64,000 nucleotides of DNA from an uncultured Candidatus Saccharibacteria bacterium. GTDB taxonomy: Bacteria > Patescibacteriota > Minisyncoccia > Phycocordibacterales > UBA5272. A program made the position numbers and the translations under genes. The stretch spans positions 995-64,994 of the forward strand of contig CAYMOA010000002.1 of assembly GCA_964391935.1 (NCBI GenBank). Direction: 5' to 3'. Positions 1 through 64,000 of this stretch are shown here, one piece after another; positions within the stretch are counted from its first letter, which is position 1, and every line of letters starts with the position of its first letter. The notes beneath the pieces were generated by a model that did no database searches, was not told the DNA's origin, and saw nothing but the letters and a program-made list of their open reading frames with translations.

Positions 1-186
1 CTCAGGAATATTTTAAACGACCCAGAACAAATAATCGAATCAGAACTTGTTGTAGAAATATTTGGCTCCACAAAAGAAAAAGAAGTGGAGAAACAAAAAA
101 GATTAGAAGCTCAGGAAAAAAAAGAACGGGAAAAAACTATTGAATTGAAAGAAGAAAAAGAAGAAGAGTTAAAAGAAGCGGCGTAG
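1..186 (+). CDS. C-terminal fragment of an upstream gene (partial, Lys/Glu-rich tail); product unknown
   Basis: Open frame runs from the window edge to TAG at 184-186 (…RNILNDPEQIIESELVVEIFGSTKEKEVEK…). No start is in the window. Confidence 0.3.
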   Translation, partial: LRNILNDPEQIIESELVVEIFGSTKEKEVEKQKRLEAQEKKEREKTIELKEEKEEELKEAA

Positions 187-189
187 AAA

Positions 190-672
190 TTAAAAATCTT
201 CGTTATCGTGAATACCTGTTTCAAAATCTTCTGGAACTTTATTTTTATTATTTTTTATATTTTCTTTATCGAGATGTCTTTGCAAAATAAGTGCCGCGGC
301 TCGGTCGTCGACAGCAATATGTTTACCAAGATTATTTTTCCCTTCGTCCAAACTACGAGCATGTTTAGAAGTCATAAATTCTTTTTCATACACAAAAGTT
401 ATTTCCCCATTTAAAATACGAGCTTCATATTTTGCTTTCATATTATCCACAAACTTTTTAGTTTCAGCAAAAATATCATTATGTTCCCCTTTACTATTTA
501 CTGACTCACCAAAGACAACACGCTCGAACAAAACATTGTTCAGCATTTGGTCTATCTCAGTTTCCAGGTTTTCTGTAGGTACAACTTTAAAAGGAACAGC
601 GATTGTGCCTTTGTCATCACTCACTGCTATTCCACATTTTTTTGAACCAAAGTCTATTGCGAGGTATTTCAT
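190..672 (-). CDS. ruvX: Holliday junction resolvase-like protein RuvX/YqgF
   Basis: 160 aa. N-terminus MKYLAIDFGSKKCGIAVSD has the RNase H-fold YqgF signature (LGxDxGxKxxGxA). Length is typical. Confidence 0.85.
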   Translation of the reverse strand: MKYLAIDFGSKKCGIAVSDDKGTIAVPFKVVPTENLETEIDQMLNNVLFERVVFGESVNSKGEHNDIFAETKKFVDNMKAKYEARILNGEITFVYEKEFMTSKHARSLDEGKNNLGKHIAVDDRAAALILQRHLDKENIKNNKNKVPEDFETGIHDNEDF

Positions 673-720
673 AACTGCATTCTACCATAAAATTCCATTT
701 ATCATGCTAGACTTTTTTAG

Positions 721-1290
721 ATGCAAGTTTCATTCGTTATAGTCGCTTCACTATTAGCAGTACTTGGAAATTTGAAATATTTAAGAGATGTTTTCTCCGG
801 GAAAATCCAACCTCATGCCTATACCTGGTTTGTCTGGACTATTGTTTCTTGTATAGTTTTCTTTGGCTCTCTCTCAAGGGGAGCAGGGATCGGCGCCATA
901 CCAATATTAATATCTGAGTTGTTCACAATAGTCATATTTATTTTTTCATTAAAAAATGGTTTTAAAAATGTTGAAACTATAGATCATATATTTTTAATAA
1001 TTGCCCTTACTGGTTTAATCCCCTGGTATTTAACGTCTGACCCCACAATTTCTGTAATTGTCGCAGTAGCAATTGATTTTACAGCTTTTATACCAACTAT
1101 CAGGAAAACATTTTTACGACCTGAAAGTGAAAATTATATTTTGTATATTACAAATGCTTCTCGACATATTTTAATTTTACTGTCTGTTGACACTTATAAT
1201 ATAGCAACTACTCTGCACTCTATTGTCATGATAATGTTAAATTCGATTATGACTTATCTAACTGTATTTAAAAAGAGAAATAATAGATAA
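721..1290 (+). CDS. Hypothetical polytopic membrane protein
   Basis: 189 aa. Multiple hydrophobic helices. No motif recognised. Confidence 0.5.
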   Translation: MQVSFVIVASLLAVLGNLKYLRDVFSGKIQPHAYTWFVWTIVSCIVFFGSLSRGAGIGAIPILISELFTIVIFIFSLKNGFKNVETIDHIFLIIALTGLIPWYLTSDPTISVIVAVAIDFTAFIPTIRKTFLRPESENYILYITNASRHILILLSVDTYNIATTLHSIVMIMLNSIMTYLTVFKKRNNR

Positions 1291-1357
1291 TTGTCCTTTT
1301 GCTCAAGACAGGAAGTTGCATTTTTCCGGTTTTCGATTCCTTTGTGCCAAGTACGAA

Positions 1358-1398
1358 ATAAATTTTAAAACCCACATACGTGGGCTTAAAATTTATTT
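1358..1398 (-). terminator. Rho-independent terminator downstream of the tRNA (reads as a hairpin on both strands)
   Basis: Minus-strand GCCCACGTATGTGGGT stem followed by TTTTAAAATTTATTT. Confidence 0.45.
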
Positions 1399-1399
1399 G

Positions 1400-1471
1400 T
1401 GCTCGAGACAGGAATCGAACCTGTATCGTAGGTACCGCAAACCTATATTCTATCCATTGAACTACCCGAGC
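1400..1471 (-). tRNA. tRNA-Arg (anticodon read as GCG)
   Basis: Manual fold of the 72-nt sequence. Acceptor GCTCGGG/CTCGAGC with discriminator A, D-stem GTTC/GAAT. Anticodon stem TAGGT/ACCTA with loop TTGCGGT (U33, G37). T-stem ACAGG/CCTGT with loop TTCGATT. No encoded CCA. Confidence 0.6.
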
Positions 1472-1496
1472 AGTGGAGAGTATTTTAACACAAAAA

Positions 1497-1530
1497 AACA
1501 CTTTTGTAAAAGTGCTTTTTTGATTTTATA
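1497..1530. terminator. Bidirectional rho-independent terminator
   Basis: AACACTTTTGTAAAAGTGCTTTTTTG. The stem is flanked by A-run and T-run, so it works on either strand. It sits between convergent units. Confidence 0.5.
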
Positions 1531-1547
1531 AAATGAGTAATATTTAA

Positions 1548-1736
1548 TTAAACGATTTCGAATTTTTGCAGGAGAACATAAACACCAGAAAGACCAACAA
1601 GTGCGTAAACAAGTGTTTCTAGAGCTGGCATCATTCCAAAGATCATGTTAACCAAGTTAATACCTAGTACCCCAAGTCCCCAGTTCAAAGCTCCGATAAC
1701 TACTAACCACCATGCGATTGTTCCTATAGTTTGCAT
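1548..1736 (-). CDS. DUF378 family small membrane protein
   Basis: 62 aa with two TM helices. Pattern WWLVVIGALNWGLGVLG…ALVGLSGVY is typical of DUF378/YuzA. Confidence 0.7.
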   Translation of the reverse strand: MQTIGTIAWWLVVIGALNWGLGVLGINLVNMIFGMMPALETLVYALVGLSGVYVLLQKFEIV

Positions 1737-1833
1737 ATATATGTTTTTGTCCTCAAGGAAATAATTATTCGCTTGAGTTATCTAAAGTATAAGCATTTAA
1801 CCCCCTAGTGTGCAAGTGACTTTTCCCCCACCA

Positions 1834-3003
1834 CTACTTTTTTAACTTATAACTCTTATACTTGTAGAAATACACAACGGCAAGGTTTACTAAAAATGTT
1901 AGAAATAATAGGACTCCGAAATAGACAACTCCAACGGTAGTAATTTTTGGATAGGTATCACGAATCATATAGTTGATTATCCCCGCAACCACGCCAATCG
2001 TAGTGATAAGTGTAAGTGATGAAATAGAAGACTTGGTACTTTCTGTTTGCAGCACACCGAGTGTTTCGTTAGCAGAGTTCAAATAATTCTTGGTCATAGC
2101 CCAAAGACTTTTTATATAGTCATGAGTGTCGAGTAGAGTTTCAAATTTGTATTGAAGAAGTGGTTGCAAGTCTTTATGGGTTTGTGTGAGGTCAGTAAGT
2201 TTTTGTCTAGTCTTTAGATAGGTTGGCATCTGGTTTATACGCGCTTCTATCAGAGTAATAGTTTTCCCTTCTTCTTGCAATTCTTCCCTTATTTTCAAAA
2301 TATCTTTACCTCTGATACTTTCTTTTTCTTTTATTAGTTTTATCTTTTCCCAGATCTCGCGGTGGATGTGCAGGTAACGTGCCATCTGAGTTTTGAATTC
2401 TCGGAAAAATATTTCTGTCTCCGCAAAGACATCAAACATTTCTTTGATGTTTTGGATTACCATTACTTTTTTACCTTTAAAAACTGATACCCCACTTTCT
2501 GTTATTTTTGAGTTGGGAGTATCATTTAATTTTTCAAAAATTTCTTTTATGAATTTATCTTTCTTTACACCTTCACTTTCGGATTCTACTTCTAAAATAA
2601 ATGGGTAAACATTCTCGATCTTTGCTAGCTCCTTGGGAACAGGTGCCCCACGAGAAAAAATATATGAGATTGATGTAGACAAATTGTTTTCATAAAAACT
2701 TTTTATTTTCTCTATTTCTACTTTTAATAATTTTAAATCACTTGTATACAACTCTTGTTTTAAAGTGATCAATCCGTCTTCGGTGATTTTTAATCGTAAA
2801 TTACCTTTTAAGCTAACTTCTATATATTCTATTTCATCACTTACTCTTTCGAATTTTTGAAGACTTAAAGTTTTTAAATTTTTCTGGAGGATTTTTTTAT
2901 CAAGTCCTATTAAATCTTTGCCAGCAAAAAAACTATACACTTCTGTTAAATGAAGTGTTGTTCTCTGAAACCAACCACCGATTGTAATTGACTTGATATT
3001 CAC
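1834..3003 (-). CDS. Hypothetical protein with C-terminal transmembrane anchor
   Basis: 389 aa. Soluble coiled-coil-rich body with two C-terminal TM helices. Weak resemblance to DUF155/RMD1-like; not confirmed. Confidence 0.45.
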   Translation of the reverse strand: MNIKSITIGGWFQRTTLHLTEVYSFFAGKDLIGLDKKILQKNLKTLSLQKFERVSDEIEYIEVSLKGNLRLKITEDGLITLKQELYTSDLKLLKVEIEKIKSFYENNLSTSISYIFSRGAPVPKELAKIENVYPFILEVESESEGVKKDKFIKEIFEKLNDTPNSKITESGVSVFKGKKVMVIQNIKEMFDVFAETEIFFREFKTQMARYLHIHREIWEKIKLIKEKESIRGKDILKIREELQEEGKTITLIEARINQMPTYLKTRQKLTDLTQTHKDLQPLLQYKFETLLDTHDYIKSLWAMTKNYLNSANETLGVLQTESTKSSISSLTLITTIGVVAGIINYMIRDTYPKITTVGVVYFGVLLFLTFLVNLAVVYFYKYKSYKLKK

Positions 3004-3020
3004 TTACCCGAGTTTAACAT

Positions 3021-3800
3021 CTAACTTCTCAGTTTCCAACCAGTTTTAAAGATCCAAACAGTGATGCCGAGAAAAATTATCGCAAGAGATGTGAGTACGG
3101 TGAGCCCAAGTAAAATCGAAGAATCATTTTGCCCCGTGAGAGCATAACGTATACCGTCTGTTGCATAAAATAGTGGATTGAGATGAACCAGAAAACGCAT
3201 ACTTTCTGGTAACATCGACACTGAGTAAAATGCCCCACCAAGAAATGAAAGTGGTGTGATCACAAAGTTAGTAATGATCCCAAACTTTTCAAAACTATTG
3301 TCCGCCCAGATGCCAGCCACTATCCCCATCAGACCAAAGACAAATGAAACTAATAAGACATAGAAAACCAAGAGTAATGGATGTTCGAAAGTGTTTACAC
3401 CAAAAGCGATCCCTACAATAGAAAGTGCAACCATGATAGCAAGACCTCGGAAAAGTCCATTAACTATGAGAGACAAAACTAGTTCAACATAGGAAATAGG
3501 TAGAGTGAGAAAGTCTTCTAAAGTTTTCTGGAACTTCATAAAATAAATAGAAAAAGAGGTTGCAGAGAAAACAGCAAGTATCAAGTTCATGGTAAAAATA
3601 CCAGGAAAAACAAATGAAATATATTTGATACCTTGGATATCACCGATACGTGGACCAACAATATATCCGAAAATAAAGATGTAGAGAGAAGCGGTGATTA
3701 GCGGTGCAACAATCGCTTGTACTACTACTCGTTTGTTTCTATAAACTTCTCTTTCAATAAGAGTGAAAAATGGTGTAAGTCTGATTAATATATTTTGCAT
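3021..3800 (-). CDS. ABC-2 type transporter permease
   Basis: 259 aa, six predicted TM helices. Directly downstream of the ABC ATPase. Confidence 0.7.
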   Translation of the reverse strand: MQNILIRLTPFFTLIEREVYRNKRVVVQAIVAPLITASLYIFIFGYIVGPRIGDIQGIKYISFVFPGIFTMNLILAVFSATSFSIYFMKFQKTLEDFLTLPISYVELVLSLIVNGLFRGLAIMVALSIVGIAFGVNTFEHPLLLVFYVLLVSFVFGLMGIVAGIWADNSFEKFGIITNFVITPLSFLGGAFYSVSMLPESMRFLVHLNPLFYATDGIRYALTGQNDSSILLGLTVLTSLAIIFLGITVWIFKTGWKLRS

Positions 3801-3804
3801 GAAT

Positions 3805-4527
3805 TTATTTGGTTATTTCGATATATTTATTTTCTAATTTCCCGCCTTCCATGGCCGTTTTCATTTCTTCATCGTAGAGAATATTTCCATCTTTTATAAT
3901 CACTACACGCTCACACATTTCTTCTATTTCTTCTAAGTAGTGAGATGTCAGGATCATGGTTTTTCCTTTGGCTTTCAGAACTCTCAAATATTCCCAGATA
4001 GCACGTCGTGTTTCCACATCCACCCCTGCTGTTGGCTCATCAAGAATTATTATTTCTGGGTTATAGATTAGTGACTTGGCAACAATAGTCCTTCTTTTCA
4101 AACCCCCAGAAAGAAATTGGAATCTTTTTTTCCTGTGTGGCTGCAACTCAAACACATCCAGCATCTCTTCTATTTTTTTATTTCTTTCCTCTCCAATAAT
4201 CCCAAAAAACCCAGCCTGGAAATAGAGTACATCTTCGACTGTTTGAAAAATATCAATATTGAACTCTTGTGGAGACAAACCGATTTTACTTCTGGCATTT
4301 TTATAATCATCAACCACATCATGACCAAAAACCTGGATAGTCCCAGATGTTGGTTCAGAAACACCGGTGATACAGTGGATTGTGGATGTCTTCCCAGCAC
4401 CGTTTGGACCCAGGATTCCTACGAACTCCCCACGTTTGATCTCCAGGTTTAAACCCTTTAATGTCAGGTGTTCCTTTTTATTATTTTTATATATTTTAAC
4501 TAAATTTTCTATTTTGATCGCTGTCAT
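3805..4527 (-). CDS. ABC transporter ATP-binding protein
   Basis: Walker A GPNGAGKTS, signature LSGGLKRR, Walker B IILDEPTAGVD. Confidence 0.85.
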   Translation of the reverse strand: MTAIKIENLVKIYKNNKKEHLTLKGLNLEIKRGEFVGILGPNGAGKTSTIHCITGVSEPTSGTIQVFGHDVVDDYKNARSKIGLSPQEFNIDIFQTVEDVLYFQAGFFGIIGEERNKKIEEMLDVFELQPHRKKRFQFLSGGLKRRTIVAKSLIYNPEIIILDEPTAGVDVETRRAIWEYLRVLKAKGKTMILTSHYLEEIEEMCERVVIIKDGNILYDEEMKTAMEGGKLENKYIEITK

Positions 4528-4529
4528 AT

Positions 4530-5066
4530 TTATTCTTTCTTCATTTCGATCATTCCCATATAGTCTTGCTTGCCGATGTTCGCTCCTTTATGACGCAATA
4601 TGCCATAGGCTGTTACAAGATGAAAGAAAGTATTTTGTATAACATAGTCTCCCATATATGAGTGGGCATCAAAATACATCCCCTCTGGAATCCAACCAAG
4701 TTTAATTTTCATCCCTGCAGGGTCAGCTATTTTTTCTGGGTCGATAGTTAAAACAAATTCTCTCGTCTTTTTTATTCTTTCTATTAGATCAGAAAAAGTT
4801 TTTTCTGTATCTGAAAACGCTGGCTTCTCAACTTGTGCGGCACGAGCTATCCCACCTGCAACATTGTCAGCAAATATTTGAAATTGTTTTTTTAAATCAA
4901 ACATGTCTGGTGCCAGTCTTTCAGCCAATAATTCTTCTTCGGTTATATTTTTTTCTTTTGCAAAGTCAGCTCCTTTTTGTAAAAGATGAGTGGCAGTATC
5001 GCAAGCACGGAGTAATGCGTGATGGATAAATTTGTAATTTTCTTTTGGGTTTGTATTCATATGCAC
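4530..5066 (-). CDS. DUF1993 family protein
   Basis: 178 aa. Conserved C-terminal pattern MYFDAHSYMGDYV…FFHLVTAYGILRHKGANIGKQDY is characteristic of DUF1993. Confidence 0.6.
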   Translation of the reverse strand: MHMNTNPKENYKFIHHALLRACDTATHLLQKGADFAKEKNITEEELLAERLAPDMFDLKKQFQIFADNVAGGIARAAQVEKPAFSDTEKTFSDLIERIKKTREFVLTIDPEKIADPAGMKIKLGWIPEGMYFDAHSYMGDYVIQNTFFHLVTAYGILRHKGANIGKQDYMGMIEMKKE

Positions 5067-5097
5067 TCAGTCTAACACACCAGTCAAGATTTACAGA

Positions 5098-6579
5098 TTA
5101 CAGCGGTAATGATACAAAAAATGTTGATCCTTTTTTCTCTCCATCACTTTCTACCCAGATTTTCCCACTGTGTGCCTCTACCATTTGTTTACACACATAA
5201 AGTCCTAGTCCTGTCCCGTCTGGTCTAGTTTTCTTGGCATTTTCTAATCTAGTAAATCTTTGGAAGAGTTTGTCTAACAATTCCTTTTCAATACCAATTC
5301 CAGAATCCTTTACACTCAATAATACATTTTTTTCTTTTACAACTACAGCCACATCTATGTCATTACTAGAATAACTGATTGCATTGTCTAGTAGGTTAGA
5401 AATGACTTCGGTAATTTTCGAGACATCACAGTTTACGATTGGGAGATTTTCAACTTCTTTAAAACGAATATTTATGTTCGTATCACGAACTTTTTTGAGC
5501 AACCTTTTTTCATCAATCAAAGTTTTAACTAAAGTTCCCAGATCCGTATTTGTCTTATTTAAAACCATATTTTTATCTTCGGCTTTTTTGGCTGATAAGA
5601 ACTGGGCAACAGTTTCTGACATTCTGTTTGCTTCTGTATTAATGACATTTATAAACTTTGCTTCATCCCATAATTTGTCTTGGAACATAGAAATTGAGGA
5701 TTTAATAATGGAAACCGGTGTATTTAGTTGGTGGTTGACTAGGTGCAGAGTTTCTTCTTTCACTTTTAAGAGTTCTTCTAACGTCGATTTTTGAGAAGCA
5801 ATTTTTTTGTTTGCAATTTCCAAAGTCTTAGAATTATTTCGCCAAGAAAAAATCAAAATCAAAATCAGGATCGTAATTATAAATGATAGGAAAGAAATGA
5901 ATATAAGAAAGGGACTTAGTGTCTGACTAGTGATTGTGAAAAAATCGTCCGCTTTGATATCGGTAGCGAGAACTGCTACGGTCTTTCCATTTGAGTCTTT
6001 AATAGGAGCATAACCAGTCAATACTGTCCCATAGTCATCTGTGTAAAGTTCTGCAGCGGTTAATGGGCCATTATATGAAGCTTTTGTTTCTGGAATATCC
6101 ACTGCCTCTGGGTACATCTGACCAGGCCATTGCAATTTGTCTGGACCATCAGGTTCCACCTTACCATCTCTATTTACATCAACATACTTGCTTGTGTCTG
6201 TACCCATATTCACATATGGGTTTATAGAATCAGCATCTACCACAAATTCCATATCTATAGGATCATCTGTAGGATTTGGTGTATATCTAAAGATATACAT
6301 ATATACAACGTCATCATTACTATATTTCGAAGCATGCAGACTTTTTACTATTTTTGTCCACTCTGGTTTTTGCCAATCACTTTCTACCCTGAGTTCTTTT
6401 AAATCATTTGCATCTATATTGGCTGCCGCAGTGATAGAGATAGACAAGAGTCTTTGTCGCAAATTTTCATTTAAAATTTCACTTGTTTGATTATATAGAA
6501 CATAGGAAGTTACAACAACCAAAACTATTATAAAAAATAGAACGAATAAACTTAGAATTGTCGAAAAGTATTTATGCAT
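5098..6579 (-). CDS. Sensor histidine kinase (N-terminal TM, extracytoplasmic sensor domain, second TM, HisKA+HATPase_c)
   Basis: H-box HQLNTPVSIIKSS, N-box LLDNAISYS, G-boxes DSGIGI and GTGLGLYVCK. Confidence 0.8.
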   Translation of the reverse strand: MHKYFSTILSLFVLFFIIVLVVVTSYVLYNQTSEILNENLRQRLLSISITAAANIDANDLKELRVESDWQKPEWTKIVKSLHASKYSNDDVVYMYIFRYTPNPTDDPIDMEFVVDADSINPYVNMGTDTSKYVDVNRDGKVEPDGPDKLQWPGQMYPEAVDIPETKASYNGPLTAAELYTDDYGTVLTGYAPIKDSNGKTVAVLATDIKADDFFTITSQTLSPFLIFISFLSFIITILILILIFSWRNNSKTLEIANKKIASQKSTLEELLKVKEETLHLVNHQLNTPVSIIKSSISMFQDKLWDEAKFINVINTEANRMSETVAQFLSAKKAEDKNMVLNKTNTDLGTLVKTLIDEKRLLKKVRDTNINIRFKEVENLPIVNCDVSKITEVISNLLDNAISYSSNDIDVAVVVKEKNVLLSVKDSGIGIEKELLDKLFQRFTRLENAKKTRPDGTGLGLYVCKQMVEAHSGKIWVESDGEKKGSTFFVSLPL

Positions 6580-6599
6580 ATTTAGAGTATATTCGCAAA

Positions 6600-8432
6600 T
6601 TAGACATCTAACAACTTTTCAAGTTGTTCATTAGGAACATCCTTGAGGAAAAACGTCAGTTTAGGTCCAGATTTAATCCCAAATAAAAGCTCGTAAACGA
6701 GCAGGAAAAATTTTGCTTGTCGGTTTTTTAAATCAGTTTTGGACTCTTCTCCCATTTTAGGTAAATCATAAAGTGCTTTTTTGAATTCCTCATAACTTAG
6801 GTTATCTTTATCCTTTAGAAGTTCCGACAAATTATGTACCAAATCCATCTCAGTTTGGCTCATTGAGGAGATATAGTCAACATTTGGAACATCCAGCAAG
6901 GAACAAAAACTGTCATCTTGCAATTTAGCATACCTCACATCTGTTACATTTTCTTTTATCAATTGTAAGTCGAGATAAATATTGTTGGCAGTATTATTCG
7001 TATTTTCATCTTTTTTTTCTTTTTGTGTTTGCATCCTCAAGATTTTGTAAACTTTTTTGAATTGCATTTCAGTATAAAAATCGAAATTTGGTATTATCTT
7101 TTCCACATTGATAATCGGTTTAACTACATACTCATAAATTTCCCTTTGGGGTAAAGTAGGTTTTGCAATTGTATTACCATTTATACTGATACAAGACGCA
7201 CCTTCACCATAACCACCATATTGGTTAACTCCACGTTCTACGCCCAGAGAATGCAAATGTGTGTTATGGAGGAATACGGCTTCGATTTTCTCTTTTGAAC
7301 CTAGACTTTTATTTAAAAAATCTAAAACAGATTTACTTGTTCCAAAGAGAGAAATATACATCGAATTATGTGCATAAAGAGGGTTTTCAAAATACTCATT
7401 TAAGTCTTCATCTTTTTCATATTTTTGTACAAATACAATAGGTGAAAAAAGTTCTGTGAAATTACCTCCCAAAGACAAATCCTTCTCAATTAAAGTTGGA
7501 TAAAGTAATGATTTTTTAGTATCAATTATGCCACAAAGATTGTTGTCCAAGAATTTATAATTATCAACCAACAATTCTTGTACTCGTACTAAATCTTCCA
7601 AATCGTTTGTTGGACCTACAGTACATTCTCTATCGCTATACTCTCCTACCTTAAGGAGATTTATTCCTTTTTTAAGTTCTAGAATGAATTTTTCATATAT
7701 TTTCTTATGAACCAAAATGGAATTAGGGGCTGCACAGTCCTGGCCCTGATTATAAAACTGCACAGATATAACCGCTTCTACAGCATTTTCTATATTTGCA
7801 TCATCACTTACAACTACTGGGTTATGTCCTGAACCATTGGTAATAAAAAGAGTTCTTTTATCGAAAACTGTTTTTAATTGTTCTGCGTGACTAGTTTTAC
7901 CAGTGAAGATTACTACATCTGTTACTGGCCAAGTTTCCCCAGTTTTGGGGTCGACCCTCAAGGCTGATCTCTCAGTTAAAAACTCGAGTCTTTCTTTTTT
8001 TGATACAAAAACATTTGGGAAAAGTTTTTGTATCTCGAGAACTTCTAATAAATCCCCAAAAAAATGTTTCATTGAGTGTGGTATGCGAAAATGTACTTCT
8101 GTAGACATGAGTGAAGGTACAATCACGAAACAGGAAAATGCATATAGTGGTTGGTTTCTAGGTAAAAAAGTAGTTGTTGGACCAACTCGTAATTTAAAAT
8201 ATTCCTCATTTTCTTTTAAATTACGTAGTAAGTCCAAAGCTCTGTCAGTTTCATCACTTACAACTTCATAACTCTCATACTTTAAAAGTATATTAGATAT
8301 TTGCTCAGACTTTTCTTCTATGATGTCCGCAAGTTTATTTGCTAACTGGTTCACTCTATCAAACTCTATTTCTGAGTAAAGTAGAGAAGGTGAAATTTTC
8401 TGAGTTTCTGCCACTAACATTTTATTTATCAA
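6600..8432 (-). CDS. Aldehyde dehydrogenase family protein with ~170-aa C-terminal extension
   Basis: Catalytic-Cys region FYNQGQDCAAPNSILV matches the ALDH motif F-N-x-GQ-x-C. Also VIFTGKTSHAEQL and NGSGHNPVVV. 610 aa. Confidence 0.6.
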   Translation of the reverse strand: MINKMLVAETQKISPSLLYSEIEFDRVNQLANKLADIIEEKSEQISNILLKYESYEVVSDETDRALDLLRNLKENEEYFKLRVGPTTTFLPRNQPLYAFSCFVIVPSLMSTEVHFRIPHSMKHFFGDLLEVLEIQKLFPNVFVSKKERLEFLTERSALRVDPKTGETWPVTDVVIFTGKTSHAEQLKTVFDKRTLFITNGSGHNPVVVSDDANIENAVEAVISVQFYNQGQDCAAPNSILVHKKIYEKFILELKKGINLLKVGEYSDRECTVGPTNDLEDLVRVQELLVDNYKFLDNNLCGIIDTKKSLLYPTLIEKDLSLGGNFTELFSPIVFVQKYEKDEDLNEYFENPLYAHNSMYISLFGTSKSVLDFLNKSLGSKEKIEAVFLHNTHLHSLGVERGVNQYGGYGEGASCISINGNTIAKPTLPQREIYEYVVKPIINVEKIIPNFDFYTEMQFKKVYKILRMQTQKEKKDENTNNTANNIYLDLQLIKENVTDVRYAKLQDDSFCSLLDVPNVDYISSMSQTEMDLVHNLSELLKDKDNLSYEEFKKALYDLPKMGEESKTDLKNRQAKFFLLVYELLFGIKSGPKLTFFLKDVPNEQLEKLLDV

Positions 8433-8763
8433 TATGCATCAAAGCAATTCCAATAATTGTTGTAGCAATCCCTATATATTTGTACATAGATGTTGAGGCC
8501 CATTCGCCAAAAAAAACTAATCCTACAAAAATCGTACACAGTGTAAGAGCACTGTCTAGAGTAGCAGCTCCTACAGATACACCTACTTTTTCTACTACTA
8601 AACCAAAAGTGATGAAAACAACTGGTGAAAGTACAAATATTAGTGGCAACCACCAAGTGTATATTTTATTTGGTTGCTCTGCCCAGATTGCACTTACAGT
8701 GTTGGCTGCTACTGCAACTCCCACCGCAAATATGATTAATCCCCAAATATATATTTTTTCCAT
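8422..8763 (-). CDS. Small DMT/EamA-like (4-TM) membrane protein
   Basis: 113 aa with four hydrophobic helices. Overlaps the ALDH gene end by 11 nt. Confidence 0.45.
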   Translation of the reverse strand: MEKIYIWGLIIFAVGVAVAANTVSAIWAEQPNKIYTWWLPLIFVLSPVVFITFGLVVEKVGVSVGAATLDSALTLCTIFVGLVFFGEWASTSMYKYIGIATTIIGIALMHIDK

Positions 8764-8778
8764 AACTTTTTTAAATGA

Positions 8779-9204
8779 TTACTTCTTTGACAGAATTTCA
8801 CTTACCTTTTCTACCAAGTCTTCACCAGAAAAATCAACTTTCTTTAGATATGCAGATGCGCCCATATTTATGGCCTTATCTATACTTTCTGCACTTCCAG
8901 AATTAGACCAAACGATTACTTTTACGTTTTGTTTACCTTGGTCAATAAAGTTTTGGTGAATGGAATTGAGAACATCATAACCATCCATTTCTGGCATCAT
9001 GATGTCTAAAAGTACAACATCTGGGGTATCTTTTGATAGACCTTCTAATAATTCCAAACCATTTTTAAATGATGAAACTGCATACCCTGCTTTTTTAAAT
9101 CTCTCGGAGTAAATTTCCACCAAAGCTTCCTCGTCTTCTGCGATAAAGATTTTTAGATTGTTCATAACTACTAATATGGTAGCAACTTTTAAATTATTAG
9201 TCAA
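8779..9204 (-). CDS. Single-domain response regulator (CheY-like receiver)
   Basis: KIFIAEDEE…LLDIMMPEMDGYDVL…VIVWSN…GASAYLKK gives phospho-acceptor Asp, T/S and K of the REC domain. Confidence 0.8.
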   Translation of the reverse strand: MTNNLKVATILVVMNNLKIFIAEDEEALVEIYSERFKKAGYAVSSFKNGLELLEGLSKDTPDVVLLDIMMPEMDGYDVLNSIHQNFIDQGKQNVKVIVWSNSGSAESIDKAINMGASAYLKKVDFSGEDLVEKVSEILSKK

Positions 9205-11008
9205 TCACCATCCTGTACCACCTCAATTGTTCATAGGTATACTTTTCTTTGAGGTCATTAAAGACTGTGGACAGCTTAATTTTCCCTTCCTCATCGACTT
9301 TCAACTTGTTTTTTTTAAAACTTTTTTTAATATCGTTAGGAATATTAAAAACTTTAACCCCACTGGGTTGGATTTTCTCCAAATCATTTTTAGTTAACTT
9401 TTCTTTTTCAAAAAGTTCTTCTACATGTTTAGAGATACTTTCCTGTTTGATATCTCGGAGTTCTGCTATTTCTCCTAAACTTTTTCCTTCCTTTATCAAA
9501 TCTAAAGTTATTTCTATTGTTGGTTTTTTATCAACTCCATTTTGCACTTCTCCTTTCACCCCTCCTTCCCAGATGCCACCACACTTTTCTACAAATATTT
9601 TTTGCAAGTTTTCTATTTTTTCTTTTTCCTCCTTTTGCGACTTTTTAAACTTATCTTGGATGAACCTCGAGTCTTTTCTGATCTTTTCATCAAACTCAGA
9701 AATAATACTATTAACCTGCAAACTTTTAGGGTTATAGCTTTTTAAAAATAATCCTTCGAGAGAACGCAGTCTGGAAAGTGCCACATAGCCTTGCCCAAAC
9801 TCAAAAGTCTCACCCAAGTTGATGATCGCCTCATCGAGAGACATACCCTGAGACTTGTGAACTGTGATAGCCCAGGCGAGGCGTAGTGGGTACTGCATGA
9901 TTTTGGCTTTTACTTTTCCCTCGTCCTCGTATTTCCATTCTTCTTGTTTGGCATCAATTATTTTTCCATTTGTCGTCTCAATAACTATCCCGTCTTTGTC
10001 CAGGTCTTGGACAATCCCCATGGTACCATTCACATATTTACCCTCCATATCATTTTTAGTAAAAATAACTTTAGCACCGACTTTTAGTTTTAAAGTCTCT
10101 GGAGATAAACAAGATTTGATTAGGTTCTCAACCAAACTGGCTCTGCCCTGTGTAAACATGTTGTAGGTAAAAACTTTTCCGTCTAGTGAATTCAACTTTC
10201 CTTCATTTATCTCGTCCACATTTTTATTGTGCGAATGCAGTTCGAGAATGTCCTGCTCCTCCTGGGTTTCAAGTGCTTTTTCTTTTTTTACTTCTACTTT
10301 TTTTTCTAAAATTATTTCTTCTTCCTCCCACTCACCTTCATTTTTTTCTTTTGGTAATTCCCAACCAAATTTTTCAAATGTTTTTTTCTTTAAATCCTCA
10401 AGTATTTCTACATGAAACTCATCAATATTATTTTCTCTTATCGCCATAAGTAGTTTGGTAAAAGTCTCGTCAGTCTGACGAAATTGTTCTTCTAGATAAC
10501 AGGTTAACGGTCGGGCTTCTTTCCATGCAGAACTCATAAATGCAAAATATTTGGTAGCTTCCCCTCTTTTCGTCACGGGTGGCAGTTGGAAAAAATCTCC
10601 AACAAAAATCATCTGGATCCCTCCAAAAGCTTTCTCACTTTTTTTCACCGCTTTTAAAATCACATTTACTTTGTCCAATACCTTAGCATCGAGCATAGAT
10701 ATCTCATCTATTATTAAAACTTTGGTATCAACCAGTTTTTTGTACAGCTTTTCACGTTGCATTATCTGCTCGATCACATCTTGGTCGAGGTAGTCGACCA
10801 CACCGATACCAATAAAAGAGTGGAGAGTTCGTCCACCGATGTGAGTTGCTGCGATACCGGTCGAGGCAGTGATCGCAGGGAAAATTCCCTTGTCTTTTAA
10901 CCACTCCACATACTTATTGATCACATAAGTTTTCCCGGCTCCTGGTACCCCAGTCAGAAAAACATTACTCCCAGTTTTTAAAATCTCCAACGCCTCTCTT
11001 TGTAACAT
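9197..11008 (-). CDS. PIF1/RecD-family ATP-dependent DNA helicase with C-terminal HTH-like tail
   Basis: Walker A GVPGAGKTY, Walker B LIIDEISM, motif GDFFQLPPV, and helicase motif TVHKSQGMSLD typical of Pif1/RecD. Confidence 0.75.
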   Translation of the reverse strand: MLQREALEILKTGSNVFLTGVPGAGKTYVINKYVEWLKDKGIFPAITASTGIAATHIGGRTLHSFIGIGVVDYLDQDVIEQIMQREKLYKKLVDTKVLIIDEISMLDAKVLDKVNVILKAVKKSEKAFGGIQMIFVGDFFQLPPVTKRGEATKYFAFMSSAWKEARPLTCYLEEQFRQTDETFTKLLMAIRENNIDEFHVEILEDLKKKTFEKFGWELPKEKNEGEWEEEEIILEKKVEVKKEKALETQEEQDILELHSHNKNVDEINEGKLNSLDGKVFTYNMFTQGRASLVENLIKSCLSPETLKLKVGAKVIFTKNDMEGKYVNGTMGIVQDLDKDGIVIETTNGKIIDAKQEEWKYEDEGKVKAKIMQYPLRLAWAITVHKSQGMSLDEAIINLGETFEFGQGYVALSRLRSLEGLFLKSYNPKSLQVNSIISEFDEKIRKDSRFIQDKFKKSQKEEKEKIENLQKIFVEKCGGIWEGGVKGEVQNGVDKKPTIEITLDLIKEGKSLGEIAELRDIKQESISKHVEELFEKEKLTKNDLEKIQPSGVKVFNIPNDIKKSFKKNKLKVDEEGKIKLSTVFNDLKEKYTYEQLRWYRMVID

Positions 11009-11010
11009 TT

Positions 11011-11586
11011 TTACAGTATACTACATCCCAATTCTTCCAATTTTTCTGCAACTTTTCTAAGTGGCAATCCCATGGCATTAAAAAAATCTCCTTCTATTTT
11101 TTCTATTAATAATGCACCTTTTTCTTGTAAAGCATAAGAACCAGCACGATCAAGTGGCTCTCCTGTATCTATATACTCTTCGATCATTTTTTCTGAAAGA
11201 TTCATCATTTTTACCTTTGTACTTTCTGCAAAAGTTTGTATCAAGTTATTGGAAGTATCTAAAATGGCAACACCAGTTAAAATCTCATGATTTTTCCCAC
11301 TTAACATTTGTAACATTTCTTTAGCTTTTTCTTTAGTAAAAGGTTTTCCTAGTTTATGATTTTCAAAAACTATAAAAGTGTCAGCAGAGATAATTATAGA
11401 GTCAGGATATTTATCTTTCACAGAATTTACTTTTCCAGATGCTAGAAATAGGACTAATTCCTCTGGATCCATTTGCAATGTCATGTCCTCTTCGTAATCA
11501 ATTGAAACAACTTCAAAAGGAATTTTTAATTTCTCTAATATTTCTTTTCTCCTAGGAGAGGTCGAAGCTAGTATAATTTTTTTCAT
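11011..11586 (-). CDS. maf: Maf-like nucleoside triphosphate pyrophosphatase (septum formation protein)
   Basis: N-terminus ILASTSPRRKEIL is the Maf signature. 191 aa. Confidence 0.85.
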   Translation of the reverse strand: MKKIILASTSPRRKEILEKLKIPFEVVSIDYEEDMTLQMDPEELVLFLASGKVNSVKDKYPDSIIISADTFIVFENHKLGKPFTKEKAKEMLQMLSGKNHEILTGVAILDTSNNLIQTFAESTKVKMMNLSEKMIEEYIDTGEPLDRAGSYALQEKGALLIEKIEGDFFNAMGLPLRKVAEKLEELGCSIL

Positions 11587-11593
11587 TTGTGTC

Positions 11594-11890
11594 TTATTTT
11601 ATCTTCTCTAAATTTTCCCAACCGTAATAATTAAACATTTTTTTCTCCGGGCTTTTCTCACTACAAATAATTCTCGCGAGTTCGGCACGACCACCACTTG
11701 CACAAACAAACACTACATTTTCTTTTGGTGTATTTTTTATCTCATCTATTTTCCCTGCTAATATTTCTCCCATCGGGATATTTACTGACCTTTCGTCATG
11801 ACCACTTACAAATTCACCTTTATCTCTCACATCCACCAACAAACTATTTTCCAAATTTATATTTTCATTTAATTCATTCATATTTCTCAA
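11594..11890 (-). CDS. Rhodanese-like domain protein
   Basis: 98 aa. Active-site loop VFVCASGGRAELAR (CxxGxR). Confidence 0.75.
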   Translation of the reverse strand: MRNMNELNENINLENSLLVDVRDKGEFVSGHDERSVNIPMGEILAGKIDEIKNTPKENVVFVCASGGRAELARIICSEKSPEKKMFNYYGWENLEKIK

Positions 11891-12125
11891 ATCTTTTTAT
11901 TTTTTGACCATTCCATTCTACCACCTCTTCCCAACTTTTTAAAAGTCTAGAGAAACATGGAAAATCAGGGTTTTCGTACGCAGCCTCATACACAACACAG
12001 ATCTCATCTGGGTCATTATGTTCTGCAATCAAAATAACTTTGTACAAATCCCCTTTATAGTGTTTATATACTTCCCCAACCTTTGGACAATTTTCTGGCA
12101 CTATAGCTTTATCACCTCTTGTCAT
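11874..12125 (-). CDS. DUF1653 family protein
   Basis: 83 aa. VYKHYKGDLYKVILIAEHNDPDEICVVY matches the DUF1653 core. Confidence 0.6.
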   Translation of the reverse strand: MTRGDKAIVPENCPKVGEVYKHYKGDLYKVILIAEHNDPDEICVVYEAAYENPDFPCFSRLLKSWEEVVEWNGQKIKRFEKYE

Positions 12126-12145
12126 ATATTTTCTATTGTAATATC

Positions 12146-13132
12146 CTACCTCCCTCTTCTCATTGAAGATTTCCTATTATCTAATGCCTCGGAAATTTCT
12201 TTGATTTTCTCTAATGTCAGTGGCTCAAAAAGATCAGTCTGAAAAAAAATATTGTCTAAATATCTACTTCGCGAATACTTTAATGTTGCTTTGCTGCTTA
12301 GAGATTGTTTAATCTTAACGAAATTCTCACTAATTACATCCGCACTCTTTATGAATCTGTCATAATCTCTTTTTACTAATGTAGGTAATATTATAGTAAA
12401 GAAGTCTGATAAAATTTCTTCCTCATCTTTTCTTATGTCACGAATTAAGTTTGAATAAATTTTATAAAATGAATCGTAAATTTCGGAGAAAGAAAAGGTA
12501 AGATCATTTTTTGCCATAATATCTAAGCAAATCCTTAAAATTGGCTCTGTTATAGAGTGTGCCTGAAACTCTAAAGTAGGAAGTCTATCATACATATTTT
12601 CTTGATTTATACCAGAATGCTTGTAATCTAAAAGATATTTTGTATATCTTCCAAAACTGTCATCAGAATTTATTTGATGTGATGCTTCAGCAATGAAACT
12701 TTCCAGAAGTTCGCTTCTGTCTAAATATATAGTTTTACCTATATAAAATGCTGGGTAGTCCACCCTCCCAACTGTTCTCTGGAGAGCTTTTGCCGCCATA
12801 ACTTTGATTTTATCTTTTTTTGAATCCTCTTCCCCGACAATAACTATATCCAAATTTGGTAAGATTTTAGAAAAAAAATCTGTAAATCTTTTTGCCATAA
12901 GATTTAATTCCTCGTTATTATCTATATTTTTTCTTTTTGAATACCCTAATGTATACTCTGCGGCAATTTCATAAAACAAATTTCTTGTTCTTTCGTTCCA
13001 TTTATTTGAAGTAGAATCTTCTATAGCCCTATCTTTCATTAGAACAGGAGATTCTTGGTTACTTCCGTATACACCAGCAAGAAATGCAGCTATACCTGCA
13101 GTAGTAATTACTTTTCTTGACTTTCCTTCCAT
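12146..13132 (-). CDS. Hypothetical protein (N-terminal hydrophobic segment)
   Basis: 328 aa ORF, no recognisable motif. Confidence 0.4.
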   Translation of the reverse strand: MEGKSRKVITTAGIAAFLAGVYGSNQESPVLMKDRAIEDSTSNKWNERTRNLFYEIAAEYTLGYSKRKNIDNNEELNLMAKRFTDFFSKILPNLDIVIVGEEDSKKDKIKVMAAKALQRTVGRVDYPAFYIGKTIYLDRSELLESFIAEASHQINSDDSFGRYTKYLLDYKHSGINQENMYDRLPTLEFQAHSITEPILRICLDIMAKNDLTFSFSEIYDSFYKIYSNLIRDIRKDEEEILSDFFTIILPTLVKRDYDRFIKSADVISENFVKIKQSLSSKATLKYSRSRYLDNIFFQTDLFEPLTLEKIKEISEALDNRKSSMRRGR

Positions 13133-13138
13133 ACAAAA

Positions 13139-13558
13139 CTACATTAATAAAATAAATGTTGCGAGCATGATACCGATCAGTTGCATTCCAAGCATGATCC
13201 CGATTTGTTTTGCCCAATTATGTCTTTTTGTACTACCAAAAATAACCCCTGAAACTGTTACTGGCATCATATAACCAAACCACATAAAGAAAGCGTAGAA
13301 GTACGCAGCTGCACCAACAAGTCCACCAAATGCAATATTACTAGCCAAAACCCAAGTAGTGATGAGAGTGAGAACAAGTTGTAACCCCATAAAAGGCATC
13401 ATAGTCTTTTGCATTTTTTGCAATTCCTCTTTTGAGTAATGAGATACTTCCATGATCGACATCCAGATTTTTCCAAACATAAGTGGAGAATACCAAACAG
13501 CACCAAACACAAATTGCACAACTGCCGCCACTATTACTAATGTATAATTTATTTCCAT
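13139..13558 (-). CDS. DUF1761 family membrane protein (tandem paralog 1)
   Basis: 139 aa. N-terminal VVQFVFGAVWYSPLMFGKIW matches the DUF1761 signature. Confidence 0.6.
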   Translation of the reverse strand: MEINYTLVIVAAVVQFVFGAVWYSPLMFGKIWMSIMEVSHYSKEELQKMQKTMMPFMGLQLVLTLITTWVLASNIAFGGLVGAAAYFYAFFMWFGYMMPVTVSGVIFGSTKRHNWAKQIGIMLGMQLIGIMLATFILLM

Positions 13559-13581
13559 ATATTTTTTATTTTATTTTTTAA

Positions 13582-13998
13582 TTACATCGACGCGATGATA
13601 GCACCCATTGCCAAGAAACAAAGTAAAGACGAACCAATCTCAAATAACCAAAGTTTAGGTGACTTGCCCATCCAGATAACATCCATTGATGTAGCAGTAA
13701 CTACGAACCCAAGCCACACCCAGAAGGCCACACCCATGCCTCCTAAAGCACTCCCAACATTATTGTGGTAGAGAGCTGAAACAAAAATAATATTTGCTAA
13801 ACAGTAAGCTGTTAAAAGGTTTGCTAAGAAATTTTTAAACATCATGCCATACATGTCAGACATTTTTTCTTTTCCAGTTGGTTTGATATTTGCGAGCTTC
13901 ATCCACAGTTTCCCCGCGATAGGACCATGCATTAGAAATCCGATAACAAAACAAGCCACAGCAGCCACGAACACAGCAGTTAAATTAATTGGTAACAT
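13582..13998 (-). CDS. DUF1761 family membrane protein (tandem paralog 2)
   Basis: 138 aa. Same architecture as the neighbour (…GFLMHGPIAGKLWMK…). Confidence 0.6.
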   Translation of the reverse strand: MLPINLTAVFVAAVACFVIGFLMHGPIAGKLWMKLANIKPTGKEKMSDMYGMMFKNFLANLLTAYCLANIIFVSALYHNNVGSALGGMGVAFWVWLGFVVTATSMDVIWMGKSPKLWLFEIGSSLLCFLAMGAIIASM

Positions 13999-14049
13999 AG
14001 ATTTTTCTATTTTTATTTATATAAATTTTAAGTACCACTAAAGTATACA

Positions 14050-14274
14050 CTATTTTATTTCTATCAACTTCTTGGTAGAAAGTGCCCCACTGACTATGCG
14101 CATTCTTTTGTTTGGGTAAAGTTCACCTAGGACTTTTAAAACTTTTTTATTAGCCTGCCCTCGCTCTGCCGCTTCTCGGATATACATTTTAAAATTCAAA
14201 GTCCCGTCTTCGTTTTCTATTTTCTCTATCAACTCTTTCTTAAAATCAGGAAACACCGTTACTTTGATATACAT
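14050..14274 (-). CDS. DUF167/YggU family protein
   Basis: 74 aa. IKVTV.P…K.E….E..G…..V……GQANK.VLKVL…..K…..G..S..K is the UPF0235 pattern. Confidence 0.65.
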   Translation of the reverse strand: MYIKVTVFPDFKKELIEKIENEDGTLNFKMYIREAAERGQANKKVLKVLGELYPNKRMRIVSGALSTKKLIEIK

Positions 14275-14294
14275 GTGTAAATTAAAACAAATTA

Positions 14295-14303
14295 TGGTAT
14301 AAT
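14295..14303 (+). promoter_or_regulatory. Extended -10 element (TGGTATAAT) upstream of the rlmB-like gene
   Basis: TGnTATAAT lies ~30 nt upstream of the ATG at 14333. Confidence 0.4.
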
Positions 14304-14332
14304 GTCAAGCAAGTAAATAATTAAACAAATAT

Positions 14333-15103
14333 ATGGAGAAAAACGAAACAATGTATATCTTTGGGAAAAACGCAGTTCTGGCTGCACTCCAAAACCGACC
14401 AGACATTATCGAGCGAATCTTTATCGAAAAAGACAAGGGTTTTGAGGCTGGTAAGTTAAATGATTTTGAGAAAAAAGTTGAGGATATTATCAAGGAAAAG
14501 AAAATAAAAAAGGAAATTGTCTCAACTGGTGACCTCTCACGTGAGATGCAAGCTGCCAACCACCAAGGGATATTGGCCAAAGTTCGCGTGGATGACCTAA
14601 CAGTTAACTTTGAATACTTCATCGAGAACTTGGAGATCGACTCAAATGCATGTCTAGTTCTACTCGGCGAACTACAAGATGTACAAAATGTTGGATCTAT
14701 CATCCGCTCGGCAACCGCCTTTGGCGTAGCTGGTATCCTCATCCCTGAACATGACCAAGCCCAAGTAAACGGTACAGTAGTCAAAGTTTCTGCTGGTACC
14801 GCCTTTAACATCCCACTAGTTAAAATAAATAATGTGAACAATTGTATCGAGAAGTTAAAAGAAAAAAGATTCTGGGTTTATGGACTAGACGTGTCAGGTG
14901 AAAAAACTATTTACGAAGAAGACTTTACAGAAGCAACTTGTTTTGTGATCGGTAACGAAGGTGACGGAATACGCGCAAAAACTAAAGAAGCTTGTGACAT
15001 GCTTTTAAATATCCCTATCTCACAAAATGTAGAAAGTCTGAACGCTTCTATCTCAACAGCGATAACTTTGTACGAGTGGAGAAAACAAAAGTTGGCTAAA
15101 TAG
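14333..15103 (+). CDS. SpoU/TrmH-family RNA 2'-O-methyltransferase (RlmB-like)
   Basis: N-terminal substrate-binding domain plus SPOUT motifs (LVLLGELQDVQNVGSIIRSA, FVIGNEGDGIR, LNASISTAI). Confidence 0.8.
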   Translation: MEKNETMYIFGKNAVLAALQNRPDIIERIFIEKDKGFEAGKLNDFEKKVEDIIKEKKIKKEIVSTGDLSREMQAANHQGILAKVRVDDLTVNFEYFIENLEIDSNACLVLLGELQDVQNVGSIIRSATAFGVAGILIPEHDQAQVNGTVVKVSAGTAFNIPLVKINNVNNCIEKLKEKRFWVYGLDVSGEKTIYEEDFTEATCFVIGNEGDGIRAKTKEACDMLLNIPISQNVESLNASISTAITLYEWRKQKLAK

Positions 15104-16919
15104 TTAAAGTATTTTCTAAAGTAGATGTTCGCGTGACATAATTATTTTTTGTATATTCTTGCCAAGAGTTTTTGAATTCTAAATTTTTATTTAATAATTC
15201 TTCAAAACTTCCCTCGTCAACAATCTTACCCTCTTGCATAATAAGTATCCTGTCAAAATATTTTAATAAATTCATTTTGTGAATCGAAGCAAAAATTGTA
15301 GCTCCTTTAAAATTTTCAAAAATGTTGTGGTAAATTTTTACTTCGTTAATAGGATCAACAGAACTTGTAGACTCATCGAGCAAAATAAGTTTTTTGTTTT
15401 TTGAAAACAAAAGTGCCCGAGCCAATGCTAATCTCTGTTTCTGTCCACCCGAAAGGTTTACCCCTTTTTCATTAATTATCGATAGTATTTTATTTGGGAG
15501 GTTTTCTATAACTTCGGAAAACATGGACATATCTGTGGCTTTTTTTATTTCTGCATCAGAAAAATCTGAGAGCAAGGTCAGGTTTTCTTTTATACTTGCA
15601 GAAAAAACTTCTGGCTCTTGTGGTACGAGAGCAGAGGCAATATCTAATTTTGCTAACTCAAAATCATTCAACTTTTTATTATCAACTTCTACATTTGCAA
15701 AGATGCCTTCGTACATACCATGGATTATTTTTAGTAAAGTTGATTTACCAGAACCAGACTCACCTATGATCGCTACCTTCTCTCCACTAGAAAAAGAAAA
15801 AATTAAATCGTCTACAACTTTTCTATCATCACCATTGTAACTGAAATTCAAATTTTCTATAGAAATTTTTTTCCAATCCTTAAAACTTTTTTGTTTGATT
15901 TTGTTTAACTTTATAAAATTTTCTTCTATTTCCTTTACTCCCAAAACCCTCGACCTTTGAATAGTTATGTCATCATAAGTCCCTGCGATATTTTGATAAA
16001 CATTTTCGAAATTCTTCAAATACATGAACAAAGAAGAAATTGTACCAACCAAAATCTCCTTTCCGTTTATAAAATCAAAATATATGTAAACTACAACCGA
16101 GGCAGTTATCAAAAAATCAAAAACAAACCCACCAGTAAACCATTTCTTTTCAACTAAAATCTTGTTTTTCATATAAAGCGAAAAAGACTTCCACCAAGCA
16201 TTTTTTATACCGAGCAAGATTGAATCTTCTATTTTTAAAACTTTAACACTAGTCACATTTGACAGTGCATCAAAAACTTTTGCCTGAGCTTTATTATCAA
16301 ACTCATTGATATCTTTATATTGCGGTATCAATGTTTTATCAAACTGCAACAAGATAAAAATTGCAAGACATAAAAGTAATACAGCAAAAAAACCAACATA
16401 AACATTAAAATAAACTAGAACTGAAGTCGTTACTATAATATTAACCAAAACTCCTAAAACCACAAAAGTGGACCTAGAGAACTGAAACACAGCCGCGGTT
16501 GCTTTATCAACTTTGTCTATGGTGTCCCCAGAATCGTGGTCAGAGTGCCAAGTGATCGGCAAACTCAAGACAGCATTGTACAAATATTTTTTATAATTCC
16601 TGTCGACTTTATAACCAAGTCTTCTCTCCATAACTCTACTTGGTCCATGAAAAAACCATCCGGAGACTGCAGAGAAAAATATCAGAAACAAAAGTGTAAA
16701 AATATGGTAAAGGTTTTCTGATGTCACTCCATTTTTCTGAATTTCATTTAATACTAAACCAAAAATAAAAGGTTCTAACATCCAAGTAAGTCTTCCAAAG
16801 ATCGATAGTACCCACATCACAATTACCTCTCTTTTAGAATCCTCTGAAAATCGCCACATGCGCCCCACCATGAAAATTACTGGTTCTTGTGAGATTTTTT
16901 CTTTAAGTCTTTTAAACAT
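15096..16919 (-). CDS. ABC transporter, fused permease/ATP-binding protein (exporter type)
   Basis: N-terminal 6-TM domain. Walker A GESGSGKST, signature LSGGQKQRLALARAL, Walker B LILLDESTS. Confidence 0.8.
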   Translation of the reverse strand: MFKRLKEKISQEPVIFMVGRMWRFSEDSKREVIVMWVLSIFGRLTWMLEPFIFGLVLNEIQKNGVTSENLYHIFTLLFLIFFSAVSGWFFHGPSRVMERRLGYKVDRNYKKYLYNAVLSLPITWHSDHDSGDTIDKVDKATAAVFQFSRSTFVVLGVLVNIIVTTSVLVYFNVYVGFFAVLLLCLAIFILLQFDKTLIPQYKDINEFDNKAQAKVFDALSNVTSVKVLKIEDSILLGIKNAWWKSFSLYMKNKILVEKKWFTGGFVFDFLITASVVVYIYFDFINGKEILVGTISSLFMYLKNFENVYQNIAGTYDDITIQRSRVLGVKEIEENFIKLNKIKQKSFKDWKKISIENLNFSYNGDDRKVVDDLIFSFSSGEKVAIIGESGSGKSTLLKIIHGMYEGIFANVEVDNKKLNDFELAKLDIASALVPQEPEVFSASIKENLTLLSDFSDAEIKKATDMSMFSEVIENLPNKILSIINEKGVNLSGGQKQRLALARALLFSKNKKLILLDESTSSVDPINEVKIYHNIFENFKGATIFASIHKMNLLKYFDRILIMQEGKIVDEGSFEELLNKNLEFKNSWQEYTKNNYVTRTSTLENTLTI

Positions 16920-16944
16920 TCACACATTATACCATCAACTTTAT

Positions 16945-17400
16945 TTAGATTTCTAGAACTTCTTTGGCATGTATATTTTCTTTAGTAGATACTTTTCCAA
17001 AGATTTTGATTACTTTTCCCTTTTCATCAAATAAATAAGAAATTCTATTAATCCCCATATACTTTTTACCGTACATACTTTTCTCACCCCAAGCTCCAAA
17101 CTTTTGTATAGTCTCTGTCGACTCATCTGATAATAAATCAAAATTTAATTTATATTTCAGAGCAAACTTTTTATGACTTTTTACTGAGTCCTTGGAAATC
17201 CCAACAATCACAATCCCTTTCTCTTCAAAATGTTTTATAAAATCCCGAAAGCCACAGGCCTCCATAGTGCAACCTGGGGTGTCGTCTTTGGGGTAAAAAT
17301 AAATTAAAACTTTTTTATTTTTAAAATCTTTTTCACTCACAAACTCACCTTCTTGGTTTTGTAATTTAAATATTGGTAATTTATCTCCTGTTTTTAACAT
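16945..17400 (-). CDS. bcp: Peroxiredoxin Bcp (thiol peroxidase)
   Basis: FYPKDDTPGCTMEACGFRD has the peroxidatic-Cys motif of the Bcp/PrxQ subfamily. Confidence 0.85.
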   Translation of the reverse strand: MLKTGDKLPIFKLQNQEGEFVSEKDFKNKKVLIYFYPKDDTPGCTMEACGFRDFIKHFEEKGIVIVGISKDSVKSHKKFALKYKLNFDLLSDESTETIQKFGAWGEKSMYGKKYMGINRISYLFDEKGKVIKIFGKVSTKENIHAKEVLEI

Positions 17401-17402
17401 AA

Positions 17403-18149
17403 TTATTTTAGTAACTTAGACTGTTCATCCATATTCTTTGCAGCTTCTTTTCGGTTCTCTTTGCTCATTAAATCTCTACCAACGTTTAACATAAATCTAC
17501 CCTGGTCAAGTCCAAATAATTTTACTGTTTCTAGAAAAATTTTCAGATCACCTCCTTGTGCTCCTATTCCTGGGACCAGGAACTTTACTTTTTCATCTTT
17601 GATTCTTTTTAAGAATTCTTGAAAATATATATTTTCTTTTTCATAAGTACCACCTAAAACTAACCAGTCAGCTCCCGCCTCTAAACTTTCTTCTAATCTG
17701 TCCTGCCACAAATTTTTACCAGTGACCGGGTTAATATATGTCGACTCACGCAAAAATTCTGGATTACTCATTAACCCCATATTTATGCTCCCTATATTAT
17801 TTTCTCGACAAAAATTAATGACTTCTTTTGCATTCCCTGCATAGGCTGCAATCGTAATAAAATCATAACCTAATACTTTGGCCGCACGTACTCCCTCAAA
17901 ATTACTATGACCTACTTCTGAAAGTTTTTCATCGAAAATAGATACCAAGTCTTTTTGTTTACACAGCTCGGCTATTTTTTTCATAATTTCATTACCATTT
18001 GGAAATTTAAAAAAAAATTTTGGGTTAACTTTTATCCCGGCCACATGCTCACTAACTTCTTCTATATATTTTAAACACCACTCTAGTGGGTCACTCCCTT
18101 TTAATATTTCTTCTGTTGGGTCGCAGCCCGCAATTATATTATTTCTCAT
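17403..18149 (-). CDS. Orotidine-5'-phosphate decarboxylase family protein (type-2-like)
   Basis: 248 aa TIM-barrel-like. DEKLSEVGHS fits the D-x-K-x-x-[DE] catalytic motif of the OMPDC/KGPDC fold. Assignment to pyrF is tentative. Confidence 0.45.
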   Translation of the reverse strand: MRNNIIAGCDPTEEILKGSDPLEWCLKYIEEVSEHVAGIKVNPKFFFKFPNGNEIMKKIAELCKQKDLVSIFDEKLSEVGHSNFEGVRAAKVLGYDFITIAAYAGNAKEVINFCRENNIGSINMGLMSNPEFLRESTYINPVTGKNLWQDRLEESLEAGADWLVLGGTYEKENIYFQEFLKRIKDEKVKFLVPGIGAQGGDLKIFLETVKLFGLDQGRFMLNVGRDLMSKENRKEAAKNMDEQSKLLK

Positions 18150-19308
18150 ATACTTTTTCGGTTTCGTCTAACATATTTTTAAGAGAATATATTTTTGGTA
18201 AATTGGTTTCTGTATGAGGTTTATTTAAATTCTCCAAAATTTTATTTTTTATTTGCTCGACATTTTTTGCTTCTACCAAGTCAATGGAAATATGTTTTGC
18301 CATCTCAGGAATCCCTCCCACCGCACTAGCGACTATTGGCACTCCTGCCATACTCGCTTCGATCAAAGTATAAGGCAAACCTTCTTTTACACTTGTAAGA
18401 GTAAAGACGTCCAGACCACGCAGATATTTATAAGCATCAACAGTTTTACCTAAAAAGAAAAAGTTATTGGCTAGATTATTTTTTCTTACTTTTACTTCTA
18501 ACTCTTCTCTATACTTCTCGTCTCCAAAACCTAAAACCAAAAAAATAGTATTGGGACTAACTTTTTTGATTTGAGCTGCTGCATCTATAAAATATTCTAA
18601 GCCTTTGGTTTTGTACAGATTGGAAATGGTGCCGACTATTTTTGATGAACTTTTTCCAAATGGAACAGGTGGAGTTTTTTCTAATAAATATTTTCTCGCC
18701 TCTTCTCTACTTAAAATTTTACTTTTTAAACTCTCATCCAGACCATTGTAAATTATTTTATAAGACCCCTCCTGACCACGAAGAATTAATAATTTTTTAC
18801 CGAGATTATAATCAACTGGAGAAATGAGGATAGTAAAGCTGCGAGCAAAGCTAGACACAAGTTCTAAGAAAACAAAGAAATATTTTTTTATAAAACTCAT
18901 CGGCTCTAGAAAAACAAAACCATGCACAGTGTAGATTGATCTGGTCCTCCCAAAAAATATATTGTAAATAAAACAAGCGAGACCCCCAACTACCCCAACT
19001 TTGGAACTATGCAGGTGCACCACGTCGGGTTTTGTTTTCTTCAGCAAATCTATTATTTCCCACACAGCTTTTACATCTTTTTTTATTATTACTTCTCTTT
19101 GTAAATTTTTTAATTCAAAATCAGCTTGCAACCATTTGTCTCCCTCATTTTCTATTTCTCCCACAGCAATAAAAACTTCGTGACCTCTCTCTTTCATTCC
19201 CACAGACAAATCCAGCACATTTTTCTGCGCCCCTCCCCACTCACCCTGTGTAACTATATACAAAATCCTCATAGATTTATGATAATCTCTATTACCAAAA
19301 AAGTCCAA
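18139..19308 (-). CDS. Glycosyltransferase family 4 (GT-B fold)
   Basis: C-terminal EGLPYTLIEASMAGVPIVASAVGGIPE is the GT4 E-x7-E motif region. Confidence 0.8.
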   Translation of the reverse strand: MDFFGNRDYHKSMRILYIVTQGEWGGAQKNVLDLSVGMKERGHEVFIAVGEIENEGDKWLQADFELKNLQREVIIKKDVKAVWEIIDLLKKTKPDVVHLHSSKVGVVGGLACFIYNIFFGRTRSIYTVHGFVFLEPMSFIKKYFFVFLELVSSFARSFTILISPVDYNLGKKLLILRGQEGSYKIIYNGLDESLKSKILSREEARKYLLEKTPPVPFGKSSSKIVGTISNLYKTKGLEYFIDAAAQIKKVSPNTIFLVLGFGDEKYREELEVKVRKNNLANNFFFLGKTVDAYKYLRGLDVFTLTSVKEGLPYTLIEASMAGVPIVASAVGGIPEMAKHISIDLVEAKNVEQIKNKILENLNKPHTETNLPKIYSLKNMLDETEKVYEK

Positions 19309-19311
19309 TTT

Positions 19312-21027
19312 TTATTTCTTTACTGCCAAGTTACCTGCAGGATTGATTTTTAAATCAGGCACCATAGTTTCTACCTTTTTTTCTGAACTCACTTTTTTTG
19401 TAGCTTTGATTAATTCCAAAAACATCGGGTGTGCTGCCCAAGGTCTACTTAGGAATTCTGGATGTGACTGAGTTGCTAGGAAAAATGGGTGATTTATTTT
19501 TTTATCCGCCTCCACCAACTCTACCAGTTTTCCATCGGGAGAAGTCCCAGAAATTAACAAACCTCCCTCATTTATTTCTTTTAAAAAATTTTGGTTAACC
19601 TCAAAACGATGACGGTGCCTCTCTTCTATTTTTTCTTTTCCAAAAGTTTTGAATGCTAAAGTATTTTTCACAACTTTACAAATATATGTTCCGAGTCGCA
19701 TAGTTCCACCGGTATTTTCTTTACCAACTTGATCATTCATTATGTACACCACATTTCTGTTTTTCTCACGTGCTTGTTTGTCAAACTCCTCACTATTGGC
19801 ATTTTTAACTCCACCCAGTCTCGCCGCACCGATCACTGCAACTTGCAAACCGAGACAAAGCCCGAGATATGGAACTTTATTTTGCAGTGCATATTGTGCA
19901 GCGAATATTTTTCCTTCTACACCTCTATTTCCAAAACCTCCAGGAACTAGGATCCCATCGAAACTTGATAGTTCTGTTTTGATATTCTTTTCGTTTATTT
20001 TTTCTGCATCAACCCAAACATATTTAAGTTTTGCACCTACATTCCAAGAAGCAATTTTTAAACTTTCTATAACCGAGTAATACGAGTCAGCATTGTCGAG
20101 ATATTTTGCCACAATACCAACTTTTATTTCTTTTTGAGTTTTAGACTTTTCAAATAAATTTACAACTTTCCCCCACTTGTCATCCATCTTTTTTGCAAAA
20201 TCTTTTTCATTAAACTTGATTTTAAATTTATCAAAAATATATTTGTGAATATTTTTTTGGAAAAGAGTTTCAGGTACACGATAAATAGTGTCGGCATTTG
20301 GCAAAACAATTATTTGTTCTTGCGGAACTCCAACAAACGGAGCGACTTTTTTCTCGATATAAATATTTCTAGGTATTTCTTCTGTGCGAGCCACTATAAT
20401 GTCTGGAACAATCCCATACTCACGTAGGTCACGCACCGAGTTTTGTAAGGGTTTAGTTTTAAATTCTTCTGAAACTTTTAGAAAAGGAACATAGGCAACA
20501 TGCACAAAAATACAATTCTCTCGACCTACTTTTGCAGACAACTCACGAACAGCCTCTATATATGATAGAGCCTCATAGTCACCAACAGTACCACCGAGCT
20601 CCATGATATGCACGTCAGAATTTTTAGAAGCTTCTAATATTTTTTCTTGTATCAAATTGGTGAGATGTGGCACCAGTTGAACATTTTTTCCTTCATAAAA
20701 ACCAGCTCTCTCACGAGCGAGCATTTCTGTAAAAAGTCCTCCAGACAACATCACACAATTTTTATTTAAATCCTCCCCGATGAATCTCTCGTAATGACCT
20801 AGGTCCAGATCAGTTTCCTTTCCATCACCAGTTACGAAACATTCCCCGTGTTCTCGCGGGTTAAGAGTCCCTGAGTCTACATTAAAATATGGCTCGAGTT
20901 TTTGCACGGTAACCTTTTTCCCAACACAATTTAAAAGGGCGCCTATAGACGCCGCTGTGATACCTTTCCCTATTCCTGACAATACACCACCTGTTACAAC
21001 TACATATTTTGTATTTTTATTACTCAT
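19312..21027 (-). CDS. pyrG: CTP synthase
   Basis: N-terminus KYVVVTGGVLSGIGKGITAASIG. Glutamine amidotransferase C-domain GLCLGLQ, with H and E. Confidence 0.95.
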   Translation of the reverse strand: MSNKNTKYVVVTGGVLSGIGKGITAASIGALLNCVGKKVTVQKLEPYFNVDSGTLNPREHGECFVTGDGKETDLDLGHYERFIGEDLNKNCVMLSGGLFTEMLARERAGFYEGKNVQLVPHLTNLIQEKILEASKNSDVHIMELGGTVGDYEALSYIEAVRELSAKVGRENCIFVHVAYVPFLKVSEEFKTKPLQNSVRDLREYGIVPDIIVARTEEIPRNIYIEKKVAPFVGVPQEQIIVLPNADTIYRVPETLFQKNIHKYIFDKFKIKFNEKDFAKKMDDKWGKVVNLFEKSKTQKEIKVGIVAKYLDNADSYYSVIESLKIASWNVGAKLKYVWVDAEKINEKNIKTELSSFDGILVPGGFGNRGVEGKIFAAQYALQNKVPYLGLCLGLQVAVIGAARLGGVKNANSEEFDKQAREKNRNVVYIMNDQVGKENTGGTMRLGTYICKVVKNTLAFKTFGKEKIEERHRHRFEVNQNFLKEINEGGLLISGTSPDGKLVELVEADKKINHPFFLATQSHPEFLSRPWAAHPMFLELIKATKKVSSEKKVETMVPDLKINPAGNLAVKK

Positions 21028-21110
21028 ATGTTTAGATATTATACACCCGACAGGACTTTTGGAAAACTAGACGGGTCTGTGTTATGATGTCAGTATAATA
21101 TAAAAAGAGC

Positions 21111-21623
21111 ATGAAGAAAATTTACATAATCATTGTAGTCGTATTAATTATCAGTCTTTTTGTTGGCTACGCAGCTGGTCGAGGATATAAAACTTATGAG
21201 ATAAATCTAGAAAAAAGTAATGGGAAAAATATTTCAAGTACGGGACTTCTCGCTTCTGACCCTGACTCAAAAGTCTTGGATAAAGAACTTGTAGACCCAA
21301 ACTTTTATGCACCGAGGATCTTAGAAGTTACGGCTACTAGAGATTACCAAAGTGGCTATAACCTAAAACTTAGAACTTCTAATTTTAAATTCACACCAGA
21401 AACTCTGAACGCTGCTTTGGAACAAAATGCAGGTTATGCTTATGTTTCTGTTAATGGACAAAATATTGGTAGAGTTTATTCCCCTATTTACCATATCCCA
21501 GAAAGTTTCTTTAACACTGGAACTAATACTATATCTGTAGTTTTAAAAGCCAATAATTATAAAACTTGGTGGAGTAAAAAAGGAACACTAGAAGCAAAAT
21601 ACGATTTAGAAATCTTTAAATAA
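21111..21623 (+). CDS. Hypothetical exported protein (N-terminal signal/anchor)
   Basis: 170 aa with N-terminal hydrophobic helix. No motif recognised. Confidence 0.5.
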   Translation: MKKIYIIIVVVLIISLFVGYAAGRGYKTYEINLEKSNGKNISSTGLLASDPDSKVLDKELVDPNFYAPRILEVTATRDYQSGYNLKLRTSNFKFTPETLNAALEQNAGYAYVSVNGQNIGRVYSPIYHIPESFFNTGTNTISVVLKANNYKTWWSKKGTLEAKYDLEIFK

Positions 21624-21722
21624 TTTTTTACTATTTATTTTTCGATCTTGTACATTGAGAGTTAAGAGCTGATAAGTCCCTTCTACCAAACAAATAACTT
21701 GTGCCTTTTTCATATTTTATTT

Positions 21723-22280
21723 TTATATTTTTTGCATGTACAGCACTGCAGTTATTAATATCAGAAGTAATAGAACTACTAGCCAAAACCAAGCACTGAT
21801 CCCAAAGAAATCATAAGGTCCCTCGGTTACGGTATCTGTTTGAGTAGCCATCATATCAGCATCCTCATACATTGTTGGCATAGTATCAGTTGCCGATGTA
21901 GTAGTAGAATCTTCTGGTAAAAAATCTGACTCAGAAGTAGCTGTATTTGTAGGTACAGAATTTATATAATTATCATTTGCCTGGGCAATTTTTTTGGTGT
22001 AGGTTGGGGCCATCGGTTGGGACGCCAAGGCAACATTACCATAGGACTGATTATAATTTCCACTTCCATAACTATAGCTTTCGGCTGGGACAACTATCGA
22101 GCCACCACCACCTCCGCCACCATAACTTTGCGCGGGTGTACTAACTACATTTCCTGTCATACTTCCCTGATAACTCTCATTGGAAATTGTTCCTGTTATT
22201 TCCGAAGCATTTACCAAAGTAGTATTAAGAGAAAGAAATCCTAGAAATACAAAACAGGTAGCAATAATAGTTTTTTTCAT
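21723..22280 (-). CDS. Secreted low-complexity protein with signal peptide and C-terminal TM anchor
   Basis: The ORF caller began at an upstream Met. The likely start is MKKTIIATCFVFLGFLSLNTTLVNA (signal peptide). Gly-run, S/T/N-rich body, C-terminal hydrophobic helix. Confidence 0.5.
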   Translation of the reverse strand: MKKTIIATCFVFLGFLSLNTTLVNASEITGTISNESYQGSMTGNVVSTPAQSYGGGGGGGSIVVPAESYSYGSGNYNQSYGNVALASQPMAPTYTKKIAQANDNYINSVPTNTATSESDFLPEDSTTTSATDTMPTMYEDADMMATQTDTVTEGPYDFFGISAWFWLVVLLLLILITAVLYMQKI

Positions 22281-22470
22281 AACCACCACGAGCACCACGA
22301 GCACCTGTTGATACATTTCCACCTGTGTTCGATGAAGTTGTAACAGTATTTGAGAGACTTGTAGTGTTAGCATTCACTACACTAATTGTCGCTGCCGAAG
22401 CCATCGACGCCATTAATCCAAAAGACAAAGCACTAGAAACCACCAGAAGTTTACGTAAACCAGTTTTCAT
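22225..22470 (-). CDS. Small secreted S/T/N-rich protein (3' end overlaps next gene by ~56 nt; possible frameshifted N-terminal part of the same protein)
   Basis: 81 aa. Clear signal peptide MKTGLRKLLVVSSALSFGLMASMASA. The tail YEKNYYCYLFCISRISFS looks like read-through into the neighbour's start region. Confidence 0.35.
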   Translation of the reverse strand: MKTGLRKLLVVSSALSFGLMASMASAATISVVNANTTSLSNTVTTSSNTGGNVSTGARGARGGYEKNYYCYLFCISRISFS

Positions 22471-22611
22471 ATTTTATTTGTTGTTGATACTTTAATAAAA
22501 TTTGTATCGACAAGTGAAAAGACGAAACCTGTGAAAATCTATTACTCACAGGAAAATTGTTTTGTAATATTTACCGTCAAACTCTGTCTACTACTATTTG
22601 TTATTTATTTA

Positions 22612-23556
22612 TTAAATCTTTTTTAAATATTTTTTTGAAAGTGGGTCTTGGTTATTTTGGATTTTAAACATTCTTTCTTTTAAAATTTTTGTTATTGATC
22701 CTATATTTTCTCCTACATTTTCTTTACCAATTTTTCTACCATCAACTTCAATAACCGGTGCAACGTATGCTGAGGTTCCTGTGGCAAATATTTCGTCTGC
22801 GATATACAACTCGGTCATATCTATTTTTCTTTCTTCTATTTTTTTTATTTCCCCTGTCCTTACCATATCCTCAGCAGCTTCTAAAATAGTTTTTCTATTA
22901 ATTCCCTCTAAAATATCTGCTGAGTTGTCAGGTGTGATTAAAACTCCATCTCGGACAATAAAAATGTTCGCTGCCGAAAGTTCGCAGACATGGCCATTTG
23001 TATCTAGAAAAATAGCATCATCATAACCACTGTCTATTGCATCTTGTTTAGCGAGCACTGAGTTTACATAGGCACCATTAACTTTTGCCCGACTAGGAAT
23101 ACAAAAGTCAGGGTTCCGTCGCCAAGGAGATATTTTTAGTCGTGTCCCATTCTGAGGAACAATTGGGTTGGCTTCATATAAAAAAATAGAGAGTATGGTA
23201 GATAAACCTTTACTTTTGGTTCCTGGCACCAACTCATCAACATGGATAGTCGCCCGAGCAAAAACATTTTCTTGTAAATTATTTTCTTGTATTAAATTTT
23301 TGGTAATTTCTAAAAATTTTTCTAAACTCTCGCACTCTGTTGGGCACCCTATACCTATCAGCTTGGCCGAGTTCCGCAATCTCTTCAAATGTTCCTCTAT
23401 CCGAAAGACATAAAATTCTCCATCAATTTTATTTATGGGAAAAACTGTGTAGACACTGAGACCATATAAAACTGCGGAGGAGGCGATATGTATCCGAGCC
23501 TGCGACTCATCAACAATACCATTTTTATAATAAATTTTGTTGTATATTTTTGCCAT
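22612..23556 (-). CDS. Class IV PLP-dependent aminotransferase (branched-chain/D-amino-acid aminotransferase family)
   Basis: 314 aa. N-terminus YKNGIVDESQARIHIASSAVLYG and internal EGINRKT/ELYIADEIFATGT motifs are typical of IlvE-like fold type IV. Confidence 0.8.
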   Translation of the reverse strand: MAKIYNKIYYKNGIVDESQARIHIASSAVLYGLSVYTVFPINKIDGEFYVFRIEEHLKRLRNSAKLIGIGCPTECESLEKFLEITKNLIQENNLQENVFARATIHVDELVPGTKSKGLSTILSIFLYEANPIVPQNGTRLKISPWRRNPDFCIPSRAKVNGAYVNSVLAKQDAIDSGYDDAIFLDTNGHVCELSAANIFIVRDGVLITPDNSADILEGINRKTILEAAEDMVRTGEIKKIEERKIDMTELYIADEIFATGTSAYVAPVIEVDGRKIGKENVGENIGSITKILKERMFKIQNNQDPLSKKYLKKI

Positions 23557-23578
23557 GTGCTTTTTAATCTTCTGGTTC

Positions 23579-24244
23579 CTAGTACAAAATACTCTTAAAC
23601 TTATTTCCCACTTCTCTTCCTACTACAAAACCAAGAATCACACCCATAACAAAATCAGAAAACCAATGAATAAATAAAGAAACCGAGAACCCAACATAAA
23701 AAGCAAACGCAACAACAAGGAAAATCAAAATAATATTTTTAAGATCTCTTTTTTTATTTAACAAAACTAAAGTAACTGCAGTAGCTACAGAGAAAATTAC
23801 CGTAGTATGAGAAGACGGCCACCCCCAAAATATTCCGTGTTCCCAAAAACCAAAATTAAAATTCGCAGAAATATTTGTAAGCAAGTCCTGTGTGTTTGGT
23901 TGGATTCTGCCTGTAAAAGCTTTTATAAAAGACGAAGCGAACCACCCCAGAAATGCTGACTGTCCCAAGAGACCAGCCCATATTTTTAATTTTGTATCTT
24001 TTTTTAGAATCCCCATCAGAAAAAAAATAATCGGTAAGAGTATTGGAACTAACCCCCCGACAGTTATTCCTAAAAAAACCCATTTTCTGATATTCCAATC
24101 ATTAAAAAACAAAAAATAATTCCAATCAAAATCAGTAATAACTAACAAATATGTCAGCAAAAAACCAAATAGCACAAGAAAAATTTTCTCTTTACGAAAA
24201 AAGTTTTTTATCGTTTCCTCAAGTCCAAATAAAAATATTTTCAT
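23579..24244 (-). CDS. PAP2-superfamily membrane phosphatase
   Basis: Motifs KAFTGRIQP (KxxxxxxRP), PSSHT (PSGH) and HWFSD (SRxxxxxHxxxD-like). Confidence 0.7.
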   Translation of the reverse strand: MKIFLFGLEETIKNFFRKEKIFLVLFGFLLTYLLVITDFDWNYFLFFNDWNIRKWVFLGITVGGLVPILLPIIFFLMGILKKDTKLKIWAGLLGQSAFLGWFASSFIKAFTGRIQPNTQDLLTNISANFNFGFWEHGIFWGWPSSHTTVIFSVATAVTLVLLNKKRDLKNIILIFLVVAFAFYVGFSVSLFIHWFSDFVMGVILGFVVGREVGNKFKSILY

Positions 24245-24252
24245 AATAAAGA

Positions 24253-24678
24253 TTATTTTTCTGGGTTAAATTCTATTTCCCACTCTATTCCATATTTATC
24301 TCTAAACATCGCAAAACATGTTCCTTCTGGATTGTCTGATATAGGTATTTCTATTTCCCCACCAACAGAAAGTCCGTTAAATAATTTCTTTGCTTCTTCT
24401 TTACTTTCCGCTGTTATAAAAATTTTACTCCTATTTTCTCTTTCATTTGTTCGTCCCATAATTTCTGGGATATCATTTCCAATTAAAAAGTTTGGTCCGA
24501 CAGATAGAGATATTTGCATTATTTTGTCTTGTTCACTTTCTGCCACTGGGAACTCTGCACTTGCTATGTCTTTGAAGCGGATGATTTTTGCGAACTCTCC
24601 ACCAAAGACTGATTTATAAAAAGTAAAAGCTTCGAGCGCATTTCCGTTAAAGTTGATGTGTGGGTTAATTGTTGTCAT
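24253..24678 (-). CDS. VOC-family (glyoxalase/PhnB-like) protein
   Basis: 141 aa. N-terminal MTTINPHINFNGNALEAFTFYKSVFGGEF is typical of PhnB-like proteins. Confidence 0.7.
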   Translation of the reverse strand: MTTINPHINFNGNALEAFTFYKSVFGGEFAKIIRFKDIASAEFPVAESEQDKIMQISLSVGPNFLIGNDIPEIMGRTNERENRSKIFITAESKEEAKKLFNGLSVGGEIEIPISDNPEGTCFAMFRDKYGIEWEIEFNPEK

Positions 24679-24686
24679 ATTCAGTG

Positions 24687-24932
24687 TTAAGCTCTTTTCA
24701 CAAACTCAGATTTTAAAGACATTTGGCCAAACCCATCTATTTTACAGTCGATATTATGACCATTACTACTGTCTGTTAAACGGATATTTTTAACCTTGGT
24801 TCCTGCTTTGATAGGTTTAGAAGACCCCTTTACTGGAAGGTTTTTTACAACCACAACAGTATCTCCGTCACTTAATTTATTTCCATTTGAATCCAGAACC
24901 TCATACTCATCATCTTCAATTTCTTTTGACAT
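24687..24932 (-). CDS. PhnA-domain protein (YjdC-like)
   Basis: 81 aa. [25 protein letters not shown]…[11 protein letters not shown] matches the PhnA C-terminal domain. Confidence 0.7.
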
Positions 24933-24944
24933 ATTTTAATTATA

Positions 24945-25042
24945 ACATAAAGAAAAATACCTAAGGGTACACTTATCCTTTAGGTCTTGTTCCCAAAGTT
25001 ATTTTCCATTAGCGGAAGATGTGGAACGATGTTCGACAAGCA
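24945..25042. repeat. Degenerate copy (E0) of the attC-like intergenic palindromic element
   Basis: The right arm ttagcggaagatgtggaacgatgttcgacaag resembles the conserved gcggaagRccatatacaaYgttcggca. An upstream imperfect hairpin acctaaggg…ccctttaggt replaces the usual terminator hairpin. Confidence 0.4.
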
Positions 25043-25068
25043 ATTGTCGAGGACATTTAACTATTAAA

Positions 25069-26446
25069 CTATTTCTTTAACCATTTCAGTATCATTTTTG
25101 CTAATAAATTACCTATCTCATTCCAAGCATCACCTAAGCTTGGTTCTAGTTTCTTTGGTTCAATCGTTATATCCTTTTGCAATCTCAATCTATCAAATTC
25201 TTCTGCATATCTATTTCTTTTTTTAAGAGTCAGTAAGTTATAAAGTAAAGCCAAGATAACTAACAACGGCAAAGGAGTTAGAAGTTCATAAACATGATTT
25301 TTATTAAAATCTCCTTCAATTTCAAACTTCATTTTTACACCTCTTTGACCACTAACAAGAGATTTGAACAAATTTTCTTCGGCTTTATGTGTAGAAAAAT
25401 AAGTTAGAACTCTCGGATCGTTTGCATTAAAGTATTTAATCAGTTCAAAAACTTTTTCATAATTTGGTTTACTACTAACTCCGAAAATACTTTCTGAAAT
25501 TTGTCCTAGTTGTCCTACTTCAGCAGTATCTAAAACTCGCTCAAGGGAACTTAATTTAATATTCTCTATTGCTTCCCTTCCAATCCCTGCTTGTTCAAAT
25601 GCTTGCTTTGCAATTTTATATACATCATCAAGTCTTTGTTTTGCCAATTTTTCATTGTCAGGACTTGAATTACCAATACTTTTAGGTCCAGCAAACTTTT
25701 CATCTTCATTAGATGCAAGACCAGTCATTTCAATTCCCTTAACTCTTGTATCATTCAAATCAAAACGAATTTTACCAGTTGCCTCATCAAAATACTTACC
25801 ACTGTTTAATCCGTAGATTTCTAGTGCCTCCCAAGAGCGTTGCATAATAATTTGGTCACTCATTCTTTCTTTCAACAATCTAACCATCTCATCTAAAATA
25901 GTTTTCTCTTGCTCTGGGGTTAGTGATTTTATGTTTGCAAATTTTCTACTAAATTCTGATGGTAATGCCACTTCGATAAACATTTGTCTTTTACATCTTT
26001 CCGATATTGAAAAACCAAGTGGGACTAAAACGGAACCATAGTTAAATGATTTTGTTCCGTCCTCGTTATACTTAAAGAAACGAGCAAAAAACTCTGGTTT
26101 ATGTATTGTTTGGCAAACATCTTCATAAGTATCTTCTACCAACTTTTTCAGTGCTTGATTTTCGTAAATTGCACTTGAAACTCCAGTTAGTGGTCTCTGA
26201 CCGTACATGTGTTCATTGTAATTTTCTTTTACAGGTACAAAGTTTAACCAGGCAGAAAGTAGTGCAGTAGTAATAATCCCAGTTTTAACTCCAGATGGAA
26301 CACCCTTCATCCCTTGTGCTCTGTCATATATCATATCCACATACAAATCTTCACCTTGAATAGTAATAGGTTCTTTTGGTAGCCACTTTCTACCTACTTC
26401 TCTTGTAATACGAACTGGTGGTTTTGGTTCTTTTAGGTTTGCCATA
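25069..26446 (-). CDS. Hypothetical protein (cassette gene)
   Basis: The called ORF starts inside the repeat element. The more likely start is MANLKEPK at 26446 (~459 aa). No motif recognised. Confidence 0.5.
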
Positions 26447-26476
26447 TCATGAAATAGTATATTACAAAAAAACCCT

Positions 26477-26583
26477 TTTGCCGAACCTGGCATTTTGTAT
26501 CATTTCTTAGTAAAGAAAAAATCCTTGTTTTACAAGGATGATTTCGTTAGCGGAAGGCCATATACAACGTTCGGCAGAGTATT
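26477..26583. repeat. attC-like imperfect-palindromic intergenic element E1
   Basis: tttgccgaacctggcattttgtatca…ccttgttttacaagg…gcggaaggccatatacaacgttcggcagagtatt. Terminal inverted repeats TGCCGAAC/GTTCGGCA, internal hairpin plus T-run. Confidence 0.7.
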
Positions 26584-26599
26584 ATTGAAGAATATAAAA

Positions 26600-27139
26600 C
26601 TAAATTGTAACTATGTTCAAGAAATCTGATACGAATTTTTCTAACTCTTTCGTAAAATCTTCTCTCTGCTCGGGCGACATTTTAGCATACGGTTTTAGGT
26701 CGGGTTGCTTTTTCTCCAACTCTAACAATCTATCTTTTACCTCACATTCATTCATTCTCTTTACCGATTTCAAAGCAACTCTAATCCAGTTCAAAAGTGG
26801 TGATAGTTTATTTACCCTATTCTTATCACTTTGATAAAACTCAACAAAAGGTTTTCCATATTTCTTACCCATCTCCATCCTCCACTTTCTGCGAGAAGTA
26901 TGGTCTATACCAAAATTATCAACAATTCTTTTTAATGCTAAAAATCTTTTTGCAACATCTACTGTTTTTTCAAATAACTGAAATTCTGTTACACCCATAA
27001 ATTGAGAAAGACCTAGATTTAATTCTCTATCTTTGTATTGGTTATTACCCTCAATTATTATCAAAGAATTTTCTTGTATAAATTTATCTTCATAGAAAAA
27101 TTCCATTTGTTTTTCGGTAGGATTTATATTCTCTGACAT
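26600..27139 (-). CDS. Hypothetical protein (cassette gene)
   Basis: 179 aa ORF flanked by repeat elements E1 and E2. Confidence 0.5.
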   Translation of the reverse strand: MSENINPTEKQMEFFYEDKFIQENSLIIIEGNNQYKDRELNLGLSQFMGVTEFQLFEKTVDVAKRFLALKRIVDNFGIDHTSRRKWRMEMGKKYGKPFVEFYQSDKNRVNKLSPLLNWIRVALKSVKRMNECEVKDRLLELEKKQPDLKPYAKMSPEQREDFTKELEKFVSDFLNIVTI

Positions 27140-27166
27140 ATATAAAATTATATCAACAAAAACTCA

Positions 27167-27268
27167 TTTTGCCGAACTTAGCATTTTGTATCACCTCTTG
27201 TAAAAGAAAAAACCCTTGATTTACAAGGACTATTTCAGGTACGGAAGGCCATATACAATGTTCGGCAA
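27167..27268. repeat. attC-like imperfect-palindromic intergenic element E2 (102 bp)
   Basis: ttttgccgaacttagcattttgtatcacc…ccttgatttacaagg…ggtacggaaggccatatacaatgttcggcaa. Ends 1 nt before the stop codon of the adjacent gene. Confidence 0.7.
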
Positions 27269-27269
27269 T

Positions 27270-28316
27270 CTATTCTGAAGGAAAATCTTGTACATATTTC
27301 TCATTAACCTTATTAGACATAGCCATCATTATTTCTCTACTAAATTCTCTTGACTCCCCTTTAGACTTCATTTGTTTTCTAAAAGATAAAATGGCCTCTT
27401 TGAAACTTCCATATTTTTCAACTATCAATCTTAGTACACTCCAAGCTAGAGCATTTTGTTGCCTCTCCGTCAGAGCTTTATAATCTTCCTCCATTTCAAG
27501 TGCTGATTCTACAATATAGGCTAACATTGATTCTTCAAAAACTTCGTCTGTGACTGGCTGTTCATATTTTAATAAAAAATTACATTTTTCACTTGGTTTG
27601 TTTAATAAAGCAGTCGCAGCAGAAAAAACTTGGGCCCCCATTGACTTAAAATATTCACTCAATCTACCGTGCAGAACTCCATAAGGTGCACCGATAGTAA
27701 TGGAGGCCTTAGGAGCAAGACTAGCAAAGTATTTATGTTTAGTTAGTTCTTCTGTAAAGTTCTGTGCAACAAAAATATCCCTCTCTCTTTGGGCTTCTAC
27801 AATATCAACACAAGTTTTTTCCCACATATCTAGTAAATACTCATAACTATCACTTCTAAATCTATCAAATAAAATCATTCTCGCCCATCTTTGTCTACTT
27901 AAAGCTTGGTCTACTTTATAAGTCCCAGCTACCTTATCTCTTGCTTCACTACATACAATTAGTGGTTGGTATTCTGGACTTTCTTTTACATACTCTCTTA
28001 AGGCAGTCGCCAAACCTTCAACAAATTCATTTCTAATTCTTGGGAATTTTACATCTTTTCCAAGAACATAATCTTGAATGTCAGATAAATCTTCATCTCT
28101 AGCACGAACAAGTTCTAGTAAAATAATTTCTGGTTTATCTTTAAGAGAAAGTAAATTATTTACCGCGTTTATTCCATCTTGTGTTGTGCCGTGAAGTAAG
28201 CGAAGACTAACAAAGTTAACCGACTCCAAATTACTCATTCCTTTGCTTCTCAAAGATTCCACTAAAGAATTATTTTCTATTTTATTTTCACTTTGTTTTC
28301 TAAATTCAATACTCAT
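27270..28316 (-). CDS. Hypothetical protein (cassette gene)
   Basis: 348 aa ORF, no recognisable motif. Confidence 0.5.
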   Translation of the reverse strand: MSIEFRKQSENKIENNSLVESLRSKGMSNLESVNFVSLRLLHGTTQDGINAVNNLLSLKDKPEIILLELVRARDEDLSDIQDYVLGKDVKFPRIRNEFVEGLATALREYVKESPEYQPLIVCSEARDKVAGTYKVDQALSRQRWARMILFDRFRSDSYEYLLDMWEKTCVDIVEAQRERDIFVAQNFTEELTKHKYFASLAPKASITIGAPYGVLHGRLSEYFKSMGAQVFSAATALLNKPSEKCNFLLKYEQPVTDEVFEESMLAYIVESALEMEEDYKALTERQQNALAWSVLRLIVEKYGSFKEAILSFRKQMKSKGESREFSREIMMAMSNKVNEKYVQDFPSE

Positions 28317-28345
28317 AATAAATAAAGTATATCAGTAAAAATAAC

Positions 28346-28451
28346 TTTGCCGAACTTACGCGTTTGTATCACTTCTTGTAAAAGAAAAAACCCTTAATTT
28401 ATAAGAGTTTTTTCGTTAGCGGAAGACCATATACAATGTTCGGCAAAGTAT
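28346..28451. repeat. attC-like imperfect-palindromic intergenic element E3
   Basis: tttgccgaacttacgcgtttgtatcac…cccttaatttataag…gcggaagaccatatacaatgttcggcaaagtat. Confidence 0.7.
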
Positions 28452-28484
28452 CCAGGAAGAAACCCTATCAACTTAGAAAGAAAA

Positions 28485-29153
28485 TCATCTCATTTTCCGC
28501 CTTTCTGCGTTTTCTTTATTTTCAAACTTTTCTACTATTTGTGGAATTTTGTTTCTATCAGACACAACCACTACTCCAATACTCTCCAATTCACTAATCT
28601 GCTCTTTAGACAACTTCCCAGTAGTATTTACACAAATTTGCACTAAATTTTTAGGAACTCTTCCTTGAACAAAATGACGGAAAGTATCGTCTATGAAAAC
28701 AACCTTATCTGTTCCATTTAAGGCACAAAATTTACGAATATAGTTTTCTTTATCTTCATCTGTATATTCCACTTTTTTAAACAAACTACTTATACCAGCA
28801 GCTTTTACTTTTTTCTCTTGAAATTCCTTGTCGCCATACGTAAGTAAAACCATATTTTCTTCACCATATTTTTCAGCCAATTTACTGGCAAAAGGAAACG
28901 TGAAATTGTGTATACCCGCGAACATTGTATCACTGACAATACTTTCATCAATATCAATTTGATGCTCGTGGGCGACATAATAAATAAATTTTTTAAAGCT
29001 AAATGTTGGACTCAACACCCTATAACCGTCATAATACTCTTTCGTCTTTTCTGGGGAAATTCCATATTCTAAAAATGCAGAATATATCCTTTCTGACTTA
29101 AATCTTGCCGTATCAAAAATTGTGTCGTCAAAGTCAATTAGAATTTTTATCAT
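28485..29153 (-). CDS. HAD-superfamily hydrolase
   Basis: N-terminal ILIDFDDTIFDT (DxDxT motif I), later motif-III-like Lys and Asp. 222 aa. Confidence 0.6.
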   Translation of the reverse strand: MIKILIDFDDTIFDTARFKSERIYSAFLEYGISPEKTKEYYDGYRVLSPTFSFKKFIYYVAHEHQIDIDESIVSDTMFAGIHNFTFPFASKLAEKYGEENMVLLTYGDKEFQEKKVKAAGISSLFKKVEYTDEDKENYIRKFCALNGTDKVVFIDDTFRHFVQGRVPKNLVQICVNTTGKLSKEQISELESIGVVVVSDRNKIPQIVEKFENKENAERRKMR

Positions 29154-30129
29154 AATTTAATATCTTTTGTATTACTCGCCTAAGTTTATCATAATCGTGA
29201 CGGATATAACTCTTATTCGGGTCACCTTTTTGTTTATTAGCTAAATTAGTAGTAAGTAGTTTAGATGTAAAAATTCTCTTGTCTTGTGCCATATCATTTC
29301 TAACCTCCACACCTTCCCCTTCTTTTTCTAAATACTTTGAAAGTTGTTCACTTATAAATTTTTGATTATTGAATACTATAAAATTAATGTTACGTCCAAT
29401 ATATTTTTCTATCTCACTAACATAATTACTCAAAGTCCAATTTAAGGTATGACCTTTTCTATTAGTCAGGTTAGCAATGTAAATTATTTTAGCGCTAGAG
29501 TTTTGTATAGCACTCTTAAAACCATCAACTAATAAATTTGGCAAAATTGAACAGAAATGATCCCCAGGTCCGATAATAATATAGTCTGCATTCACCAATA
29601 CTTCTTTTGCATTTGGATTAATTTTTACCAACTCCTTAATATGAACACTTTTTATTGGATTATTTTCTATTTCATAATCATAAATCTTAAATTCCCCCTC
29701 AATTTTTTGATTATCTGATAGATTAGCCACAAGTGTTGCTTGTTTATCTAAAACAGGGATAACCTCTCCATTAATTTTCAAAATTCTAGATGCGGTTAAA
29801 ATTCCTTTATTAAAATCTCCTGTAATTTTTTCTAATGTTGCAAGTAAAATACTTCCAAAACTAAATCCCTCCAATTTCCCAGTATCAAATCTATATGACA
29901 TTAGTTTTCTGACAACTTCCGTTTCTTCAGAAAGTGCAGTCAAACATTGGCGTACATCGCCAGGTGGTAGCACCCCTAACTCATCCCGTAAAATTCCTGT
30001 GGAACCCCCATTGTCTGTCATACACACAATCGCACTTATAGAAATGTTTTTTATTTTTTTTATCCCAGATAACAAATTATATCCACCAGTTCCCCCACTT
30101 ATTGTAACTATTTTTTTCATAGAATTCAT
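29134..30129 (-). CDS. YvcK/CofD-family (UPF0052, 2-phospho-L-lactate transferase-like) protein
   Basis: IVTISGGTGGYNLLSG…AIVCMTDNGGSTGILRDELGVLPPGDVRQC matches the conserved N-terminal core of the family. Confidence 0.75.
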   Translation of the reverse strand: MNSMKKIVTISGGTGGYNLLSGIKKIKNISISAIVCMTDNGGSTGILRDELGVLPPGDVRQCLTALSEETEVVRKLMSYRFDTGKLEGFSFGSILLATLEKITGDFNKGILTASRILKINGEVIPVLDKQATLVANLSDNQKIEGEFKIYDYEIENNPIKSVHIKELVKINPNAKEVLVNADYIIIGPGDHFCSILPNLLVDGFKSAIQNSSAKIIYIANLTNRKGHTLNWTLSNYVSEIEKYIGRNINFIVFNNQKFISEQLSKYLEKEGEGVEVRNDMAQDKRIFTSKLLTTNLANKQKGDPNKSYIRHDYDKLRRVIQKILNYDKNSN

Positions 30130-30191
30130 TACTATCTTAAGATAATACTTATTACATTATGATAACATAATAATTTCTATTCTAGGCTTAA

Positions 30192-30285
30192 GTGTTTTGT
30201 ATCACCACTTATTAAAGAAAATACCCTTATTAAATAAGGGTATTTTCTTTGGCGGAAGACTATATACAACGTTCGGCAGAGTATT
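30192..30285. repeat. attC-like intergenic element E4 (left arm diverged)
   Basis: …gtgttttgtatcacc…aatacccttattaaataagggtattttctttggcggaagactatatacaacgttcggcagagtatt. Perfect 10-bp hairpin plus T-run. Confidence 0.65.
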
Positions 30286-30296
30286 TTAATGAAAAA

Positions 30297-31001
30297 TTAA
30301 ACTTTATTTTTGAGTACAATTCCTCGCCCAGCATAATACTTTAAGAAGTCCAAAACTAACAATGTGTGCCCAACTTGTGTCTTTGTGCTGCGAAAACCAG
30401 ACGGATTATTTATGGTAATTGTATTTTCTTTTAAATTGTATCCAGTTACAACAACCAAATGTCCGCCTTTTTGATTTAATGGCGCAGTATCGTATCCACG
30501 GATGTTTGGATTTACAGATGCAATTATCAGATTCTCATTGCTAAGCGCATACTGTATTCCTTTAATATTTAACTTTGTGAAAACTTCTGCTTTCAGATTA
30601 TACTTATCGACCCAATTTGCAAACTCTCTATATTTCATATTTGAGATTATTTCTCCTTCAACTTCATATACACCATTCTTCAGTGCATCTTCTGCCAACA
30701 CTACTGGTTTTATTTTTTCGCCTTTATAAAAATCTAAAATCATAGATGTGCAAGCCATACCACACATTGTAAATGCCCATTTTTCATATTCTTCTTTTGA
30801 ACTTGCCCCAGTAACCTCCCAATTTAAATCGTCTATTGTTTTTAACTCTTTTCTTAAAATTGGCTCCGCGTTCTCTGGGATTGAGAATTGGCAAACATAT
30901 GGAACATTATTTTCTACTTTATTTTTAATAGCAGAAAAATTTGACTTAAGTTTATATAAAACATTTTTAGTTTCCTGATTAATCTTATTTAGAACTTTCA
31001 T
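30297..31001 (-). CDS. Papain-like cysteine peptidase, C39-like domain
   Basis: Candidate catalytic Cys in WAFTMCGMACTSMIL and His in QKGGHLVVVTGYN. 234 aa. Confidence 0.5.
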   Translation of the reverse strand: MKVLNKINQETKNVLYKLKSNFSAIKNKVENNVPYVCQFSIPENAEPILRKELKTIDDLNWEVTGASSKEEYEKWAFTMCGMACTSMILDFYKGEKIKPVVLAEDALKNGVYEVEGEIISNMKYREFANWVDKYNLKAEVFTKLNIKGIQYALSNENLIIASVNPNIRGYDTAPLNQKGGHLVVVTGYNLKENTITINNPSGFRSTKTQVGHTLLVLDFLKYYAGRGIVLKNKV

Positions 31002-31042
31002 TTTCTTTATTATATTACAAAATGAGAATTAATTAATTCCAA

Positions 31043-31113
31043 CAAAAAATACCCTTATTAAATAAGGATATTTTTCTTTGCGGAAGACTATATGCAATGT
31101 TCGGCAAAGTATT
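31043..31113. repeat. attC-like intergenic element E5 (right arm plus hairpin only)
   Basis: aaaaatacccttattaaataaggatatttttctttgcggaagactatatgcaatgttcggcaaagtatt. Confidence 0.6.
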
Positions 31114-31133
31114 TTAGATGAAAATATCTAATT

Positions 31134-31562
31134 TTAGTATTTCTTCAACCACTCACCCATCATTTTTATTTCTCCTTCTTGGGCAGAAATAATTTGATTA
31201 GCAAAAGTTTTTAATTCTGGACTAACAGTAGGGTCAGCTAGAAGCTTCTTTGCCATATCTACTGCCCCTTGATGATGAGGTATCATTCCGACTATAAACT
31301 CTTTTTCCAACGCTTTACCTGTTTTACCATCCATCATACCTACCATATCATTCATAGTCATATCCATCATACTTTCACCATTATTCATCATCATAGAACC
31401 ATCTGGCATTTTGTGCATATTGCCCATCATATTTCCACTCATTTTATTTCCACCCATCATATTTCCTTGATTGTGGAAAAAAATTGTATCCCAGTGCCAA
31501 GCATAAGTCACCAATAATATACCAGCCAAAACAATTGTTGTAATTTTATAATCTATTTTCAT
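31134..31562 (-). CDS. DUF305 family protein with Met-rich (MxxM/MMxM) segment, putative copper-binding
   Basis: C-terminal IPHHQGAVDMAKKLL…ISAQEGEIKMMGEWL is the DUF305 ferritin-like core. The preceding ~50 aa contain >15 Met in MMG/MxM repeats. Confidence 0.7.
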   Translation of the reverse strand: MKIDYKITTIVLAGILLVTYAWHWDTIFFHNQGNMMGGNKMSGNMMGNMHKMPDGSMMMNNGESMMDMTMNDMVGMMDGKTGKALEKEFIVGMIPHHQGAVDMAKKLLADPTVSPELKTFANQIISAQEGEIKMMGEWLKKY

Positions 31563-31605
31563 AAGTTTTTTTAATTTGGATGTGATTTAATTATTTTTAT
31601 GTTCC

Positions 31606-32205
31606 TCACATTAAGAGCATAAAAGAAGCCATCGCAAACATAATTCCATTTTCCAGCAAAGTAATATTTGTCATCGGGAAGTTAAATACTGTTCCCAAAC
31701 AAACGCACTGTATTTCTTGTTTGTTTTTAATTGAAATATAGGCACTGTAAATACCTAGTCCTGCAAGTATGAAAGCAACAAAGTTTTGGAGAAAAAACAT
31801 AAATCCTGCAAGATACATTATACCCAACCCTATTTCAATAAAAGGATAAAGATATCCAAATCCTGACCATTTCTTTGTAATAACATCGTAAGTTTGGAAA
31901 CCTTCTGCGAAGCCTGTTAGGTCATAGAGTTTGAACAGTCCAAAAGTAATAAAGAAAATGCCCATAAAGTCCATCATTAGCATCATAAAATCTAGTCCAT
32001 AAACAAACTGTCTAATTAGTGAAAGAAATACAATTCCTGCAAACACATAAAAAAAGGGTAGCAATTTTTGTAAATCACTTCTGTTTTTCTTTTCTACTTT
32101 TAGAGAATGATGTACACAGAAATAATGTATTATATTTTTTAAATCGACTTCACTGTGAGTTGCAAACATACTACAAAGTTCACATTTTTGATTTAAGTTT
32201 TGCAT
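31606..32205 (-). CDS. MauE/DoxX-like polytopic membrane protein with N-terminal Cys/His cluster
   Basis: Start moved to MQNLNQKCELC to remove overlap. CELC…H…CVHH followed by five hydrophobic helices. The MauE/DoxX-like assignment is tentative. Confidence 0.4.
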   Translation of the reverse strand: MQNLNQKCELCSMFATHSEVDLKNIIHYFCVHHSLKVEKKNRSDLQKLLPFFYVFAGIVFLSLIRQFVYGLDFMMLMMDFMGIFFITFGLFKLYDLTGFAEGFQTYDVITKKWSGFGYLYPFIEIGLGIMYLAGFMFFLQNFVAFILAGLGIYSAYISIKNKQEIQCVCLGTVFNFPMTNITLLENGIMFAMASFMLLM

Positions 32206-32209
32206 AATT

Positions 32210-32707
32210 TTAATGCCCGTGTTCGGGTGTATTTTCCCCTTCAAGTGTTGTGTGCAAGTCAAAAGCCAAGTCTTTAATTACAAAGTTTGACAACAAAAGC
32301 AAAACTATAGAAAATACAAAAACAATAATCACATTTTTTGTATTTAATTTTAATTTGTCTTTCCAAAAATAAGTTAAATATGATACAAAAATACCAATGG
32401 AAAGTAAATATCCTGCATAAACTGGATTATCTAAATAGTGTTGTATTCCACCAGAAAGAAAGCCAGTCGCAAATGAAAGTCCTGTAAGAATAAACAGATA
32501 GTTTAAGTCTATTTTTTGACCATTCTGTTTTGCTTCTATTATGTTTCCAACAATCATTAAAACTAAACCAATTACACCTAAAATTATGTATCGTAGAAAA
32601 CCATTTTGCAATGTTCCAATGTGAACAACCGAACCAGCGATTAGCGCAACACCGAGATATTTTATAAGGTAAGTGAAATACTTTTTATTATCGTTTGAAA
32701 TTTGCAT
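32210..32707 (-). CDS. Hypothetical polytopic membrane protein
   Basis: 165 aa with multiple TM helices. Confidence 0.4.
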   Translation of the reverse strand: MQISNDNKKYFTYLIKYLGVALIAGSVVHIGTLQNGFLRYIILGVIGLVLMIVGNIIEAKQNGQKIDLNYLFILTGLSFATGFLSGGIQHYLDNPVYAGYLLSIGIFVSYLTYFWKDKLKLNTKNVIIVFVFSIVLLLLSNFVIKDLAFDLHTTLEGENTPEHGH

Positions 32708-32708
32708 A

Positions 32709-33044
32709 TTATTTTTCTAATTCTTTACCTAATTTATAAAAAAGCACAGCACCCAACCCCCAAGCAAATGGTAGCCAAAGTGGAATAGATAAAAAGTTGG
32801 AGTTGTTCCAAACCTGCACCCTATCTAGTCCAGTCAAACCAACTTCAATAAATAATCCCAAAAGGAAACTTATTGAATATAAATATGCTTCTACACCTCT
32901 ATTATTAGAGATTGAAAACAAAAAACTTGAAAACATCAATACTAGTAGAAGAGGGATATACTCATTGCCATGAAAAAGAACTTCTATTGCAAAAAAAATT
33001 ACAGGTAGGGATAGATATTTAAGAATTATTTTTGTATTTTTCAT
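32709..33044 (-). CDS. Hypothetical small membrane protein
   Basis: 111 aa with three hydrophobic helices. Confidence 0.4.
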   Translation of the reverse strand: MKNTKIILKYLSLPVIFFAIEVLFHGNEYIPLLLVLMFSSFLFSISNNRGVEAYLYSISFLLGLFIEVGLTGLDRVQVWNNSNFLSIPLWLPFAWGLGAVLFYKLGKELEK

Positions 33045-33045
33045 A

Positions 33046-33342
33046 CTATTTTCTTTTAAGTTTATATACCTTAATAATCTCTTTCTGCATTTCTTCCAAT
33101 CTATTTTTGTTTGTTTCTTTATGCAAACAATGTGCCAAATGACTTTCTAACATTTCATCTTCTAGACCAGAAATCGCACTTTTAATTGCAGAAGTTTGTG
33201 TGATGATGTCTATACAATACTTATCATCTAGTATCATCTTTTCAACTCCATTTAACTGCCCGGCAATTCGTTTGAGGCGAGTTAGTATTTTTTTGTTATC
33301 TTTGTTTATACCGTGCATAAAATGAGCCCTTACCTGCAACAC
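33046..33342 (-). CDS. csoR: CsoR/RcnR-family metal-sensing transcriptional repressor
   Basis: 98 aa. LTRLKRIAGQLNGVEKM… with C (YCID) and H-x3-C (HLAHC) in the positions of the CsoR Cys/His/Cys Cu(I) ligand set. Confidence 0.75.
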   Translation of the reverse strand: MLQVRAHFMHGINKDNKKILTRLKRIAGQLNGVEKMILDDKYCIDIITQTSAIKSAISGLEDEMLESHLAHCLHKETNKNRLEEMQKEIIKVYKLKRK

Positions 33343-33463
33343 TTAGTTACACAGTTTGTGCAAGAACAGTTTGAACACTTACAAGTTGGACAAGAACATT
33401 TTGAATTTTTCATATATATTGTGAGTGGGAGTTTTTTATGGATTTCTACCACTAGGATTTTAG

Positions 33464-33484
33464 TATATACCCCCATAGGGTATA
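33464..33484. promoter_or_regulatory. Putative CsoR operator (TATACCC-N5-GGGTATA)
   Basis: 7-bp inverted repeat with a C/G-tract centre, ~120 bp upstream of csoR on the transcribed side. It resembles known CsoR boxes of the form ATACCC…GGGTAT. Confidence 0.5.
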
Positions 33485-33506
33485 TGTCAAGTAATACAAA
33501 AACACC

Positions 33507-33616
33507 TTTTTGCCGAACTTACGCGTTTTGTATCACCTCTTGTAACAAAAAATACCCTTATTAAATAAGGATATTCTGTTTTGCGGAAGACCATATACAA
33601 TGTTCGGCAGAGTATT
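33507..33616. repeat. attC-like imperfect-palindromic intergenic element E6
   Basis: ttttgccgaacttacgcgttttgtatcacc…aatacccttattaaataagg…gcggaagaccatatacaatgttcggcagagtatt. Confidence 0.7.
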
Positions 33617-33657
33617 TTAGAGGAGAAATTGATGTTTTATATAAATTAACTTGCTAA

Positions 33658-34443
33658 TCATATTTCTAAGCCTTTAACTTCTTCACTGTCTACAGAGTAA
33701 TCAAGTGAGAATGGAGTAAGGTCTCTCTCTTCTTTACTATTTGAAAAATAACGAATTGTAACTGCATAGGTATTTATGCAAACACTTTCTCTGAATAATT
33801 TAACCTTTTCGTCAGTTGTATCTGTTTCTAGGACACTTACGTCAATTTGTGGGATTTTTTTTTGAATATCAAAATAACCAGCTTCATTCAAACTAATTGA
33901 AAAGGTTTGATATATTTTCGGCCCTAATTCATATGTTTCAATGTATTTTTGTCGCCAAGCACCTCTCCAATATGATACATTTCCCCCGTTTTGAAATTTA
34001 TCCATTTCTTTAAAAGAATTTATACCTAGTTTAATGTCAGAATAAGGAATTATTGGGTTAAAATTTTTATCTCTTGTTGTGACTGAATATATTATAACTT
34101 TTCCATTAAGGTCTGTCTGAATGGCAACATAAAACAACTTATTTATGAAAATACAGTTCTTAACATTTTCAACTACATTTACAATTACTGGAGCACCTAG
34201 ATTTTCTATAAAAAAACCTATATCTATTCCAGGGCGAAGTTTATTTATTCTCTTTAGCCAGTATTTAGTTTTAAAAAATTTCTTGTAGACATATTCATAG
34301 GAAATACTGATTCCACCCAAACCTCCTAAAATGGTAAATACACCAAGAATTATAGCAAAAAAATAAAATGAATTTAAAAAATAAATTAAAGCTCCTAATT
34401 TGTAGTAGATTTTTATGAATATAAAAATGATAAAATCATACAT
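33658..34443 (-). CDS. Hypothetical membrane-anchored protein
   Basis: 261 aa with N-terminal hydrophobic segments. No motif recognised. Confidence 0.45.
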   Translation of the reverse strand: MYDFIIFIFIKIYYKLGALIYFLNSFYFFAIILGVFTILGGLGGISISYEYVYKKFFKTKYWLKRINKLRPGIDIGFFIENLGAPVIVNVVENVKNCIFINKLFYVAIQTDLNGKVIIYSVTTRDKNFNPIIPYSDIKLGINSFKEMDKFQNGGNVSYWRGAWRQKYIETYELGPKIYQTFSISLNEAGYFDIQKKIPQIDVSVLETDTTDEKVKLFRESVCINTYAVTIRYFSNSKEERDLTPFSLDYSVDSEEVKGLEI

Positions 34444-34446
34444 AAT

Positions 34447-34902
34447 TTAATTAAATTTACTTTCCCAAATTTTTACAACTTCCAGAGATTTTTCTTCCAG
34501 TTCTATATCTTGTATAATTTCAATAGGTTTCAAGAACATTTTATTAATTTGTTCTGTTGAGTAATCTCCACCATAGTAAAGATTGGAAAGTTTATCCTTG
34601 GAAAGTGCAAAAACTATTTTAGAAATTCCTGACCACATACAAGCATTTAGACACATTGCGCAAGTTTCCATACTTGCGTAAAGGGTTGCACCAGTTAAAT
34701 CTGAACTTTGTATGTTTTTACAAGCATTACGTATACATTGAAGTTCGCCGTGTGAAGTGGGGTCGTGTAATACATTTCCAATACTAATTCCTTCACCAAT
34801 TATTTTCCCGTCTTTTACAATTACAGTACCAGCAGGAAAACCACCCTCATTTACTGACTTTTGTGCTTGGTCTATTGCGATTTGTAAATAATTTTTTTCC
34901 AT
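34447..34902 (-). CDS. CMP/dCMP-type zinc deaminase (TadA/guanine deaminase-like)
   Basis: HGELQCIRNA (H-x-E) and TCAMCLNAC (C-x-x-C) are the zinc-binding motifs of the cytidine/deoxycytidylate deaminase fold. Confidence 0.75.
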   Translation of the reverse strand: MEKNYLQIAIDQAQKSVNEGGFPAGTVIVKDGKIIGEGISIGNVLHDPTSHGELQCIRNACKNIQSSDLTGATLYASMETCAMCLNACMWSGISKIVFALSKDKLSNLYYGGDYSTEQINKMFLKPIEIIQDIELEEKSLEVVKIWESKFN

Positions 34903-34932
34903 AACTATATTTTATCATTTTTACCTAACAAA

Positions 34933-34946
34933 AGGTATCTGGATAC
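34933..34946. promoter_or_regulatory. Perfect palindrome GGTATCTGGATACC (copy 1), putative operator
   Basis: 14-bp perfect inverted repeat, ~45 bp upstream of the ATG at 34989. Identical copies at 36618 and 38203. Confidence 0.5.
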
Positions 34947-34988
34947 CAAAGTTTTACAACTCCAACAACTTGAGATATATTTAAATAT

Positions 34989-35462
34989 ATGGAAACACAA
35001 ACACTTTCAGGAACAGAAAAAACCAAGTTTAACGCACTCACTCACGGCATTTTGAGTGAAAGTGTGTCTGACTATGAGAAAGCAGACTACGAGGCAATTT
35101 ACAAGGAATTTGAGGCAGATATAAAACCAAAAGGAATGACAGAAATAGCTCTTACTGAGATAGTAACTATGAGCTACATAAAGAGAAAAAGAATCAATAA
35201 GGCGGAAGTGGAACTTATCAAAGGAACACTAGACCCACTAAAGTTGAGAGAAGTTACGGAATACTCAAATCGTGAGAATCTGCCAGTAGACAAAATTGTA
35301 ATTCGCAATGAATATGTCAGTGGATACAAAACGGAACTAACAGCTGATGCAGTGCAAAGAATGGACTTGTATTCTAGATACGAAACATCTAATGATAACA
35401 GATTTTACAAAGCACTATTTATGATTCAAAAGTTAAGAGAAGGAAATAGTCCGACTGTATAA
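34989..35462 (+). CDS. Hypothetical protein
   Basis: 157 aa ORF preceded by the GGTATC…GATACC palindrome. Confidence 0.45.
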   Translation: METQTLSGTEKTKFNALTHGILSESVSDYEKADYEAIYKEFEADIKPKGMTEIALTEIVTMSYIKRKRINKAEVELIKGTLDPLKLREVTEYSNRENLPVDKIVIRNEYVSGYKTELTADAVQRMDLYSRYETSNDNRFYKALFMIQKLREGNSPTV

Positions 35463-35489
35463 TTCCGTTTCGCAAAATAACACTTTAAA

Positions 35490-36437
35490 TTACTTAGCTT
35501 TGTAAATCATCTCCCCATCAGACTCCACAGTCATAACTTTCCAGTTGTAATCTTCGTAAATTGCATTTGAATTTTCTTCACCAATATATTTAACAGTTAC
35601 ATCAAAATGAGTTTTAATCATAGCACCAAAACTATTTTGACTGTCTACACTTTGACTAACAACAAAGGTTTTACTATCAGTAGTTTTAGTTGATGGGTAA
35701 CCAAAATCTGCTGTGCTAGGAGCTTTCAAAGATTGTTTAATTAAGTTCTTTGAAATTCTCTCAACTGCTGTTTCTTTGCCACTTGCTAGAGGGTCAATTT
35801 TCTTAACAATTACTCCTGTAAATATATTTGAGTCTTTTAGAGCTTTAACATATTTCACTTCATAGTTTGGAGAATTATCTACCAGATTTAGTTGGTTCAA
35901 AATTATGTTTTTATCCTCAATACTATTTAAGTTGCTATGGTCATTTGCTGATGGTAAAAAGAAATCTATCACTGATTTAGATTTTAAATCATATGTCACA
36001 ATCATTTGTAATTTATCTTTTTCAAAAGTCATATCTGGGTTATCTCCATCATATGTATTCCCTTTGGGAATGTATTTAGATTTTGGCTGTCCAAATTTAG
36101 CCACTACATCATCAATACTTTTTCCCAATAAGTCAGAGATATCAAAAATAGCAGGAGTATTAACTTGTTCTTGTTGTCTTTTTTCTAAGTCTGCCACCTG
36201 TTGTCCTTTATCTTTTGCACTTGAGAAATTAGAAACAATTATTGAAAATAATATGAAGCCAATAAAGGTTGAAATTATCCAGTGTCTTCTAAACCAGTTT
36301 CTAATATCAGAATGACAGTGGGGACATTTAGTAGCACCAGCATCTACTTCTTTTTTACAGTAAGGACAAGTATTCAAACGTGTTTTTGTTTCCATATTTA
36401 TTATATTATTTAAATAGCTAGGACTTTTTCTAATCAA
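35490..36437 (-). CDS. Zinc-ribbon membrane-anchored protein (hypothetical)
   Basis: N-terminal CPYCKK…CPHCHS zinc ribbon, one TM helix, then an extracytoplasmic domain. 315 aa. Confidence 0.5.
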   Translation of the reverse strand: MIRKSPSYLNNIINMETKTRLNTCPYCKKEVDAGATKCPHCHSDIRNWFRRHWIISTFIGFILFSIIVSNFSSAKDKGQQVADLEKRQQEQVNTPAIFDISDLLGKSIDDVVAKFGQPKSKYIPKGNTYDGDNPDMTFEKDKLQMIVTYDLKSKSVIDFFLPSANDHSNLNSIEDKNIILNQLNLVDNSPNYEVKYVKALKDSNIFTGVIVKKIDPLASGKETAVERISKNLIKQSLKAPSTADFGYPSTKTTDSKTFVVSQSVDSQNSFGAMIKTHFDVTVKYIGEENSNAIYEDYNWKVMTVESDGEMIYKAK

Positions 36438-36617
36438 AAAGCCCCTAACCAGTTTCTAGTAGTTGTCTACTACATAACCGTTTCCAGTTATGGCACACGT
36501 AATGCAAAAGACCTGATTAGGGGTTCTTTATTCATTACGTGTGACTTGAAACCGTATCTTGTATTCCTACACGACCTTAGGTTTATGGATATATTCTAGC
36601 ATTTTTCTTTCAAAGTT

Positions 36618-36631
36618 GGTATCTGGATACC
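36618..36631. promoter_or_regulatory. Perfect palindrome GGTATCTGGATACC (copy 2) abutting the CD-NTase promoter
   Basis: Lies immediately upstream of -35. Confidence 0.5.
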
Positions 36632-36640
36632 AAAAAATAA

Positions 36641-36669
36641 TTGACACGATATGGTGCGGGGAGTAAAAT
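36641..36669 (+). promoter_or_regulatory. Sigma70-like promoter TTGACA-N17-TAAAAT for the CD-NTase gene
   Basis: Consensus -35, 17-nt spacer, A/T-rich -10, then 6 nt to the ATG at 36676. Confidence 0.5.
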
Positions 36670-36675
36670 TAAGGT

Positions 36676-37560
36676 ATGAGTATTTCAGAAGAGCAGATAA
36701 ATAATTGGGCAGAGCCGATTAGTGAGACAGAGGCGGAAAAATGTAGTAACGCAATTAGAATTATCGGGGAAACTATAAAGGAAAAGTTTGGTAATAGTGT
36801 TAAGATAATACACCAAGGTTCACATAAGAACCGAACTAATATCCGAGCAGATAGTGATGTTGATATTGCGGTTATTTATTTAGATGCGTATTTTTCTGAT
36901 ATCCAACACTTGGACAGTGTAAAACAAACGGATTACTGGAATAAACTGATTCCATCTGATTACAATTTTGCTCAGTTTAAGAATGATGTCCACCAAGTAT
37001 TAGTTGATAAATTTGGTTTGTTTGATGCGACAAGAAAAAATAAATGTGTAAGGGTCAATGGAAATTCCTATAGAGTCAATGCAGATGTTGTCCCAGCATT
37101 TGAATCAAAGCGATTCCATAATTCTGGCAATGTGTCACACACTGGAATTGGTTTTATAGCTGATAATACAGGAATACTAAAGCATAGTTTTCCTGAGCAT
37201 CATTATGAAAATGGTGTTAAGAAAAATGAAGAAACAGGGAACGCTTTTAAAGCGGTAGTTAGAATTTTAAAAAATTTGAGAAATGAGATGGAGGAAAAAA
37301 ACATAATTCCAAAGGGTTCCATTTCTTCATTTTTTCTAGAGAACTTAGCTTACAATGTTCCAAACAACTTCTTTCAGAATAAAACATACAAAGAAGATGT
37401 CCTCTCTGTAATGGGAAAAATTTGGGCAGATATGAGGGATGTAAATACTGGAAATAATTACACAGAAATTAGTCATTTGGCTTTCTTATTTGGTGATTCT
37501 AGTAGAACCACAAAACAAGCTGAAGATTTTATATTTAAAGCGTATAATTATTTGAAATAA
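36676..37560 (+). CDS. cGAS/DncV-like nucleotidyltransferase (CD-NTase, SMODS domain)
   Basis: QGSHKNRTNIRADSDVDIAV gives GS-x11-DxD, and a third acidic residue sits in VNADVVPAF. 294 aa. The architecture is typical of SMODS. Confidence 0.7.
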   Translation: MSISEEQINNWAEPISETEAEKCSNAIRIIGETIKEKFGNSVKIIHQGSHKNRTNIRADSDVDIAVIYLDAYFSDIQHLDSVKQTDYWNKLIPSDYNFAQFKNDVHQVLVDKFGLFDATRKNKCVRVNGNSYRVNADVVPAFESKRFHNSGNVSHTGIGFIADNTGILKHSFPEHHYENGVKKNEETGNAFKAVVRILKNLRNEMEEKNIIPKGSISSFFLENLAYNVPNNFFQNKTYKEDVLSVMGKIWADMRDVNTGNNYTEISHLAFLFGDSSRTTKQAEDFIFKAYNYLK

Positions 37561-37562
37561 AT

Positions 37563-38093
37563 ATGATACAAGAACTAAAATTGGAACAAAAAGTTGATAT
37601 TTTAATTTCTGCAATTGAAGAAAGATATAATGTATTGCATAAAATTAGAGAAAGAGTTCAAAGTGTAGGTTTATGGGCAATAGGACTGTCTTTATCTTCT
37701 GGTGGTTGGTTGATACAAAGTGGATTATCACTAACACCGTCCCAAAAGTTTTTTTATATATCTGGTATTTTATTGGCAACTTATTTTTTGAGACAAAACT
37801 ATCTTGAAGATTTGAGAAAAGGCTTTAAAGCTCAGCAATTAGTTACTGCAAAATTAGAAAAAGCCCTTGGACTTTTTGAAATTGGAATGTTTGATAACGA
37901 GAAAGAATCTATTTTCCCAAAATCTTGGGAACAGGCAGGTCAAAAAAATGGCGGTGGTAATTTTTTCAAAACTACTTTTTTACTTCTATACCTCGCTGTT
38001 TCATTTATGGCTTTATCTATCTATTTTGCCAAAGCACCAAATGAGGTTAATGTTGTAAGTGATAATGTTTTAAAATTTGAGGCTACAAAGTAA
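37563..38093 (+). CDS. SLATT-like 2-3 TM putative CBASS effector
   Basis: 176 aa starting 3 nt after the CD-NTase stop. Helical N-terminus, TM helices VGLWAIGLSLSSGGWLIQ, FFYISGILLATYFL and TTFLLLYLAVSFMALSIYF. Confidence 0.5.
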   Translation: MIQELKLEQKVDILISAIEERYNVLHKIRERVQSVGLWAIGLSLSSGGWLIQSGLSLTPSQKFFYISGILLATYFLRQNYLEDLRKGFKAQQLVTAKLEKALGLFEIGMFDNEKESIFPKSWEQAGQKNGGGNFFKTTFLLLYLAVSFMALSIYFAKAPNEVNVVSDNVLKFEATK

Positions 38094-38135
38094 AAATAAT
38101 CAGTTAATTTATGGGAGAACTCAGGATGTTTTGAA

Positions 38136-38948
38136 ATGATATACTTCAAACACAATCAAATGCTACACCATATGAAAGAGAAAATAAGTGAAATGACTAT
38201 TGGGTATCTGGATACCCTTGTAAAAAATAGAGATGAATGGATAAATTTTTCTGAATTTGAAGATGAATATATTGACTTGTTTAATGTATTAGAAAAAATT
38301 GGCATAAAACTAGAATTAAAAATGGTTGAAAATCCATACGAAGTTTTAATTGGAGTAAAAAAAGAAATGGAAAGAAATGTTTCTCCTTACAAAAATCGCA
38401 ACCAGATATTAGATACTAAAGTTGAAAAGGACGATTTAGAAGAAAGAGAGTTTAAAGCGGTTTCAAAAAAATTTAATCAAAAAGGTATTACAATGAATTT
38501 AATAAACAACTTAGTTTCCAAGTCACCAATCAATATAAATATTTTTGAAGTTAAAAAACTTACAGATTTACAGAAACGAAAAACAATAAGCTATTTGAGG
38601 GTAAACAAACTTACAAAAAATCAGACACCAAAACCAAGCTTGAATGGTGAGATAACTTTAACCGTAGATATAAAAAATATGTTAGTACAAAGAAATGATA
38701 ATGGAGCTGAATACAAATTTGTTAGCAAATCTGGAAAGTCTAAAAGGTTTGATTACTTCTGTAAAATTTTAAAAGATAAAAAAGTCCCAGCAGATAAATT
38801 TAAAAAATCCTTTCAACTTATAAGTGGTGAGATTAAAAAAATCAACGAAGCAATCTGTGAAAAACTGCATCTGACTGAATATATTATTCTAAATAAAATG
38901 AATTCTGGTTACGAAATAAATCCTGTATATAAAATCACTACGATATAG
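38136..38948 (+). CDS. Hypothetical protein (possible third gene of the CBASS-like unit; start uncertain)
   Basis: 270 aa ORF. Palindrome copy 3 lies inside its 5' end, so the true start may be M at ~38319. Confidence 0.4.
   Translation: MIYFKHNQMLHHMKEKISEMTIGYLDTLVKNRDEWINFSEFEDEYIDLFNVLEKIGIKLELKMVENPYEVLIGVKKEMERNVSPYKNRNQILDTKVEKDDLEEREFKAVSKKFNQKGITMNLINNLVSKSPININIFEVKKLTDLQKRKTISYLRVNKLTKNQTPKPSLNGEITLTVDIKNMLVQRNDNGAEYKFVSKSGKSKRFDYFCKILKDKKVPADKFKKSFQLISGEIKKINEAICEKLHLTEYIILNKMNSGYEINPVYKITTI
38203..38216. promoter_or_regulatory. Perfect palindrome GGTATCTGGATACC (copy 3)
   Basis: Identical 14-mer within the annotated 5' end of ORF 38136. Confidence 0.45.
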
Positions 38949-38981
38949 TTGTAAAGCTAAAATATATTTATTTTTATAAAA

Positions 38982-39012
38982 ATACCCTTATCTTATAAGG
39001 GTATTTTATTTA
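38982..39012 (+). terminator. Rho-independent terminator (tacccttat…ataagggta + T-run)
   Basis: AAAAATACCCTTATCTTATAAGGGTATTTTATTT. Same hairpin family as the hairpins inside the E elements. Confidence 0.55.
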
Positions 39013-39596
39013 TAACTTAACTATAGCTTAACTTAAAATCTGATTGCATTTTCGGTATACCACCGTATGTGAAATTATCAACTAAAGCAATCCAAGACCT
39101 CAAAGAAACCCTCAAAAAAGAATACGGGTCTTTTTTTGGATTGTCAGATATTGAGTTAGAAGAAATTGGACTTTTCCTTTTAACTGCAGTTGCAGAGGAT
39201 TTGAAATTAAGAGCACAAAAAACTTGTTAATTCCGAGTTGTTTATTTATGTAAACAGTTCGGAGTTAAGAAATTAACTCCATAACATTGTTATGGAAACC
39301 ATCTAAAGCAGGGAACTAGATGTAAAACTACCTCTGAAAGTTATTGTTAAGGTGCTAATGGGAAAGGCAAGAAAATGAGTTCTCACCCCTCTCACTTGCC
39401 CACTTGTTTAGCATCGTAGCAATCTCACTGTGAAGGTTGATGAGTCACGGAAGTAAGCACTCCGAACAATGACTACTATGTAGCTCTAACAGAAACCATA
39501 ACTCCATACAAGCCATTTTTGGCTAGCACTTTTATTGCTTAGAACAAAAGCAAAAGGGGTGAAGTGCAATTATTAACAAAATAATAAAAACAAATT

Positions 39597-39830
39597 ATGA
39601 AAAGTTTAAGAGTGAACTATACAAGAAAATCACAAAAAGCAGAAGACAGAAGTGCATATCTATCTTTTGCAGATGCTGTAAAAAACAAAAGATTTTCCAG
39701 AAAAACTATTTTGAAGAACTTTGGAAAACTTATTCCAACTTATGAATATGACTCTGAGGATAAAAGACTGCTAATTGACCATCTCTATGAATTGTCAAAC
39801 CCCACTGTGGAGAGCCAAATTGAAGACTAA
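39597..39830 (+). pseudogene. Serine recombinase N-terminal fragment (remnant)
   Basis: RVNYTRKSQKAEDRSAYLSF parallels the catalytic-Ser region DDYYRKSSRAEDKQALSLDGQ of the full-length recombinase at 40030. Only 77 aa. Confidence 0.5.
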
Positions 39831-39918
39831 AATGCTCAATTAGGAATTTAAAAGTTACAAGTTGATTCAGATATCATCTTAGTAAGTTACAACATTAAAA
39901 ACCGTGTTAAACTAACAC

Positions 39919-40026
39919 TGCTACACCATAGAAAATTACAAGAATAACAATTATTTTTGTAAGTAAAAACGAGACAATGACCTCTATGGTGTAGCAACTA
40001 AAAAGCGTCGTTGTCTCATTTTTACT
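39919..40026. repeat. Nested inverted repeats immediately upstream of the serine recombinase gene (candidate att/recombination site)
   Basis: Outer 21-bp IR aagtaaaaacgagacaatgac / gtcgttgtctcatttttactt (2 mismatches). Inner IR tgctacaccatagaaa / tctatggtgtagca. Confidence 0.45.
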
Positions 40027-40029
40027 TAT

Positions 40030-41727
40030 ATGGATAAAATAAAAAGCAAATTTAACACATTATTGATTGATGACTATTACCGAAAGTCATCTAGAGCAGA
40101 AGATAAGCAAGCTTTGTCACTTGATGGACAAGAGGAGGAAGCCAAAAAAGCTAGAGAAATGTATGGGATTCCTAAAGCCCTTAATACATACAAAGAATCC
40201 CGTTCAGCTAAATACGCAGGAAAAAGAGTTCTTTATTCTGAAATGAAAATGAGAATTGTTAAGGGAGAAATAAATTGTATTTTTGCTTGGCACTTAAATC
40301 GTATTGCAAGAAATATGACAGAGGCAGGTGAGCTAATTGATTGGGTAAGTGATGGCAAGCTTATTGTAATAACTTTTTATGACAATCAAATAGAGGTTTA
40401 CGATGAAGATTCTGACACTTCTGTAATGGCACAAAAATTTGGTGCAAATAAACAATACTCTCACACCTTAAGTAAAGATGTTAAAAGAGGTCAAAGAACT
40501 AAAGCAAAACTTAAAGGATTACCCCAAGGTTTAGCAACTATTGGTTATAAAAATTCAAAGCAAGGCGAAAAGGGAGAGCGTTGGTGGTATGTAGATGAAG
40601 AAAGACTTTGGAAGATTAAAAAACTTTTTGAACTTTTTTTAACAGGTAGATATTCAATTGGTAAACTCCATAAATACGCAACAGAAGAACTGAAACTTAC
40701 TACCCCGTCACATAAAACTTTAGGAGGGAAACTGGTTACCAGAGAGTATCTAGGAAAGATTTTACATAATCCAATCTTTGCTGGCTTCTTTTTTGTTCAA
40801 GGTGAAAGATACACCCTTGATAAAAATCTTCCCAGAATAATTACAGTAAGCGAACACAATAAAATCAAACTCATTCTCACAAGTCGTTGTAACCCTAAAG
40901 TCCAAAAACACGAAGCAGTATTTTCGGGATTTATCAAATCTGATACAGGAGATTTTATTGGACAGGATATAAAACGCCAACTTTGGTGTGATTGCCGACA
41001 TAAATTTGCCTATCGTGACAAAAAGAACTGCCCTAAATGTAACAGAAAGATTGATGAGCTAGATAATCCTGAATATTTTATTCAAAATTATTATTACAAT
41101 AATCGCAAAAAGAAAGCAGGACTTGAATATAAATCAATAACAGAGGAAAGGATTACCAATGAGATAATTGAATATGTAGAAGAGAATTTAAAACTTCCCT
41201 TTTCTTTATTGGAATGGACTAAAAAACATATATACGAACTCAAAGACCAAGAAGTTTCTGATAGCCTCAACATAGAAAAAGATAAGGGACTCAGAAAGAC
41301 TGATTATGAAAATAAAAAGAAAAATGCCACAAAGCTATTTATTGAAGGAAAAATAAATGAGGAAGAGAGAAAGCAATTTTTACTTGATGTTGAAAATGAA
41401 TACACTGACTTAAATGAAAACAATACTCCTAAAATAAACTGGGTTGAAAAATTAGAAGAAATTATTGATGTAACAGTTTCAATAAAAAATGTACTGACAA
41501 ATGGTGACTTTGAAGCCAAAAGAGTTCTTTTAACTAGATTAGGTTCGCACTGGACTTGGGACGACAAAAACCTCTTAATTTACAACGCTAAATCAGTAAA
41601 CACTTTCTCAGATGGAATAAAAACCGTAAAACCAATTTTATCAAAGTTCGGCAACAGAAAAGCCCTTGTAGAACAAGAGCTTTCTGACGAAAACAGTGAA
41701 CTTTGTATCACCCTGCGGGCCATGTGA
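40030..41727 (+). CDS. Large serine recombinase (resolvase/invertase N-domain + recombinase domain + zinc ribbon)
   Basis: Catalytic-Ser region YYRKSSRAEDKQ, motif WHLNRIARN (R-x-x-R), C-terminal CDCRH…CPKCNRK zinc ribbon. 565 aa. Confidence 0.8.
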   Translation: MDKIKSKFNTLLIDDYYRKSSRAEDKQALSLDGQEEEAKKAREMYGIPKALNTYKESRSAKYAGKRVLYSEMKMRIVKGEINCIFAWHLNRIARNMTEAGELIDWVSDGKLIVITFYDNQIEVYDEDSDTSVMAQKFGANKQYSHTLSKDVKRGQRTKAKLKGLPQGLATIGYKNSKQGEKGERWWYVDEERLWKIKKLFELFLTGRYSIGKLHKYATEELKLTTPSHKTLGGKLVTREYLGKILHNPIFAGFFFVQGERYTLDKNLPRIITVSEHNKIKLILTSRCNPKVQKHEAVFSGFIKSDTGDFIGQDIKRQLWCDCRHKFAYRDKKNCPKCNRKIDELDNPEYFIQNYYYNNRKKKAGLEYKSITEERITNEIIEYVEENLKLPFSLLEWTKKHIYELKDQEVSDSLNIEKDKGLRKTDYENKKKNATKLFIEGKINEEERKQFLLDVENEYTDLNENNTPKINWVEKLEEIIDVTVSIKNVLTNGDFEAKRVLLTRLGSHWTWDDKNLLIYNAKSVNTFSDGIKTVKPILSKFGNRKALVEQELSDENSELCITLRAM

Positions 41728-41977
41728 GTTAAGTACCCCAGCTTCCTTACCCCACAAGGCTTTTCTGGGAATAATTTTAGCTTGAAAATTAGACAGGTGA
41801 GTCACTATGAAATGCCAACAAATGCCAAAAAACTAGGAGTACTATTGACGTGCTTAGATCAGTATTTCCTTAATTTAATCCTTATAAAATAAAGGTTTTA
41901 TAGGAAACAAGAATTTAATACCTTAGAAGCGTTTTGGCATTTAAATTACTATTGACATTGTTAATTTATTATTGTAT

Positions 41978-42643
41978 TTAGTAGAAGGAGTTGTCTTCTT
42001 TGGAAACATAGAAATCAATTCTAGCCTTACCACTATCACCAAACTTATCATCAAAAGAAACTATTGGCGGTTTACCTCGGGCTGAAAATTCTAGAGTCTT
42101 AAACAAATAGCCTAAAAACGATCCGGTATATCTGTATCTGTATATACAACCAGTAATTTGGTCAGACACTTCATCTGGGTATCCCTTCCATTTATGGATT
42201 TGAGGATATTTATCAATCCAATCATTTACTATATAGCTTACCCAAGAAACTAGTTCGTCTTTAGCTTTTAGATTTCCTTTTTGCGAAAGCCTAACAAGGG
42301 ATATAGTTATATTATTACAAATTTTTTGTTCTCTCTTGTTACTTTGAGTCAAAAATAGATAGAGTTTATCTCTGTACTTTTCAAGTACTTTTTCCACTTG
42401 TTCTTTATTGGAGTAAAAGTTAATTTTCTTTCTCTTGTACCTTATCCATCTTCTTTGGAAACTTTTGTCCAATTTTATAGTTACTTTATCCCAGTCTACA
42501 TCTCCATTTTCCGTACGAAATTTTTTGCTAAAAAAGTTGTAAAGTGGCTGGGATTGTTTAAAGATCCAAGAACTAGAAAAAACGCTTGGATTTTCTTTAG
42601 CTAGGATTGTATTTAGTTTGTATATAGCTTTTTTAGAATTCAA
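41978..42643 (-). CDS. Hypothetical protein
   Basis: 221 aa ORF, no recognised motif. Confidence 0.45.
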   Translation of the reverse strand: MNSKKAIYKLNTILAKENPSVFSSSWIFKQSQPLYNFFSKKFRTENGDVDWDKVTIKLDKSFQRRWIRYKRKKINFYSNKEQVEKVLEKYRDKLYLFLTQSNKREQKICNNITISLVRLSQKGNLKAKDELVSWVSYIVNDWIDKYPQIHKWKGYPDEVSDQITGCIYRYRYTGSFLGYLFKTLEFSARGKPPIVSFDDKFGDSGKARIDFYVSKEDNSFY

Positions 42644-42644
42644 T

Positions 42645-43262
42645 CTATATATATTTTAACAAATTATTGTCGTTAATTTTCCTAAACATTGCCTCCTCAC
42701 TTACTCTGTACCTTATCGCTAGTTCCTTCACATTTTTTATCGTCTTCAGATCTGTTTTAAGTATATCGGTTGGCATCAAAAGATCTGCGGCAAAAATATT
42801 TGCATCTATTTCTATGTCTGATTTACCGCTACCAAGTATATGTGTAGTATTAAAAATCAAATGTCCTAGTTCATGGGCAATACTGAATCTTTGGTGACAG
42901 TATGGTTTCGCAGGGTTATAGCCCAACGTGTAAATTTCCTCGTTTAAAAGTTTTGTTTTTACTATTTGTGCAGAAATTCTACTCGTAAAGTCTGGATTTG
43001 GTAAAATATCTAGAATGTACAAATCTGCATCATTTAAAAACTCTTGAATCTTTAACAGGTCAACTGGGATGACACCTATCTTCGATAGCTTCAATAATCT
43101 TTTAGCCAAATTTTTTGCACCTTTTTTATGGATGTTTGAAACTTTAAATTCCACTTCGTCTGCAAACCTAGTCTTCTTTGGTTGAAAGTGATCGAAACTG
43201 TCTTCTATCACTTCTTCACTATTTTCTTTTTCTCTTTGCATGATTTTCTTTTGCCATTTCAA
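42645..43262 (-). CDS. ImmA/IrrE-family zinc metallopeptidase
   Basis: HELGHLIFN (HExxH), directly downstream of and overlapping an XRE HTH gene. Confidence 0.7.
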   Translation of the reverse strand: MKWQKKIMQREKENSEEVIEDSFDHFQPKKTRFADEVEFKVSNIHKKGAKNLAKRLLKLSKIGVIPVDLLKIQEFLNDADLYILDILPNPDFTSRISAQIVKTKLLNEEIYTLGYNPAKPYCHQRFSIAHELGHLIFNTTHILGSGKSDIEIDANIFAADLLMPTDILKTDLKTIKNVKELAIRYRVSEEAMFRKINDNNLLKYI

Positions 43263-43566
43263 TGAATCTCATAATAGCTTCTTTATCCTCTGTACCTAGG
43301 TTAGCATCGGCTCTTAGTGCATACTCCACTTGTATAGATTCATATTTCTCTCCTAAAAAATATTTGATGTCCTTTTTTAAAAACTTAGCGATCTTTTCCA
43401 AGTTTTCCACAGTTATCTTCCTCTCTCCCTTCTCTATTAAAGATATAGCAGAAGCTGACTCAAATTCTAGTTCCTTAGCTAAAAGAGTCTGAGACATGCC
43501 TGCGTCCTCTCGAGCCGTCTTTATCCTATCTCCTATGTACTGTGCTTTGGTTATATCATTTTGCAT
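43219..43566 (-). CDS. XRE-family helix-turn-helix transcriptional regulator
   Basis: MSQTLLAKELEFESASAISLIEKGERKITVENLEKIAKFL is an HTH_3 domain. Confidence 0.75.
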   Translation of the reverse strand: MQNDITKAQYIGDRIKTAREDAGMSQTLLAKELEFESASAISLIEKGERKITVENLEKIAKFLKKDIKYFLGEKYESIQVEYALRADANLGTEDKEAIMRFIEMAKENHAKRKRK

Positions 43567-43589
43567 AGAAGCATATTAGCATTTCCAAA

Positions 43590-43665
43590 TTGGAAAGTAA
43601 AGCTGTGAGTATTGCATATAATTTGACTCTGTGTTAAGCTTAATTTAACAATGTGTGCATATAGC
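43590..43665. promoter_or_regulatory. Divergent promoter/operator region with palindromes TTTCCAAATTGGAAA and TGTGCATATAGCACA
   Basis: Two perfect or near-perfect palindromes between the divergent XRE gene and ORF 43757. Confidence 0.4.
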
Positions 43666-43756
43666 ACATATCTGCCAGGAGAGTAACCTCTTCGCTATTA
43701 GTAAAACACAAAATTAAAAATAATTCCAGTCCTGAAAAGGGGCTGGGCAAAATAGT

Positions 43757-44689
43757 ATGCAAATCAACAAAAAACGGATCTATAGTCTAAATAATAATTT
43801 ACCCAACAGTCTGCGAGATAAAGTCTTCGTACCTGCAATCATTCTGGATGCAACGGCCGACAAAAAGAAAATCTTTAACCTCGGTTTTACTGAAAAAATG
43901 GAAATCGGGGAAACATTGCTACCCTCATCGGTAGGTGCGGTTAGTCGCTTTAATACAGAAGGAAGAGATATCCCAGACAAGACAAAACCAAAAGTAACAA
44001 AGTATTATGAAGTTGAATGGACTCGCAAAGAATGGGCTGGCAGAGGTCAGACGAGAGACGTGACAAGTATAATCACAAGATCTAGACAGGTTTGGCAAAG
44101 AAATTTTATACCCCCTCCATCGATATCACTCTCAATAACAAAGAAGGAAGATGGGAAAGTTTACATAAGTACCCCCAAGACAAAATTTACAAGCGACGAA
44201 GAAGACGCACTACACAAAATTAATTTGATACTTGAAATATTTGATACTTGCTACGTTTTAAATGAAGAAAGTGTGCCAATTCTTAAAAACTCTATTTTAT
44301 TAAATTGGAAAGTCTTACCACCTGGAAAGAGACCTTGGAAAGAACAGAAGAAAGAACTGGAACAGTTTTTCAATGCTCAAAAAAGCAAAAACGTTAAGCC
44401 GGTTCTTGAATCTAGACTCGAGGAAATCAACGAACTACAGCCGGAGTTTACTGCAATTGGAAATCAAGGGTACCGAGGTTATGTTGTATTTGGATTTCCA
44501 AAGAAAAAAATCTACATCCTTGAATCAGCCTTTTACGGAAATGCAATCTATGTTTTTAAAGATGACTGGGAAGGTTTGTCCAAAAAAACCAAGGCAGAAA
44601 TTCTAAATGCTAAGTTGCAACTCATCCGGATTACTCACACGGGTGAGAAAATAAACTGGTTAGAAAAAATTAGAGGACTGTTAAAATAA
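43757..44689 (+). CDS. Hypothetical protein
   Basis: 310 aa ORF, first gene of a rightward block. Confidence 0.45.
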   Translation: MQINKKRIYSLNNNLPNSLRDKVFVPAIILDATADKKKIFNLGFTEKMEIGETLLPSSVGAVSRFNTEGRDIPDKTKPKVTKYYEVEWTRKEWAGRGQTRDVTSIITRSRQVWQRNFIPPPSISLSITKKEDGKVYISTPKTKFTSDEEDALHKINLILEIFDTCYVLNEESVPILKNSILLNWKVLPPGKRPWKEQKKELEQFFNAQKSKNVKPVLESRLEEINELQPEFTAIGNQGYRGYVVFGFPKKKIYILESAFYGNAIYVFKDDWEGLSKKTKAEILNAKLQLIRITHTGEKINWLEKIRGLLK

Positions 44690-44697
44690 AAAATTAT

Positions 44698-46008
44698 ATG
44701 AATCAAGAAACAATAGTAGACAAGTTAGTCTGGGTTCCTGCAAAGAGGAAAATATCAATTTTAAAACCATCCGAATACAATCCTCGCAAGATGACAGAAA
44801 ACGAAAAGAGAGATATTGAAAACTCTATTGATGGTTTTGGCCGTGTTGTACCACTTGTAGTGAATATAGGTTCTCGGGAAAATATCTTAATCGGAGGCCA
44901 CCAAAGATGGAAAATATACAAGGAAAAGAAGATTGAAGAAGTGGATGTAGTCATACCAAATCGAGAACTCACACTTGATGAGGAAAAAGAACTGAATCTT
45001 AGGTTAAATAAAAACCTTGGATCTTGGGATCAAGACTTACTCAAAGAAATGGATTTAGACCTCCTTTTAGGGGTTGGTTTCGGCGATGAAGAGTTGCAGT
45101 CTTTATTCGACAATGTGGAAGTGACAGAAGATGATTTTGATTTGGAAAAAGCAATTAAAGAGATTACCGAGCCTAGAGTTAAGACAGGAGAAATCTGGGA
45201 ACTTGGAAATCACCGACTGCTCGTAGGTGATTCTACTAACGAGGTACAGGTTAAACAATTAATGCAAACTGAGCTGGCGGATATTGTGTATTGTGACCCT
45301 CCTTACAATATCGGACTAGACTATTCCAAAGGCATTGGGAACTCTGAGAAATATGGGGGCAACTATTCAGGAAAAGATGATTCTAAGGGAGATAAAGAAT
45401 ACGGTACGTTCTTAGAGGAAAGTATTTCTGTTTCTAAATTGATTTCCAAACCAAATACGCACTTCTTTTATTGGTGTGATTCTAAGTACATTTGGCTAGT
45501 GCAAACCCTATACCAAAAATTTAGCATAACAAACAAAAGAGTTTGTCTATGGATAAAAAATAACCAGAACCCAACTCACAAAATTGCGTTTAATAAAGTT
45601 TACGAGCCATGCGTGTATGGGATCATTGGGAAACCATACCTGAATGCTGGTTTTAATAATGCAAATGAAGTGCTGAACCAAGAAGTTGGGAGCGGTAACC
45701 AAGTGCATGAAGAAATTTACGACATGATTGATTTATGGATTGCTAAAAGAGACCAGACCACGGAGTATCTGCACCCAACTCAAAAACCAGTAACTCTTAA
45801 TGAAAAGCCATTAAAAAGATGTTCTGCTCCTGGACATATTGTCTACTCTGGTTTTGCTGGAAGCGGAAGCGACTTAATCGCCTGCGAAACTCTAAACCGA
45901 AAGTGGAGAGGTGTGGAGCAAGATCTAATCTTTGCAACCATTGTGATCGATAGATGGGAAAAGTTTACTAATCAAAAAGCCAAACTACTTTATGGAAACA
46001 ATAAATAA
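44698..46008 (+). CDS. ParB-like nuclease domain fused to DNA methyltransferase (beta-class N6A/N4C)
   Basis: N-terminal KISILKPSEYNPRKMTE…GGHQRW (ParB/Srx fold). Motif IV CDPPYNIG and C-terminal motif I SGFAGSGS. Confidence 0.75.
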   Translation: MNQETIVDKLVWVPAKRKISILKPSEYNPRKMTENEKRDIENSIDGFGRVVPLVVNIGSRENILIGGHQRWKIYKEKKIEEVDVVIPNRELTLDEEKELNLRLNKNLGSWDQDLLKEMDLDLLLGVGFGDEELQSLFDNVEVTEDDFDLEKAIKEITEPRVKTGEIWELGNHRLLVGDSTNEVQVKQLMQTELADIVYCDPPYNIGLDYSKGIGNSEKYGGNYSGKDDSKGDKEYGTFLEESISVSKLISKPNTHFFYWCDSKYIWLVQTLYQKFSITNKRVCLWIKNNQNPTHKIAFNKVYEPCVYGIIGKPYLNAGFNNANEVLNQEVGSGNQVHEEIYDMIDLWIAKRDQTTEYLHPTQKPVTLNEKPLKRCSAPGHIVYSGFAGSGSDLIACETLNRKWRGVEQDLIFATIVIDRWEKFTNQKAKLLYGNNK

Positions 46009-46741
46009 CGGAGACATTTTTGAAATTGGTGAGCATGTTATCGCCTGTGGTGATTCCTTGGATACAGCGTTTGTGAAAAAAGTAATAGGCAATAAAAAGA
46101 TTCGAGCAATCATTACTGACCCACCTTACGGCGTTGCTTATGTAGAAAATAAAAAGGATCTGGACCTATTAGGAACTGAAAGTAAAGAAATTCTCAACGA
46201 CCATCTTCAAACAGAAGAGGAATATTCATTGTTTATTAAACAATGGCTAGATGCAGTAACACCTTACTTAGATACCTATAACGCAGTATACATTTTCAAC
46301 AGCGACATTATGTTCCCTGCACTTAGAACTGGCCTGAAGCAAGCAGGGCTGTACTATAGCCAGATGATTATCTGGCTAAAAAACCAACCGATTATGGGAA
46401 TGAAAGATTACCTTTCTATGTTTGAACTCGTTGCATATGGGTGGTTTGGAAAACACAAAATGGAAAGGTCTAAAGCTAAAAGTGTAATTTATTACCCCAA
46501 GCCCAGTTCTTCTAAATTGCACCCAACACAAAAACCCGTTGGACTTATCCGCAAGATAATTCCAAATTCTACAAAAGTAAATGAATATATTTACGATCCA
46601 TTTCTAGGTAGTGGAACTACTGCCGTAGCTTCCCATCACCTAGGTCGAAGGTGTATTGGGATTGAAATGGAGTCAAAGTATGTAAAGATAATTCTCACTA
46701 GATTAGAAAAATTAACCGGTGAAAAAGCAGTAAAAATATAA
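45992..46741 (+). CDS. DNA methyltransferase (beta-class N6-adenine/N4-cytosine)
   Basis: Motif IV ITDPPYGVAY precedes motif I DPFLGSGTTAVAS (beta-class order). HPTQKP motif. Confidence 0.8.
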   Translation: METINNGDIFEIGEHVIACGDSLDTAFVKKVIGNKKIRAIITDPPYGVAYVENKKDLDLLGTESKEILNDHLQTEEEYSLFIKQWLDAVTPYLDTYNAVYIFNSDIMFPALRTGLKQAGLYYSQMIIWLKNQPIMGMKDYLSMFELVAYGWFGKHKMERSKAKSVIYYPKPSSSKLHPTQKPVGLIRKIIPNSTKVNEYIYDPFLGSGTTAVASHHLGRRCIGIEMESKYVKIILTRLEKLTGEKAVKI

Positions 46742-46745
46742 ATTT

Positions 46746-47138
46746 ATGGGAAATGAGGGTAACAAAGACAATGGAAGAAGACCTAATGTATACAAGACAC
46801 AAGATTTTGAATCCTATGTTCTTTGGAAGTCCCTACCCTCGTTTCTTAGAGGTCAGCCAAGGGTGGTTTTAGAAAAATTTGGCTTATGCGATGACATTCT
46901 AACAGAATTATTACAAATTAAAACACAAACCGAATTTGCTACCAAGCACGGGATCAAAGATCTTGGAACATTGACCGACTGGAACAAGAAGATTGAAAAA
47001 GATGGATTACTTCAACCGCTGAATTCTTGGGCAAGAAAATTAACACCCAATGTAATCTTCGCCTTATACAAAAATATTACTAAAAATGGTCGAGCCCAAG
47101 AAGTAAAAGCTTGGTACGAAATTATAGAAAATAACTAA
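46746..47138 (+). CDS. Hypothetical protein
   Basis: 130 aa ORF. Confidence 0.45.
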   Translation: MGNEGNKDNGRRPNVYKTQDFESYVLWKSLPSFLRGQPRVVLEKFGLCDDILTELLQIKTQTEFATKHGIKDLGTLTDWNKKIEKDGLLQPLNSWARKLTPNVIFALYKNITKNGRAQEVKAWYEIIENN

Positions 47139-47139
47139 T

Positions 47140-47346
47140 ATGCAAAATTTAAATAATCAAATGAGTTTAGAGGAAATCAACCAAATACTTTCAGATACAC
47201 TAAGAAACGTAGTGGAAAGAAAGATTTCACTCAAACACGCAGGTACAATTTCTAAACTTGCAACTGGAATTACTAAAATAATCACCACTACAGAGCTTAA
47301 AGATCGTATAGAACTACTAGAGCAAATCTTAAAAAAGAAGAAATAA
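47140..47346 (+). CDS. Hypothetical small protein
   Basis: 68 aa ORF, tightly packed with neighbours. Confidence 0.4.
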   Translation: MQNLNNQMSLEEINQILSDTLRNVVERKISLKHAGTISKLATGITKIITTTELKDRIELLEQILKKKK

Positions 47347-47347
47347 T

Positions 47348-48835
47348 ATGAAAAATTTAACAAACATAATTAGAACGGGTGAAATGTCTCCAAAAGAAAG
47401 ATTTTTACTTTTGGTACAAAATGACGTACACAAAGACAAATATAAAAAACAAATCCTGACAGAGGCAGATAAACACGCCCTTTCTGATGGGTGGAAACCC
47501 AAGGATAACTTTGAAGTAAAGGAGTACAACAAGTACTGTGAAGCTTGGAGAGTTGAGGGAGAGTTGAGAACAGCACTACAAATTCACCACCTTGATACAC
47601 AAAATAAAATATTGAGAAGTAGCAAAGTAGTTGAGTATGCTTTGTGGAATAAATTCGAAAGCTTTAATAAATTTCAAAATACATTTGAAGTAAACGAGTT
47701 GGAAGCACTAGCAACTCTTCTAAAGAATAGTGGACTTGAATATGACAAGGTTATACATGGTCTAACTTTCCATAATATGCCAAACGGCTTAAAAGAAGAT
47801 ATTTTAGCCCTATACCCTGATGCCAGAACTGAAATAGACTATCTGGAGGAGGAAGAAATATTATTCAAATATTTTCAAAACAATAAAATGCTAAACAAAG
47901 AAGAAATTCAAAATCTGACAAATGAGATAGTTAGTCAGATTCCATGGGATTATGTTGACTTCTTAATCAACAAAGATAAAGACGTGTTAGGCATATTGTT
48001 CAATGGATACTTTGCAGGGTTGCCACTTATACAAGTAGCGAAAAAATGGGCAAGCCTAAATCAGGTAATCTATAATGATGAAGACGATTTGAGAGTTCAG
48101 TTAGCCAAAGAAAAAGATCTGAAAGATGTATTTAAAAGTACCATATTAAGATACTTAGAAGACGGTCTTTTTATAAGTGAATACACTCCGTTATGTAATA
48201 GCACTAGCAGAGCAACCTGTAATAACAAAGATACAAAACAAACTCACCAGGAAGTTATTACAGCTTGGATAAAAGAGAAACAAAAATCGAAAGAATTAAT
48301 AGAAAATCTAATAAATAAAGGTGATTTAAAAGTAGAAAATAAAGAAAGAAAACTATTCACAATTACAAAAAAGTATAAATTGATATCAGGAGAAAGTTTA
48401 TACAACCTTGGTGATGAGTATTTATTTGCGAAGGATTTCAAAAGACAGGTAGATAAACTTGCATGCTTCAATAAATTAATCCAATTTTTAAAAGAAAGAA
48501 AGTTTATTGAAATGATAAACGAAATTGGATCATACGCACGCATTTATACAAAACTAAGTAAAGTATTTGAAACGGATTTTTCATACATAACTGTCGACAT
48601 AGAAGGAAGTCTGAGTGAGGAGATTAACTTACTCAAAACAGAACTAACAATGATATACGAAAATGTTTTATTTGAGGTCTACAAAATATGTGAACCCAGT
48701 TTTTTAATTGAAATATTTACCGAAGATATATTAGAAGACCTTACAAAAAAAGAAGTAATAAATAGTGAGATCATACAAATATTAGATGCGAAATACGCCA
48801 AAATCTTTGGGGAACAGCTGTGGAAAGGACTATAA
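47348..48835 (+). CDS. Hypothetical protein
   Basis: 495 aa ORF, no recognised motif. Confidence 0.45.
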   Translation: MKNLTNIIRTGEMSPKERFLLLVQNDVHKDKYKKQILTEADKHALSDGWKPKDNFEVKEYNKYCEAWRVEGELRTALQIHHLDTQNKILRSSKVVEYALWNKFESFNKFQNTFEVNELEALATLLKNSGLEYDKVIHGLTFHNMPNGLKEDILALYPDARTEIDYLEEEEILFKYFQNNKMLNKEEIQNLTNEIVSQIPWDYVDFLINKDKDVLGILFNGYFAGLPLIQVAKKWASLNQVIYNDEDDLRVQLAKEKDLKDVFKSTILRYLEDGLFISEYTPLCNSTSRATCNNKDTKQTHQEVITAWIKEKQKSKELIENLINKGDLKVENKERKLFTITKKYKLISGESLYNLGDEYLFAKDFKRQVDKLACFNKLIQFLKERKFIEMINEIGSYARIYTKLSKVFETDFSYITVDIEGSLSEEINLLKTELTMIYENVLFEVYKICEPSFLIEIFTEDILEDLTKKEVINSEIIQILDAKYAKIFGEQLWKGL

Positions 48836-48850
48836 TATAGACGACATTTG

Positions 48851-48935
48851 GACACCTGAGACATTCCTTAACTTTATCTAGGCACTTGCGTCATCAATAT
48901 GTGTATGAAAATAGAGTTAAATACAAATCAAGCAC
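48851..48935. repeat. Direct repeat copy A (~75 bp) containing a remnant recombinase 5' end
   Basis: gacacctgagacattccttaactttatctaggcacttgcgtcatcaatatgtgtatgaaaata… is ~88% identical to 53425-53510. Encodes MKIELNTNQ… then stop, versus MKIQTNKQP in the intact gene. Confidence 0.6.
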
Positions 48936-49004
48936 TGAGAAAAAATATCTGAAAATTATGATGAAAGAATAACAGAAATTTTAGAACCAAAGAAGAGGGG
49001 AGGC

Positions 49005-51317
49005 CTATAGAATCTTATTGCCTGAAATAGTTACCCATTCCTGGTTTTTAAAGATCATAATTCCACCAAATAATTTCTGAGTTTTGCGGTTTTTGTTGTC
49101 ACTTAGAATATATTTTTGCAAAGCTTCGTTTTTGGCTTTAGTGTAAGTATCTTCATCTCTGTCTTCTTCGTCCTTAGTTTCAAAGATTCCAATTCTGCCA
49201 TCAGAAAATTCTACAAGATAATCTGGATAAAAAGTATAGACCTCACTTTTATATTCATATTTAATCCCAAAATAATCTCTTCGCATTTCGCCATTTTTGT
49301 ACCACCAATTTATGTTGTTTAGACTCTCTAAATGTTTCTCAAAGTTCCTTTCAGGATTAGATCTATTCTTCGATAAAAAACAAGGTTGGAGTAGGTGCTT
49401 AGAATAATTTTTAATTTCCTCATCAACGTCCTTATTAAAATAATCTGATTCAGCAATTTCAAAATTTTCAATTTTGTGCTCTGTGTCTTCTTTTGCCTTT
49501 TTCTCTCTAACTAGAGAATACTTTTCAACTGCTTTTAGGAAGATGGGTTTAATGTTATTTTTATTCATTAAAAGAAAGGCCTGAGAACTCAAGGCACCAT
49601 TTTGTACTACTTCCTCGCCAAACAGGTCTCTACAGGCCAAAAACCATGCCACATTCATCGCAGAGACCGATCTGACAATGTTGGTAAAGGGTGCCATCAT
49701 ACTTTTAAATAGTGATTTAGAAATGAACTCAATTTGCCTGTCATTTACATTTAAAGATTGCACTACTCCGTCGTCATCTTCAAACACATTTTTGTAATTA
49801 TCTACTTCTGTCACTTCAAGTGCCAAATCTTTGATTACTTCATGTGAAATATTTACCACATCGAATTGCCAACCCTTATCCCCGTGAACATTACTTTTGA
49901 TATTATTTAGAATTTTGATATTGTTTTTAAAATCTCCAACTTTTAAATCGGACGAAGTTATAAACTGATCAAGTAAAACTTTTCGGAAATCTGCTTTAAT
50001 ATCTTGATAGTCTGCACGTTCTTTGTAGAAGGACGTTAACTTAATTGGTTTGTATTTGTCACTTCTCTTTGATGGTTGGTCACCCAGAATTTTAGGACTG
50101 TAATTTTCAATATCAAAGCTAGCACTGCTGGTATTGGTATATACATAGGCTTTGTTTAATTTGACATCTTCATAATACATTTGCTCAGGCATTCTTAAAA
50201 TTCTACCTAATACTTGAATATTAAAGATTTCGCTTTCACTTTCTCTAAATTTAAGTAATATCTGTGCACGAGGACAATCCCATCCTGTATCGATAGCTTG
50301 TTTGAAAATTAAATATTCTTGAGGTGCATTGTTTTTAGAAATATTTTCTAAATTTCTATCTTCCTCTTTTTCTTCATCTAACCAAATAGATAGTCTTTCA
50401 TCCCCCAATTTTATCCCTTTATTTTTTTCTAAATATTGGAGCACTGTATTTTTCACAACCTCACCATTTTGACTATTGGGCAGTTGAATTAGTAAGAGTG
50501 GATTGACATCAATATTATTGTTTTTGTAAACCTGTGCAAGCTCATCTCTTTTAGCAATTGCCGTACTCAAAATCGCTTCGTCACTATCCTCAGTCTTCTT
50601 AAAGTTAAAATCAAAATTTACCAGTATTTGATCCTTTATCATTTCCTCGTCAATCACATCTTGGGGATTTATTTTTTCAATCCAACCCTTACCCTCAATT
50701 ATATCATCGGCAGATAATTTAATGATAGGAGTAGCTGACACTTCTATAGTTACAGTAGGACTGATAAGATCAATAATTTCTTTGCCTCTATCAGCACTCG
50801 TGTGACTATGAGATTCATCAATTATTAGTATTATTTTTCTATCTCTTCCTATTGTATTGTTTAAAATCTCTCGGAAGTTTGTGTGATCACCATCTTTCAT
50901 TACTATATTTTTCCACTCTTGAGTTTTACCATCCTTTGCTCTAATTTTTTCCCAGTTAACTACCATCACAGAATCTTTTAATAACTCATATTGAGAGGTA
51001 CCAAAAACCGTATCAATACTTTGAACTACAGGATACCCTGAAAATACATTTTCCAATGATCTCTTGCTTTGATTGTGTAAATCTCCTTTACCAATAGATA
51101 GCCAAATAAAGGTAAAATCTAATTTTCTATTCTCCTCCTTACTTTTATTCACCAAAGACTCAATAATACTAGCCATCATAATAGTTTTACCAGAACCAGT
51201 TGGGGCTTGTAATACAGCTGTCTTTTTGTCTCTCTTATCTGACTGTAAAAAACTGCTAACTTTTTCTGTTAAGTTTTTCACTGCTTTTTCTTGATAATTT
51301 TTAAGATTTATTTTCAT
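49005..51317 (-). CDS. Type III restriction enzyme Res subunit (SF2 helicase-like)
   Basis: Walker A LQAPTGSGKTIMMA, DExH LIIDESHSH. 770 aa, immediately downstream of the Mod gene. Confidence 0.8.
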   Translation of the reverse strand: MKINLKNYQEKAVKNLTEKVSSFLQSDKRDKKTAVLQAPTGSGKTIMMASIIESLVNKSKEENRKLDFTFIWLSIGKGDLHNQSKRSLENVFSGYPVVQSIDTVFGTSQYELLKDSVMVVNWEKIRAKDGKTQEWKNIVMKDGDHTNFREILNNTIGRDRKIILIIDESHSHTSADRGKEIIDLISPTVTIEVSATPIIKLSADDIIEGKGWIEKINPQDVIDEEMIKDQILVNFDFNFKKTEDSDEAILSTAIAKRDELAQVYKNNNIDVNPLLLIQLPNSQNGEVVKNTVLQYLEKNKGIKLGDERLSIWLDEEKEEDRNLENISKNNAPQEYLIFKQAIDTGWDCPRAQILLKFRESESEIFNIQVLGRILRMPEQMYYEDVKLNKAYVYTNTSSASFDIENYSPKILGDQPSKRSDKYKPIKLTSFYKERADYQDIKADFRKVLLDQFITSSDLKVGDFKNNIKILNNIKSNVHGDKGWQFDVVNISHEVIKDLALEVTEVDNYKNVFEDDDGVVQSLNVNDRQIEFISKSLFKSMMAPFTNIVRSVSAMNVAWFLACRDLFGEEVVQNGALSSQAFLLMNKNNIKPIFLKAVEKYSLVREKKAKEDTEHKIENFEIAESDYFNKDVDEEIKNYSKHLLQPCFLSKNRSNPERNFEKHLESLNNINWWYKNGEMRRDYFGIKYEYKSEVYTFYPDYLVEFSDGRIGIFETKDEEDRDEDTYTKAKNEALQKYILSDNKNRKTQKLFGGIMIFKNQEWVTISGNKIL

Positions 51318-51327
51318 GGATTTGTTT

Positions 51328-53157
51328 TTATTTATTGTTACTATTATTTTTTAATATTGTCTCGTATATTTCTAGAATCTTTTGAGGTATTTCTTCTATG
51401 TTTATACCTTTCCATTTTCTATAATCGTCAATAAAGTCATCCACATTTCTAAGCGAGAAAATATATGCACTTTTGTCTAAGTCATCTTGATTTTTAAGAT
51501 CAGCTCTCATATCGTCTAAATAACTATCATCTAAATCGTAATAAATGCCAATTGTATGTTTTATAGTTTTTCTATTTTCAACTTTTACTCCACTAAATAT
51601 TTTGTACATCAAAGTATCACCATCTTTAACTTCTTTTTCTAAATTAAATGCATTTTCTTTTAAACAGAGCATTTCTGTACAAGCTCGCATCAATCTCATT
51701 TTCATATTGTCGGTGTGTTTTGTACGATCAATGAAGTCTGTTTCCAAATATTTTAAATTTCCACCAAGCTCATCTTTTTCCATAATATTGGAAAGTCTTT
51801 TAAACGTTACCTCTTCACAGATTTTATGCTCACTTTTTTCATCGCCATTATTGGTCACTAAAATAAACTGACGATTTCCTTTATCTTCTTTATTGAGACT
51901 TAAAACAGCATGTGCAGTTGATCCAGAACCTGCGAAGAAATCCAAAACCGTAGAGCAATCATTAGAAACCCATTTTATTAATTGTTTTATAAGTCTGATA
52001 GGCTTTTTACCATTTTTAAATTCTACATCTCCTTCTTTTTCAACATTCATCATATCCGAGTAAAACCCTTTCCAAAGATCACCCCTTATTGAGCATCTTG
52101 CAAACTCACCACCGAAGTCATCAGACTTTTTTAACCCATCACTTAGAAATGCTAATTGTTGAATTTTTCCAGTACCTGTCTTAGTTAAAAAGTAACCCCT
52201 TATATTTACGACAGCCCCAATTTTTATTTTCTTTTTTTCCTGATCAGACAATGAGATATCACAATCCATAAGTCTGCAAATCTTATCTGCATATTTGTAA
52301 AATTCTTCTTTAAATTCTGGTATAAGACTGCATAGAGTCTCAATAGAATTGACCGAAAAACTTTTTACTTGTTTTAGTATTTTATACTTGTCAATAAATA
52401 CACTTAGGGTTGGAAGACTTAATATACTGCTAATATTTTTTAGATCGCCATCGTAAAAAAGATTATAGTGGGAGTCGTAATAATTAATTTTGTCATACAA
52501 TAAATTTTTAACAATTTTCTTATTTTTACTTTTTGAGAACATTAGAACATATTCATAATTCTTAACCACCGACCCATTTTGGGCCGACCTAACTTTCATT
52601 CCTTGTGTTTTTGTTAGTTCTACACCAATATTTGCTACAAACGAATTTATACCAAACACCTGATCACACAATAATTTTAATTCTGCTTGTTGATTGTTGT
52701 CTATACTCACAAATAATGTACCATTATCTGATAGTAAAGATTCAGCAAGTAATAATCTTTTCTCCATAAACGACAACCACTTACTATTTCTGAAACTATC
52801 TTCAGAGTCTACAAACTTATCGTTGTAAATAAAATCCTTGTTGCCAGTATTGTATGGTGGATCGATATAAATTACATCAATAGAATTTTTATGCGTATAA
52901 TTAAGAACAGAAAGTGCATGATAATTATCACCCTCAATTAAAATATTTGTGGGTTTATTTTTATCATTTATTATTTCTTTGAACTTCTTTCCTTCCTTAA
53001 CTTTAAGCACAGGAAATTTTGTGTTGCATTCCTCAACTACCTTTTCAGGCTTATCTTCCCAAACTAAACCGTATTTACTTTTTTGTTTAAGTTTTTTATT
53101 TTCTTCTTCTAATTCTAAAATTCTGTGAGTAAGATTTACATCTAAATTTGATGACAT
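51328..53157 (-). CDS. Type III restriction-modification Mod methyltransferase (beta-class)
   Basis: Motif IV VIYIDPPYNTG N-terminal to motif I LDFFAGSGSTAHAV. 609 aa. Confidence 0.8.
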   Translation of the reverse strand: MSSNLDVNLTHRILELEEENKKLKQKSKYGLVWEDKPEKVVEECNTKFPVLKVKEGKKFKEIINDKNKPTNILIEGDNYHALSVLNYTHKNSIDVIYIDPPYNTGNKDFIYNDKFVDSEDSFRNSKWLSFMEKRLLLAESLLSDNGTLFVSIDNNQQAELKLLCDQVFGINSFVANIGVELTKTQGMKVRSAQNGSVVKNYEYVLMFSKSKNKKIVKNLLYDKINYYDSHYNLFYDGDLKNISSILSLPTLSVFIDKYKILKQVKSFSVNSIETLCSLIPEFKEEFYKYADKICRLMDCDISLSDQEKKKIKIGAVVNIRGYFLTKTGTGKIQQLAFLSDGLKKSDDFGGEFARCSIRGDLWKGFYSDMMNVEKEGDVEFKNGKKPIRLIKQLIKWVSNDCSTVLDFFAGSGSTAHAVLSLNKEDKGNRQFILVTNNGDEKSEHKICEEVTFKRLSNIMEKDELGGNLKYLETDFIDRTKHTDNMKMRLMRACTEMLCLKENAFNLEKEVKDGDTLMYKIFSGVKVENRKTIKHTIGIYYDLDDSYLDDMRADLKNQDDLDKSAYIFSLRNVDDFIDDYRKWKGINIEEIPQKILEIYETILKNNSNNK

Positions 53158-53158
53158 A

Positions 53159-53310
53159 ACAGGGATGGGTTTTGTCTATTAATATTCTAACGAGAAACAC
53201 TAAGCCCCACGTTAGCTTGAGTCTTGCGACTCCAAAAATTAGTTTCCTAATAATTGACCATCCCTGATCAGCTGAACGTGGGGTTCAGTATAGGGATGGA
53301 TTTTATTTGT
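53159..53310. repeat. Interleaved inverted/direct repeats between Mod and the recombinase (candidate recombination site or structured leader)
   Basis: cagggatgg / ccatccctg and ccccacgttagc / gctgaacgtgggg are interleaved. Direct repeat agggatgggttttgtctatt / agggatggattttatttgtg. Confidence 0.4.
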
Positions 53311-53424
53311 GCCATATTTTGAAAAACTTAGGCAACTATATTGTTAAAGAATTATACCATATTTTGGTATGGTGCCATTCTAATATAATCCAAGGGAATT
53401 GTGTAGTCTACTTGTCTACATATA

Positions 53425-53510
53425 GACACCTGAGACGCTCCTTGACTTATCTAGGCACTTGCGTCATCAATATAGGTGTATGAAAATACAAACAAATAAA
53501 CAACCAGAGA
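53425..53510. repeat. Direct repeat copy B (~75 bp) spanning the promoter and 5' end of the serine recombinase gene
   Basis: gacacctgagacgctccttgacttatctaggcacttgcgtcatcaatataggtgtatgaaaata… matches copy A at 48851. Confidence 0.6.
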
Positions 53511-54781
53511 TAGAGGAAAAATTGAGGTATTGCCTTTACTGTAGAAAAAGTAGTGAATCAGAAGAACGCCAAGTAATGAGTATAGACTCTCAAATTAAGG
53601 AAATGCTCAATTTGGCAGAGCGAGAAAAACTAGAAATAGTAAATATCAAAAGAGAGGCTCATAGTGCAAAAGAAACAGGGCAAAGACCCGTCTATAACGA
53701 AATGATCAAGGATTTAAAAGAAGGAAAATTCAATGCAATTCTTACTTGGGCACCTGACAGAATATCTAGAAACGCAGGAGACTTGGGTATGGTTGTAGAC
53801 TTAATGGATCAAAAGGTTTTAAAAGAAATTAGAACTCACTCACAAACATTTACTAATAACCCAAATGAAAAATTCTTGCTGATGATTTTAGGATCACAAG
53901 CAAAATTAGAAAACGATAACAGAGGAATAAATGTTAAGCGTGGGCAAAGAACAAAAGTTGAGCTTGGCTTTTGGCCTGGACTCGGACCTCTTGGATATTT
54001 AAATCAAAGATCCATGGACAAAAAAGGAGTGCTCATAGTAGACCCAGATAGAGCCCCTATTGTGAAGAAAATATTTGAGAAAGTTGCTTATGAATACCAG
54101 TCAGGAAGGAAAATTTATAACTGGCTACGAGAAGTGAATTTTTATACCAGAGGTAACAAACCACTAACCTTAGGTGGAGTTTATAGAATTTTAGACAACA
54201 CCTTTTATCATGGAGTATTTGAATATCCAAAAAGATCAGGTAATTATTTTACTGGAAAACATGAACCATTAATCAGCAAAGAGTTATGGGATAAGGCTCA
54301 GGAATTTTTAAAAAGAGACAAGATTGTACGATCGAATAAAGAATTTACTTTTACCAAATTAATTGTTTGCGGTTATTGTGGAAGTGGAATTTCTGCTGAG
54401 GAAAAATACAAAAACTTAAAAAATGGAACACAAGCTAGATATATATACTACGGCTGTGGCAGGAGTAAAGATAGGAATTGCAAAAATAAATATATTCAAG
54501 AGGTTGAACTTATAGAAGAACTAATAAAAATAGTTGATAAGGTCAATGTTGACGAGATAGGACTAAAGGTAAAAATGGAAGAAGAAATTAAAAGATTTAA
54601 TATTTTTCAGAGGTCAATACTAAATACAAAAGAAAAGTTTGAATTGCCGAAGGCAACTGTAGTAAAGAATTATCTAAAATATATTTTGAAAGAGGGAAGC
54701 AAAACTGAAAAAAGAGAGGTCTTGGGAAATCTAAGAAGTAGAATCAGTTACAAGGATAAAGAATTAACTTTAGTAAGTTAA
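53480..54781 (+). CDS. Large serine recombinase
   Basis: Start moved to the ATG (MKIQTNKQ…). Catalytic-Ser region YCRKSSESEERQ, WAPDRISRN, Cys cluster CGYCGSG…CGRSKDRNC. Confidence 0.8.
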   Translation: MKIQTNKQPEIEEKLRYCLYCRKSSESEERQVMSIDSQIKEMLNLAEREKLEIVNIKREAHSAKETGQRPVYNEMIKDLKEGKFNAILTWAPDRISRNAGDLGMVVDLMDQKVLKEIRTHSQTFTNNPNEKFLLMILGSQAKLENDNRGINVKRGQRTKVELGFWPGLGPLGYLNQRSMDKKGVLIVDPDRAPIVKKIFEKVAYEYQSGRKIYNWLREVNFYTRGNKPLTLGGVYRILDNTFYHGVFEYPKRSGNYFTGKHEPLISKELWDKAQEFLKRDKIVRSNKEFTFTKLIVCGYCGSGISAEEKYKNLKNGTQARYIYYGCGRSKDRNCKNKYIQEVELIEELIKIVDKVNVDEIGLKVKMEEEIKRFNIFQRSILNTKEKFELPKATVVKNYLKYILKEGSKTEKREVLGNLRSRISYKDKELTLVS

Positions 54782-54789
54782 AATATCCC

Positions 54790-56838
54790 TTATAAATCTT
54801 TTAAATTGTCTGCTAAGACTTCACCAAGAACAACGGGTAGATCTTTAGCTTCACTTGCAACTTTTGTAAATTCTTGACTCCCATTATCGCTATAAGTTGA
54901 CTCTACACTTCTACCACCTTCAGTAATACCTATCGCAACTACAATAATACCCAATGCCCTTAATTCTTCAATCACTTTTTGCACTCGTTGAGGACTATCA
55001 CTTTTACCATCTGTCATAACAACTATTATTTCTTTAGTTTCTTTTTGTTGTAGTTCTTCTAATCTTTCAGGATCATTTTGGATTTCTTTTAATATAGATT
55101 CTAGACAGTTAAAATCTGGAGTAGAATCCCCGGGCGCAGAATTTAAAATTGCACAGGTTTCAACCCTATCCTTTTTAGAAAAACTATCAGACATTTTTTT
55201 GAAAGATTTAAGATCATCGTGGGTATTCTGGAAAGTCCAAATTTCCCAAAATATCTCTAGTGTTTTAACTAAATTAGCTTTTTCTTCTTCAGCTAAGTCT
55301 TGCAATTCTTTCTGACTTTCCATAGTCATTACAATTGCCTTTTGCAATTCAATTAATTTCTGACCCCCCATTGAACCTGATCTATCCAAAACAAAAGTTA
55401 ATTTTACCTTACCAAATAAATCTCCTTTCTTTTCTTTAACTTCTGTGTCCTGCCAAACTTTTGGATGCAAGTTTCCAGCTCTGGCACTTGCAAGCAACTC
55501 TCCTGGTTCTACCAATTCGTCTCCTTCCTCGACAGGATATTTAGGTTTAAAGCTTTGCTTAACTCTCCTAGAAATAATTCTTTTAATTAAATTACTCAAA
55601 TCTTTTACAACACTCTCATTTGTCTCTGGGTTAATAATCGAATCTAAATCTCTGACAATATTTTCGTAATTTCTAAGATCTTCTACTTTAACGCCAATAT
55701 GCTCAGCTTGTCTTTCTAAAGATTTTTCTTCAGCAGTTTTTCTGTTGTCAGGATTTTCTAACCATTTTTCTAAAGCTTTCTCTTGCTCTTCAACGGGAAC
55801 AGCATTCATTGTTTTTTTCTCCGCCTCGTCATAATCTTTTTTAAATACCTGGTTGTAGTCTCCATCTCCAGATTCCTCACCAGTTGTCGCATCTGGATTT
55901 TGTTCTCCTTTTCCTTTTTCAGATTTTTTTCCTTTTTTCTTTTCTTTACTGAACCTCTTTTTAATCTTGTCCATAATACTATCTTTTTCTTGTGAACCAC
56001 TTTGAGATTTTGACTCCCCACCTGACCCATTACTTTCAGATTTTTCTCCATCTCCAGATTTATTATTCTCGTCTTGTTTTTTCTTATCTTCTACATCCTT
56101 TTTACGCAACTCTTCCATCATGGGACGAATAATCCTGTTTTGTATCTCCAATCTCTTAGACATTGGCACGTTAGGATCTGTAATTGTCTTTATAAGATCA
56201 ATATTTCCATTTCTAGTTTTAAATTTTCTTAATTGGTCTATTTTCAGCCTAACATCAGGATCAACTACACAATTGTCTCCAGTTCTTTCTTCACGCAAAA
56301 TAGCTTGTGGGAATTGTAAATGCTTTGGTTGCTTTGTAAAATCTAACTCTCCAGTTTTCTCGTCTGCTGGAAATAAATCTTCTCTGTAAAGTCTAGTTTC
56401 AGTATCTTTAACCTGCTTGTTTGTTTTACTAATTACAGCTCTATTTTCTCTGATATCAGCTATGCAGTTATCTAAAATACCATAAGCTCTATCATTTTTG
56501 ATATCTTGTAAATAATCTTGAAAGACTTGCCAACCTCCTGGTTCTTTTAAGACTTGGACTTTTTCTAATAAGTGCTCTATTTCATGCCTAACTGCAAAAG
56601 CTGACTTTTCATCAGAAAGTCCAAATTTACTTTGGTAAAATTTATCATTTACATAAATTGTTCCTTTTTCTAAGTCGAAAGCAAAAGTATCCAGGCCTGA
56701 AGGGGCAGGCTCAATTTTAATTTTACCTTTAGCATACAACTCAAAAATCTCTCTATGGTTTTCAAAAAAAGTATCAGCCTTACCTTTATTTTCAGCATCA
56801 CCTTTTTTCCTTGTTGCCATTTCAATCCTCGTATTCAT
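54790..56838 (-). CDS. vWA-domain protein with N-terminal zincin-like (HExxH) domain and charged low-complexity linker
   Basis: HEIEHL in the N-terminal third. MIDAS motif VLDRSGSMGG (DxSxS) in the C-terminal vWA. K/E/S-rich linker. 682 aa. Confidence 0.7.
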   Translation of the reverse strand: MNTRIEMATRKKGDAENKGKADTFFENHREIFELYAKGKIKIEPAPSGLDTFAFDLEKGTIYVNDKFYQSKFGLSDEKSAFAVRHEIEHLLEKVQVLKEPGGWQVFQDYLQDIKNDRAYGILDNCIADIRENRAVISKTNKQVKDTETRLYREDLFPADEKTGELDFTKQPKHLQFPQAILREERTGDNCVVDPDVRLKIDQLRKFKTRNGNIDLIKTITDPNVPMSKRLEIQNRIIRPMMEELRKKDVEDKKKQDENNKSGDGEKSESNGSGGESKSQSGSQEKDSIMDKIKKRFSKEKKKGKKSEKGKGEQNPDATTGEESGDGDYNQVFKKDYDEAEKKTMNAVPVEEQEKALEKWLENPDNRKTAEEKSLERQAEHIGVKVEDLRNYENIVRDLDSIINPETNESVVKDLSNLIKRIISRRVKQSFKPKYPVEEGDELVEPGELLASARAGNLHPKVWQDTEVKEKKGDLFGKVKLTFVLDRSGSMGGQKLIELQKAIVMTMESQKELQDLAEEEKANLVKTLEIFWEIWTFQNTHDDLKSFKKMSDSFSKKDRVETCAILNSAPGDSTPDFNCLESILKEIQNDPERLEELQQKETKEIIVVMTDGKSDSPQRVQKVIEELRALGIIVVAIGITEGGRSVESTYSDNGSQEFTKVASEAKDLPVVLGEVLADNLKDL

Positions 56839-56858
56839 AGGATGAAGTATACAATATT

Positions 56859-57851
56859 TTATTGACTCTTGGGTACTTTTTCCTTTAGTTCAGTCTGTAG
56901 TTTGCTACTATAGCAATGCTTCAAAAAGCCTAAATATGAATGGATATTTGTAGCCGAAACCTTACTCAAAAATCTCTTCTTGTTTTTGGTCTTAATGGCA
57001 ATATATTTAGGAAATACCTTATAGCCTAAGAAAGTAACTCCACTGGCTAGAGTTCTGATAAACCTGTTTTCCTTCTTAATTTCTAATTTTAGACTTAAGG
57101 ATAGAAAGTTTTCGATTTCTCTTTTATAATTTTCTAGAATTTTCCTATCAGGATCCAAAATTACATAATCATCTGCAAAGCGTATATAGTACTTTGCTTT
57201 TAATCTTTCCTTTATAAAAGTGTCCAACTCATGCAGGTAGACATTTATAAAAAGTTGTGAGGTAACATTACCCAAAGGGATACCTTTATTTGGAAATCTG
57301 TAGTTAAAACTTTCAATAATTTTACATAAAATATTTAGTAAATCTTTTTCTTCAATATATTTTTCTAAAAGTTTTTTAAGAATTATTTGATCGATACTAG
57401 CAAAACATTTTCTAATATCTAATTTTAGAACATAGACTGTCTTTGTGTTATTTTTTCCACACTTCCTACCGAACTCTAAAAACCTTCTCACAGCCCTCTG
57501 TGTTCCTTTATTGATTCGACAAGAATACGAATCAAAAATAAAAACTTTTTCAAAATATTGATACAAATTGTTAAACAGAACATAATGAATAAATCTATCT
57601 TTTACGGTTGCTTTGTGTATATCTCTTTTTTTAGTATCACTTAAAACAAAGTGAGTATATTTTTGATGTTCATAGGTTCCAGATATAATTTCACTCCGAA
57701 TATCCAAAATGTTTTTATACAAATGTAATAAAAATTCACATACATCATCTTTTTTAGTTTTTCCTTTTTTAAACTCTTTCCAACATAAAAACATCTTCTC
57801 TACAGTAAACATATCTCTTAAAAGCGTTTGATTATATATGGGGATGGACAT
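56859..57851 (-). CDS. Diversity-generating retroelement (DGR) reverse transcriptase
   Basis: Motifs match Brt-type DGR RTs: ISGTYE…KKRDIHKATVKDRFIHYVL, VLKLDIRKCFASIDQ, motif 4 GIPLGNVTSQLFINVYLHELD (the DGR-specific [I/L]GxxxSQ), catalytic YIRFADDYVIL. Confidence 0.85.
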   Translation of the reverse strand: MSIPIYNQTLLRDMFTVEKMFLCWKEFKKGKTKKDDVCEFLLHLYKNILDIRSEIISGTYEHQKYTHFVLSDTKKRDIHKATVKDRFIHYVLFNNLYQYFEKVFIFDSYSCRINKGTQRAVRRFLEFGRKCGKNNTKTVYVLKLDIRKCFASIDQIILKKLLEKYIEEKDLLNILCKIIESFNYRFPNKGIPLGNVTSQLFINVYLHELDTFIKERLKAKYYIRFADDYVILDPDRKILENYKREIENFLSLSLKLEIKKENRFIRTLASGVTFLGYKVFPKYIAIKTKNKKRFLSKVSATNIHSYLGFLKHCYSSKLQTELKEKVPKSQ

Positions 57852-57862
57852 ATAATATTCTT

Positions 57863-58234
57863 ATGCAACCAAAGCTACCAAGTATTACAATTAAGATTTT
57901 AGAAAGTTATAAACTCTGGCACGAACTGAGGAAAACGCTTGAGAAGTTTAATAAATATTCTATTGGCTTAAAAATTGATAGTTTGTATGTTGAAATCATC
58001 GAAAGACTGTTCCAGGCTCAGTATATAAGTAAAGAGAAAAAAGTAGAAGTTTTGCAATTGGCTACAATCAAATTAGATACTTTGAAATTTTTTGTCTTCA
58101 CTCTACTAGAGATAAAAGGTACTAGTGAAGAAATATACCTAAAATTGAATGGCACATTAGAAGAAGTAGGGAAAATGCTTTACGGATGGAAACAGCAGGC
58201 ATTAAAACAAACTGAAACAAAAACTACCCAATAA
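57863..58234 (+). CDS. Accessory variability determinant (Avd-like four-helix-bundle protein)
   Basis: 123 aa, helical, basic. It sits between the RT and TR, which is the usual DGR position, but on the opposite strand. C-terminal EEVGKMLYGWKQ resembles the Avd/IVS-protein family. Confidence 0.55.
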   Translation: MQPKLPSITIKILESYKLWHELRKTLEKFNKYSIGLKIDSLYVEIIERLFQAQYISKEKKVEVLQLATIKLDTLKFFVFTLLEIKGTSEEIYLKLNGTLEEVGKMLYGWKQQALKQTETKTTQ

Positions 58235-58262
58235 AATTGAGTAGAAAATAAATAAGTGTCGT

Positions 58263-58394
58263 CTAGGGAGCAGGAGTACACGGTCATTCGAATTCACGTC
58301 ATTGTCTAGCCAATTACCGTTCGGTTTGAACTCCGACCCATTCCAGTTCACCATCGGCACATTACAGTTACCGTTGGAGTTCCGAAAAAGAGAT
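58263..58394 (-). repeat. DGR template repeat (TR), 132 nt
   Basis: 130/132 identical to the VR at 58726-58857. Both mismatches are A in TR on the coding strand versus G/C in VR, giving Asn AAC to His CAC and Asp GAC. Confidence 0.8.
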
Positions 58395-58719
58395 GTATAT
58401 AAAATTGTGAGTGTCACCACAGTCGTCGCCAACTGTTGAATTTATGTTAGTATCGTAATACTTAATCTTATACAGACTTTTGATTTTTTTGATCAAAAAC
58501 TTACACACGCTTTTTATAACTTCTTATGGCTATAAAAATTCTGGTTTTAAGTTTCTCGATGTGTATAGAAAATACTTTTACATATCTTCATATTCATACA
58601 CATATATTAATTATTAACCGAAATAAGATTTAATGCAAATAAAAAAAATTTTCGAGGGCTAGGACAAAGAACAAAAGACAAAGGATCAAAGGACAATTCA
58701 AATTTTTAAATCACAAAGA

Positions 58720-61131
58720 TCAACTTCTAGGGAGCAGGAGTACACGGTCATTCGAATTCACGTCATTGTCTAGCCAATTACCGTTCGGTTTGAACTCCGA
58801 CCCATTCCAGTTCACCATCGGCACATCACAGTTACCGTTGGAGTGCCGAAAAAGAGAAGATGGTGTGTAATACCAATTTCCATCTTTGATGTTCGCTAAG
58901 TTAGGATTATTGGGGTTTTCTTGGATCCACTTCCAATAATCTAGGCCTGGAATATAGTATTTTTTAGATAGAACTTTAGCGGTATATTCTACAAAATGGT
59001 ATCTTTTAATACTTGTAATGTTATTTTTCTTAGCCCAAGCTTGGAAGTCTTTATCTGTGTTGGGATTCATTATTTCTGGCTTCACTTTCTTAAATAAGTT
59101 TTCTAAGTCCTTAGGGGTTGGTTGATTTAAATGAGTGACTTCTCCTGCTTTGGATTGGTCGGCAGTAATTTTTGTTTTGAAATCGAAAGTGTCTAAAGCA
59201 AACTTTTCAACAGTTTTGGGTGGATAAGTCTGTGACCAACTCTTTTTAGCAGTCTTTATTAAAAAGTCTCGTTCAGCGTTTATTTGTGCTTCTGTTTTTT
59301 GCCCCTTAAAATTCTCTGTCCTCACAGGAGTTCCATTCTCAGCCTCTCCTTTTCGAGCTTCGTCCATTACTTCATCTACTTGTTTAGTGGCTTTTTGTTT
59401 TTTAAGTTCAAAAGGGTCTAGTTCTGATAATTGCTTTATATTCAAAACTTCGACTTTTTTAGAAGCTTTTAATTCTTGATCTTTAATTTCTGTCCAATTA
59501 GATACACTTAATTCTGATTCAGATATTTTTATTTTCTCATCTGTATTTAAAGTTCGAAGTAGCCCATGAGAAGCTAGGATTTTAGCCACAAACAACTTGT
59601 CCTCCTTGTACTCCCCAAAGTTTAATTCTGTTGCAAGTCTTTCATCCAAAAATTCTACAAAACTAATTTGCTTATCTTTTTTACTTACTACTTTCCAACC
59701 TTCTATAATATTCTCAATAGTTCTTTGGTTCATGACTAGCTTTTTAAGAGCTTTGACTTTACCCAGATCACCTACACCACTTAGAGTAGCAACTTCCTGA
59801 CTCATCACTCCGTTGTATCCATCTTGGATATCTTTCATAGCTTTCAGTAAATTTGGAACTGTTTCTTCCAGGTCATATCTTGAGAATTCTGCCTGACCTT
59901 TACTATCCACAATACGAGATAGGAAAATATCAAAAGCTTCTATCGGTTGAGTGTAATTAATTTCTAAATTGTTCTGTGCAAATTCGTTAGCAACTTCTGG
60001 CGGTAGATCATTTCTTTCTAAGTTCTTTTCAGTTTTTAAGTTAGCTGTGAAAATCAATTGAAATCCTATCTGAATTTTAATACTCCCATTACCAGGAATA
60101 GAAACAGTATCTCCTACTTTTGCATTCATAATTCCTTTAATCATAGACATCTGGTCTTTTGGTAAAGCAGTAAATTCATCAAAGATACAAACACTACCAT
60201 TTTGCATAGCACGAGCCAGCGGCCCGAAATCAAAAAATGTTTTAGAGGCTCCATCTTCAACGGAAATTCCAGTTCTTCCATAGATATTTGACTCTCTGGT
60301 TTGTGGATTACAATAAATTATTTCTGGATTCTTTCCAGTTAATTCTTTAGAAGCAAACCTCGCTAATGATGTTTTACCTGTTCCTGTTGGACCATGCAAA
60401 AACATAGGCTTACCAATAGTCATTCTAATTTTTATCTGCTCTAAATATTCTTGCACACTTTCAACTTGGGCAATATGTCCTTCTTTTTTTAAATCTTCAG
60501 AAAGAGACAACAAATATGCTGATCTGAATTCGATAGGGTTGCCAACTTCCAGAGTTTGGAGTTCTGTTTCAATCTTACCAATTTCGGTTCTAAGTTCTTC
60601 GTAGAATTTTTCACTTTCTGTATTTCCATTGCTTCGAAAATCCAAAAACACACGACTTGCCGTTTCTTCAAATTCTCGTAGAGCTTTTTGTAAATCTTGG
60701 ATTCTTAAAAAGAATTTATATTTATCTTCAAAAACCTCATTTTTTAAATACAGCTCTCTTTCTTTACTACGTTTTTCCTTGACAGCTCTTTTTGCATCTC
60801 CTAATGTTCTATATTTCTCTCCAAAGTCATCTACAGCTTCGTTATAGGCTTTCAGTACTTGAATCTGTCTATTTAAGTTCATCATTTTCACACTTGGAAC
60901 ACCTTTACTTTTTGCAGTTTCTCTTTGCAGTTCAGTCTCTAGAATTTCAATCTCCTCTTTTCGCACTTCTTTCATTCTTGTTTTTCTATCCGCATTACTG
61001 GAATCTTTCGATAGTTTCGGCTTTTTAGATCCTGTCTCTTTAGGACTAGAAAAATTTAATCCTAATTTACTCCAAAATGACTGTCGAGCAAATTTTCTCT
61101 GTGTTCTCAGTTTATCGAAGTTTTCTGCCAT
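58720..61131 (-). CDS. DGR target protein: MoxR-like AAA+ ATPase with long coiled-coil N-terminus and hypervariable Asn-rich C-terminal domain
   Basis: Walker A FLHGPTGTGKTSLARFA, Walker B VCIFDEF. 803 aa. The C-terminal 44 aa are encoded by the VR. Confidence 0.75.
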   Translation of the reverse strand: MAENFDKLRTQRKFARQSFWSKLGLNFSSPKETGSKKPKLSKDSSNADRKTRMKEVRKEEIEILETELQRETAKSKGVPSVKMMNLNRQIQVLKAYNEAVDDFGEKYRTLGDAKRAVKEKRSKERELYLKNEVFEDKYKFFLRIQDLQKALREFEETASRVFLDFRSNGNTESEKFYEELRTEIGKIETELQTLEVGNPIEFRSAYLLSLSEDLKKEGHIAQVESVQEYLEQIKIRMTIGKPMFLHGPTGTGKTSLARFASKELTGKNPEIIYCNPQTRESNIYGRTGISVEDGASKTFFDFGPLARAMQNGSVCIFDEFTALPKDQMSMIKGIMNAKVGDTVSIPGNGSIKIQIGFQLIFTANLKTEKNLERNDLPPEVANEFAQNNLEINYTQPIEAFDIFLSRIVDSKGQAEFSRYDLEETVPNLLKAMKDIQDGYNGVMSQEVATLSGVGDLGKVKALKKLVMNQRTIENIIEGWKVVSKKDKQISFVEFLDERLATELNFGEYKEDKLFVAKILASHGLLRTLNTDEKIKISESELSVSNWTEIKDQELKASKKVEVLNIKQLSELDPFELKKQKATKQVDEVMDEARKGEAENGTPVRTENFKGQKTEAQINAERDFLIKTAKKSWSQTYPPKTVEKFALDTFDFKTKITADQSKAGEVTHLNQPTPKDLENLFKKVKPEIMNPNTDKDFQAWAKKNNITSIKRYHFVEYTAKVLSKKYYIPGLDYWKWIQENPNNPNLANIKDGNWYYTPSSLFRHSNGNCDVPMVNWNGSEFKPNGNWLDNDVNSNDRVLLLPRS
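58726..58857 (-). repeat. DGR variable repeat (VR) at the 3' end of the AAA+ target gene
   Basis: Encodes the C-terminal FRHSNGNCDVPMVNWNGSEFKPNGNWLDNDVNSNDRVLLLPR of ORF 58720..61131. It differs from TR only at two adenine positions. Confidence 0.8.
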
Positions 61132-61436
61132 ATATTTTACAAACTTAGTATAGCAAAGAAAAGATTACTTGATGTGGTTAATGTTGAAAACTATTTAAAA
61201 CCACCAAATATTGAGATTTGCATTAAGCCAATCTTTTTGATAGAATTTTCTCACTAGTTTATCTAGAAAACAAAAAGCCAAGACTCTCTCCTGGCTTTTT
61301 GTTTTTTATTTGTTTACTACAGATTATTATTAGTGACGCTATGTCTAGTAGACTTGAACTGATAGGTCTCAACCGATAACGGAAAAACCATCTACGTCTT
61401 TTAAACACTAGCATTGACACCGATAATAAAATGTGT

Positions 61437-61524
61437 TGGCGGAAGCTGTGAGATTCGAACTCACGGAGAGTTGCCCCTCGCTTGTTTTCAAGACAAGTAC
61501 CTTAAACCACTCGGTCAAGCTTCC
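61437..61524 (-). tRNA. tRNA-Ser (anticodon TGA), CCA encoded
   Basis: Manual fold. Acceptor GGAAGCT/AGCTTCC with discriminator G and CCA. Anticodon stem CTTGT/ACAAG with loop CTTGAAA. Long variable arm GCGAGGGGCAACTCTCC. T-arm GTGAGTTCGAATCTCAC. Confidence 0.75.
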
Positions 61525-61535
61525 ATATTATAATT

Positions 61536-61994
61536 TCACTTTTCCCCATAATGCTCCTCACAGTGACAGTTTGGGCAAATGATTTCTAAATTTTCCAATC
61601 TATTATCTTTATTGTTTCTGTTTTTATGATGAACCTGAAGAATATCAAGACTTTTATACCCGCATCTCTCACATTTTTTCCCACGATCTTCAAATAATCT
61701 TATTTTCAAACTTTGAATAGTAAACACATTATCTCTCGGTCTTCCTACTTTATATTTTATTCCTTTGCGTAATTTATTTGAACAAATTCTAGAACAGGTT
61801 TTTTCATTCTTATTTGATAAAATTTGTTTTGCACAAATCAGACACTTGGTGTATTTTTTATTATTTTCTCCGTTGCACTGTAAGCTACAAAATAGAACTC
61901 CGTTACTTCTTTTAATTTGTGCAGGTCTTCTATAGATAGCTTTCCCGCAAACAAAACATTTTGTATTCGGTTTTCTTGTGTATGGCTCGGGCAT
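61536..61994 (-). CDS. HNH endonuclease with N-terminal Cys-rich zinc-finger-like repeats
   Basis: C-terminal HHKNRNNKDNRLENLEIICPNCH is an HNH motif. Multiple CxxC pairs lie upstream. Confidence 0.7.
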   Translation of the reverse strand: MPEPYTRKPNTKCFVCGKAIYRRPAQIKRSNGVLFCSLQCNGENNKKYTKCLICAKQILSNKNEKTCSRICSNKLRKGIKYKVGRPRDNVFTIQSLKIRLFEDRGKKCERCGYKSLDILQVHHKNRNNKDNRLENLEIICPNCHCEEHYGEK

Positions 61995-62015
61995 TAATCC
62001 AGTCTACCACATTCT

Positions 62016-62504
62016 CTAAAAAAACCGGAGAACTATTTGCTCTGTGAGGGACAATTCTTTTCTAGGATCCTCCTTCACAGATTTGCGAATTATATCATAA
62101 ACATCTTTTTTTTGCACCTCTCCTGGCATGTAAATAAATAGGTCAGGGCGAGCTGGACTTTTAAATGTAACCCGTAGATATCTCTCCCTTTCCCCAAAAA
62201 CTTCTTCAGAAAAAGAAAATGATAGAATATCAGAATATTGATAGTCTTTTTTGGCAAAATGAAAACCGTCTTGGTAAAAGCCAACGTGTACATTGCCAAA
62301 TTCATCCCCAATCTCCACCTCTTTTTCTAGAAATATAAAAATGGAAATAATTAAAACTATTAGGAAAAAAAGTAAATTACCAAAGAAAAAAGAAAAGAAA
62401 AGAGCGAAAGCTAGGAATGTTCCCAAATAAATTTGCCCTGCTGGGGCAAATTCTTTTTTAGGAATTGTGTATTCATAAAAATTTTGCACAGATTGTGGAT
62501 ACAT
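62016..62504 (-). CDS. Hypothetical membrane protein
   Basis: 162 aa, two TM helices near the N-terminus. Confidence 0.4.
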   Translation of the reverse strand: MYPQSVQNFYEYTIPKKEFAPAGQIYLGTFLAFALFFSFFFGNLLFFLIVLIISIFIFLEKEVEIGDEFGNVHVGFYQDGFHFAKKDYQYSDILSFSFSEEVFGERERYLRVTFKSPARPDLFIYMPGEVQKKDVYDIIRKSVKEDPRKELSLTEQIVLRFF

Positions 62505-62548
62505 ATTTTCTCTTAATTTCTATTCTACACTATTACCCCACTCTTCGT

Positions 62549-63196
62549 CTACTTTTTAGCTTCTTTTACCCCTGTTTGTAAAATCTTCATTTTTTCTTTC
62601 AAACTTCCTACAAATTGTTTTCTAAAAGTACTTTCATCTTGTACCAAGTCAGCTGTTTGCTCATCCACTTTTTTAGCTTCTGGAACTTTTATTTTTTCAC
62701 ACACATTTTCATTTAAATAGTTGGTAGTGCTCGCAACTGTTACGTCCAAGTCGTCATAGTAAATCTTTGCATCTTTAATATCATTTTTCATCTCACGGAA
62801 AATAACTCGGTCTTTTTTTTGTAGTCCCAAAAGTCCTTTTACAGAATCAAAGATATTTTCTCTGACAGAAACTTCAGAGTCGATAGTCTCCTCAACATTT
62901 TCTATTTTCTGTCTGGCGTCTGCACTGGCTGATTCTAGAGTTAATAAATTGTCGGAAGTCGCATCAAAATACTCACAAGAATCTTTTACCACATCAACAA
63001 CTGCCAAAGTTTCTGCTACATTGTCTGTAGAAGTTGCCTCTTCTTTCACTTCTCCAAAATTGAAGAAGTCAAAAGTTGGGAAACTGAGAGCCAAATCTTT
63101 ATTAGAAAAACCTGTCTCAGCATGTGCGAGAGAAGCAAAAGAAAAAACTGTCACTAGAATCAGTGTTGAAAAAGTTTTTTTAGAGATTGTTTTCAT
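62549..63196 (-). CDS. Hypothetical secreted protein
   Basis: 215 aa. N-terminal signal peptide MKTISKKTFSTLILVTVFSFASLAHA. Confidence 0.45.
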   Translation of the reverse strand: MKTISKKTFSTLILVTVFSFASLAHAETGFSNKDLALSFPTFDFFNFGEVKEEATSTDNVAETLAVVDVVKDSCEYFDATSDNLLTLESASADARQKIENVEETIDSEVSVRENIFDSVKGLLGLQKKDRVIFREMKNDIKDAKIYYDDLDVTVASTTNYLNENVCEKIKVPEAKKVDEQTADLVQDESTFRKQFVGSLKEKMKILQTGVKEAKK

Positions 63197-63482
63197 AGTC
63201 GAGTGTATCTATTTGATTGATAATTCTATTGTTAGAAGCTTCTATCTGAGCTAGGTCACTGTTAATTTTACTGGTCTCACCAATATAGAAAAAGAAAGCG
63301 AAAACAAAAGCCATTGCCGGAACAGCGAAAGCAATAGACAACGCTTTTTTGTAAATAAATGAGTAGGCAGGGAATCTAAACTCCGGAACCTCTACAGTTT
63401 CAAAACGCAAACTTTTTATTTGGTTTATTTCTACTGCGTATTCTTGCTCAAACTTTTCTAATTTATTATTTTTTTCAAACAT
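63180..63482 (-). CDS. Single-pass membrane protein, putative anti-sigma factor
   Basis: 100 aa, one TM helix. It starts 6 nt after the ECF sigma stop. The call is by position only. Confidence 0.35.
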   Translation of the reverse strand: MFEKNNKLEKFEQEYAVEINQIKSLRFETVEVPEFRFPAYSFIYKKALSIAFAVPAMAFVFAFFFYIGETSKINSDLAQIEASNNRIINQIDTLDYENNL

Positions 63483-63487
63483 ATTTT

Positions 63488-64000
63488 CTAATTTTGTTTA
63501 TTGGCGACCTTTTTTAAATTCTGCAGACCACGGGAAACTCTTTGGCGAATATTTTCTTCTGATGTTTTGTAAATCTTGGAAAGTTCTTTGTATTCCATTT
63601 CTTCCAAGAATCGAAGTATGAGCAGCTCCCTTTCTTCTTTTTTAAGTTGATTGAGTAGGTTTAGAACCTTTTGTCTTTGTTCACTTTTTTCGAAAGATTC
63701 CTCCGGAAGAGGAAGATCCCCAGCAAAGTCATCAAAGTCTCCTGCTTCCCCAAACTCATCGCTCTCGTTTTTATTTAAAAGATCGGTTTGGAGACGGAAC
63801 TTGGCACTTCTCCACTTATCAATCATTCGCTGTCTAGCAATGATGTAAAGGAAATTTTTAGCAGAAGCCTCGTCTGGTAAACCATCCTCACTATTAACCC
63901 AAGAGTTGTAAGCTTTTAAAAAAACATCTTGGACAATGTCTTTGACCTCGTCCAGGTCATTTATCCTCAAGCGAACAAACGAAAAAACCTTCCCGTAGAG
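63488..64000 (-). CDS. ECF-type sigma-70 family factor (5' end probably beyond window edge)
   Basis: Region 2 DIVQDVFLKAYNSW and region 4 ELSKIYKTSEENIRQRVSRGLQNLKK. The called start is a TTG, and the frame stays open to the window edge. Confidence 0.7.
   Translation of the reverse strand, partial: LYGKVFSFVRLRINDLDEVKDIVQDVFLKAYNSWVNSEDGLPDEASAKNFLYIIARQRMIDKWRSAKFRLQTDLLNKNESDEFGEAGDFDDFAGDLPLPEESFEKSEQRQKVLNLLNQLKKEERELLILRFLEEMEYKELSKIYKTSEENIRQRVSRGLQNLKKVANKQN

Follow-up and report, generated by a model that had tools for sequence, protein, structure and literature searches.

What joined the unrelated genes that lie between 24.95 and 33.62 kb of this 64-kb stretch of DNA (the window), and what is the repeat that parts them? 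A preliminary description took the copies of the repeat for attC sites of an integron and the whole for a cassette array of CALIN type. Its general logic, unrelated, co-oriented minus-strand genes parted by a recombination-site-like repeat, is borne out by our analysis. The position of the unit boundary, the link to tRNA-Ser, the recombinase family and the attP geometry lead us to conclude that the repeats are probably junctions of accreted, tandemly integrated units, belonging to an integrative family that targets tRNA-Ser 3' ends in CPR/Patescibacteria.

The seven copies (E0–E6, ~115 nt each) all lie on the same strand, where they had been described. A repeat search of the window grouped five or six of them, in families of 143 and 84 nt. 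When searched against the 64 kb, a profile HMM built from E1–E4 and E6 matched six copies, all on the minus strand between 26.46 and 33.62 kb (E = 9e-34 to 2e-17), with no further match under E = 0.04 in the rest of the 64 kb; E0 was detected solely by a mismatch scan (25012–25038, 8/26 mismatches). The motif TGCCGAAC occurs 12 times in the window against 0.41 expected, ten of these inside the array. Every copy lies 3' of a gene, with a gap from stop codon to TGCCGAAC of 2–48 nt and not the 1–15 nt first reported, and no target-site duplication is visible at the copies.

On the gene (minus) strand, the proximal side reads AATACT-TGCCGAAC-N-TTGTATATGGY-CTTCCGC, then ~10 A-rich nt and a perfect hairpin of 8–18 bp with a T-run; the distal side reads ACAAGAG-GTGATACAAAA-N6/7-GTTCGGCA, followed by a TATAAT-like box and an ATG. 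The order at a junction is arm and core, then terminator hairpin, GTGATACAAAA and a -35/-10 promoter. The most conserved portion is the 27-nt arm, TGCCGAAC-N-TTGTATATGGT-CTTCCGC, which has 0–2 mismatches in 26 in E1–E6 and at loci L002–L005 and L056 of other genomes, the cargo being unrelated at every copy. Over its final 5–7 nt (CTTCCGC), the arm matches tRNA-Ser genes at their 3' end. Full copies do fold as single-stranded DNA, on either strand, into the long bulged hairpin that had been proposed (z = -2.8 to -5.3). The junctions are as follows.

25012–25038, minus strand: E0, variant proximal (P) arm and core, TGTCGAACATCGTTCCACATCTTCCGC; terminal junction of the array (attR-type)
26470–26586, minus strand: E1 (HMM E = 9e-34); P arm and core 26550–26576, terminator hairpin 26521–26539, GTGATACAAAA-like motif 26493–26503, GTTCGGCA 26479–26486 (source of the -35-like TCGGCA)
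27161–27276, minus strand: E2 (E = 1.5e-33); P arm and core 27241–27267 (core CTTCCGT), hairpin 27211–27231, GTGATACAAAA 27184–27194, GTTCGGCA 27170–27177
28339–28454, minus strand: E3 (E = 3.3e-33); P arm and core 28419–28445, hairpin ~28385–28413, GTGATACAAAC 28362–28372, GTTCGGCA 28348–28355
30172–30287, minus strand: E4 (E = 5.6e-30); P arm and core 30252–30278, 18-bp perfect hairpin 30214–30250, GTGATACAAAA 30195–30205
31038–31115, minus strand: E5 (E = 2.2e-17); P arm and core 31080–31106, hairpin 31046–31074, distal arm absent
33502–33618, minus strand: E6; P arm and core 33583–33609, then, as left end of the csoR cassette, hairpin, GTGATACAAAA 33526–33536 and GTTCGGCA 33511–33518

Of the incomplete copies, E5 has no distal arm, and in E4 GCCTAGAA stands in place of GTTCGGCA but GTGATACAAAA is kept. 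E0 is not simply decayed: it belongs to a different arm subtype, which resembles the arm of the related element L064 (AACCGAACATCGTCCCAAGTCTTCCGC), and the flank beyond it is unrelated (TAATGGAAAATAAC..., another hairpin, then the phnA-like gene).

The boundary of a unit lies at CTTCCGC. A near-isogenic pair of an occupied and an empty site (L002 2790–6332 and L060 9607–6065, 99.944% identical) begins to be identical exactly at CTTCCGC: the empty site reads tRNA-Ser...CACTTCCGC|TAAAGCATAAC..ruvX, and the occupied site ...TGCCGAACGTTGTATATAGTCTTCCGC|TAAAGCATAAC..ruvX. Five tRNA-Ser-adjacent copies also map unit boundaries to the internal CTTCCGC, and the terminal junctions E0, L002, L003, L004, L056 and L064 consist of the proximal arm and core alone, without the second half of the palindrome.

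The arm is tied to tRNA-Ser genes elsewhere. At six loci in other CPR genomes, it closes a DNA segment whose start is a tRNA-Ser 3' end. At L003, L004 and L005, it follows a tRNA-Ser gene of the same strand at a distance of 500–650 nt, with three different isoacceptors and one small gene between tRNA and arm; at L056 and L064, it closes elements of 9.6 and 7.1 kb, respectively, both of which start at tRNA-Ser(TGA). Such complete elements (7–10 kb) have a single recombinase, a large serine recombinase of ~560 aa whose last codons overlap the tRNA, and the called genes of L056 and L064 have no other recombinase and no Phage_integrase match on record. A scan of 185,579 species representatives yielded only four real loci, with one exact arm copy each. 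All contigs found for the organism were identical to the window, and no strain lacking a single cassette, array variant or excised circle was recovered, which counts against our explanation.

The window itself encodes a recombinase of this family, SR565, and the features relevant to it are listed here.

40030–41727, plus strand: SR565, large serine recombinase of 565 aa, candidate integrase (Resolvase domain match)
41647–41714, minus strand: inferred attP, P' half, which lies within the final 27 codons of the SR565 gene
41715–41800, minus strand: left partner of the SR565 junction, GGAAGCT-GGGGTACTTAACTCACATGGCCCGC, kept in L065 along with the adjacent 221-aa gene
33658–39230: body of the recombinase-bearing element, with minus-strand genes for a 261-aa membrane protein and a deaminase; a 157-aa ORF, a zinc-ribbon protein and LOOT RNA; plus-strand genes for a CD-NTase-like protein and proteins of 176 and 270 aa; and a conserved 53-aa ORF (~39069–39230)
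61437–61524, minus strand: tRNA-Ser(TGA), ending ...CTCACAGCTTCCGC, with the same 7-nt core

SR565 is placed at the end of its own element, divergent from the cassette array and 6.4 kb away from it. It has 201 homologues at E < 1e-10, most of them ~560 aa long and from Parcubacteria-type genomes, many with Resolvase and Recombinase domains. The 3' ends of homologues 46–60% identical to SR565 overlap or abut a convergent tRNA-Ser gene (L053, L055, L056, L057, L063/L064); at L059, the homologue meets tRNA-Asn instead. In six loci, the recombinase gene physically overlaps the att site. In these 3' ends, GTTCGGCA is followed by a hairpin, TTTGTATCAC and GCGGAGG (tRNA strand, reverse complement), and 41647–41718 of the window has the same set of motifs. 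The SR565 3' end bears the partner motif GTGATACAAA; on the minus strand, after CCGC (41718–41715), the P' half reads AGG-GTGATACAAAG-TTCACTG...hairpin...TGCCGAAC. By analogy with L056 and L064, the recombinase-bearing element would have its right end (attR) in the arm and core of E6. The scan of 65 window ORFs detected no Phage_integrase domain, which agrees with the earlier remark that no tyrosine integrase is visible.

At the head of the array, ARAGORN called no tRNA in 41715–41800; this stretch is either what decay has left of a tRNA-Ser 3' end or the terminus of an adjoining element. That no tRNA is recognisable there, the functional tRNA-Ser(TGA) being 20 kb off, counts against our explanation. 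This tRNA-Ser(TGA) is a candidate primary attB, and it may anchor the whole accessory region from 61.4 to 25.0 kb.

Joining the SR565 3'-end motif to the E6 arm rebuilds a pseudo-palindromic attP of ~48 bp centred on CTTC|CGC. Counted from this centre, TTGTAT and ATACAA both lie at positions 10–15, and in the window GTTC lies at 17–20 on both sides. CGAA is at 18–21 in the arm vs 13–16 in all five tRNA-Ser genes examined, so that the arm has it 5 bp farther from the centre than the tRNA T-loop does. In serine integrases, the ZD motif of attB lies 5 bp closer to the centre than that of attP (PMC3783163). The displacement of CGAA equals this shift, and the geometry, as read from sequence, fits a serine integrase. 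The tRNA side reads CCTCCGC or GTTCCGC and the arm reads CTTCCGC, polymorphisms that would place the exchange point inside TCCGC or just right of it. Two features of the sites count against our explanation. The arm and core have a dyad of their own, centred on TTGTA|TATGG with arms TGCCGAAC/CTTCCGCA, that is, an 11+6+11 pseudo-palindrome of dif-like geometry. In recombinase-less cassettes, the junctions are not canonical attP sites, because a terminator hairpin of ~45 nt parts the core from GTGATACAAAA and GTTCGGCA is displaced outward, lying 6–7 nt further out than in the arm. We know of no serine integrase that uses such cassette-junction sites or recombines attP with attL.

We propose the following model. 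The right end of a unit would be the conserved 27-nt arm, whose last 5–7 nt (CTTCCGC) equal the acceptor end of tRNA-Ser and would hold the crossover point, and the left end of the next unit would begin directly after the core. In autonomous units (7–10 kb), the first motif would be GTGATACAAA, placed within the 3' end of the unit's large serine recombinase gene, which is convergent with the tRNA; recombinase-less cassettes would begin with a rho-independent terminator, then GTGATACAAAA-N6/7-GTTCGGCA and a promoter. In the window, the SR565 element would span ~41.71 to 33.58 kb, and six cassettes without a recombinase would come after it, down to E0 (25.01 kb). Arm, core and SR565 3' end would form the ~48-bp pseudo-palindromic attP of serine-integrase type, and the tRNA T-arm plus acceptor the attB half-site. 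Each cassette's terminator would restore a 'tRNA | terminator' target for the next insertion. The sequences themselves show the CTTCCGC boundary, the association of the units with tRNA-Ser, that of the recombinase with the tRNA, and the motifs in common. From these we infer that the enzyme is the serine recombinase, that the array grew by serial insertion and that the cassettes are mobilised in trans.

The cargo of the six recombinase-less units (25069–33342, minus strand) is given in minus-strand order.

31134–33342, minus strand: csoR, 111-aa, Bax1-I-like, MauE/DoxX and DUF305 genes (cassette after E6)
30297–31001, minus strand: C39-like peptidase
28485–30129, minus strand: CofD-like and HAD
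27270–28316, minus strand: 348-aa ORFan
26600–27139, minus strand: 179-aa protein
25069–26445, minus strand: ~458-aa protein

The last of these was called as a 474-aa ORF (25069–26493) that overlaps E1 only by a spurious upstream ATG; its start is likely the ATG at ~26445. The cargo is accessory in type: the 348-aa ORFan has no other match among 5.8 billion proteins, other loci carry a PemK toxin and an AAA_15/DUF4435 ATPase, and the SR565 element encodes the CD-NTase-like protein. The family of the C39-like peptidase is broadly conserved in Parcubacteria and has ordinary contexts in other genomes, an observation that counts against our explanation.

The preliminary description also considered a terminator-promoter insulator. 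The repeat does play such a role, though a secondary one. Terminators are predicted on the minus strand at the hairpins of E1 and E2; the -10-like boxes noted after several copies are present as promoter-like sites (TCGGCA-N16/17-TATAAT/TATACT) in the distal arm of E1–E3; and a TTGACA...TATACT promoter containing a CsoR-type palindrome lies past E6. That the repeat is a purely regulatory module, insulating neighbours and spread by local duplication with no role in recombination, is improbable: it leaves unexplained why conservation is strongest in the arm, ahead of the terminator, why this arm ends in tRNA-Ser acceptor sequence and marks the end of inserted DNA in the isogenic pair, and why the same motifs recur in the recombinase gene 3' end. 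A REP/MITE-like non-autonomous or selfish palindromic element, inserted between the genes of an ordinary cluster, could account for intergenic palindromes of ~115 nt with partial copies, for the widely conserved family of the C39-like peptidase and for the organism's short-read contigs breaking at the repeats. This reading is nevertheless very improbable, as all seven copies of the window share one strand, fall within 9 kb and in every case follow the 3' end of a gene, the species-wide scan gave single arms at so few loci, no target-site duplication accompanies them, and elsewhere a lone arm marks the distal end of segments beginning at tRNA-Ser.

Two further alternatives invoke other recombinases. 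IntI encoded elsewhere might recombine folded single strands at G|TT of the terminal GTTCGGC, and the co-oriented array whose units have unrelated cargo and a single site each, the ends GCCGAAC/GTTCGGC (one position off RYYYAAC/GTTRRRY), the ~100-nt site length within the attC range and the single-stranded fold (z = -3 to -5) all resemble an integron. The empty and occupied pair contradicts this reading, because its boundary is the internal CTTCCGC and not GTT. The terminal junctions lack the second palindrome half expected of an integron's last attC, the partner site is a tRNA-Ser 3' end, and the internal loop between the stems is 1×8, not a symmetric spacer with single extrahelical bases. 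The only candidate enzyme is a serine recombinase, tyrosine recombinases being absent from the scanned window ORFs and unrecorded in the complete related elements; the attC/CALIN assignment is not supported, and we give it almost no credence. A tyrosine recombinase outside the window, Xer-like or tRNA-targeting, with CTTCCGC as a 7-bp overlap or the 11+6+11 dyad as a dif-like site and SR565 as a passenger, is unlikely. A common core of 5–7 bp exceeds what a serine integrase needs and is typical of tyrosine recombinases, which counts against our explanation. Also in favour of a tyrosine recombinase, the best dyad of arm and core is internal, and recombinase-less cassettes sit at three tRNA-Ser genes with no recombinase within the 8-kb loci. 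An identical core of this length common to a tRNA 3' end is a classical tyrosine integrase signature (PMC4383910). Against this stand the serine recombinases of L056 and L064, the recombinase genes overlapping att sites and the 5-bp motif shift. A Xer-type exchange in the arm's central GTATAT cannot yield the tRNA junctions seen, because the tRNA shares no identity there.

Junctions made by a tRNA-Ser-targeting serine recombinase, our preferred reading, recall several known systems. Phage-type large serine integrases (A118/LI, Bxb1, phiC31) share the pseudo-palindromic ~50-bp attP with half-sites of ~24–25 bp and the outer motif displaced 5 bp inward in attB (PMC3783163). The Resolvase, Recombinase and zinc-ribbon-type architecture is also common to both; here, in contrast, attB is a tRNA T-arm plus acceptor and the P' half lies inside the integrase coding sequence. 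Phage-type serine integrases are not known to produce arrays in which recombinase-less units have non-canonical P' sides. Tycheposons, like Islander/TIGER-type islands and CIME accretion, involve cargo elements specific for tRNA 3' parts, including tRNA-Ser(TGA), and in the tycheposon survey 27 of 937 integrase-carrying elements had a large serine recombinase (10.1101/2020.12.28.424599). [quoted passage not shown]

Composite SCC/SCCmec islands are built with Ccr large serine recombinases (10.1101/336396, PMC10581047). Their target is rlmH and not tRNA-Ser. Here, in a CPR host, the recombinase gene extends over both att site and tRNA, every unit brings a terminator and a promoter of its own, and units are much smaller, the smallest being a single gene (~0.7 kb). 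As in our system, SCC has its insertion point at the very 3' end of a conserved gene, its tandem units are each bounded by a short core direct repeat and inverted repeats, and recombinase-less units (pseudo-SCC) adjoin a recombinase-bearing one. Integron arrays likewise consist of unrelated, co-oriented, mostly single-gene units in tandem, with ORFan-rich cargo, one structured palindromic site per junction and a recombinase gene divergent from the array. Here, unlike in integrons, the candidate enzyme is a serine and not a tyrosine recombinase, exchange would occur inside the site at CTTCCGC and not at G|TT, the cassettes have their own promoters, the array lacks a Pc, a tRNA gene serves as primary site and the terminal sites are half-sites. 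Hence, the array looks integron-like and yet appears to be the work of different machinery, since its units would be joined by a serine recombinase that targets tRNA-Ser.

A repeat search recovered two families of direct copies at 26.4-33.6 kb, one with five copies of 143 nt and the other with six of 84 nt. An HMM built from five of the copies had six matches in the 64-kb window, every one on the minus strand (E = 9e-34 to 2e-17), and beyond these six copies it gave no match below E = 0.04; a seventh, divergent copy, E0 (25012-25038), was detected by a mismatch scan only. Together, these searches confirmed that the seven-copy intergenic array (E0-E6) of the preliminary description is real. The octamer TGCCGAAC occurred 12 times against 0.41 expected, 10 times within the array, and the genes flanking the copies are all on the minus strand and have unrelated functions. 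In gene direction, a full copy begins with AATACT-TGCCGAAC-N-TTGTATATGGY-CTTCCGC, which we call the proximal (P) arm and core, continues with ∼10 A-rich bases, a perfect hairpin, and a T-run, and ends in a distal arm, ACAAGAG-GTGATACAAAA-N6/7-GTTCGGCA, followed by a TATAAT-like box and the ATG of the next gene. The P arm plus core (33583-33609, and likewise all other P arms) forms an 11+6+11 pseudo-palindrome, TGCCGAACATT-GTATAT-GGTCTTCCGCA, with dif-like geometry. As had been proposed, the folds of full copies were long bulged hairpins, whichever strand was used (z = -2.8 to -5.3). The gap between the preceding stop codon and TGCCGAAC measured 2-48 nt and not the 1-15 nt reported before, and an apparent overlap of a 474-aa ORF with E1 was due to a spurious upstream ATG. 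Three copies had been described as lacking an arm, as expected of decaying sites; E5 has no distal arm, and E4 lacks only its GTTCGGCA. The sequence of E0, TGTCGAACATCGTTCCACATCTTCCGC, resembles the element arm of another genome (L064), AACCGAACATCGTCCCAAGTCTTCCGC, and suggests that E0 is not simply a decayed copy.

The CTTCCG(C/T) cores (n = 7), all in direct orientation, bound one recombinase-bearing and six recombinase-less units. The latter lie downstream of the element that carries the large serine recombinase SR565, each closed by an arm and core, and E0 closes the array, with unrelated sequence beyond. The cargo comprises a csoR copper module, a C39-like peptidase, CofD-like and HAD proteins, and three hypothetical proteins. 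The promoter of the csoR cassette (33462-33490, minus strand) reads TTGACA-N17-TATACT, and its spacer holds the palindrome ATATACCCTATGGGGGTATAT, a predicted CsoR-type operator, so that the copper module looks self-regulated. The 348-aa protein of one cassette (27270-28316, minus strand) had no homologue except itself among 5.8 billion clustered proteins and hence gave no extra context on cassette mobility; homologues of the C39-like peptidase stood in ordinary contexts with no arm and gave no sign of it either. Exact-protein look-ups for strain variants of the array recovered only contigs identical to the window. Logan contigs of the same organism (L051, L052, and L066; SRR12712864 / SRR12712853) start or stop inside E3 and beside E6, indicating that short-read assemblies break at these repeats, and arrays of this kind may therefore be under-represented in MAGs. 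At Rfam gathering thresholds the whole window contained two tRNAs and one LOOT RNA and nothing else, and an E-value scan of 24.8-33.8 kb gave nine matches, all far under the gathering scores of their families; the element is covered by no known RNA family.

We searched for a 25-nt arm pattern in a collection with one genome for each of 185,579 species, from which the window's own genome is absent, and obtained five loci. One of these (L001) was a chance match within a Bacteroides gene. The same held for a metagenome scan with this pattern, in which all 45 loci were one Bacteroides coding sequence, and scans of viral contigs, one per arm pattern, gave no match. The other four loci (L002-L005) are intergenic sites in low-GC MAGs, whose label is 'bacterium' or Candidatus Saccharibacteria. 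Three of these loci have a tRNA-Ser gene, with the anticodon TGA (L003), GCT (L004), or GGA (L005), on the strand of the arm and 500-650 nt upstream of it; between tRNA and arm lies one small gene that encodes a PemK-like toxin (L003), a 145-aa protein with no Pfam match (L004), or a 159-aa protein (L005). These tRNA genes end in ...CACTTCCGC, ...GGTTCCGC, and ...CCTCCGC, respectively, and their last 5-7 bases equal the arm end CTTCCGC. In L005 a hairpin and distal arm near-identical to those of E4-E6 (E = 8e-16) directly follow a pseudo-tRNA-Ser 3' end.

At 122-260 and 884-917, L005 carries two ∼58-nt pseudo-tRNA-Ser 3' halves, which follow its intact tRNA-Ser(GGA), and a 31-nt flank, CAGTARAAAAAATTGTTCGGAGAAAGGCAGC, that is present twice, after the tRNA and after the cassette arm, a duplication not predicted by a simple serine-integrase event. 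ARAGORN called tRNA-Ser genes with the anticodon ACT at L004 5414-5503 and L055 3591-3678, one of them the target of a recombinase element. This anticodon is unusual and might reflect a miscall or a modified-wobble tRNA.

The site was observed both empty and occupied. L060, which came up among contigs holding homologues of the C39-like cargo protein, reads tRNA-Ser(TGA)...CACCACTTCCGC|TAAAGCATAACTAATG...ruvX, and the occupied locus L002 reads ...TGCCGAACGTTGTATATAGTCTTCCGC|TAAAGCATAACTAATG...ruvX. The two are 99.944% identical over 3,543 nt, and the first identical bases are CTTCCGC. Hence, DNA has been inserted at the 3' end of tRNA-Ser, with the arm and core as its right end, and the exchange took place within, or at the edge of, the shared core. 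The core is CCTCCGC or GTTCCGC on the tRNA side and CTTCCGC on the arm side, which narrows the exchange to TCCGC or just right of it. When all junctions were tabulated, the sequence left of the core was either a tRNA-Ser 3' end or a P arm, and that on the right was of three kinds: chromosomal flank, a recombinase-type left end (AGNGTGATACAAA...), or a cassette-type left end consisting of a terminator hairpin and then GTGATACAAAA-N6/7-GTTCGGCA. An attB seen empty and occupied, with a short common core, is what is expected of a large-serine-recombinase element. A DNA uptake sequence, parS, and dif (chromosome-dimer resolution) had been considered for the motif and were dropped, since it is clustered, linked to tRNA-Ser, and bounds inserted DNA.

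We scanned 65 ORFs of the window with Pfam, covering nearly all of at least 110 aa and every one of 250-450 aa, the size range of tyrosine integrases. None of the 65 matched a tyrosine recombinase (Phage_integrase), in agreement with the preliminary description, which had seen no tyrosine integron integrase in the window; two encode large serine recombinases. SR565 (40030-41727, plus strand, 565 aa, PF00239) is separated from E6 by 6.4 kb and oriented divergently to the array. It has 201 homologues at E < 1e-10, most of them ∼560 aa long and many with PF00239 and PF07508, and the named ones belong to Parcubacteria-type genomes (Nomurabacteria, Kaiserbacteria, Paceibacterota). We compared nine independent recombinase contexts, window included. 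In L053, L055, L056, L057, and L063/L064, the recombinase gene converges on a tRNA-Ser, and its last codons overlap the tRNA 3' end or lie directly beside it; the overlapped gene is tRNA-Asn in L059, and the recombinase gene abuts a tRNA-like fragment in L058 and non-tRNA sequence in L065 and the window. A serine recombinase with a Resolvase domain and a large C-terminal region is thus located at the element end, which is the tRNA-proximal one in L053, L055, L056, L057, L059, and L064. At the far ends of the complete elements in L056 and L064, a P arm and CTTCCGC directly follow the last gene, 9.6 kb and 7.1 kb from the tRNA, and no second recombinase, tyrosine type included, is on record among the genes of these two elements. 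Every recombinase 3' end contains GTTCGGCA, an A-run, a hairpin, and TTTGTATCRC, followed by GCGGAGG (the tRNA reverse complement), and the same series of motifs is present in the window at 41647-41718. An ORF of ∼53 aa is conserved beside the recombinase (40-62% identity) in L053, L056, L057, L058, L064, and the window (39069-39230, plus strand) and could encode a directionality factor or regulator.

A non-coding stretch is also conserved with the recombinase in five loci, window included. In the window it lies upstream of SR565 (39258-39588, also 39905-40030) and is 75% identical over 336 nt to its equivalent in L064, whose recombinase has 49% identity to SR565 and belongs to a different clade; L053, L057, and L065 share a second conserved type of upstream sequence. 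The RNA fold had z = -3.1 (plus) and -2.65 (minus), with no Rfam match. In the window stretch, GTTCGGAG and CTCCGAAC make up a long-range pair reminiscent of the arm motif, and the stretch may represent an element-specific ncRNA or act in cis.

If the SR565 element is built like those of L056 and L064, it would span about 8.1 kb between ∼41715 and the E6 arm at 33583. Among its cargo are a CD-NTase-like gene, a LOOT RNA, a deaminase, and a 261-aa ORF, which had been described as a membrane protein and has no Pfam match. Features within these bounds are:

36458-36583, minus strand: LOOT RNA (RF03000), 61.7 bits against a gathering score of 46.4, upstream of the gene for a zinc-ribbon protein
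36676-38948, plus strand: CD-NTase-like protein (weak SMODS match in the window; PF26305 match on record for the identical gene of L066), then ORFs of 176 aa and 270 aa
38959-39025: hairpin AAAATACCCTTATCTTATAAGGGTATTTT after the 270-aa ORF, nearly the same as those of E4-E6 and L005

The genes at 36676-38948 look like CBASS-type defence cargo of the recombinase element, and the hairpin that follows them indicates that the same terminator sequence is reused outside the junctions. The motif GGTATCCAGATACC has three exact copies (34934-34947, 36618-36631, and 38203-38216) against 0.01 expected, all within the putative SR565 element and two of the three in promoter regions, and a regulator encoded by the element probably uses it as its operator. 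The head of the array (41715-41800; GGGGTACTTAACTCAC-N-T-N-GCCCGC), joined to the recombinase-side junction, contains no recognisable tRNA. It may mark where another type of element ends, or it may derive from a tRNA-Ser by decay; the latter is uncertain because 41715-41745 is conserved in L065 (∼11660-11700) together with an adjacent 221-aa gene (75% aa identity over 71 residues). The 41715 region may be a relic junction in a composite island of larger extent, with its anchor in the tRNA-Ser(TGA) at 61.4 kb; the 3' end of this tRNA is CTTCCGC. Downstream of this tRNA are accessory-type genes only, encoding an AAA_5 ATPase, a reverse transcriptase with bAvd, the second serine recombinase, methyltransferases, and an HTH/M78 pair. 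A search for decayed arms between 41.7 and 61.4 kb found none at ≤9 mismatches beyond shuffle level. The second large serine recombinase (53459-54781, plus strand, 440 aa) has Resolvase, Recombinase, and zinc-ribbon domains. The reverse transcriptase (56859-57851, minus strand), the bAvd-like protein (57863-58234, plus strand), and a 682-aa VWA protein are encoded together at 54790-58234 and are predicted to be the gene set of a diversity-generating retroelement.

We joined the arm and core of E6 to the 3' end of SR565, which gave TGCCGAAC-A-TTGTAT-ATGGT-CTTC|CGC-AGGGTG-ATACAA-A-GTTCACTG. In this joined site, TTGTAT and ATACAA occupy positions 10-15 on either side of the centre CTTC|CGC, and GAAC and GTTC occupy positions 17-20. 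In the arm, the CGAA motif spans positions 18-21; in the T-loops of the five tRNA-Ser genes examined, it spans positions 13-16 without exception. The attP of serine integrases has half-sites of ∼24 bp around a central dinucleotide, and an outer motif (ZD) lies 5 bp nearer the centre in attB than in attP (PMC3783163). The half-site architecture and the 5-bp shift of CGAA suggest that the SR565-type recombinase is the integrase, that the T-arm and acceptor of the tRNA serve as the B half-site, and that the arm is the P half-site. Overall, we consider it probable that the elements are junctions in a tandem accretion of integrative units, which target tRNA-Ser and are associated with a serine recombinase.

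The preliminary description had also offered a terminator-promoter unit as a reading, and the sequence agrees with it as a secondary property: the hairpin after the core is a predicted terminator on the gene strand, and the distal arm of E1-E3 has a -35-like TCGGCA 16-17 nt from TATAAT or TATACT. Each cassette would hence carry both its own promoter and a terminator for its upstream neighbour, be it the tRNA or the preceding cassette. A terminator hairpin also follows the core in the native sequence of L064, which suggests that a cassette placed next to the tRNA would recreate the 'tRNA | terminator' target at which a further unit could insert. If units were inserted serially at the junction nearest the tRNA, the recombinase element would end up proximal, as the most recent arrival, and the cassettes distal, which is the order observed. 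A bolder proposal, possible but rather doubtful, is that CPR/Patescibacteria have a functional analogue of integrons based on a serine recombinase, in which a tRNA-Ser-specific enzyme captures and reshuffles recombinase-less single-gene cassettes in trans, its own C-terminal codons form half of attP, and each cassette rebuilds the 'tRNA | terminator' target. Cassettes captured in this way would share the 27-nt arm and a portable terminator-promoter module.

The array had originally been likened to an integron or a CALIN-type attC array, and this logic held in part. The termini GCCGAAC/GTTCGGC indeed have one mismatch each to RYYYAAC/GTTRRRY, the consensus of the R''/R' boxes of attC, and the bottom strand forms bulged hairpins, albeit with an asymmetric 1x8 loop; a folded attC bottom strand has an unpaired central spacer and 2-3 extrahelical bases. 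In integrons, an IntI-type tyrosine recombinase (which may be absent in CALIN) places the crossover between G and TT of the 3' R' box GTTRRRY, and the last cassette, too, ends in a complete attC (R''-L''...L'-R'). Here, however, both the L060/L002 pair and the junctions at tRNA-Ser map the boundary to CTTCCGC and not to G|TT; GTTCGGCA lies ∼70 nt farther downstream. The terminal junctions (E0, L002, L003, L004, L056, and L064) consist of the proximal arm and core only, with no complete attC, the partner site is tRNA-Ser, and a Phage_integrase match is absent from the 65 ORFs of the window and from the records of the related complete elements. Membership of the integron family is therefore not supported.

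Nor do the elements behave as a REP/MITE repeat family, which had been another suggestion. Copies are confined to 9 of the 64 kb, on one strand and with no target-site duplication at the junctions, and there are only four real loci in one genome for each of 185,579 species. A tRNA-anchored island of a tyrosine integrase, of the Islander type or a tycheposon, has its distal end marked by a displaced tRNA fragment of tens of nt. Against it, no tyrosine integrase was found and only 5-7 nt of the distal repeat are common to the tRNA, although L005 does have its two pseudo-tRNA-Ser 3' halves.

Several observations do not fit easily with accretion by a serine integrase. Cassette-type junctions have ∼45 nt between the core and GTGATACAAAA, with GTTCGGCA 6-7 nt further out than in the arm, and would thus be non-canonical attP sites. 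Serine integrases normally do not recombine attP with attL or attR, and a shared core of 5-7 bp is more than they need and is typical of tyrosine integrases. The dyad score at the CTTC|CGC centre was modest (10-12/25), and the best dyad centre of the arm and core was the internal 11+6+11 one, which scored as well as or better than the centre of the attP model. The array head is not a recognisable tRNA, and no variation in array content among strains was recovered, with identical contigs only.

The gene exchange of CPR bacteria, which have tiny genomes, is poorly known, and the system can be searched by sequence: its 27-nt arm is conserved, its 7-nt core is identical to the acceptor end of tRNA-Ser, and its ∼560-aa serine recombinases form a widespread family. 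A description of this recombinase and arm family was not found in the literature that we searched, which was not exhaustive, and a recent study of genomic islands in Patescibacteria mentions neither integrases nor tRNA targets. For serine integrases, a tRNA target class was described as unknown in a 2014 database paper (PMC4383910), and the SR565 family sits on tRNA 3' ends. The family could supply compact tRNA-targeting serine integrases with defined attP and attB for genome engineering. If cassettes were mobilised in trans, integron-like arrays would have a second route of origin, independent in mechanism, and ultra-small genomes a dedicated platform for the acquisition of accessory and defence genes. 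At the least, the case cautions that palindromic intergenic repeats in an integron-like array can be the att-site junctions of islands in tandem.

The array differs from integrons in its boundary, terminal junctions, partner site, and recombinase, and it resembles tycheposons and other tRNA-anchored tandem islands; in a survey of tycheposons, 27 of 937 integrase-carrying elements had a large serine recombinase (10.1101/2020.12.28.424599). By analogy, it would work most like the staphylococcal SCC composite islands, in which a large serine recombinase inserts at the 3' end of a conserved gene and tandem, core-bounded units accumulate, some of them without a recombinase (10.1101/336396; PMC10581047). 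Tandem units bounded by direct core repeats, some lacking a recombinase, are found here as well, whereas SCC has Ccr-family recombinases and targets rlmH, and the target of this array is tRNA-Ser.

Follow-up and report, generated by a model that had tools for sequence, protein, structure and literature searches.

A probable CsoR-controlled copper operon with uncharacterised membrane proteins and a predicted metallothionein-like peptide on a mobile module of Patescibacteria

The genome of an uncultured, ultra-small bacterium of the Patescibacteria (CPR) carries a predicted copper operon (31134-33490, minus strand) that combines a repressor and an outer copper-binding protein of already familiar kinds with uncharacterised membrane proteins and an unannotated 27-residue metallothionein-like peptide, with a classical copper pump absent nearby. 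We read the locus as an autoregulated copper-detoxification operon, derepressed by Cu(I) and situated on a mobile module, and we would put the probability of this reading at roughly 0.8. It was drawn in silico from gene content, family membership, ligand residues, the identity and conservation of the operator, the conservation of the operon and domain fusions; the metal specificity of the products and the membrane topology of the operon proteins are predicted. Positions refer to the window, the whole 64-kb stretch of DNA that was analysed. Counted from the promoter the genes encode the Cys-rich peptide, CsoR, a 111-aa protein, a 165-aa protein, a MauE-type protein and a Met-rich DUF305 protein (Table 1). 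Every element named in the initial annotation is present where it had been placed. The five-gene operon headed by csoR that was described there stands as far as its five ORFs go; the operon has six, since a 27-aa ORF with nine Cys precedes csoR.

Table 1. Coordinates of the copper operon, its control elements and the flanking repeats in the window
Feature	Position	Strand	Description
Hairpin repeat, full length	33496..33627	(-)	about 130 nt; 3' end of the preceding gene unit; nhmmer E 1.7e-38
Promoter, sigma-70 type	33462..33490	(-)	TTGACA (33490-33485), 17-nt spacer, TATACT (33467-33462)
Predicted CsoR operator	33465..33485	(-)	ATATACCC-TATGG-GGGTATAT; overlaps both promoter hexamers
Metallothionein-like peptide	33330..33413	(-)	MKNSKCSCPTCKCSNCSCTNCVTKCCR, 27 aa, 9 Cys; first gene of the operon, between operator and csoR
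csoR	33046..33318	(-)	copper-sensitive operon repressor, 90 aa (Cys35, His59, Cys63)
111-aa membrane protein	32709..33044	(-)	small uncharacterised family; conserved IEVG...RxQxW...PxWLPxxWG
165-aa membrane protein	32210..32707	(-)	five helices; invariant His29 and Gln89-His90-Tyr91-x-Asp93; His-rich C-terminal tail
MauE-type membrane protein	31606..32205	(-)	199 aa; Cys/His cluster C8xxC11...H17...H27..C30xH32H33; invariant CxC (C167, C169)
DUF305/CopM-like protein	31134..31562	(-)	142 aa; N-terminal membrane anchor, Met-rich linker, half-size CopM helical domain with PHHQ
3' repeat, truncated	31038..31123	(-)	conserved GCCGAAC...CTTCCGC box, terminator hairpin (about 31045-31075), T-run; right arm missing

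Profile searches placed the repressor, the MauE-type protein and the DUF305 protein each above the gathering score of its Pfam family. The repressor ORF (33046-33342, minus strand) matches PF02583 with an E-value of 4.9e-26 and 91.4 bits against a cutoff of 22.8; its true start is likely the ATG at 33318, the start as called in relatives. The protein aligns with the solved Cu(I)-sensing CsoRs of Geobacillus (4m1p, E 2.7e-16) and S. lividans (4adz), and Cys35, His59 and Cys63 coincide with the ligand residues of both, with the Tyr before the Cys conserved (YC). This alignment had been set in advance as a check, and it bears out the Cys-His-Cys ligand set attributed to the protein earlier. An RLXR motif and a conserved Gln are criteria for operator binding by CsoR proteins (PMC3902906); here they appear as RLKR at residues 14-17 and as the Gln within IITQTSA. 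The best NCBIfam model for the repressor was RicR, at 68.5 bits far under its cutoff of 175.

The operon has a strong promoter, which agrees with the consensus at 11 of 12 positions and is the best promoter-like site between 30900 and 33800. A palindrome resembling CsoR boxes had been reported upstream of the genes, and its position holds; it is more than upstream, as it occupies the spacer of this promoter. Its core ATACCCCCATAGGGTAT at 33467-33483 is the sole match in the 64 kb of the window, where shuffled sequence gave 0.02 such matches although one mismatch was tolerated. Streptomycete CsoR sites follow the consensus ATATACCCCTNAGGGGTATAT, established by experiment and accompanied by a TAC-X9-GTA rule (PMC3902906). 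All 16 arm positions of our operator agree with this consensus, and the rule is obeyed by TAC-CCTATGGGG-GTA inside the promoter spacer. Conservation of the palindrome in orthologous loci was a check set in advance, and ATACC-N7-GGTAT was found upstream of csoR, or of the Cys-rich peptide and csoR, in 22 of 35 distinct related loci (an exact match is absent in 13). Wherever this sequence occurs it lies between the -35 and the -10 box. The closest relatives, L090 and L091, carry the operator, as does L088, and the arrangement of -35 box, operator and -10 box is common to the window, L003, L088 and L090.

The peptide encoded between operator and csoR has the Cys pattern CxCxxCxCxxCxCxxCxxxCC and contains neither Phe, Tyr nor Trp. 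Orthologues occupy the same place in five related loci (L002, L017, L019, L021 and L058) and are also present in L055 and L062. Across eight loci from different CPR classes a frame of 25-28 codons from ATG to stop is kept and the Cys positions are invariant; in the five copies of 27 codons the ATG and TAA stand in register, and eight of the nine invariant Cys columns vary synonymously between TGT and TGC. The pattern is one of purifying selection on Cys alone, with the other residues varying freely, and the peptide always lies downstream of the operator. It is absent from L090 and L091, so that it is dispensable. No Pfam family (E limit 10) or NCBIfam family (E limit 1) was matched, metallothionein families included, and a search of the protein collection returned no relative. 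Prodigal has a minimum gene length of 90 nt, and the 84 nt of the peptide gene fall under it, which may explain the missing relatives. Known metallothioneins offer parallels in form. The Cu-MT of Neurospora crassa has 25 aa and 7 Cys and shares with our peptide its size, a similar CxC/CxxC spacing, the lack of aromatics and a Cys content of about one third. A Pfam search detected no sequence-family relationship of the peptide to the small fungal Cu metallothioneins, from which it also differs in being bacterial and the first gene of a CsoR operon. MymT of M. tuberculosis, at 53 residues, is longer, and as judged by Pfam and NCBIfam models the peptide matched no family. The peptide may buffer Cu(I) as a metallothionein.

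At the other end of the operon the DUF305 protein (PF03713, E 1.2e-16, 61.6 bits against a cutoff of 27) covers profile positions 62-151 of 151 and therefore holds a half domain. The Met-rich character ascribed to its N-terminal half is evident, as 17 of the 45 residues between positions 34 and 78 are Met (38%). The protein matches each half of Synechocystis CopM (PDB 5ffa, E 1.7e-19), with MIPHHQGAVDMA aligning to both repeats; on the NCBIfam CopM model it scores 66.6 bits, under the cutoff of 90, and for this reason we call it CopM-like and not CopM. CopM is a copper-binding protein that acts in copper resistance, according to PMC4335983. Compared with CopM of Synechocystis sp. PCC 6803, which is encoded in the copMRS operon, our protein has in common the alignment to both halves, the PHHQ motif and a Met-rich region, and differs in being half-size with one repeat, in its apparent membrane anchor and in its control by CsoR instead of the CopRS two-component system. 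It probably needs to dimerise.

Of the three membrane proteins the MauE-type protein is the only one with a Pfam family (PF07291, E 2.3e-11, 44.5 bits against a cutoff of 27; DoxX stays sub-threshold). The N-terminal CxxC...H...CxHH cluster that had been pointed out in it is real and is kept in most close homologues; it matches neither the YHS nor the HMA model of Pfam. In relatives the N-terminal place of this cluster is taken by an HMA, YHS or HMBD domain, or a multicopper oxidase is attached C-terminally, and the alignment of homologues shows many conserved Met in the helices. The 165-aa protein belongs to a large family without a Pfam domain, having sub-threshold Pfam matches only, and in some members DUF305 is fused C-terminally. 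Judged from sequence, these domain fusions tie both the MauE clade and the 165-aa family to copper. The AF2 models (pLDDT 87 with five helices for the 165-aa protein, pLDDT 78 for the MauE-type protein) gave no significant fold match in the PDB for the former and none for the latter, and in this search neither protein resembled a solved transporter. We suggest that one or both may move copper. The 111-aa protein has no Pfam or NCBIfam family, and its own family counts only 55 representatives among 1.84 billion proteins; L090 and L091 have it at the corresponding place in the operon, and its best homologue is flanked by the C-terminus of a P1B-type ATPase and by an HMA protein.

The core csoR-(165 aa)-MauE-DUF305 is found again in about 40 related loci, which with few exceptions belong to Patescibacteria, and its order is conserved in Paceibacteria, Saccharibacteria, Gracilibacteria and others; the 165-aa protein is found in the module at many of these loci. 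A P-type ATPase, recognised as an ORF with DKTGT, lies within 6 kb in 1 of 39 module loci only. L032 has the arrangement csoR-P1B-ATPase-MauE, and downstream of the module in L002 lie genes for DsbA-like and DsbB proteins as well as an RND pump. The initial annotation had seen no obvious P1B-ATPase or CusCBA as the transporter, and indeed neither a DKTGT ATPase nor an RND/MFP pair was detected in the module or among the ORFs scanned in the window; these 64 kb are the part of the genome in view, and a CopA may lie elsewhere. The operon resembles CsoR-copZA of Bacillus subtilis, Geobacillus and Streptomyces lividans in the family of the repressor, its Cys-His-Cys site and RLXR/Gln features, in the operator type (ATATACCC-N5-GGGTATAT, with the TAC-X9-GTA rule) and in the logic of autoregulation, whereas in place of the CopZ chaperone and the CopA P1B-ATPase it has a Cys-rich peptide, three membrane proteins and a CopM-like protein. 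A precedent is the RicR regulon of M. tuberculosis (mymT, lpqS, mmcO, Rv2963, socAB), in which a CsoR-family repressor governs a small copper metallothionein along with membrane proteins and an oxidase, but no ATPase (PMC3944814). Its genes are dispersed over the mycobacterial genome, unlike the one operon seen here.

We propose that at low copper CsoR would sit on the G-tract pseudopalindrome in the TTGACA-17-TATACT spacer and block RNA polymerase, and that Cu(I) bound to Cys35'/His59/Cys63 would release it. The first product, the 27-residue peptide with its nine Cys, would then act like a metallothionein and buffer Cu(I) in the cytosol by binding it in a thiolate cluster, and the transcript would next yield CsoR itself and the three membrane proteins. 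The MauE-type protein could take Cu(I) at its cytoplasmic Cys/His domain and pass it to the invariant CxC at the cytoplasmic face, from which conserved Met and acidic residues might lead the ion through the membrane. The five-helix 165-aa protein, with its invariant His and external His-rich tail, would partner or anchor the DUF305 protein, the membrane-anchored, Met-rich, half-size CopM protein that would sequester copper outside the membrane, and the 111-aa protein may be an accessory. In its widest form the proposal is that Patescibacteria handle copper by an unrecognised apparatus, in which the MauE-clade and 165-aa proteins take the role of a P1B-ATPase by exporting Cu(I) or handing it off, and a new metallothionein family of 25-28 residues, which would be the smallest known, buffers the cytosol; this we regard as possible, though less likely than not.

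Several other explanations bear on parts of this scheme. It is possible, though less likely than not, that with regulation and copper theme unchanged the MauE-type and 165-aa proteins do not transport copper and form a membrane system for thiol/redox chemistry or maturation, which would repair envelope proteins damaged by copper or else load and anchor the external DUF305 protein, with the exporter encoded elsewhere. MauE/DoxX relatives are usually seen as redox or maturation factors rather than transporters, and MauE works with the thioredoxin-like MauD in the maturation of methylamine dehydrogenase. The family assignment points in this direction, and the system would parallel MauE-MauD, DsbB-DsbA or the Scs system. 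Redox activity of the invariant CxC is conceivable, the fusions to multicopper oxidase and DUF305 may be mere membrane anchoring, the PDB search recognised no transporter fold, and the dsb and RND genes next to the L002 module would fit as well. On the other hand the operon in the window has no thioredoxin-fold partner and 38 of the 39 modules have no P-type ATPase nearby; N-terminal HMA, YHS and HMBD domains are a typical mark of proteins that translocate metals, and the many Met conserved in the MauE helices also speak for transport. The clade stands apart from MauE of methylamine-utilisation clusters, with which it shares a match above the gathering score (and a weak one to DoxX): no mau genes lie near it, its neighbours both in the window and across about 40 loci being csoR, DUF305 and metal-related genes, and it differs from MauE and DoxX in its metal-binding N-terminal domains, its multicopper-oxidase or other C-terminal domains and its link to csoR. 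It is improbable that the 27-codon ORF has no function as a protein, as a chance ORF or as a 5' untranslated regulatory leader. No obvious Shine-Dalgarno sequence was found before it, and its absence from the closest relatives and from the databases searched could be taken in the same sense, but a frame maintained in eight loci with invariant Cys and synonymously varying Cys codons, at a fixed place between operator and csoR, argues for a translated product, and an attenuator has no room because 11 nt alone separate its stop from the csoR start in the window. That the repressor senses Ni/Co (RcnR/InrS type), persulfide (CstR type) or formaldehyde (FrmR type), and that the operon serves such a stress, we regard as very improbable. 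Apart from RicR its sub-threshold NCBIfam similarities include FrmR and RcnR, and its Met-His start is reminiscent of RcnR, whose N-terminal His is a ligand; the CsoR of S. lividans has the same His-Gly at the aligned position, the Cys-His-Cys set is exactly that of the solved Cu(I) CsoRs, the operator is of CsoR type, the RLXR of the repressor stands against RASK in RcnR, and all effectors are linked to copper (CopM, HMA, YHS, multicopper oxidase).

A further question concerns how the module moves. Comparison of loci indicates that it is mobile as a unit, as it shares 85% nucleotide identity with a relative whose flanks are unrelated. It had been described as bracketed by repeats and as one cassette of a repeat array. 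Both repeat copies are there. The right arm of the upstream copy reaches to within a few bases of the operon's -35 box, and the fold of this copy is a long imperfect hairpin (TGCCGAAC...GTTCGGCA) that encloses a terminator; the downstream copy (nhmmer E 2e-19, model positions 3-88 of 132) breaks off behind its terminator hairpin. That the module travels as a unit therefore stands, whereas its own promoter, its truncated 3' repeat, the lack of an IntI among the window ORFs scanned and the breakpoints off the outer arms mean that it is not a classical integron cassette. An integron gene cassette with the repeats as attC sites, in an array at 25-34 kb that would be a CALIN, a group of attC sites with no integrase, into which an IntI acting in trans had inserted the copper unit, is an unlikely interpretation, though one with several features behind it. 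The repeats (five full copies, one truncated, one weak, and nowhere else in the 64 kb) have a cassette-like spacing of 0.7-2.5 kb, all follow genes of the same strand, and form long imperfect hairpins (fold z-scores -2.4 to -4.7) with a variable centre and outer arms, GCCGAAC/GTTCGGC, each one base off RYYYAAC/GTTRRRY; the same element is likewise found after the stop codon of the DUF305 gene in L090 and L091, where the genomic surroundings differ. Against this, no tyrosine recombinase was found among the scanned ORFs of the window, in which two large serine recombinases are present, and six genes under an 11/12 consensus promoter contrast with the usual promoterless single gene. Homology with L090 runs from the csoR ATG to the interior of the element and not to its outer arms, so that the breakpoints are not at G/TT, and a spacing of 1 nt against 9 nt between inner and outer stems is atypical of attC. 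The repeat core was missing from the other 86 loci and from a metagenome scan, and elsewhere the module adjoins tRNA genes, a duplicated tRNA 3' end and a large serine recombinase.

The copper homeostasis of CPR/Patescibacteria has been essentially undescribed, and in a full-text literature search MauE, copper and CsoR never appeared together and Patescibacteria with CsoR in two papers only. Our analysis offers three candidates: a clade of membrane proteins that has been joined time and again to HMA, YHS, HMBD and multicopper-oxidase domains, a large and uncharacterised family with fusions to CopM domains, and a conserved 27-residue Cys scaffold whose gene length (78-87 nt in the family) is probably below the reach of gene callers. 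If it is true that the membrane proteins move copper, they would constitute a new class of transporter. If the peptide binds Cu(I), it would add a family to the bacterial metallothioneins and would show the extent of small-protein biology that annotation pipelines miss.

The initial annotation had placed a five-gene copper operon headed by csoR in this region. ORF listing and reading of the sequence showed contiguous, close-packed minus-strand genes running from 33413 to 31134, with csoR and the other listed genes in place. The count and the first gene had to be revised however, as there are six genes and a Cys-rich peptide precedes csoR. The proposed families CsoR, DUF305 and MauE were all matched in HMM searches (DoxX weakly). 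Mechanical ORF calling gave csoR a GTG start (98 aa) and MauE a TTG start. The latter yields 218 aa, the form in the public protein record P0001, and a 53-nt overlap with the gene upstream. Relatives, however, favour products of 90 aa for csoR and 199 aa for MauE. The likely starts are thus the ATG at 33318 for csoR, the same call being made in relatives, and the ATG at 32205 for MauE. A terminator scanner called no terminator because the hairpins are AT-rich; a hairpin followed by a T-run was seen in RNA folds instead.

Genes of the copper operon and hairpin repeat copies in the window
Feature	Coordinates	Strand	Evidence
27-aa Cys-rich peptide	33330-33413	-	27-codon ORF between promoter and csoR
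CsoR	33046-33342 (ORF)	-	Pfam PF02583, E 4.9e-26
111-aa ORF	32709-33044	-	without Pfam family
165-aa ORF	32210-32707	-	sub-threshold Pfam matches only
MauE	31606-32262 (ORF)	-	Pfam PF07291, E 2.3e-11; DoxX weak
DUF305	31134-31562	-	Pfam PF03713, E 1.2e-16
Hairpin repeat, full	33496-33627	-	nhmmer
Hairpin repeat, truncated, without right arm	31038-31123	-	nhmmer
Hairpin repeat, full	30165-30295	-	nhmmer
Hairpin repeat, full	28334-28462	-	nhmmer
Hairpin repeat, full	27156-27285	-	nhmmer
Hairpin repeat, full	26464-26593	-	nhmmer
Hairpin repeat, weak	24987-25054	-	nhmmer

The palindrome ATACCCCCATAGGGTAT at 33467-33483 occurs once in the 64 kb (0.02 matches in shuffles). Beyond merely preceding the operon, it occupies the 17-nt spacer of a TTGACA...TATACT promoter (33490-33462, minus strand), the best sigma-70-like site of the region with 11 of 12 positions. 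The operator, ATATACCC-TATGG-GGGTATAT, agrees with the streptomycete CsoR consensus ATATACCCCTNAGGGGTATAT at all 16 arm positions and satisfies the general TAC-X9-GTA rule (PMC3902906). Among related loci fetched for comparison (L-numbers), 22 of 35 distinct sequences upstream of csoR contain ATACC-N7-GGTAT, either about 30 nt from csoR or 165-254 nt away with the Cys peptide in between, and the -35/operator/-10 arrangement recurs in L088, L090 and L091. The CsoR-type operator proposed from the palindrome, and its conservation at orthologous loci, are thus borne out.

The repressor itself best matches solved structures of copper-sensing CsoRs from Geobacillus (4m1p, E 2.7e-16) and S. lividans (4adz, E 1.5e-14) and 7mq1 (E 3.1e-12), with FrmR and InrS structures ranking below. 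On alignment Cys35, His59 and Cys63 fall on the Cu(I) ligands of the solved CsoRs, in agreement with the predicted x-y-z ligand set, and the YC, RLXR (here RLKR) and Gln features are found. An N-terminal Met-His-Gly suggested an RcnR-like fourth ligand and thus an RcnR/InrS-type Ni/Co sensor; we rejected this candidate, as S. lividans CsoR shares the aligned His-Gly and the Z ligand is Cys. Copper regulation through CsoR and its operator is well supported in silico.

The peptide overlooked by the initial annotation, MKNSKCSCPTCKCSNCSCTNCVTKCCR, contains 9 Cys. Orthologous ORFs of 25-28 codons were found in eight loci, directly 5′ of csoR in L002, L017, L019, L021 and L058, and with csoR as the next gene in the Gracilibacteria loci L055 and L062 (code 25). 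Five copies are exactly 27 codons long, with ATG and TAA in register and nine invariant Cys columns; TGT/TGC synonymous variation occurs at eight of these nine columns while the residues between them are free to vary. Invariant Cys combined with synonymous codon change is the signature expected of a translated Cys scaffold. The operator lies 5′ of the peptide gene wherever the latter directly precedes csoR, so the transcript under CsoR control begins with the peptide gene. A 48-aa form was discarded as the product since it would start at an ATG within the operator, 5′ of the -10 box and so outside the transcript. The peptide had no Pfam or NCBIfam match, and a protein collection queried with the 48-aa extended ORF returned no relative of it. 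Prodigal has a minimum gene length of 90 nt; at 84 nt the ORF falls below it, which may explain the absence of relatives in the collection. A degenerate DNA pattern of the peptide run against metagenome contigs gave just low-complexity Cys-rich sequence among the matches listed, and is uninformative on distribution.

At the other end of the operon, the Met-rich DUF305 protein was confirmed as the last gene. It carries a hydrophobic N-terminal anchor and a linker in which 17 of 45 residues are Met, and matches both halves of Synechocystis CopM (PDB 5ffa, E 1.7e-19), PHHQ motif included. CopM is described as a copper-binding protein with a role in copper resistance (PMC4335983); the window protein is half its size. 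We call it CopM-like rather than CopM because it scores under the NCBIfam CopM cutoff. An exact-sequence look-up returned no record.

The membrane protein noted for its CxxC...H...CxHH start proved to be the MauE-type protein, whose N-terminal CxxC...H...H..CxHH cluster is kept in close homologues. In distant members of the clade the N-terminal position is taken by HMA (protein records P0056-58, loci L059 and L064), YHS (L075) or HMBD (P0059). A complete multicopper oxidase is fused to the C-terminus of MauE in L053 (5995-8034), and the gene order in L032 (3600-7311) is csoR, P-type (P1B) ATPase, MauE. We also observed MauE proteins of about 430 aa in L020, L027 and L039, with a His-rich, roughly six-helix C-terminal domain without Pfam match, and in L057 (3504-4763) a His-containing C-terminal domain judged a beta-sandwich from sequence alone. 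Within MauE the CxC motif (C167, C169) is invariant, and several helix Met and acidic residues are invariant or nearly so. In an AF2 model (pLDDT 78), five transmembrane helices accompany a small beta-hairpin domain, and the loop bearing the CxC is disordered. Because the C-terminally fused domains are external, we infer an N-in, C-out topology that would place the Cys/His domain and CxC on the cytoplasmic face.

The 165-aa protein belongs to a large family without Pfam domain. His29 and the Gln89-His90-Tyr91-x-Asp93 motif are invariant in it, and the C-terminal tail is rich in His; several members carry a DUF305 domain at the C-terminus. Its AF2 model (pLDDT 87) has five helices. Neither this model nor that of MauE had a fold match in the PDB at E below 0.5 (best E 1.2 and 0.59, respectively). 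The 111-aa family is small (55 representatives). Apart from the window, its gene occurs among the related loci only in L090 and L091, the closest relatives. The best homologue, a single case, sits between a P1B-type ATPase C-terminus and an HMA protein.

Related loci were gathered through homologues of the MauE protein and their ORFs surveyed by phmmer. csoR adjoins MauE in 39 loci, with DUF305 in most and the 165-aa gene in many. Nearly all are Patescibacteria by record title (Paceibacterota, Parcubacteria, Saccharibacteria, Nomurabacteria, Gracilibacteria); the window's species is absent from the representative genomes, the best match being 69% identical. A DKTGT P-type ATPase lies within 6 kb of just one of the 39 modules, and a scan of window ORFs detected neither a P-type ATPase nor an RND pump, consistent with the earlier remark that no P1B-ATPase or CusCBA is obvious. 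In L002 (9146-16570) the csoR-MauE-DUF305 core is accompanied by 120-aa and 48-aa ORFs, an MFP and RND pump, two DsbA-like genes and DsbB. It adjoins terminase-like and methylase genes and is thus an enlarged, possibly phage-borne version of the module.

The operon had also been described as a mobile cassette of a repeat array. Seven copies of a repeat of about 130 nt, spaced 0.7-2.5 kb apart, are confined to 24987-33627 (minus strand; no other copy in the window by nhmmer), each just 3′ of a same-strand gene unit. Full copies fold as a long imperfect hairpin with outer arms TGCCGAAC...GTTCGGCA around a variable inner terminator hairpin, in which changes from copy to copy are compensatory. The repeat core was absent from the 86 loci first fetched and from metagenome contigs; outside the window it was seen solely in L090 and L091, 3′ of the DUF305 stop codon. 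In blastn, these two loci align to the window at 85% identity over a stretch bounded by the csoR ATG (33319) and the end of the truncated repeat (31041), and on either side the sequences are unrelated. The flanking repeats thus stand, and the module moves as one unit. Could it be a classical integron cassette? The imperfect hairpins and their layout are reminiscent of attC sites, and the same repeat follows DUF305 in L090 and L091. The evidence however argues against it: a scan of window ORFs turned up no tyrosine recombinase or integron integrase, the copper unit comprises six genes behind a promoter of its own, the right arm is missing from its 3′ repeat, and the homology breakpoints lie off the outer arms of the repeats.

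Other genomic contexts, that in L002 included, also speak for movement of the unit. In L090 the module is preceded by a tRNA-Ser and by a 19-nt copy of that tRNA's 3′ end, which looks like an att-site scar, as in L091. In L090 (4182-4500; L091 alike) the duplicate, cgaatccctcaggttccgc, lies about 190 nt past the tRNA, directly before the copper-operon promoter; ARAGORN gives this tRNA the unusual anticodon ACT. The module comes after tRNA-Tyr in L088, and in L003-L007 it borders a large serine recombinase with tRNA-Gln close by. We rejected the idea that the repeat is itself a decayed tRNA 3′-end att site, since just CTTCCGC is common to it and the 3′ end of the window tRNA-Ser, which is too weak.

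Elsewhere in the window, a mobile/defence island (34989-61524) adjoins tRNA-Ser(TGA) (61437-61524). Two large serine recombinases are encoded there (40030-41727 and 53459-54781), the second of which shares about 67% nucleotide identity with the recombinase bordering the L003 copper module. The island also contains a reverse transcriptase (56859-57851), a weak SMODS-like match below threshold (36676-37560), three N6/N4 methylases, a ResIII helicase, an AAA_5 ATPase and an M78 peptidase. The Rfam LOOT RNA motif (RF03000; 36458-36583, minus strand; 61.7 bits against a gathering threshold of 46.4) lies directly 5′ of a gene for a 315-aa zinc-ribbon protein (35490-36437). A 45-nt direct repeat (34906-34950 and 36590-36634, 78% identity), ending in the palindrome GGTATCTGGATACC, lies 5′ of two minus-strand units, a deaminase operon and the LOOT/zinc-ribbon gene, and may be a shared operator.

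Taken together we propose that CsoR would sit in the promoter spacer and block transcription until released by Cu(I). The Cys peptide would then buffer cytosolic Cu(I), and the MauE-type protein would bind Cu(I) through its cytoplasmic domain and pass it via CxC across or into the membrane. The 165-aa protein may be the partner of the anchored external CopM-like protein, copper being sequestered outside the membrane. Only linkage of the genes and domain fusions suggest these membrane-protein roles. Under the main rival the operon would still serve copper, with MauE and the 165-aa protein as a redox or maturation system, not a transporter. Two points favour this rival: canonical MauE is tied to disulfide-dependent maturation, and DsbA-like and DsbB genes adjoin the module in L002.

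Regulation by CsoR and binding proteins of the CopM type are already known, and so is control of a metallothionein by a CsoR-family repressor, for which M. tuberculosis RicR-MymT is the precedent (PMC3944814). Full-text literature searches turned up no paper with MauE, copper and CsoR together, and just two in which Patescibacteria and CsoR both occur. Novel are the effector set and its confinement to Patescibacteria, a connection through domain fusions between copper and two uncharacterised membrane families, and an unannotated family of Cys peptides.

Follow-up and report, generated by a model that had tools for sequence, protein, structure and literature searches.

A short inverted repeat at the core/cargo borders of an integrated CPR mobile element and its possible role as an operator

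The window, by which we mean the whole 64-kb stretch of DNA analysed here, contains an integrated mobile element in a Paceibacterota-like (candidate-phyla-radiation, CPR) genome. The element carries a LOOT RNA, the gene of a Zn-ribbon membrane protein, the gene of a 157-aa protein, serine recombinases and defence cargo (CBASS and type III R-M). A 14-bp inverted repeat, GGTATCTGGATACC, which we call PAL, is present in three exact copies on the plus strand (S1, S2 and S3). The features in and around these copies are as follows.

34909..34917, minus strand: extended -10 box TGaTAAAAT of the deaminase gene, 16 nt from S1
34934..34947, plus strand: PAL S1 (GGTATC-TG-GATACC), exact match, in an 86-bp divergent region
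34989..35462, plus strand: gene of the 157-aa protein (uncharacterised CPR family), promoter beginning 5 nt past S1
35490..36395, minus strand: gene of the Zn-ribbon membrane protein, with Pfam zinc-ribbon matches, conserved core between S1 and S2
36458..36583, minus strand: LOOT RNA (Rfam RF03000), 61.7 bits (gathering score 46.4), immediately 5' of the Zn-ribbon gene
36593..36601, minus strand: extended -10 box TGcTAGAAT of the LOOT RNA, 16 nt from S2, also in loci L003 and L018
36618..36631, plus strand: PAL S2, exact match, between the LOOT promoter (minus) and the CD-NTase promoter (plus)
36641..38093, plus strand: CBASS cargo with its own promoter TTGACA-17-TAAAAT, inserted immediately right of S2
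36676-37560, plus strand: CD-NTase gene, 3.8e-88 against the PADLOC cyclase model
37563-38093, plus strand: 176-aa gene of the CBASS cargo, after the CD-NTase gene
38117..38130, plus strand: candidate for a decayed PAL, GAACTCAGGATGTT, 8/14, with the X promoter box ending 16 nt further on
38133..38174, plus strand: element X, made up of the extended -10 box TGaTATACT (38137-38145), a short leader and GCTACACCATATG with the start codon (38172) at its end
38172..38948, plus strand: ORF258, orphan cargo gene with a coding signal, containing S3
38203..38216, plus strand: PAL S3, extending to GGGTATCTGGATACCC, in the 5' coding part of ORF258 (codons I-G-Y-L-D-T-L)

LOOT RNA is found directly 5' of the Zn-ribbon gene in seven other loci, six of them independent, and the Zn-ribbon protein has homologues of 75-76% identity in L003 and L018. 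The 176-aa gene product is taken to be a putative membrane effector, as judged by eye from its hydrophobic stretches. For the ORF annotated from 38136, the true start is more likely to be 38172, as in the public gene call of 258 aa; codon usage marks 38172-38324 as coding in this frame, and the coding signal spans S3.

The three copies of PAL stand against 0.16 expected, and none of 100 dinucleotide shuffles reached three, so that the sequence-only reading was right to regard the repeat as far beyond chance. It had also placed the copies correctly, with S1 before the ATG at 34989, S2 before the CD-NTase promoter and S3 within ORF 38136. The description as a perfect 14-bp palindrome, on the other hand, holds for the three exact copies but not for their symmetry: PAL has a 6-2-6 layout in which perfect 6-bp arms enclose a 2-bp centre, TG, that is asymmetric and reads CA in the reverse complement. 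The polarity is the same in all three copies of the window. Allowing up to two mismatches to GGTATC-N2-GATACC across the 64 kb added only a weak, chance-level match at 14732, and the approximately 45 kb of the window outside the element contain no PAL. Nor is the 14-mer the end of an IS or MITE, the origin that had been named as speaking against a regulatory site: elsewhere, exact matches are only single and at chance level.

S1 and S2 each lie in a compact divergent promoter region. For S1, this region extends from the ATG of the leaderless deaminase gene at 34902 (minus strand) to the ATG of the 157-aa gene, 41 nt from the end of S1. On the plus strand, S1 is followed after 5 nt by the -35 box TTTACA (34953-34958) of the 157-aa gene, whose promoter continues with TATATT at 34976-34981 and matches at 10/12 positions. 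S2 is followed after 9 nt by the TTGACA of the promoter preceding the CD-NTase gene (36641-36669), which at 11/12 is the best match of the region. Of all plus-strand promoter matches in 34.4-39.7 kb, these two rank in the top three. In general, the spacing between PAL and the -35 box of the plus strand is not fixed (1, 4, 5, 6 and 9 nt). On the minus strand, TGnTAnAAT is located exactly 16 nt from PAL at S1 and S2 alike (the frequency of TGNTANAAT is 2.2e-4 per position per strand), and S2 occupies about -32 to -45 relative to the LOOT promoter. The left flanks of S1 and S2 are identical in register at 20 of 34 nt (empirical P = 4.6e-4) because both carry AAAAATGnTAnAATATA, the minus-strand extended -10, at exactly 16 nt. 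In L014 the corresponding box lies 32 nt from PAL, not 16.

S3 has nothing in common with the other copies but the repeat itself; no minus-strand promoter was found at the 16-nt offset, and relatives hold no counterpart of this copy. In a local alignment, the homologue of element X in L003 sits directly after PAL, and the sequence at 38117..38130 has the same offset from X as that intact PAL. At an empirical frequency of 0.008 for at least 8 matches to PAL, this is no more than suggestive of a decayed copy.

Comparison with L003 defines the limits of the conserved unit. Its S1-S2 block is 79.7% identical to that of the window and both 14-mers are kept perfectly, at 2041-2054 (the S1 equivalent, before the 157-aa gene) and 3712-3725 (the S2 equivalent), again in uniform polarity. 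The homology begins exactly at the first base of S1 and ends about 10 nt to the right of S2, where L003, which has no CBASS, continues with the X promoter and then a 286-aa gene of a family unrelated to ORF258. The left side of S1 is different in all three contexts (window, L003 and L014). Every comparable PAL copy coincides at its outer edge with a break in homology, something that a plain operator does not require, with the evidence for PAL as a cargo border coming from two borders only.

More divergent sites retain the symmetry. The S1 equivalent before the 157-aa gene of L014 is TGTATCCAGATACA, and L014 and L139 have the form TGTATC-NN-GATACA, in which the two outer bases have changed in concert, with TG, CA or CG at the centre; a symmetric change in the arms together with a variable centre is expected of a dimer that contacts both half-sites but not the spacer. 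The general consensus across relatives is (G/T)GTATC-NN-GATAC(C/A). L139 contains three exact GTATC-N2-GATAC sites in 10.4 kb vs 0.01 expected, with centres TG, CG and CG and non-homologous flanks: one between the 157-family gene and LOOT, approximately 72 nt before LOOT, one between two genes and one within the coding sequence of the recombinase. Both the 157 unit and the LOOT-Zn unit adjoin a PAL, but L139 and the window differ in how the two units are arranged.

Which part of the element does PAL follow? A gene of the 157-aa family and PAL are both present in four of four close relatives (the window, L003, L014 and L139) and both absent in eight of eight other loci (L018, L010, L009, L011, L012, L149, L151 and L152), in a table whose lineages are few and not independent. 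LOOT occurs without PAL in L018, L010, L149, L151 and L152, and recombinases of 44-47% identity occur without PAL in L009-L012; the L139 recombinase has only 37% identity, yet PAL is present. PAL tracks the 157-aa family and not LOOT, the recombinase or CBASS. Since L018 keeps TGaTAGAAT and LOOT while PAL is missing, PAL is not needed for promoter activity.

The 157-aa family comprises 230 representatives, with GTDB matches in CPR only and with N15, H19, R68, R130 and Y131 invariant. No match to the protein was found in Pfam, NCBIfam or PHROGs, and its structure, modelled with confidence (pLDDT 85), shows neither a helix-turn-helix nor any other recognisable DNA-binding fold and has no match in PDB or BFVD. 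At more distant 157-family loci (29-39% identity) no N2 site was found; these show GTATC...GATAC with spacers of 1, 4, 4 and 6 nt. The co-occurrence with PAL makes the 157-aa protein the best candidate for a PAL-associated factor, a lead only because the model matches no known DNA-binding fold. The proposal that 34989..35462 encodes the regulator is thus kept by co-occurrence but gains nothing from the predicted fold. The other proposed regulator gene, 38136..38948, is an orphan with no homologue among 5.8 billion proteins and carries S3 inside its coding sequence.

From the observed sites, their geometry, conservation, junctions and co-occurrence we infer protein binding, repression and the identity of a binder. 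With moderate confidence, we propose that PAL serves as operator for a DNA-binding protein that is symmetric, probably dimeric, and encoded by a family of integrative elements of CPR (Paceibacterota-like) bacteria; the best candidate is the protein of the 157-aa family. The lack of a recognisable DNA-binding fold in that protein, the intragenic S3, the variable distances to promoter boxes, the placement of the L139 sites, the distant 157-family loci with no N2 site and the homology breaks at PAL count against this reading. PAL covers about -32 to -45 of two leftward extended -10 promoters without a -35 box, one predicted to drive the LOOT RNA and the Zn-ribbon gene and the other the deaminase gene. 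A protein on PAL would occlude RNA polymerase at these promoters, so that control should be negative and the binder is probably a repressor; it could also modulate the rightward promoters of the 157-aa gene and the CD-NTase operon. The 157-aa protein, if it is the binder, would regulate its own gene through S1.

PAL is part of the conserved core of the element, the transition from core to variable cargo falls exactly at its copies, and CBASS is cargo that landed beside S2. As it arrived with its own promoter, any co-regulation of CBASS would be secondary. The idea of a shared site for a dimeric regulator survives as far as symmetry, placement, conservation and the variants in relatives point to a promoter site, and fails for a CBASS-associated regulator: L003 with two copies and L139 with three both lack CBASS. 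With PAL in the core and CBASS as cargo, the upstream regions of homologous CBASS loci would not be expected to show PAL. PAL looks like a component of the mobile-element core that marks cargo insertion points, not of CBASS itself.

Could the operator serve another factor, either a global regulator of the host or a different trans-acting protein of the element, with the 157 co-occurrence reflecting shared sub-lineage ancestry? We consider this unlikely. The 157-aa protein lacks a recognisable DNA-binding fold, and the PAL loci may represent one element clade in related hosts, as the window and L139 share 82% identity in the flanking CsoR-like protein. A host regulator, however, sits poorly with the lack of PAL in the window outside the element, and the small core families of 53 and 77 aa are found in PAL-free elements as well. 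A further candidate was an XRE helix-turn-helix gene with its ImmA partner (43219-43566), 5 kb away, but the pair is missing from L003, where PAL is perfect.

PAL might instead be a site of site-specific recombination or a cassette junction, with cargo exchange or insertion carried out by an element recombinase or by the 157-aa protein. The locus would then be an integron-like array, PAL-157 unit-...-PAL-CBASS-(decayed PAL)-X-PAL-ORF258, and the 157-aa protein a new recombinase or accessory factor, in keeping with its invariant residues. The breakpoints at the outer edges (left of S1 in the window, L003 and L014; right of S2 in the window and L003), the possible decayed PAL ahead of X and the rearrangement of the 157 and LOOT-Zn units by PAL in L139 agree with this, as do the two serine recombinases encoded nearby and a 6-2-6 layout that, with its asymmetric centre and its uniform polarity in the window and L003, resembles serine-recombinase crossover sites. 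We nevertheless find it improbable. Serine recombinases need roughly 26-50 bp, while 14-18 bp are common to the copies; their partner sites must share the central dinucleotide, which differs among the L139 sites; and the distribution of PAL departs from the recombinase phylogeny. A 65-bp duplication of promoter and gene start, with no PAL, borders the second cargo slot (type III R-M) on both sides, therefore cargo enters without PAL. Moreover, the convergent 157/Zn-ribbon junction has no PAL, where insertion PAL by PAL would leave one, and the cargo genes have their own promoters.

A PAL without a binding function of its own, either a fragment of a duplicated promoter module or microhomology kept by recombination between related elements, could account for the extended promoter-containing flank common to S1 and S2 and for the mosaic junctions that fall at PAL. 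It is very improbable in view of two 14-mers that are 100% conserved in an 80%-identical background, the symmetric arm change in L014 and L139, the excess of sites with non-homologous flanks in L139, and S3, which has only the repeat in common with the others. A nucleic-acid hairpin (intrinsic terminator, RNA element, or cruciform or ssDNA hairpin for an HUH-type enzyme) is disfavoured to the point of being barely credible: inverted symmetry and the variable spacers of distant 157-family loci, which a stem tolerates better than a rigid dimer, would suit it, but ssDNA folding predicts weak hairpins (-2.3 to -5.3 kcal/mol, 5-9 pairs), a T-run is lacking and a terminator scan does not call the copies, transcription in both divergent directions starts beyond S1 and S2, which are therefore probably not transcribed, and a search for an HUH or relaxase gene found none.

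PAL can be compared with several known systems. The KorA and KorB operators are repeated at many promoters of the IncP plasmid RK2, and phage repressor operators are repeated likewise. PAL resembles these as a short element-specific inverted repeat at or near the -35 of several promoters, including divergent ones and that of the presumed regulator's own gene, and as a sequence far better conserved than its surroundings. PAL differs from KorA/KorB in that the one protein co-varying with it lacks a known DNA-binding fold, one of its copies lies within a gene, its copies form exact core/cargo borders, the host belongs to the CPR, and a LOOT RNA is among the units predicted to be controlled.

In T4-type phages, modular shuffling is mediated by PeSL (promoter-early stem-loop) cassettes that lie on either side of variable ORFs. 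There too a promoter and a short inverted repeat start accessory units, and homology between relatives breaks at that point; the PeSL unit, however, is longer and has a real stem-loop terminator, whereas PAL has 14-18 bp common to its copies and a weak hairpin, and is not known to give circular intermediates. With serine-recombinase sites (res site I, hix/gix, large serine integrase att) PAL shares inverted half-sites, a 2-bp asymmetric centre and, within the window, uniform polarity, and its element encodes serine recombinases, but PAL is too short, has no conserved flank determinants, has a non-uniform centre in L139 and does not follow the recombinase. Integron attI/attC arrays similarly have a conserved platform next to which each successive accessory unit begins with a copy of a symmetric site, but the element has no integron integrase, PAL is far shorter than attC, and the cassettes have their own promoters.

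An analogy to PAL, not a relative, is offered by L051 (IMGVR_UViG_3300017780_006678), an unrelated high-GC phage contig without shared genes that was picked from among the chance matches. It carries four CGGTATC-N2-GATACCG palindromes in tandem within 150 bp, each just upstream of a CTTGAC box. The half-site and its spacing are those of PAL, again beside promoter-like boxes, and thus, by analogy, the PAL half-site appears to be used in an obvious operator array.

The inverted repeat GGTATCTGGATACC (PAL) occurs exactly three times in the window, always on the plus strand and with identical polarity:

34934-34947, plus strand: S1, exact match to the repeat
36618-36631, plus strand: S2, exact match to the repeat
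38203-38216, plus strand: S3, exact match, extending to GGGTATCTGGATACCC

Shuffled sequences lead one to expect 0.16 copies and no shuffle contained three, which bears out the claim of the sequence-only reading that three exact 14-mers lie beyond chance. A search of the whole 64 kb for GGTATC-N2-GATACC with up to two mismatches returned no further real copy. The description as a perfect palindrome needs correction: the arms are perfect 6-bp repeats, but the two central bases differ in the reverse complement, so that the motif is an inverted repeat of 6-2-6 layout whose TG centre is asymmetric.

The three copies lie in an integrated mobile element that spans approximately 34.9 kb to at least 54.8 kb of the window (33% G+C). 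Its main features are as follows:

34989-35462, plus strand: gene of a 157-aa protein
35490-36395, minus strand: Zn-ribbon/UPF0547-like membrane-protein gene
36458-36583, minus strand: LOOT RNA (Rfam RF03000, 61.7 bits)
36676-38093: two-gene CBASS (CD-NTase 36676-37560, PADLOC cyclase 3.8e-88)
40030-41727: unusual 565-aa serine recombinase (Pfam Resolvase)
42645-43566: XRE/ImmA pair
from 44698: ParB-methylase genes
49005-53157, minus strand: type III R-M system
53459-54781: second large serine recombinase, its serine type judged from 83% DNA identity to an annotated gene of the related contig L003

The S1-S2 interval thus contains the 157-aa gene, the Zn-ribbon gene and LOOT. The CBASS partner, a 176-aa protein with hydrophobic stretches, is read as a putative membrane effector. 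To the left of S1 (33658-34902, minus strand) lie genes for an ETEC_3214-domain protein (5.8e-30) and a cytidine/MafB19-like deaminase, which may be element cargo and not host genes, since related elements hold other variable cargo at that position. The host is a candidate-phyla-radiation (CPR) bacterium: every GTDB genome with a relative of the 157-aa protein belongs to Patescibacteria, and a CsoR-like protein (33046-33342) shares 82% identity with one from a Candidatus Paceibacterota genome (L139), where a related element lies beside it.

No contig other than those identical to the window contained its exact proteins. A distinct relative, L003, is a 16.4-kb JGI contig reached through its 93%-identical recombinase, and it carries PAL at 2041-2054 and 3712-3725. 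BLASTN aligns L003 2041-3735 with window 34934-36641 at 79.7% identity, whereas both 14-mers are 100% conserved; the block begins at the first base of S1 and stops about 10 nt past S2. In L014, a contig of 524 bp, the same -35 box of a 157-aa homologue follows TGTATCCAGATACA after 6 nt. The Paceibacterota genome, whose 157-family protein is 44% and whose recombinase only 37% identical, contains three exact GTATC-N2-GATAC sites in 10.4 kb (0.01 expected). One separates the 157-family gene from LOOT, another falls within the coding sequence of the recombinase, and the remaining one, a 20-bp perfect palindrome, lies between genes for 281-aa and 60-aa proteins. Comparison of the window with these three relatives reveals that both outer arm bases change together and that the centre varies (TG, CA, CG). 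The sequence common to all copies amounts to only 14-18 bp. Around S1, S2 and S3 the flanks are unrelated except for a promoter common to S1 and S2, where 20 of the 34 adjoining nucleotides are identical in register (P = 4.6e-4). PAL is a real, non-random and conserved inverted repeat of regulatory type in the core of a CPR integrative element. A literature search found no paper containing the motif.

S1 and S2 are each placed mid-way in a compact divergent promoter region, upstream of both starts:

S1, plus strand: 5 nt, then TTTACA-17-TATATT, then ATG 34989 of the 157-aa gene
S1, minus strand: 16 nt, then TGaTAAAAT (34909-34917), then ATG 34902 of the deaminase gene
S2, plus strand: 9 nt, then TTGACA-17-TAAAAT, then ATG 36676 of the CD-NTase gene
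S2, minus strand: 16 nt, then TGcTAGAAT (36593-36601), then the predicted 5' end of LOOT near 36586

The two plus-strand promoters are among the three best -35/-10 matches in 5.3 kb. On the minus strand, the extended -10 box TGNTANAAT, with a frequency of only 2.2e-4 per position, stands at the identical 16-nt offset from both copies. These minus-strand promoters possess no -35 box, and PAL covers approximately -32 to -45 when the start is taken 7 nt after the -10 box. For the deaminase, 157-aa and CD-NTase genes, the interval between the end of the -10 box and the ATG is 6-7 nt, and none of the three has a Shine-Dalgarno sequence; from this spacing the genes look leaderless.

The third copy is different. 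S3 has no minus-strand promoter of the S1/S2 type, its adjoining promoter-like boxes are weak, and it is located inside the coding sequence of an orphan cargo gene, ORF258, with an in-frame coding signal running through it. ORF258 likely starts at 38172, as in the public gene call of 258 aa. Just before S3, at 38133-38174, a promoter and short leader survive that in L003 stand to the right of the S2 equivalent; before them, at the same offset as in L003, is a possible decayed PAL (8 of 14 matches, P about 0.008). Comparison found no relation between ORF258 and the 286-aa family that follows this stretch in L003, and descent from that family was rejected. An 11-mer, GCTACACCATA, is present at 38162-38172, 39920-39930 (plus) and 39985-39995 (minus), at the same three places in L003, and at about 4896-4906 in L139. 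Behind the cargo slot, the end of the 11-mer falls in the start codon of the following gene, and an inverted pair of it lies within a long hairpin that immediately precedes the start of the recombinase gene (40030). The 11-mer could represent another shared regulatory element.

We read PAL, on its sequence features, as best explained by an operator-like site of a symmetric protein. This reading rests on the symmetry, the paired change of the outer bases, the free centre, the promoter positions and the perfect conservation in an 80%-identical background. A protein bound to PAL would overlap the -35 region of the leftward promoters. Because of this overlap, and because a related contig without PAL (L018) keeps the LOOT promoter (TGaTAGAAT), we infer that negative control is likelier than activation.

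What does PAL travel with? The related loci can be arranged as follows:

Window, L003, L139: PAL, 157-family gene, LOOT and 565-type recombinase present
L014 (524 bp): PAL and 157-family gene present; contig too short for LOOT or the 565-type recombinase
L018 (Zn-ribbon protein 76% identical): LOOT present; PAL and 157-family gene absent; recombinase not on the 2.1-kb contig
L010: LOOT and 565-type recombinase present; PAL and 157-family gene absent
L009, L011, L012: 565-type recombinase present (44-47% identical); PAL, 157-family gene and LOOT absent
L149, L151, L152: LOOT present, with other integrases; PAL, 157-family gene and 565-type recombinase absent

PAL is found in all four close relatives with a 157-family gene and in none of the eight loci without it, these being few and non-independent lineages. 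It follows the 157-aa family, and not LOOT, the recombinase or CBASS. The sequence-only reading had suggested that the repeat serves a regulator common to the CBASS unit and its neighbours. This does not hold for CBASS, since L003 and L139 carry PAL without a CD-NTase; the CD-NTase protein did not turn up outside contigs identical to the window, and PAL does not travel with its operon. CBASS has its own strong promoter (11 of 12 positions match) and is cargo placed beside S2, and any effect of PAL on it is secondary.

In distant 157-family loci (29-39% identity) there is no N2 site, and GTATC...GATAC occurs scattered with other spacings. At L144 2504-2517, ATTATC-AA-GATAAT is found 28 nt before the 157-family gene. 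In two other genomes (L143 711-724, L146 4843-4856) a small ORF containing the motif (I)TIEEYRxIL lies upstream of the gene, and its codons form GTATC-N4-GATAC; the pattern probably results, at least partly, from the E-Y-R-x-I-L codons. The motifs at these three distant loci may be related to PAL or may be coding by-products.

Which protein could bind the site? The sequence-only reading had considered a regulator encoded in trans or one of two hypothetical proteins. ORF258 is an orphan without homologue and holds S3 inside its own coding sequence. The case of the 157-aa protein is divided: its gene co-occurs with PAL, but its structural model matches no known DNA-binding fold. An exhaustive search gathered 230 representatives of the family at E below 0.001, where a word-indexed search had given only two fragments; residues N15, H19, R68, R130 and Y131 are invariant, and no Pfam, NCBIfam or PHROG model matched. 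A structure model built from a 50-sequence alignment reached a pLDDT of 85 (43 with 3 sequences only) and features helices, including a long helical hairpin, plus a β-hairpin. Because a Foldseek search with it against PDB and BFVD gave nothing below E = 0.3, no known DNA-binding fold can be claimed for the protein. The XRE repressor gene is not conserved with PAL. Two supposed counterparts were discarded on comparison: the P4-cII-like protein of L003 has no similarity to the window's 221-aa protein, and an M78 peptidase (L015) has no real similarity to the window's XRE protein.

Every comparable copy of PAL marks the exact border between conserved core and variable cargo. Left of its S1 equivalent, L003 has other genes (a P4-cII-like gene and a Beta_protein gene), and L014 shows a third flank unrelated to both; right of the S2 equivalent, CBASS is missing from L003, and the extended -10 box TGaTATACT is followed there by a short leader and by GCTACACCATATG, which opens the 286-aa gene. 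By analogy with phage mosaic borders, this coincidence fits the usual survival of recombinants that keep promoter-operator units. It fits a real recombination site too, and if the cargo is viewed as a cassette, loss of CBASS would join ...AAAGTT-PAL to CTTGTAAAAAAT. At a serine-recombinase crossover the site is about 26-50 bp long and partner sites of an element have the same central dinucleotide. The 6-2-6 layout, with inverted half-sites around a central 2 bp, resembles such a crossover, and the centre is TG in every window and L003 copy; the centres in L139, however, are TG, CG and CG, and the 14-18 bp common to the copies fall short of a 26-50 bp site with outer recognition determinants. 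Nor does PAL match the recombinase phylogeny: it is absent with the 44-47% identical enzymes of L009-L012, yet present with the 37% identical enzyme of L139. The type III R-M system, moreover, occupies a second cargo slot, where the target is duplicated and PAL is absent. Direct repeats of about 65 bp flank the system (48850-48915 and 53427-53490), both comprising the promoter and the initial codons of the gene for the second serine recombinase; in L003 this sequence is present once, and there is no R-M system. We therefore consider it unlikely that PAL is a recombination site.

A more ambitious proposal joins both functions: the 157-aa family would be a new sequence-specific DNA protein that recognizes PAL, represses the LOOT and core promoters and also defines or catalyses cargo exchange, and in CPR bacteria the core-PAL borders would serve as a platform at which defence genes (CBASS, deaminase) are captured in the manner of an integron. 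We would give this proposal as a whole only a slim chance. A hairpin or intrinsic terminator is disfavoured: at -2.3 to -4.3 kcal/mol the single-stranded DNA hairpins of the window copies are weak, a T-run is missing, and a terminator scan was silent. The end of an IS or MITE, or a REP-like repeat, was rejected, as the three copies have no longer unit in common and, in IMG/VR, the exact 14-mer was hit at least 120 times, always singly, at about the chance rate and never with related genes. In the same database TTTGTATC-N2-GATACAAA gave 18 hits, with one site each and neither related genes nor a 157-family gene, and a search with the recombinase found nothing.

Several further features of the region were recorded. 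LOOT lies directly 5' of the same-strand Zn-ribbon/UPF0547-like gene in seven of eight loci examined, a 107-aa ORF intervening in L152 (LOOT at 1498-1629); the others include L003 (3552-3677), L018 (about 838-965), L139 (5540-5662), L149 (5805-5937) and L151 (1882-2005). All LOOT loci examined are CPR integrative elements adjoining serine or tyrosine recombinases, and LOOT looks like a leader or co-transcribed RNA of the membrane-protein gene. A non-coding stretch of about 365 nt (39231-39596) between genes for 53-aa and 77-aa proteins has many internal inverted repeats and no Rfam match, belongs to a block 93% identical to L003, and is a candidate for a new structured RNA. In the stretch behind the recombinase gene, 41728-41810, no tRNA or obvious repeat indicative of an att site was found.

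A near-identical hairpin with a 13-bp stem, AAAATACCCTTAT-TAA-ATAAGGGTATTTT, is present at 30218-30250, 31046-31078, 33549-33581 (imperfect right arm) and 38976-39008 (CTT loop). Each copy stands behind a stop codon, in three cases within the flanking genome and in the fourth behind ORF258 in the element; the hairpin looks like a common two-way terminator. An intergenic unit of about 110 nt (TTGCCGAAC...terminator hairpin...CCATATACAATGTTCGGCA), with CGAAC/GTTCG boxes flanking the hairpin, occurs at 27140-27270, 28320-28480 and 33500-33620; this may be a repeat or a regulatory site. It lies next to the CsoR-like gene, in a region that may be concerned with metal homeostasis.

Almost nothing is known of gene regulation and mobile elements in CPR bacteria, which are hard to grow. 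This locus offers a concrete regulatory module, namely a site of 14 bp, a few compact promoters that appear to be leaderless and a protein family that co-varies with the site, together with an orphan structured RNA here always tied to a Zn-ribbon membrane-protein gene, and it displays the entry points of defence cargo (CBASS, deaminase, type III R-M) in such elements. If the 157-aa protein binds PAL, the family would gain a function and LOOT a handle; if PAL were a recombination junction, it would represent a new way of cassette capture. For CBASS biology the message is negative, as the palindrome is not a CBASS regulator.

The element differs from an integron, in which a tyrosine integrase lies beside the array; among ten proteins scanned from 34.4-43.6 kb, the only recombinase is of the serine type. 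Integron attC sites measure about 57-141 nt with paired R/L boxes and their cassettes are promoterless, whereas PAL is 14 bp long and CBASS has its own promoter. Of the features of an operator, PAL has conserved half-sites around a tolerated spacer, a position in or adjoining promoters for S1 and S2 (S3 being intragenic), and conservation above background, with variants that precede LOOT in L139 and the 157-family gene in L014. On an unrelated phage contig of high GC content (IMGVR_UViG_3300017780_006678, 5170-5330), the palindrome CGGTATC-N2-GATACCG is repeated four times at intervals of 46-50 bp, and in three cases a CTTGAC box follows after about 15-20 nt, which indicates that the half-site geometry of PAL serves as an operator array elsewhere. 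As an element-specific operator at several promoters, PAL would be of a known kind.
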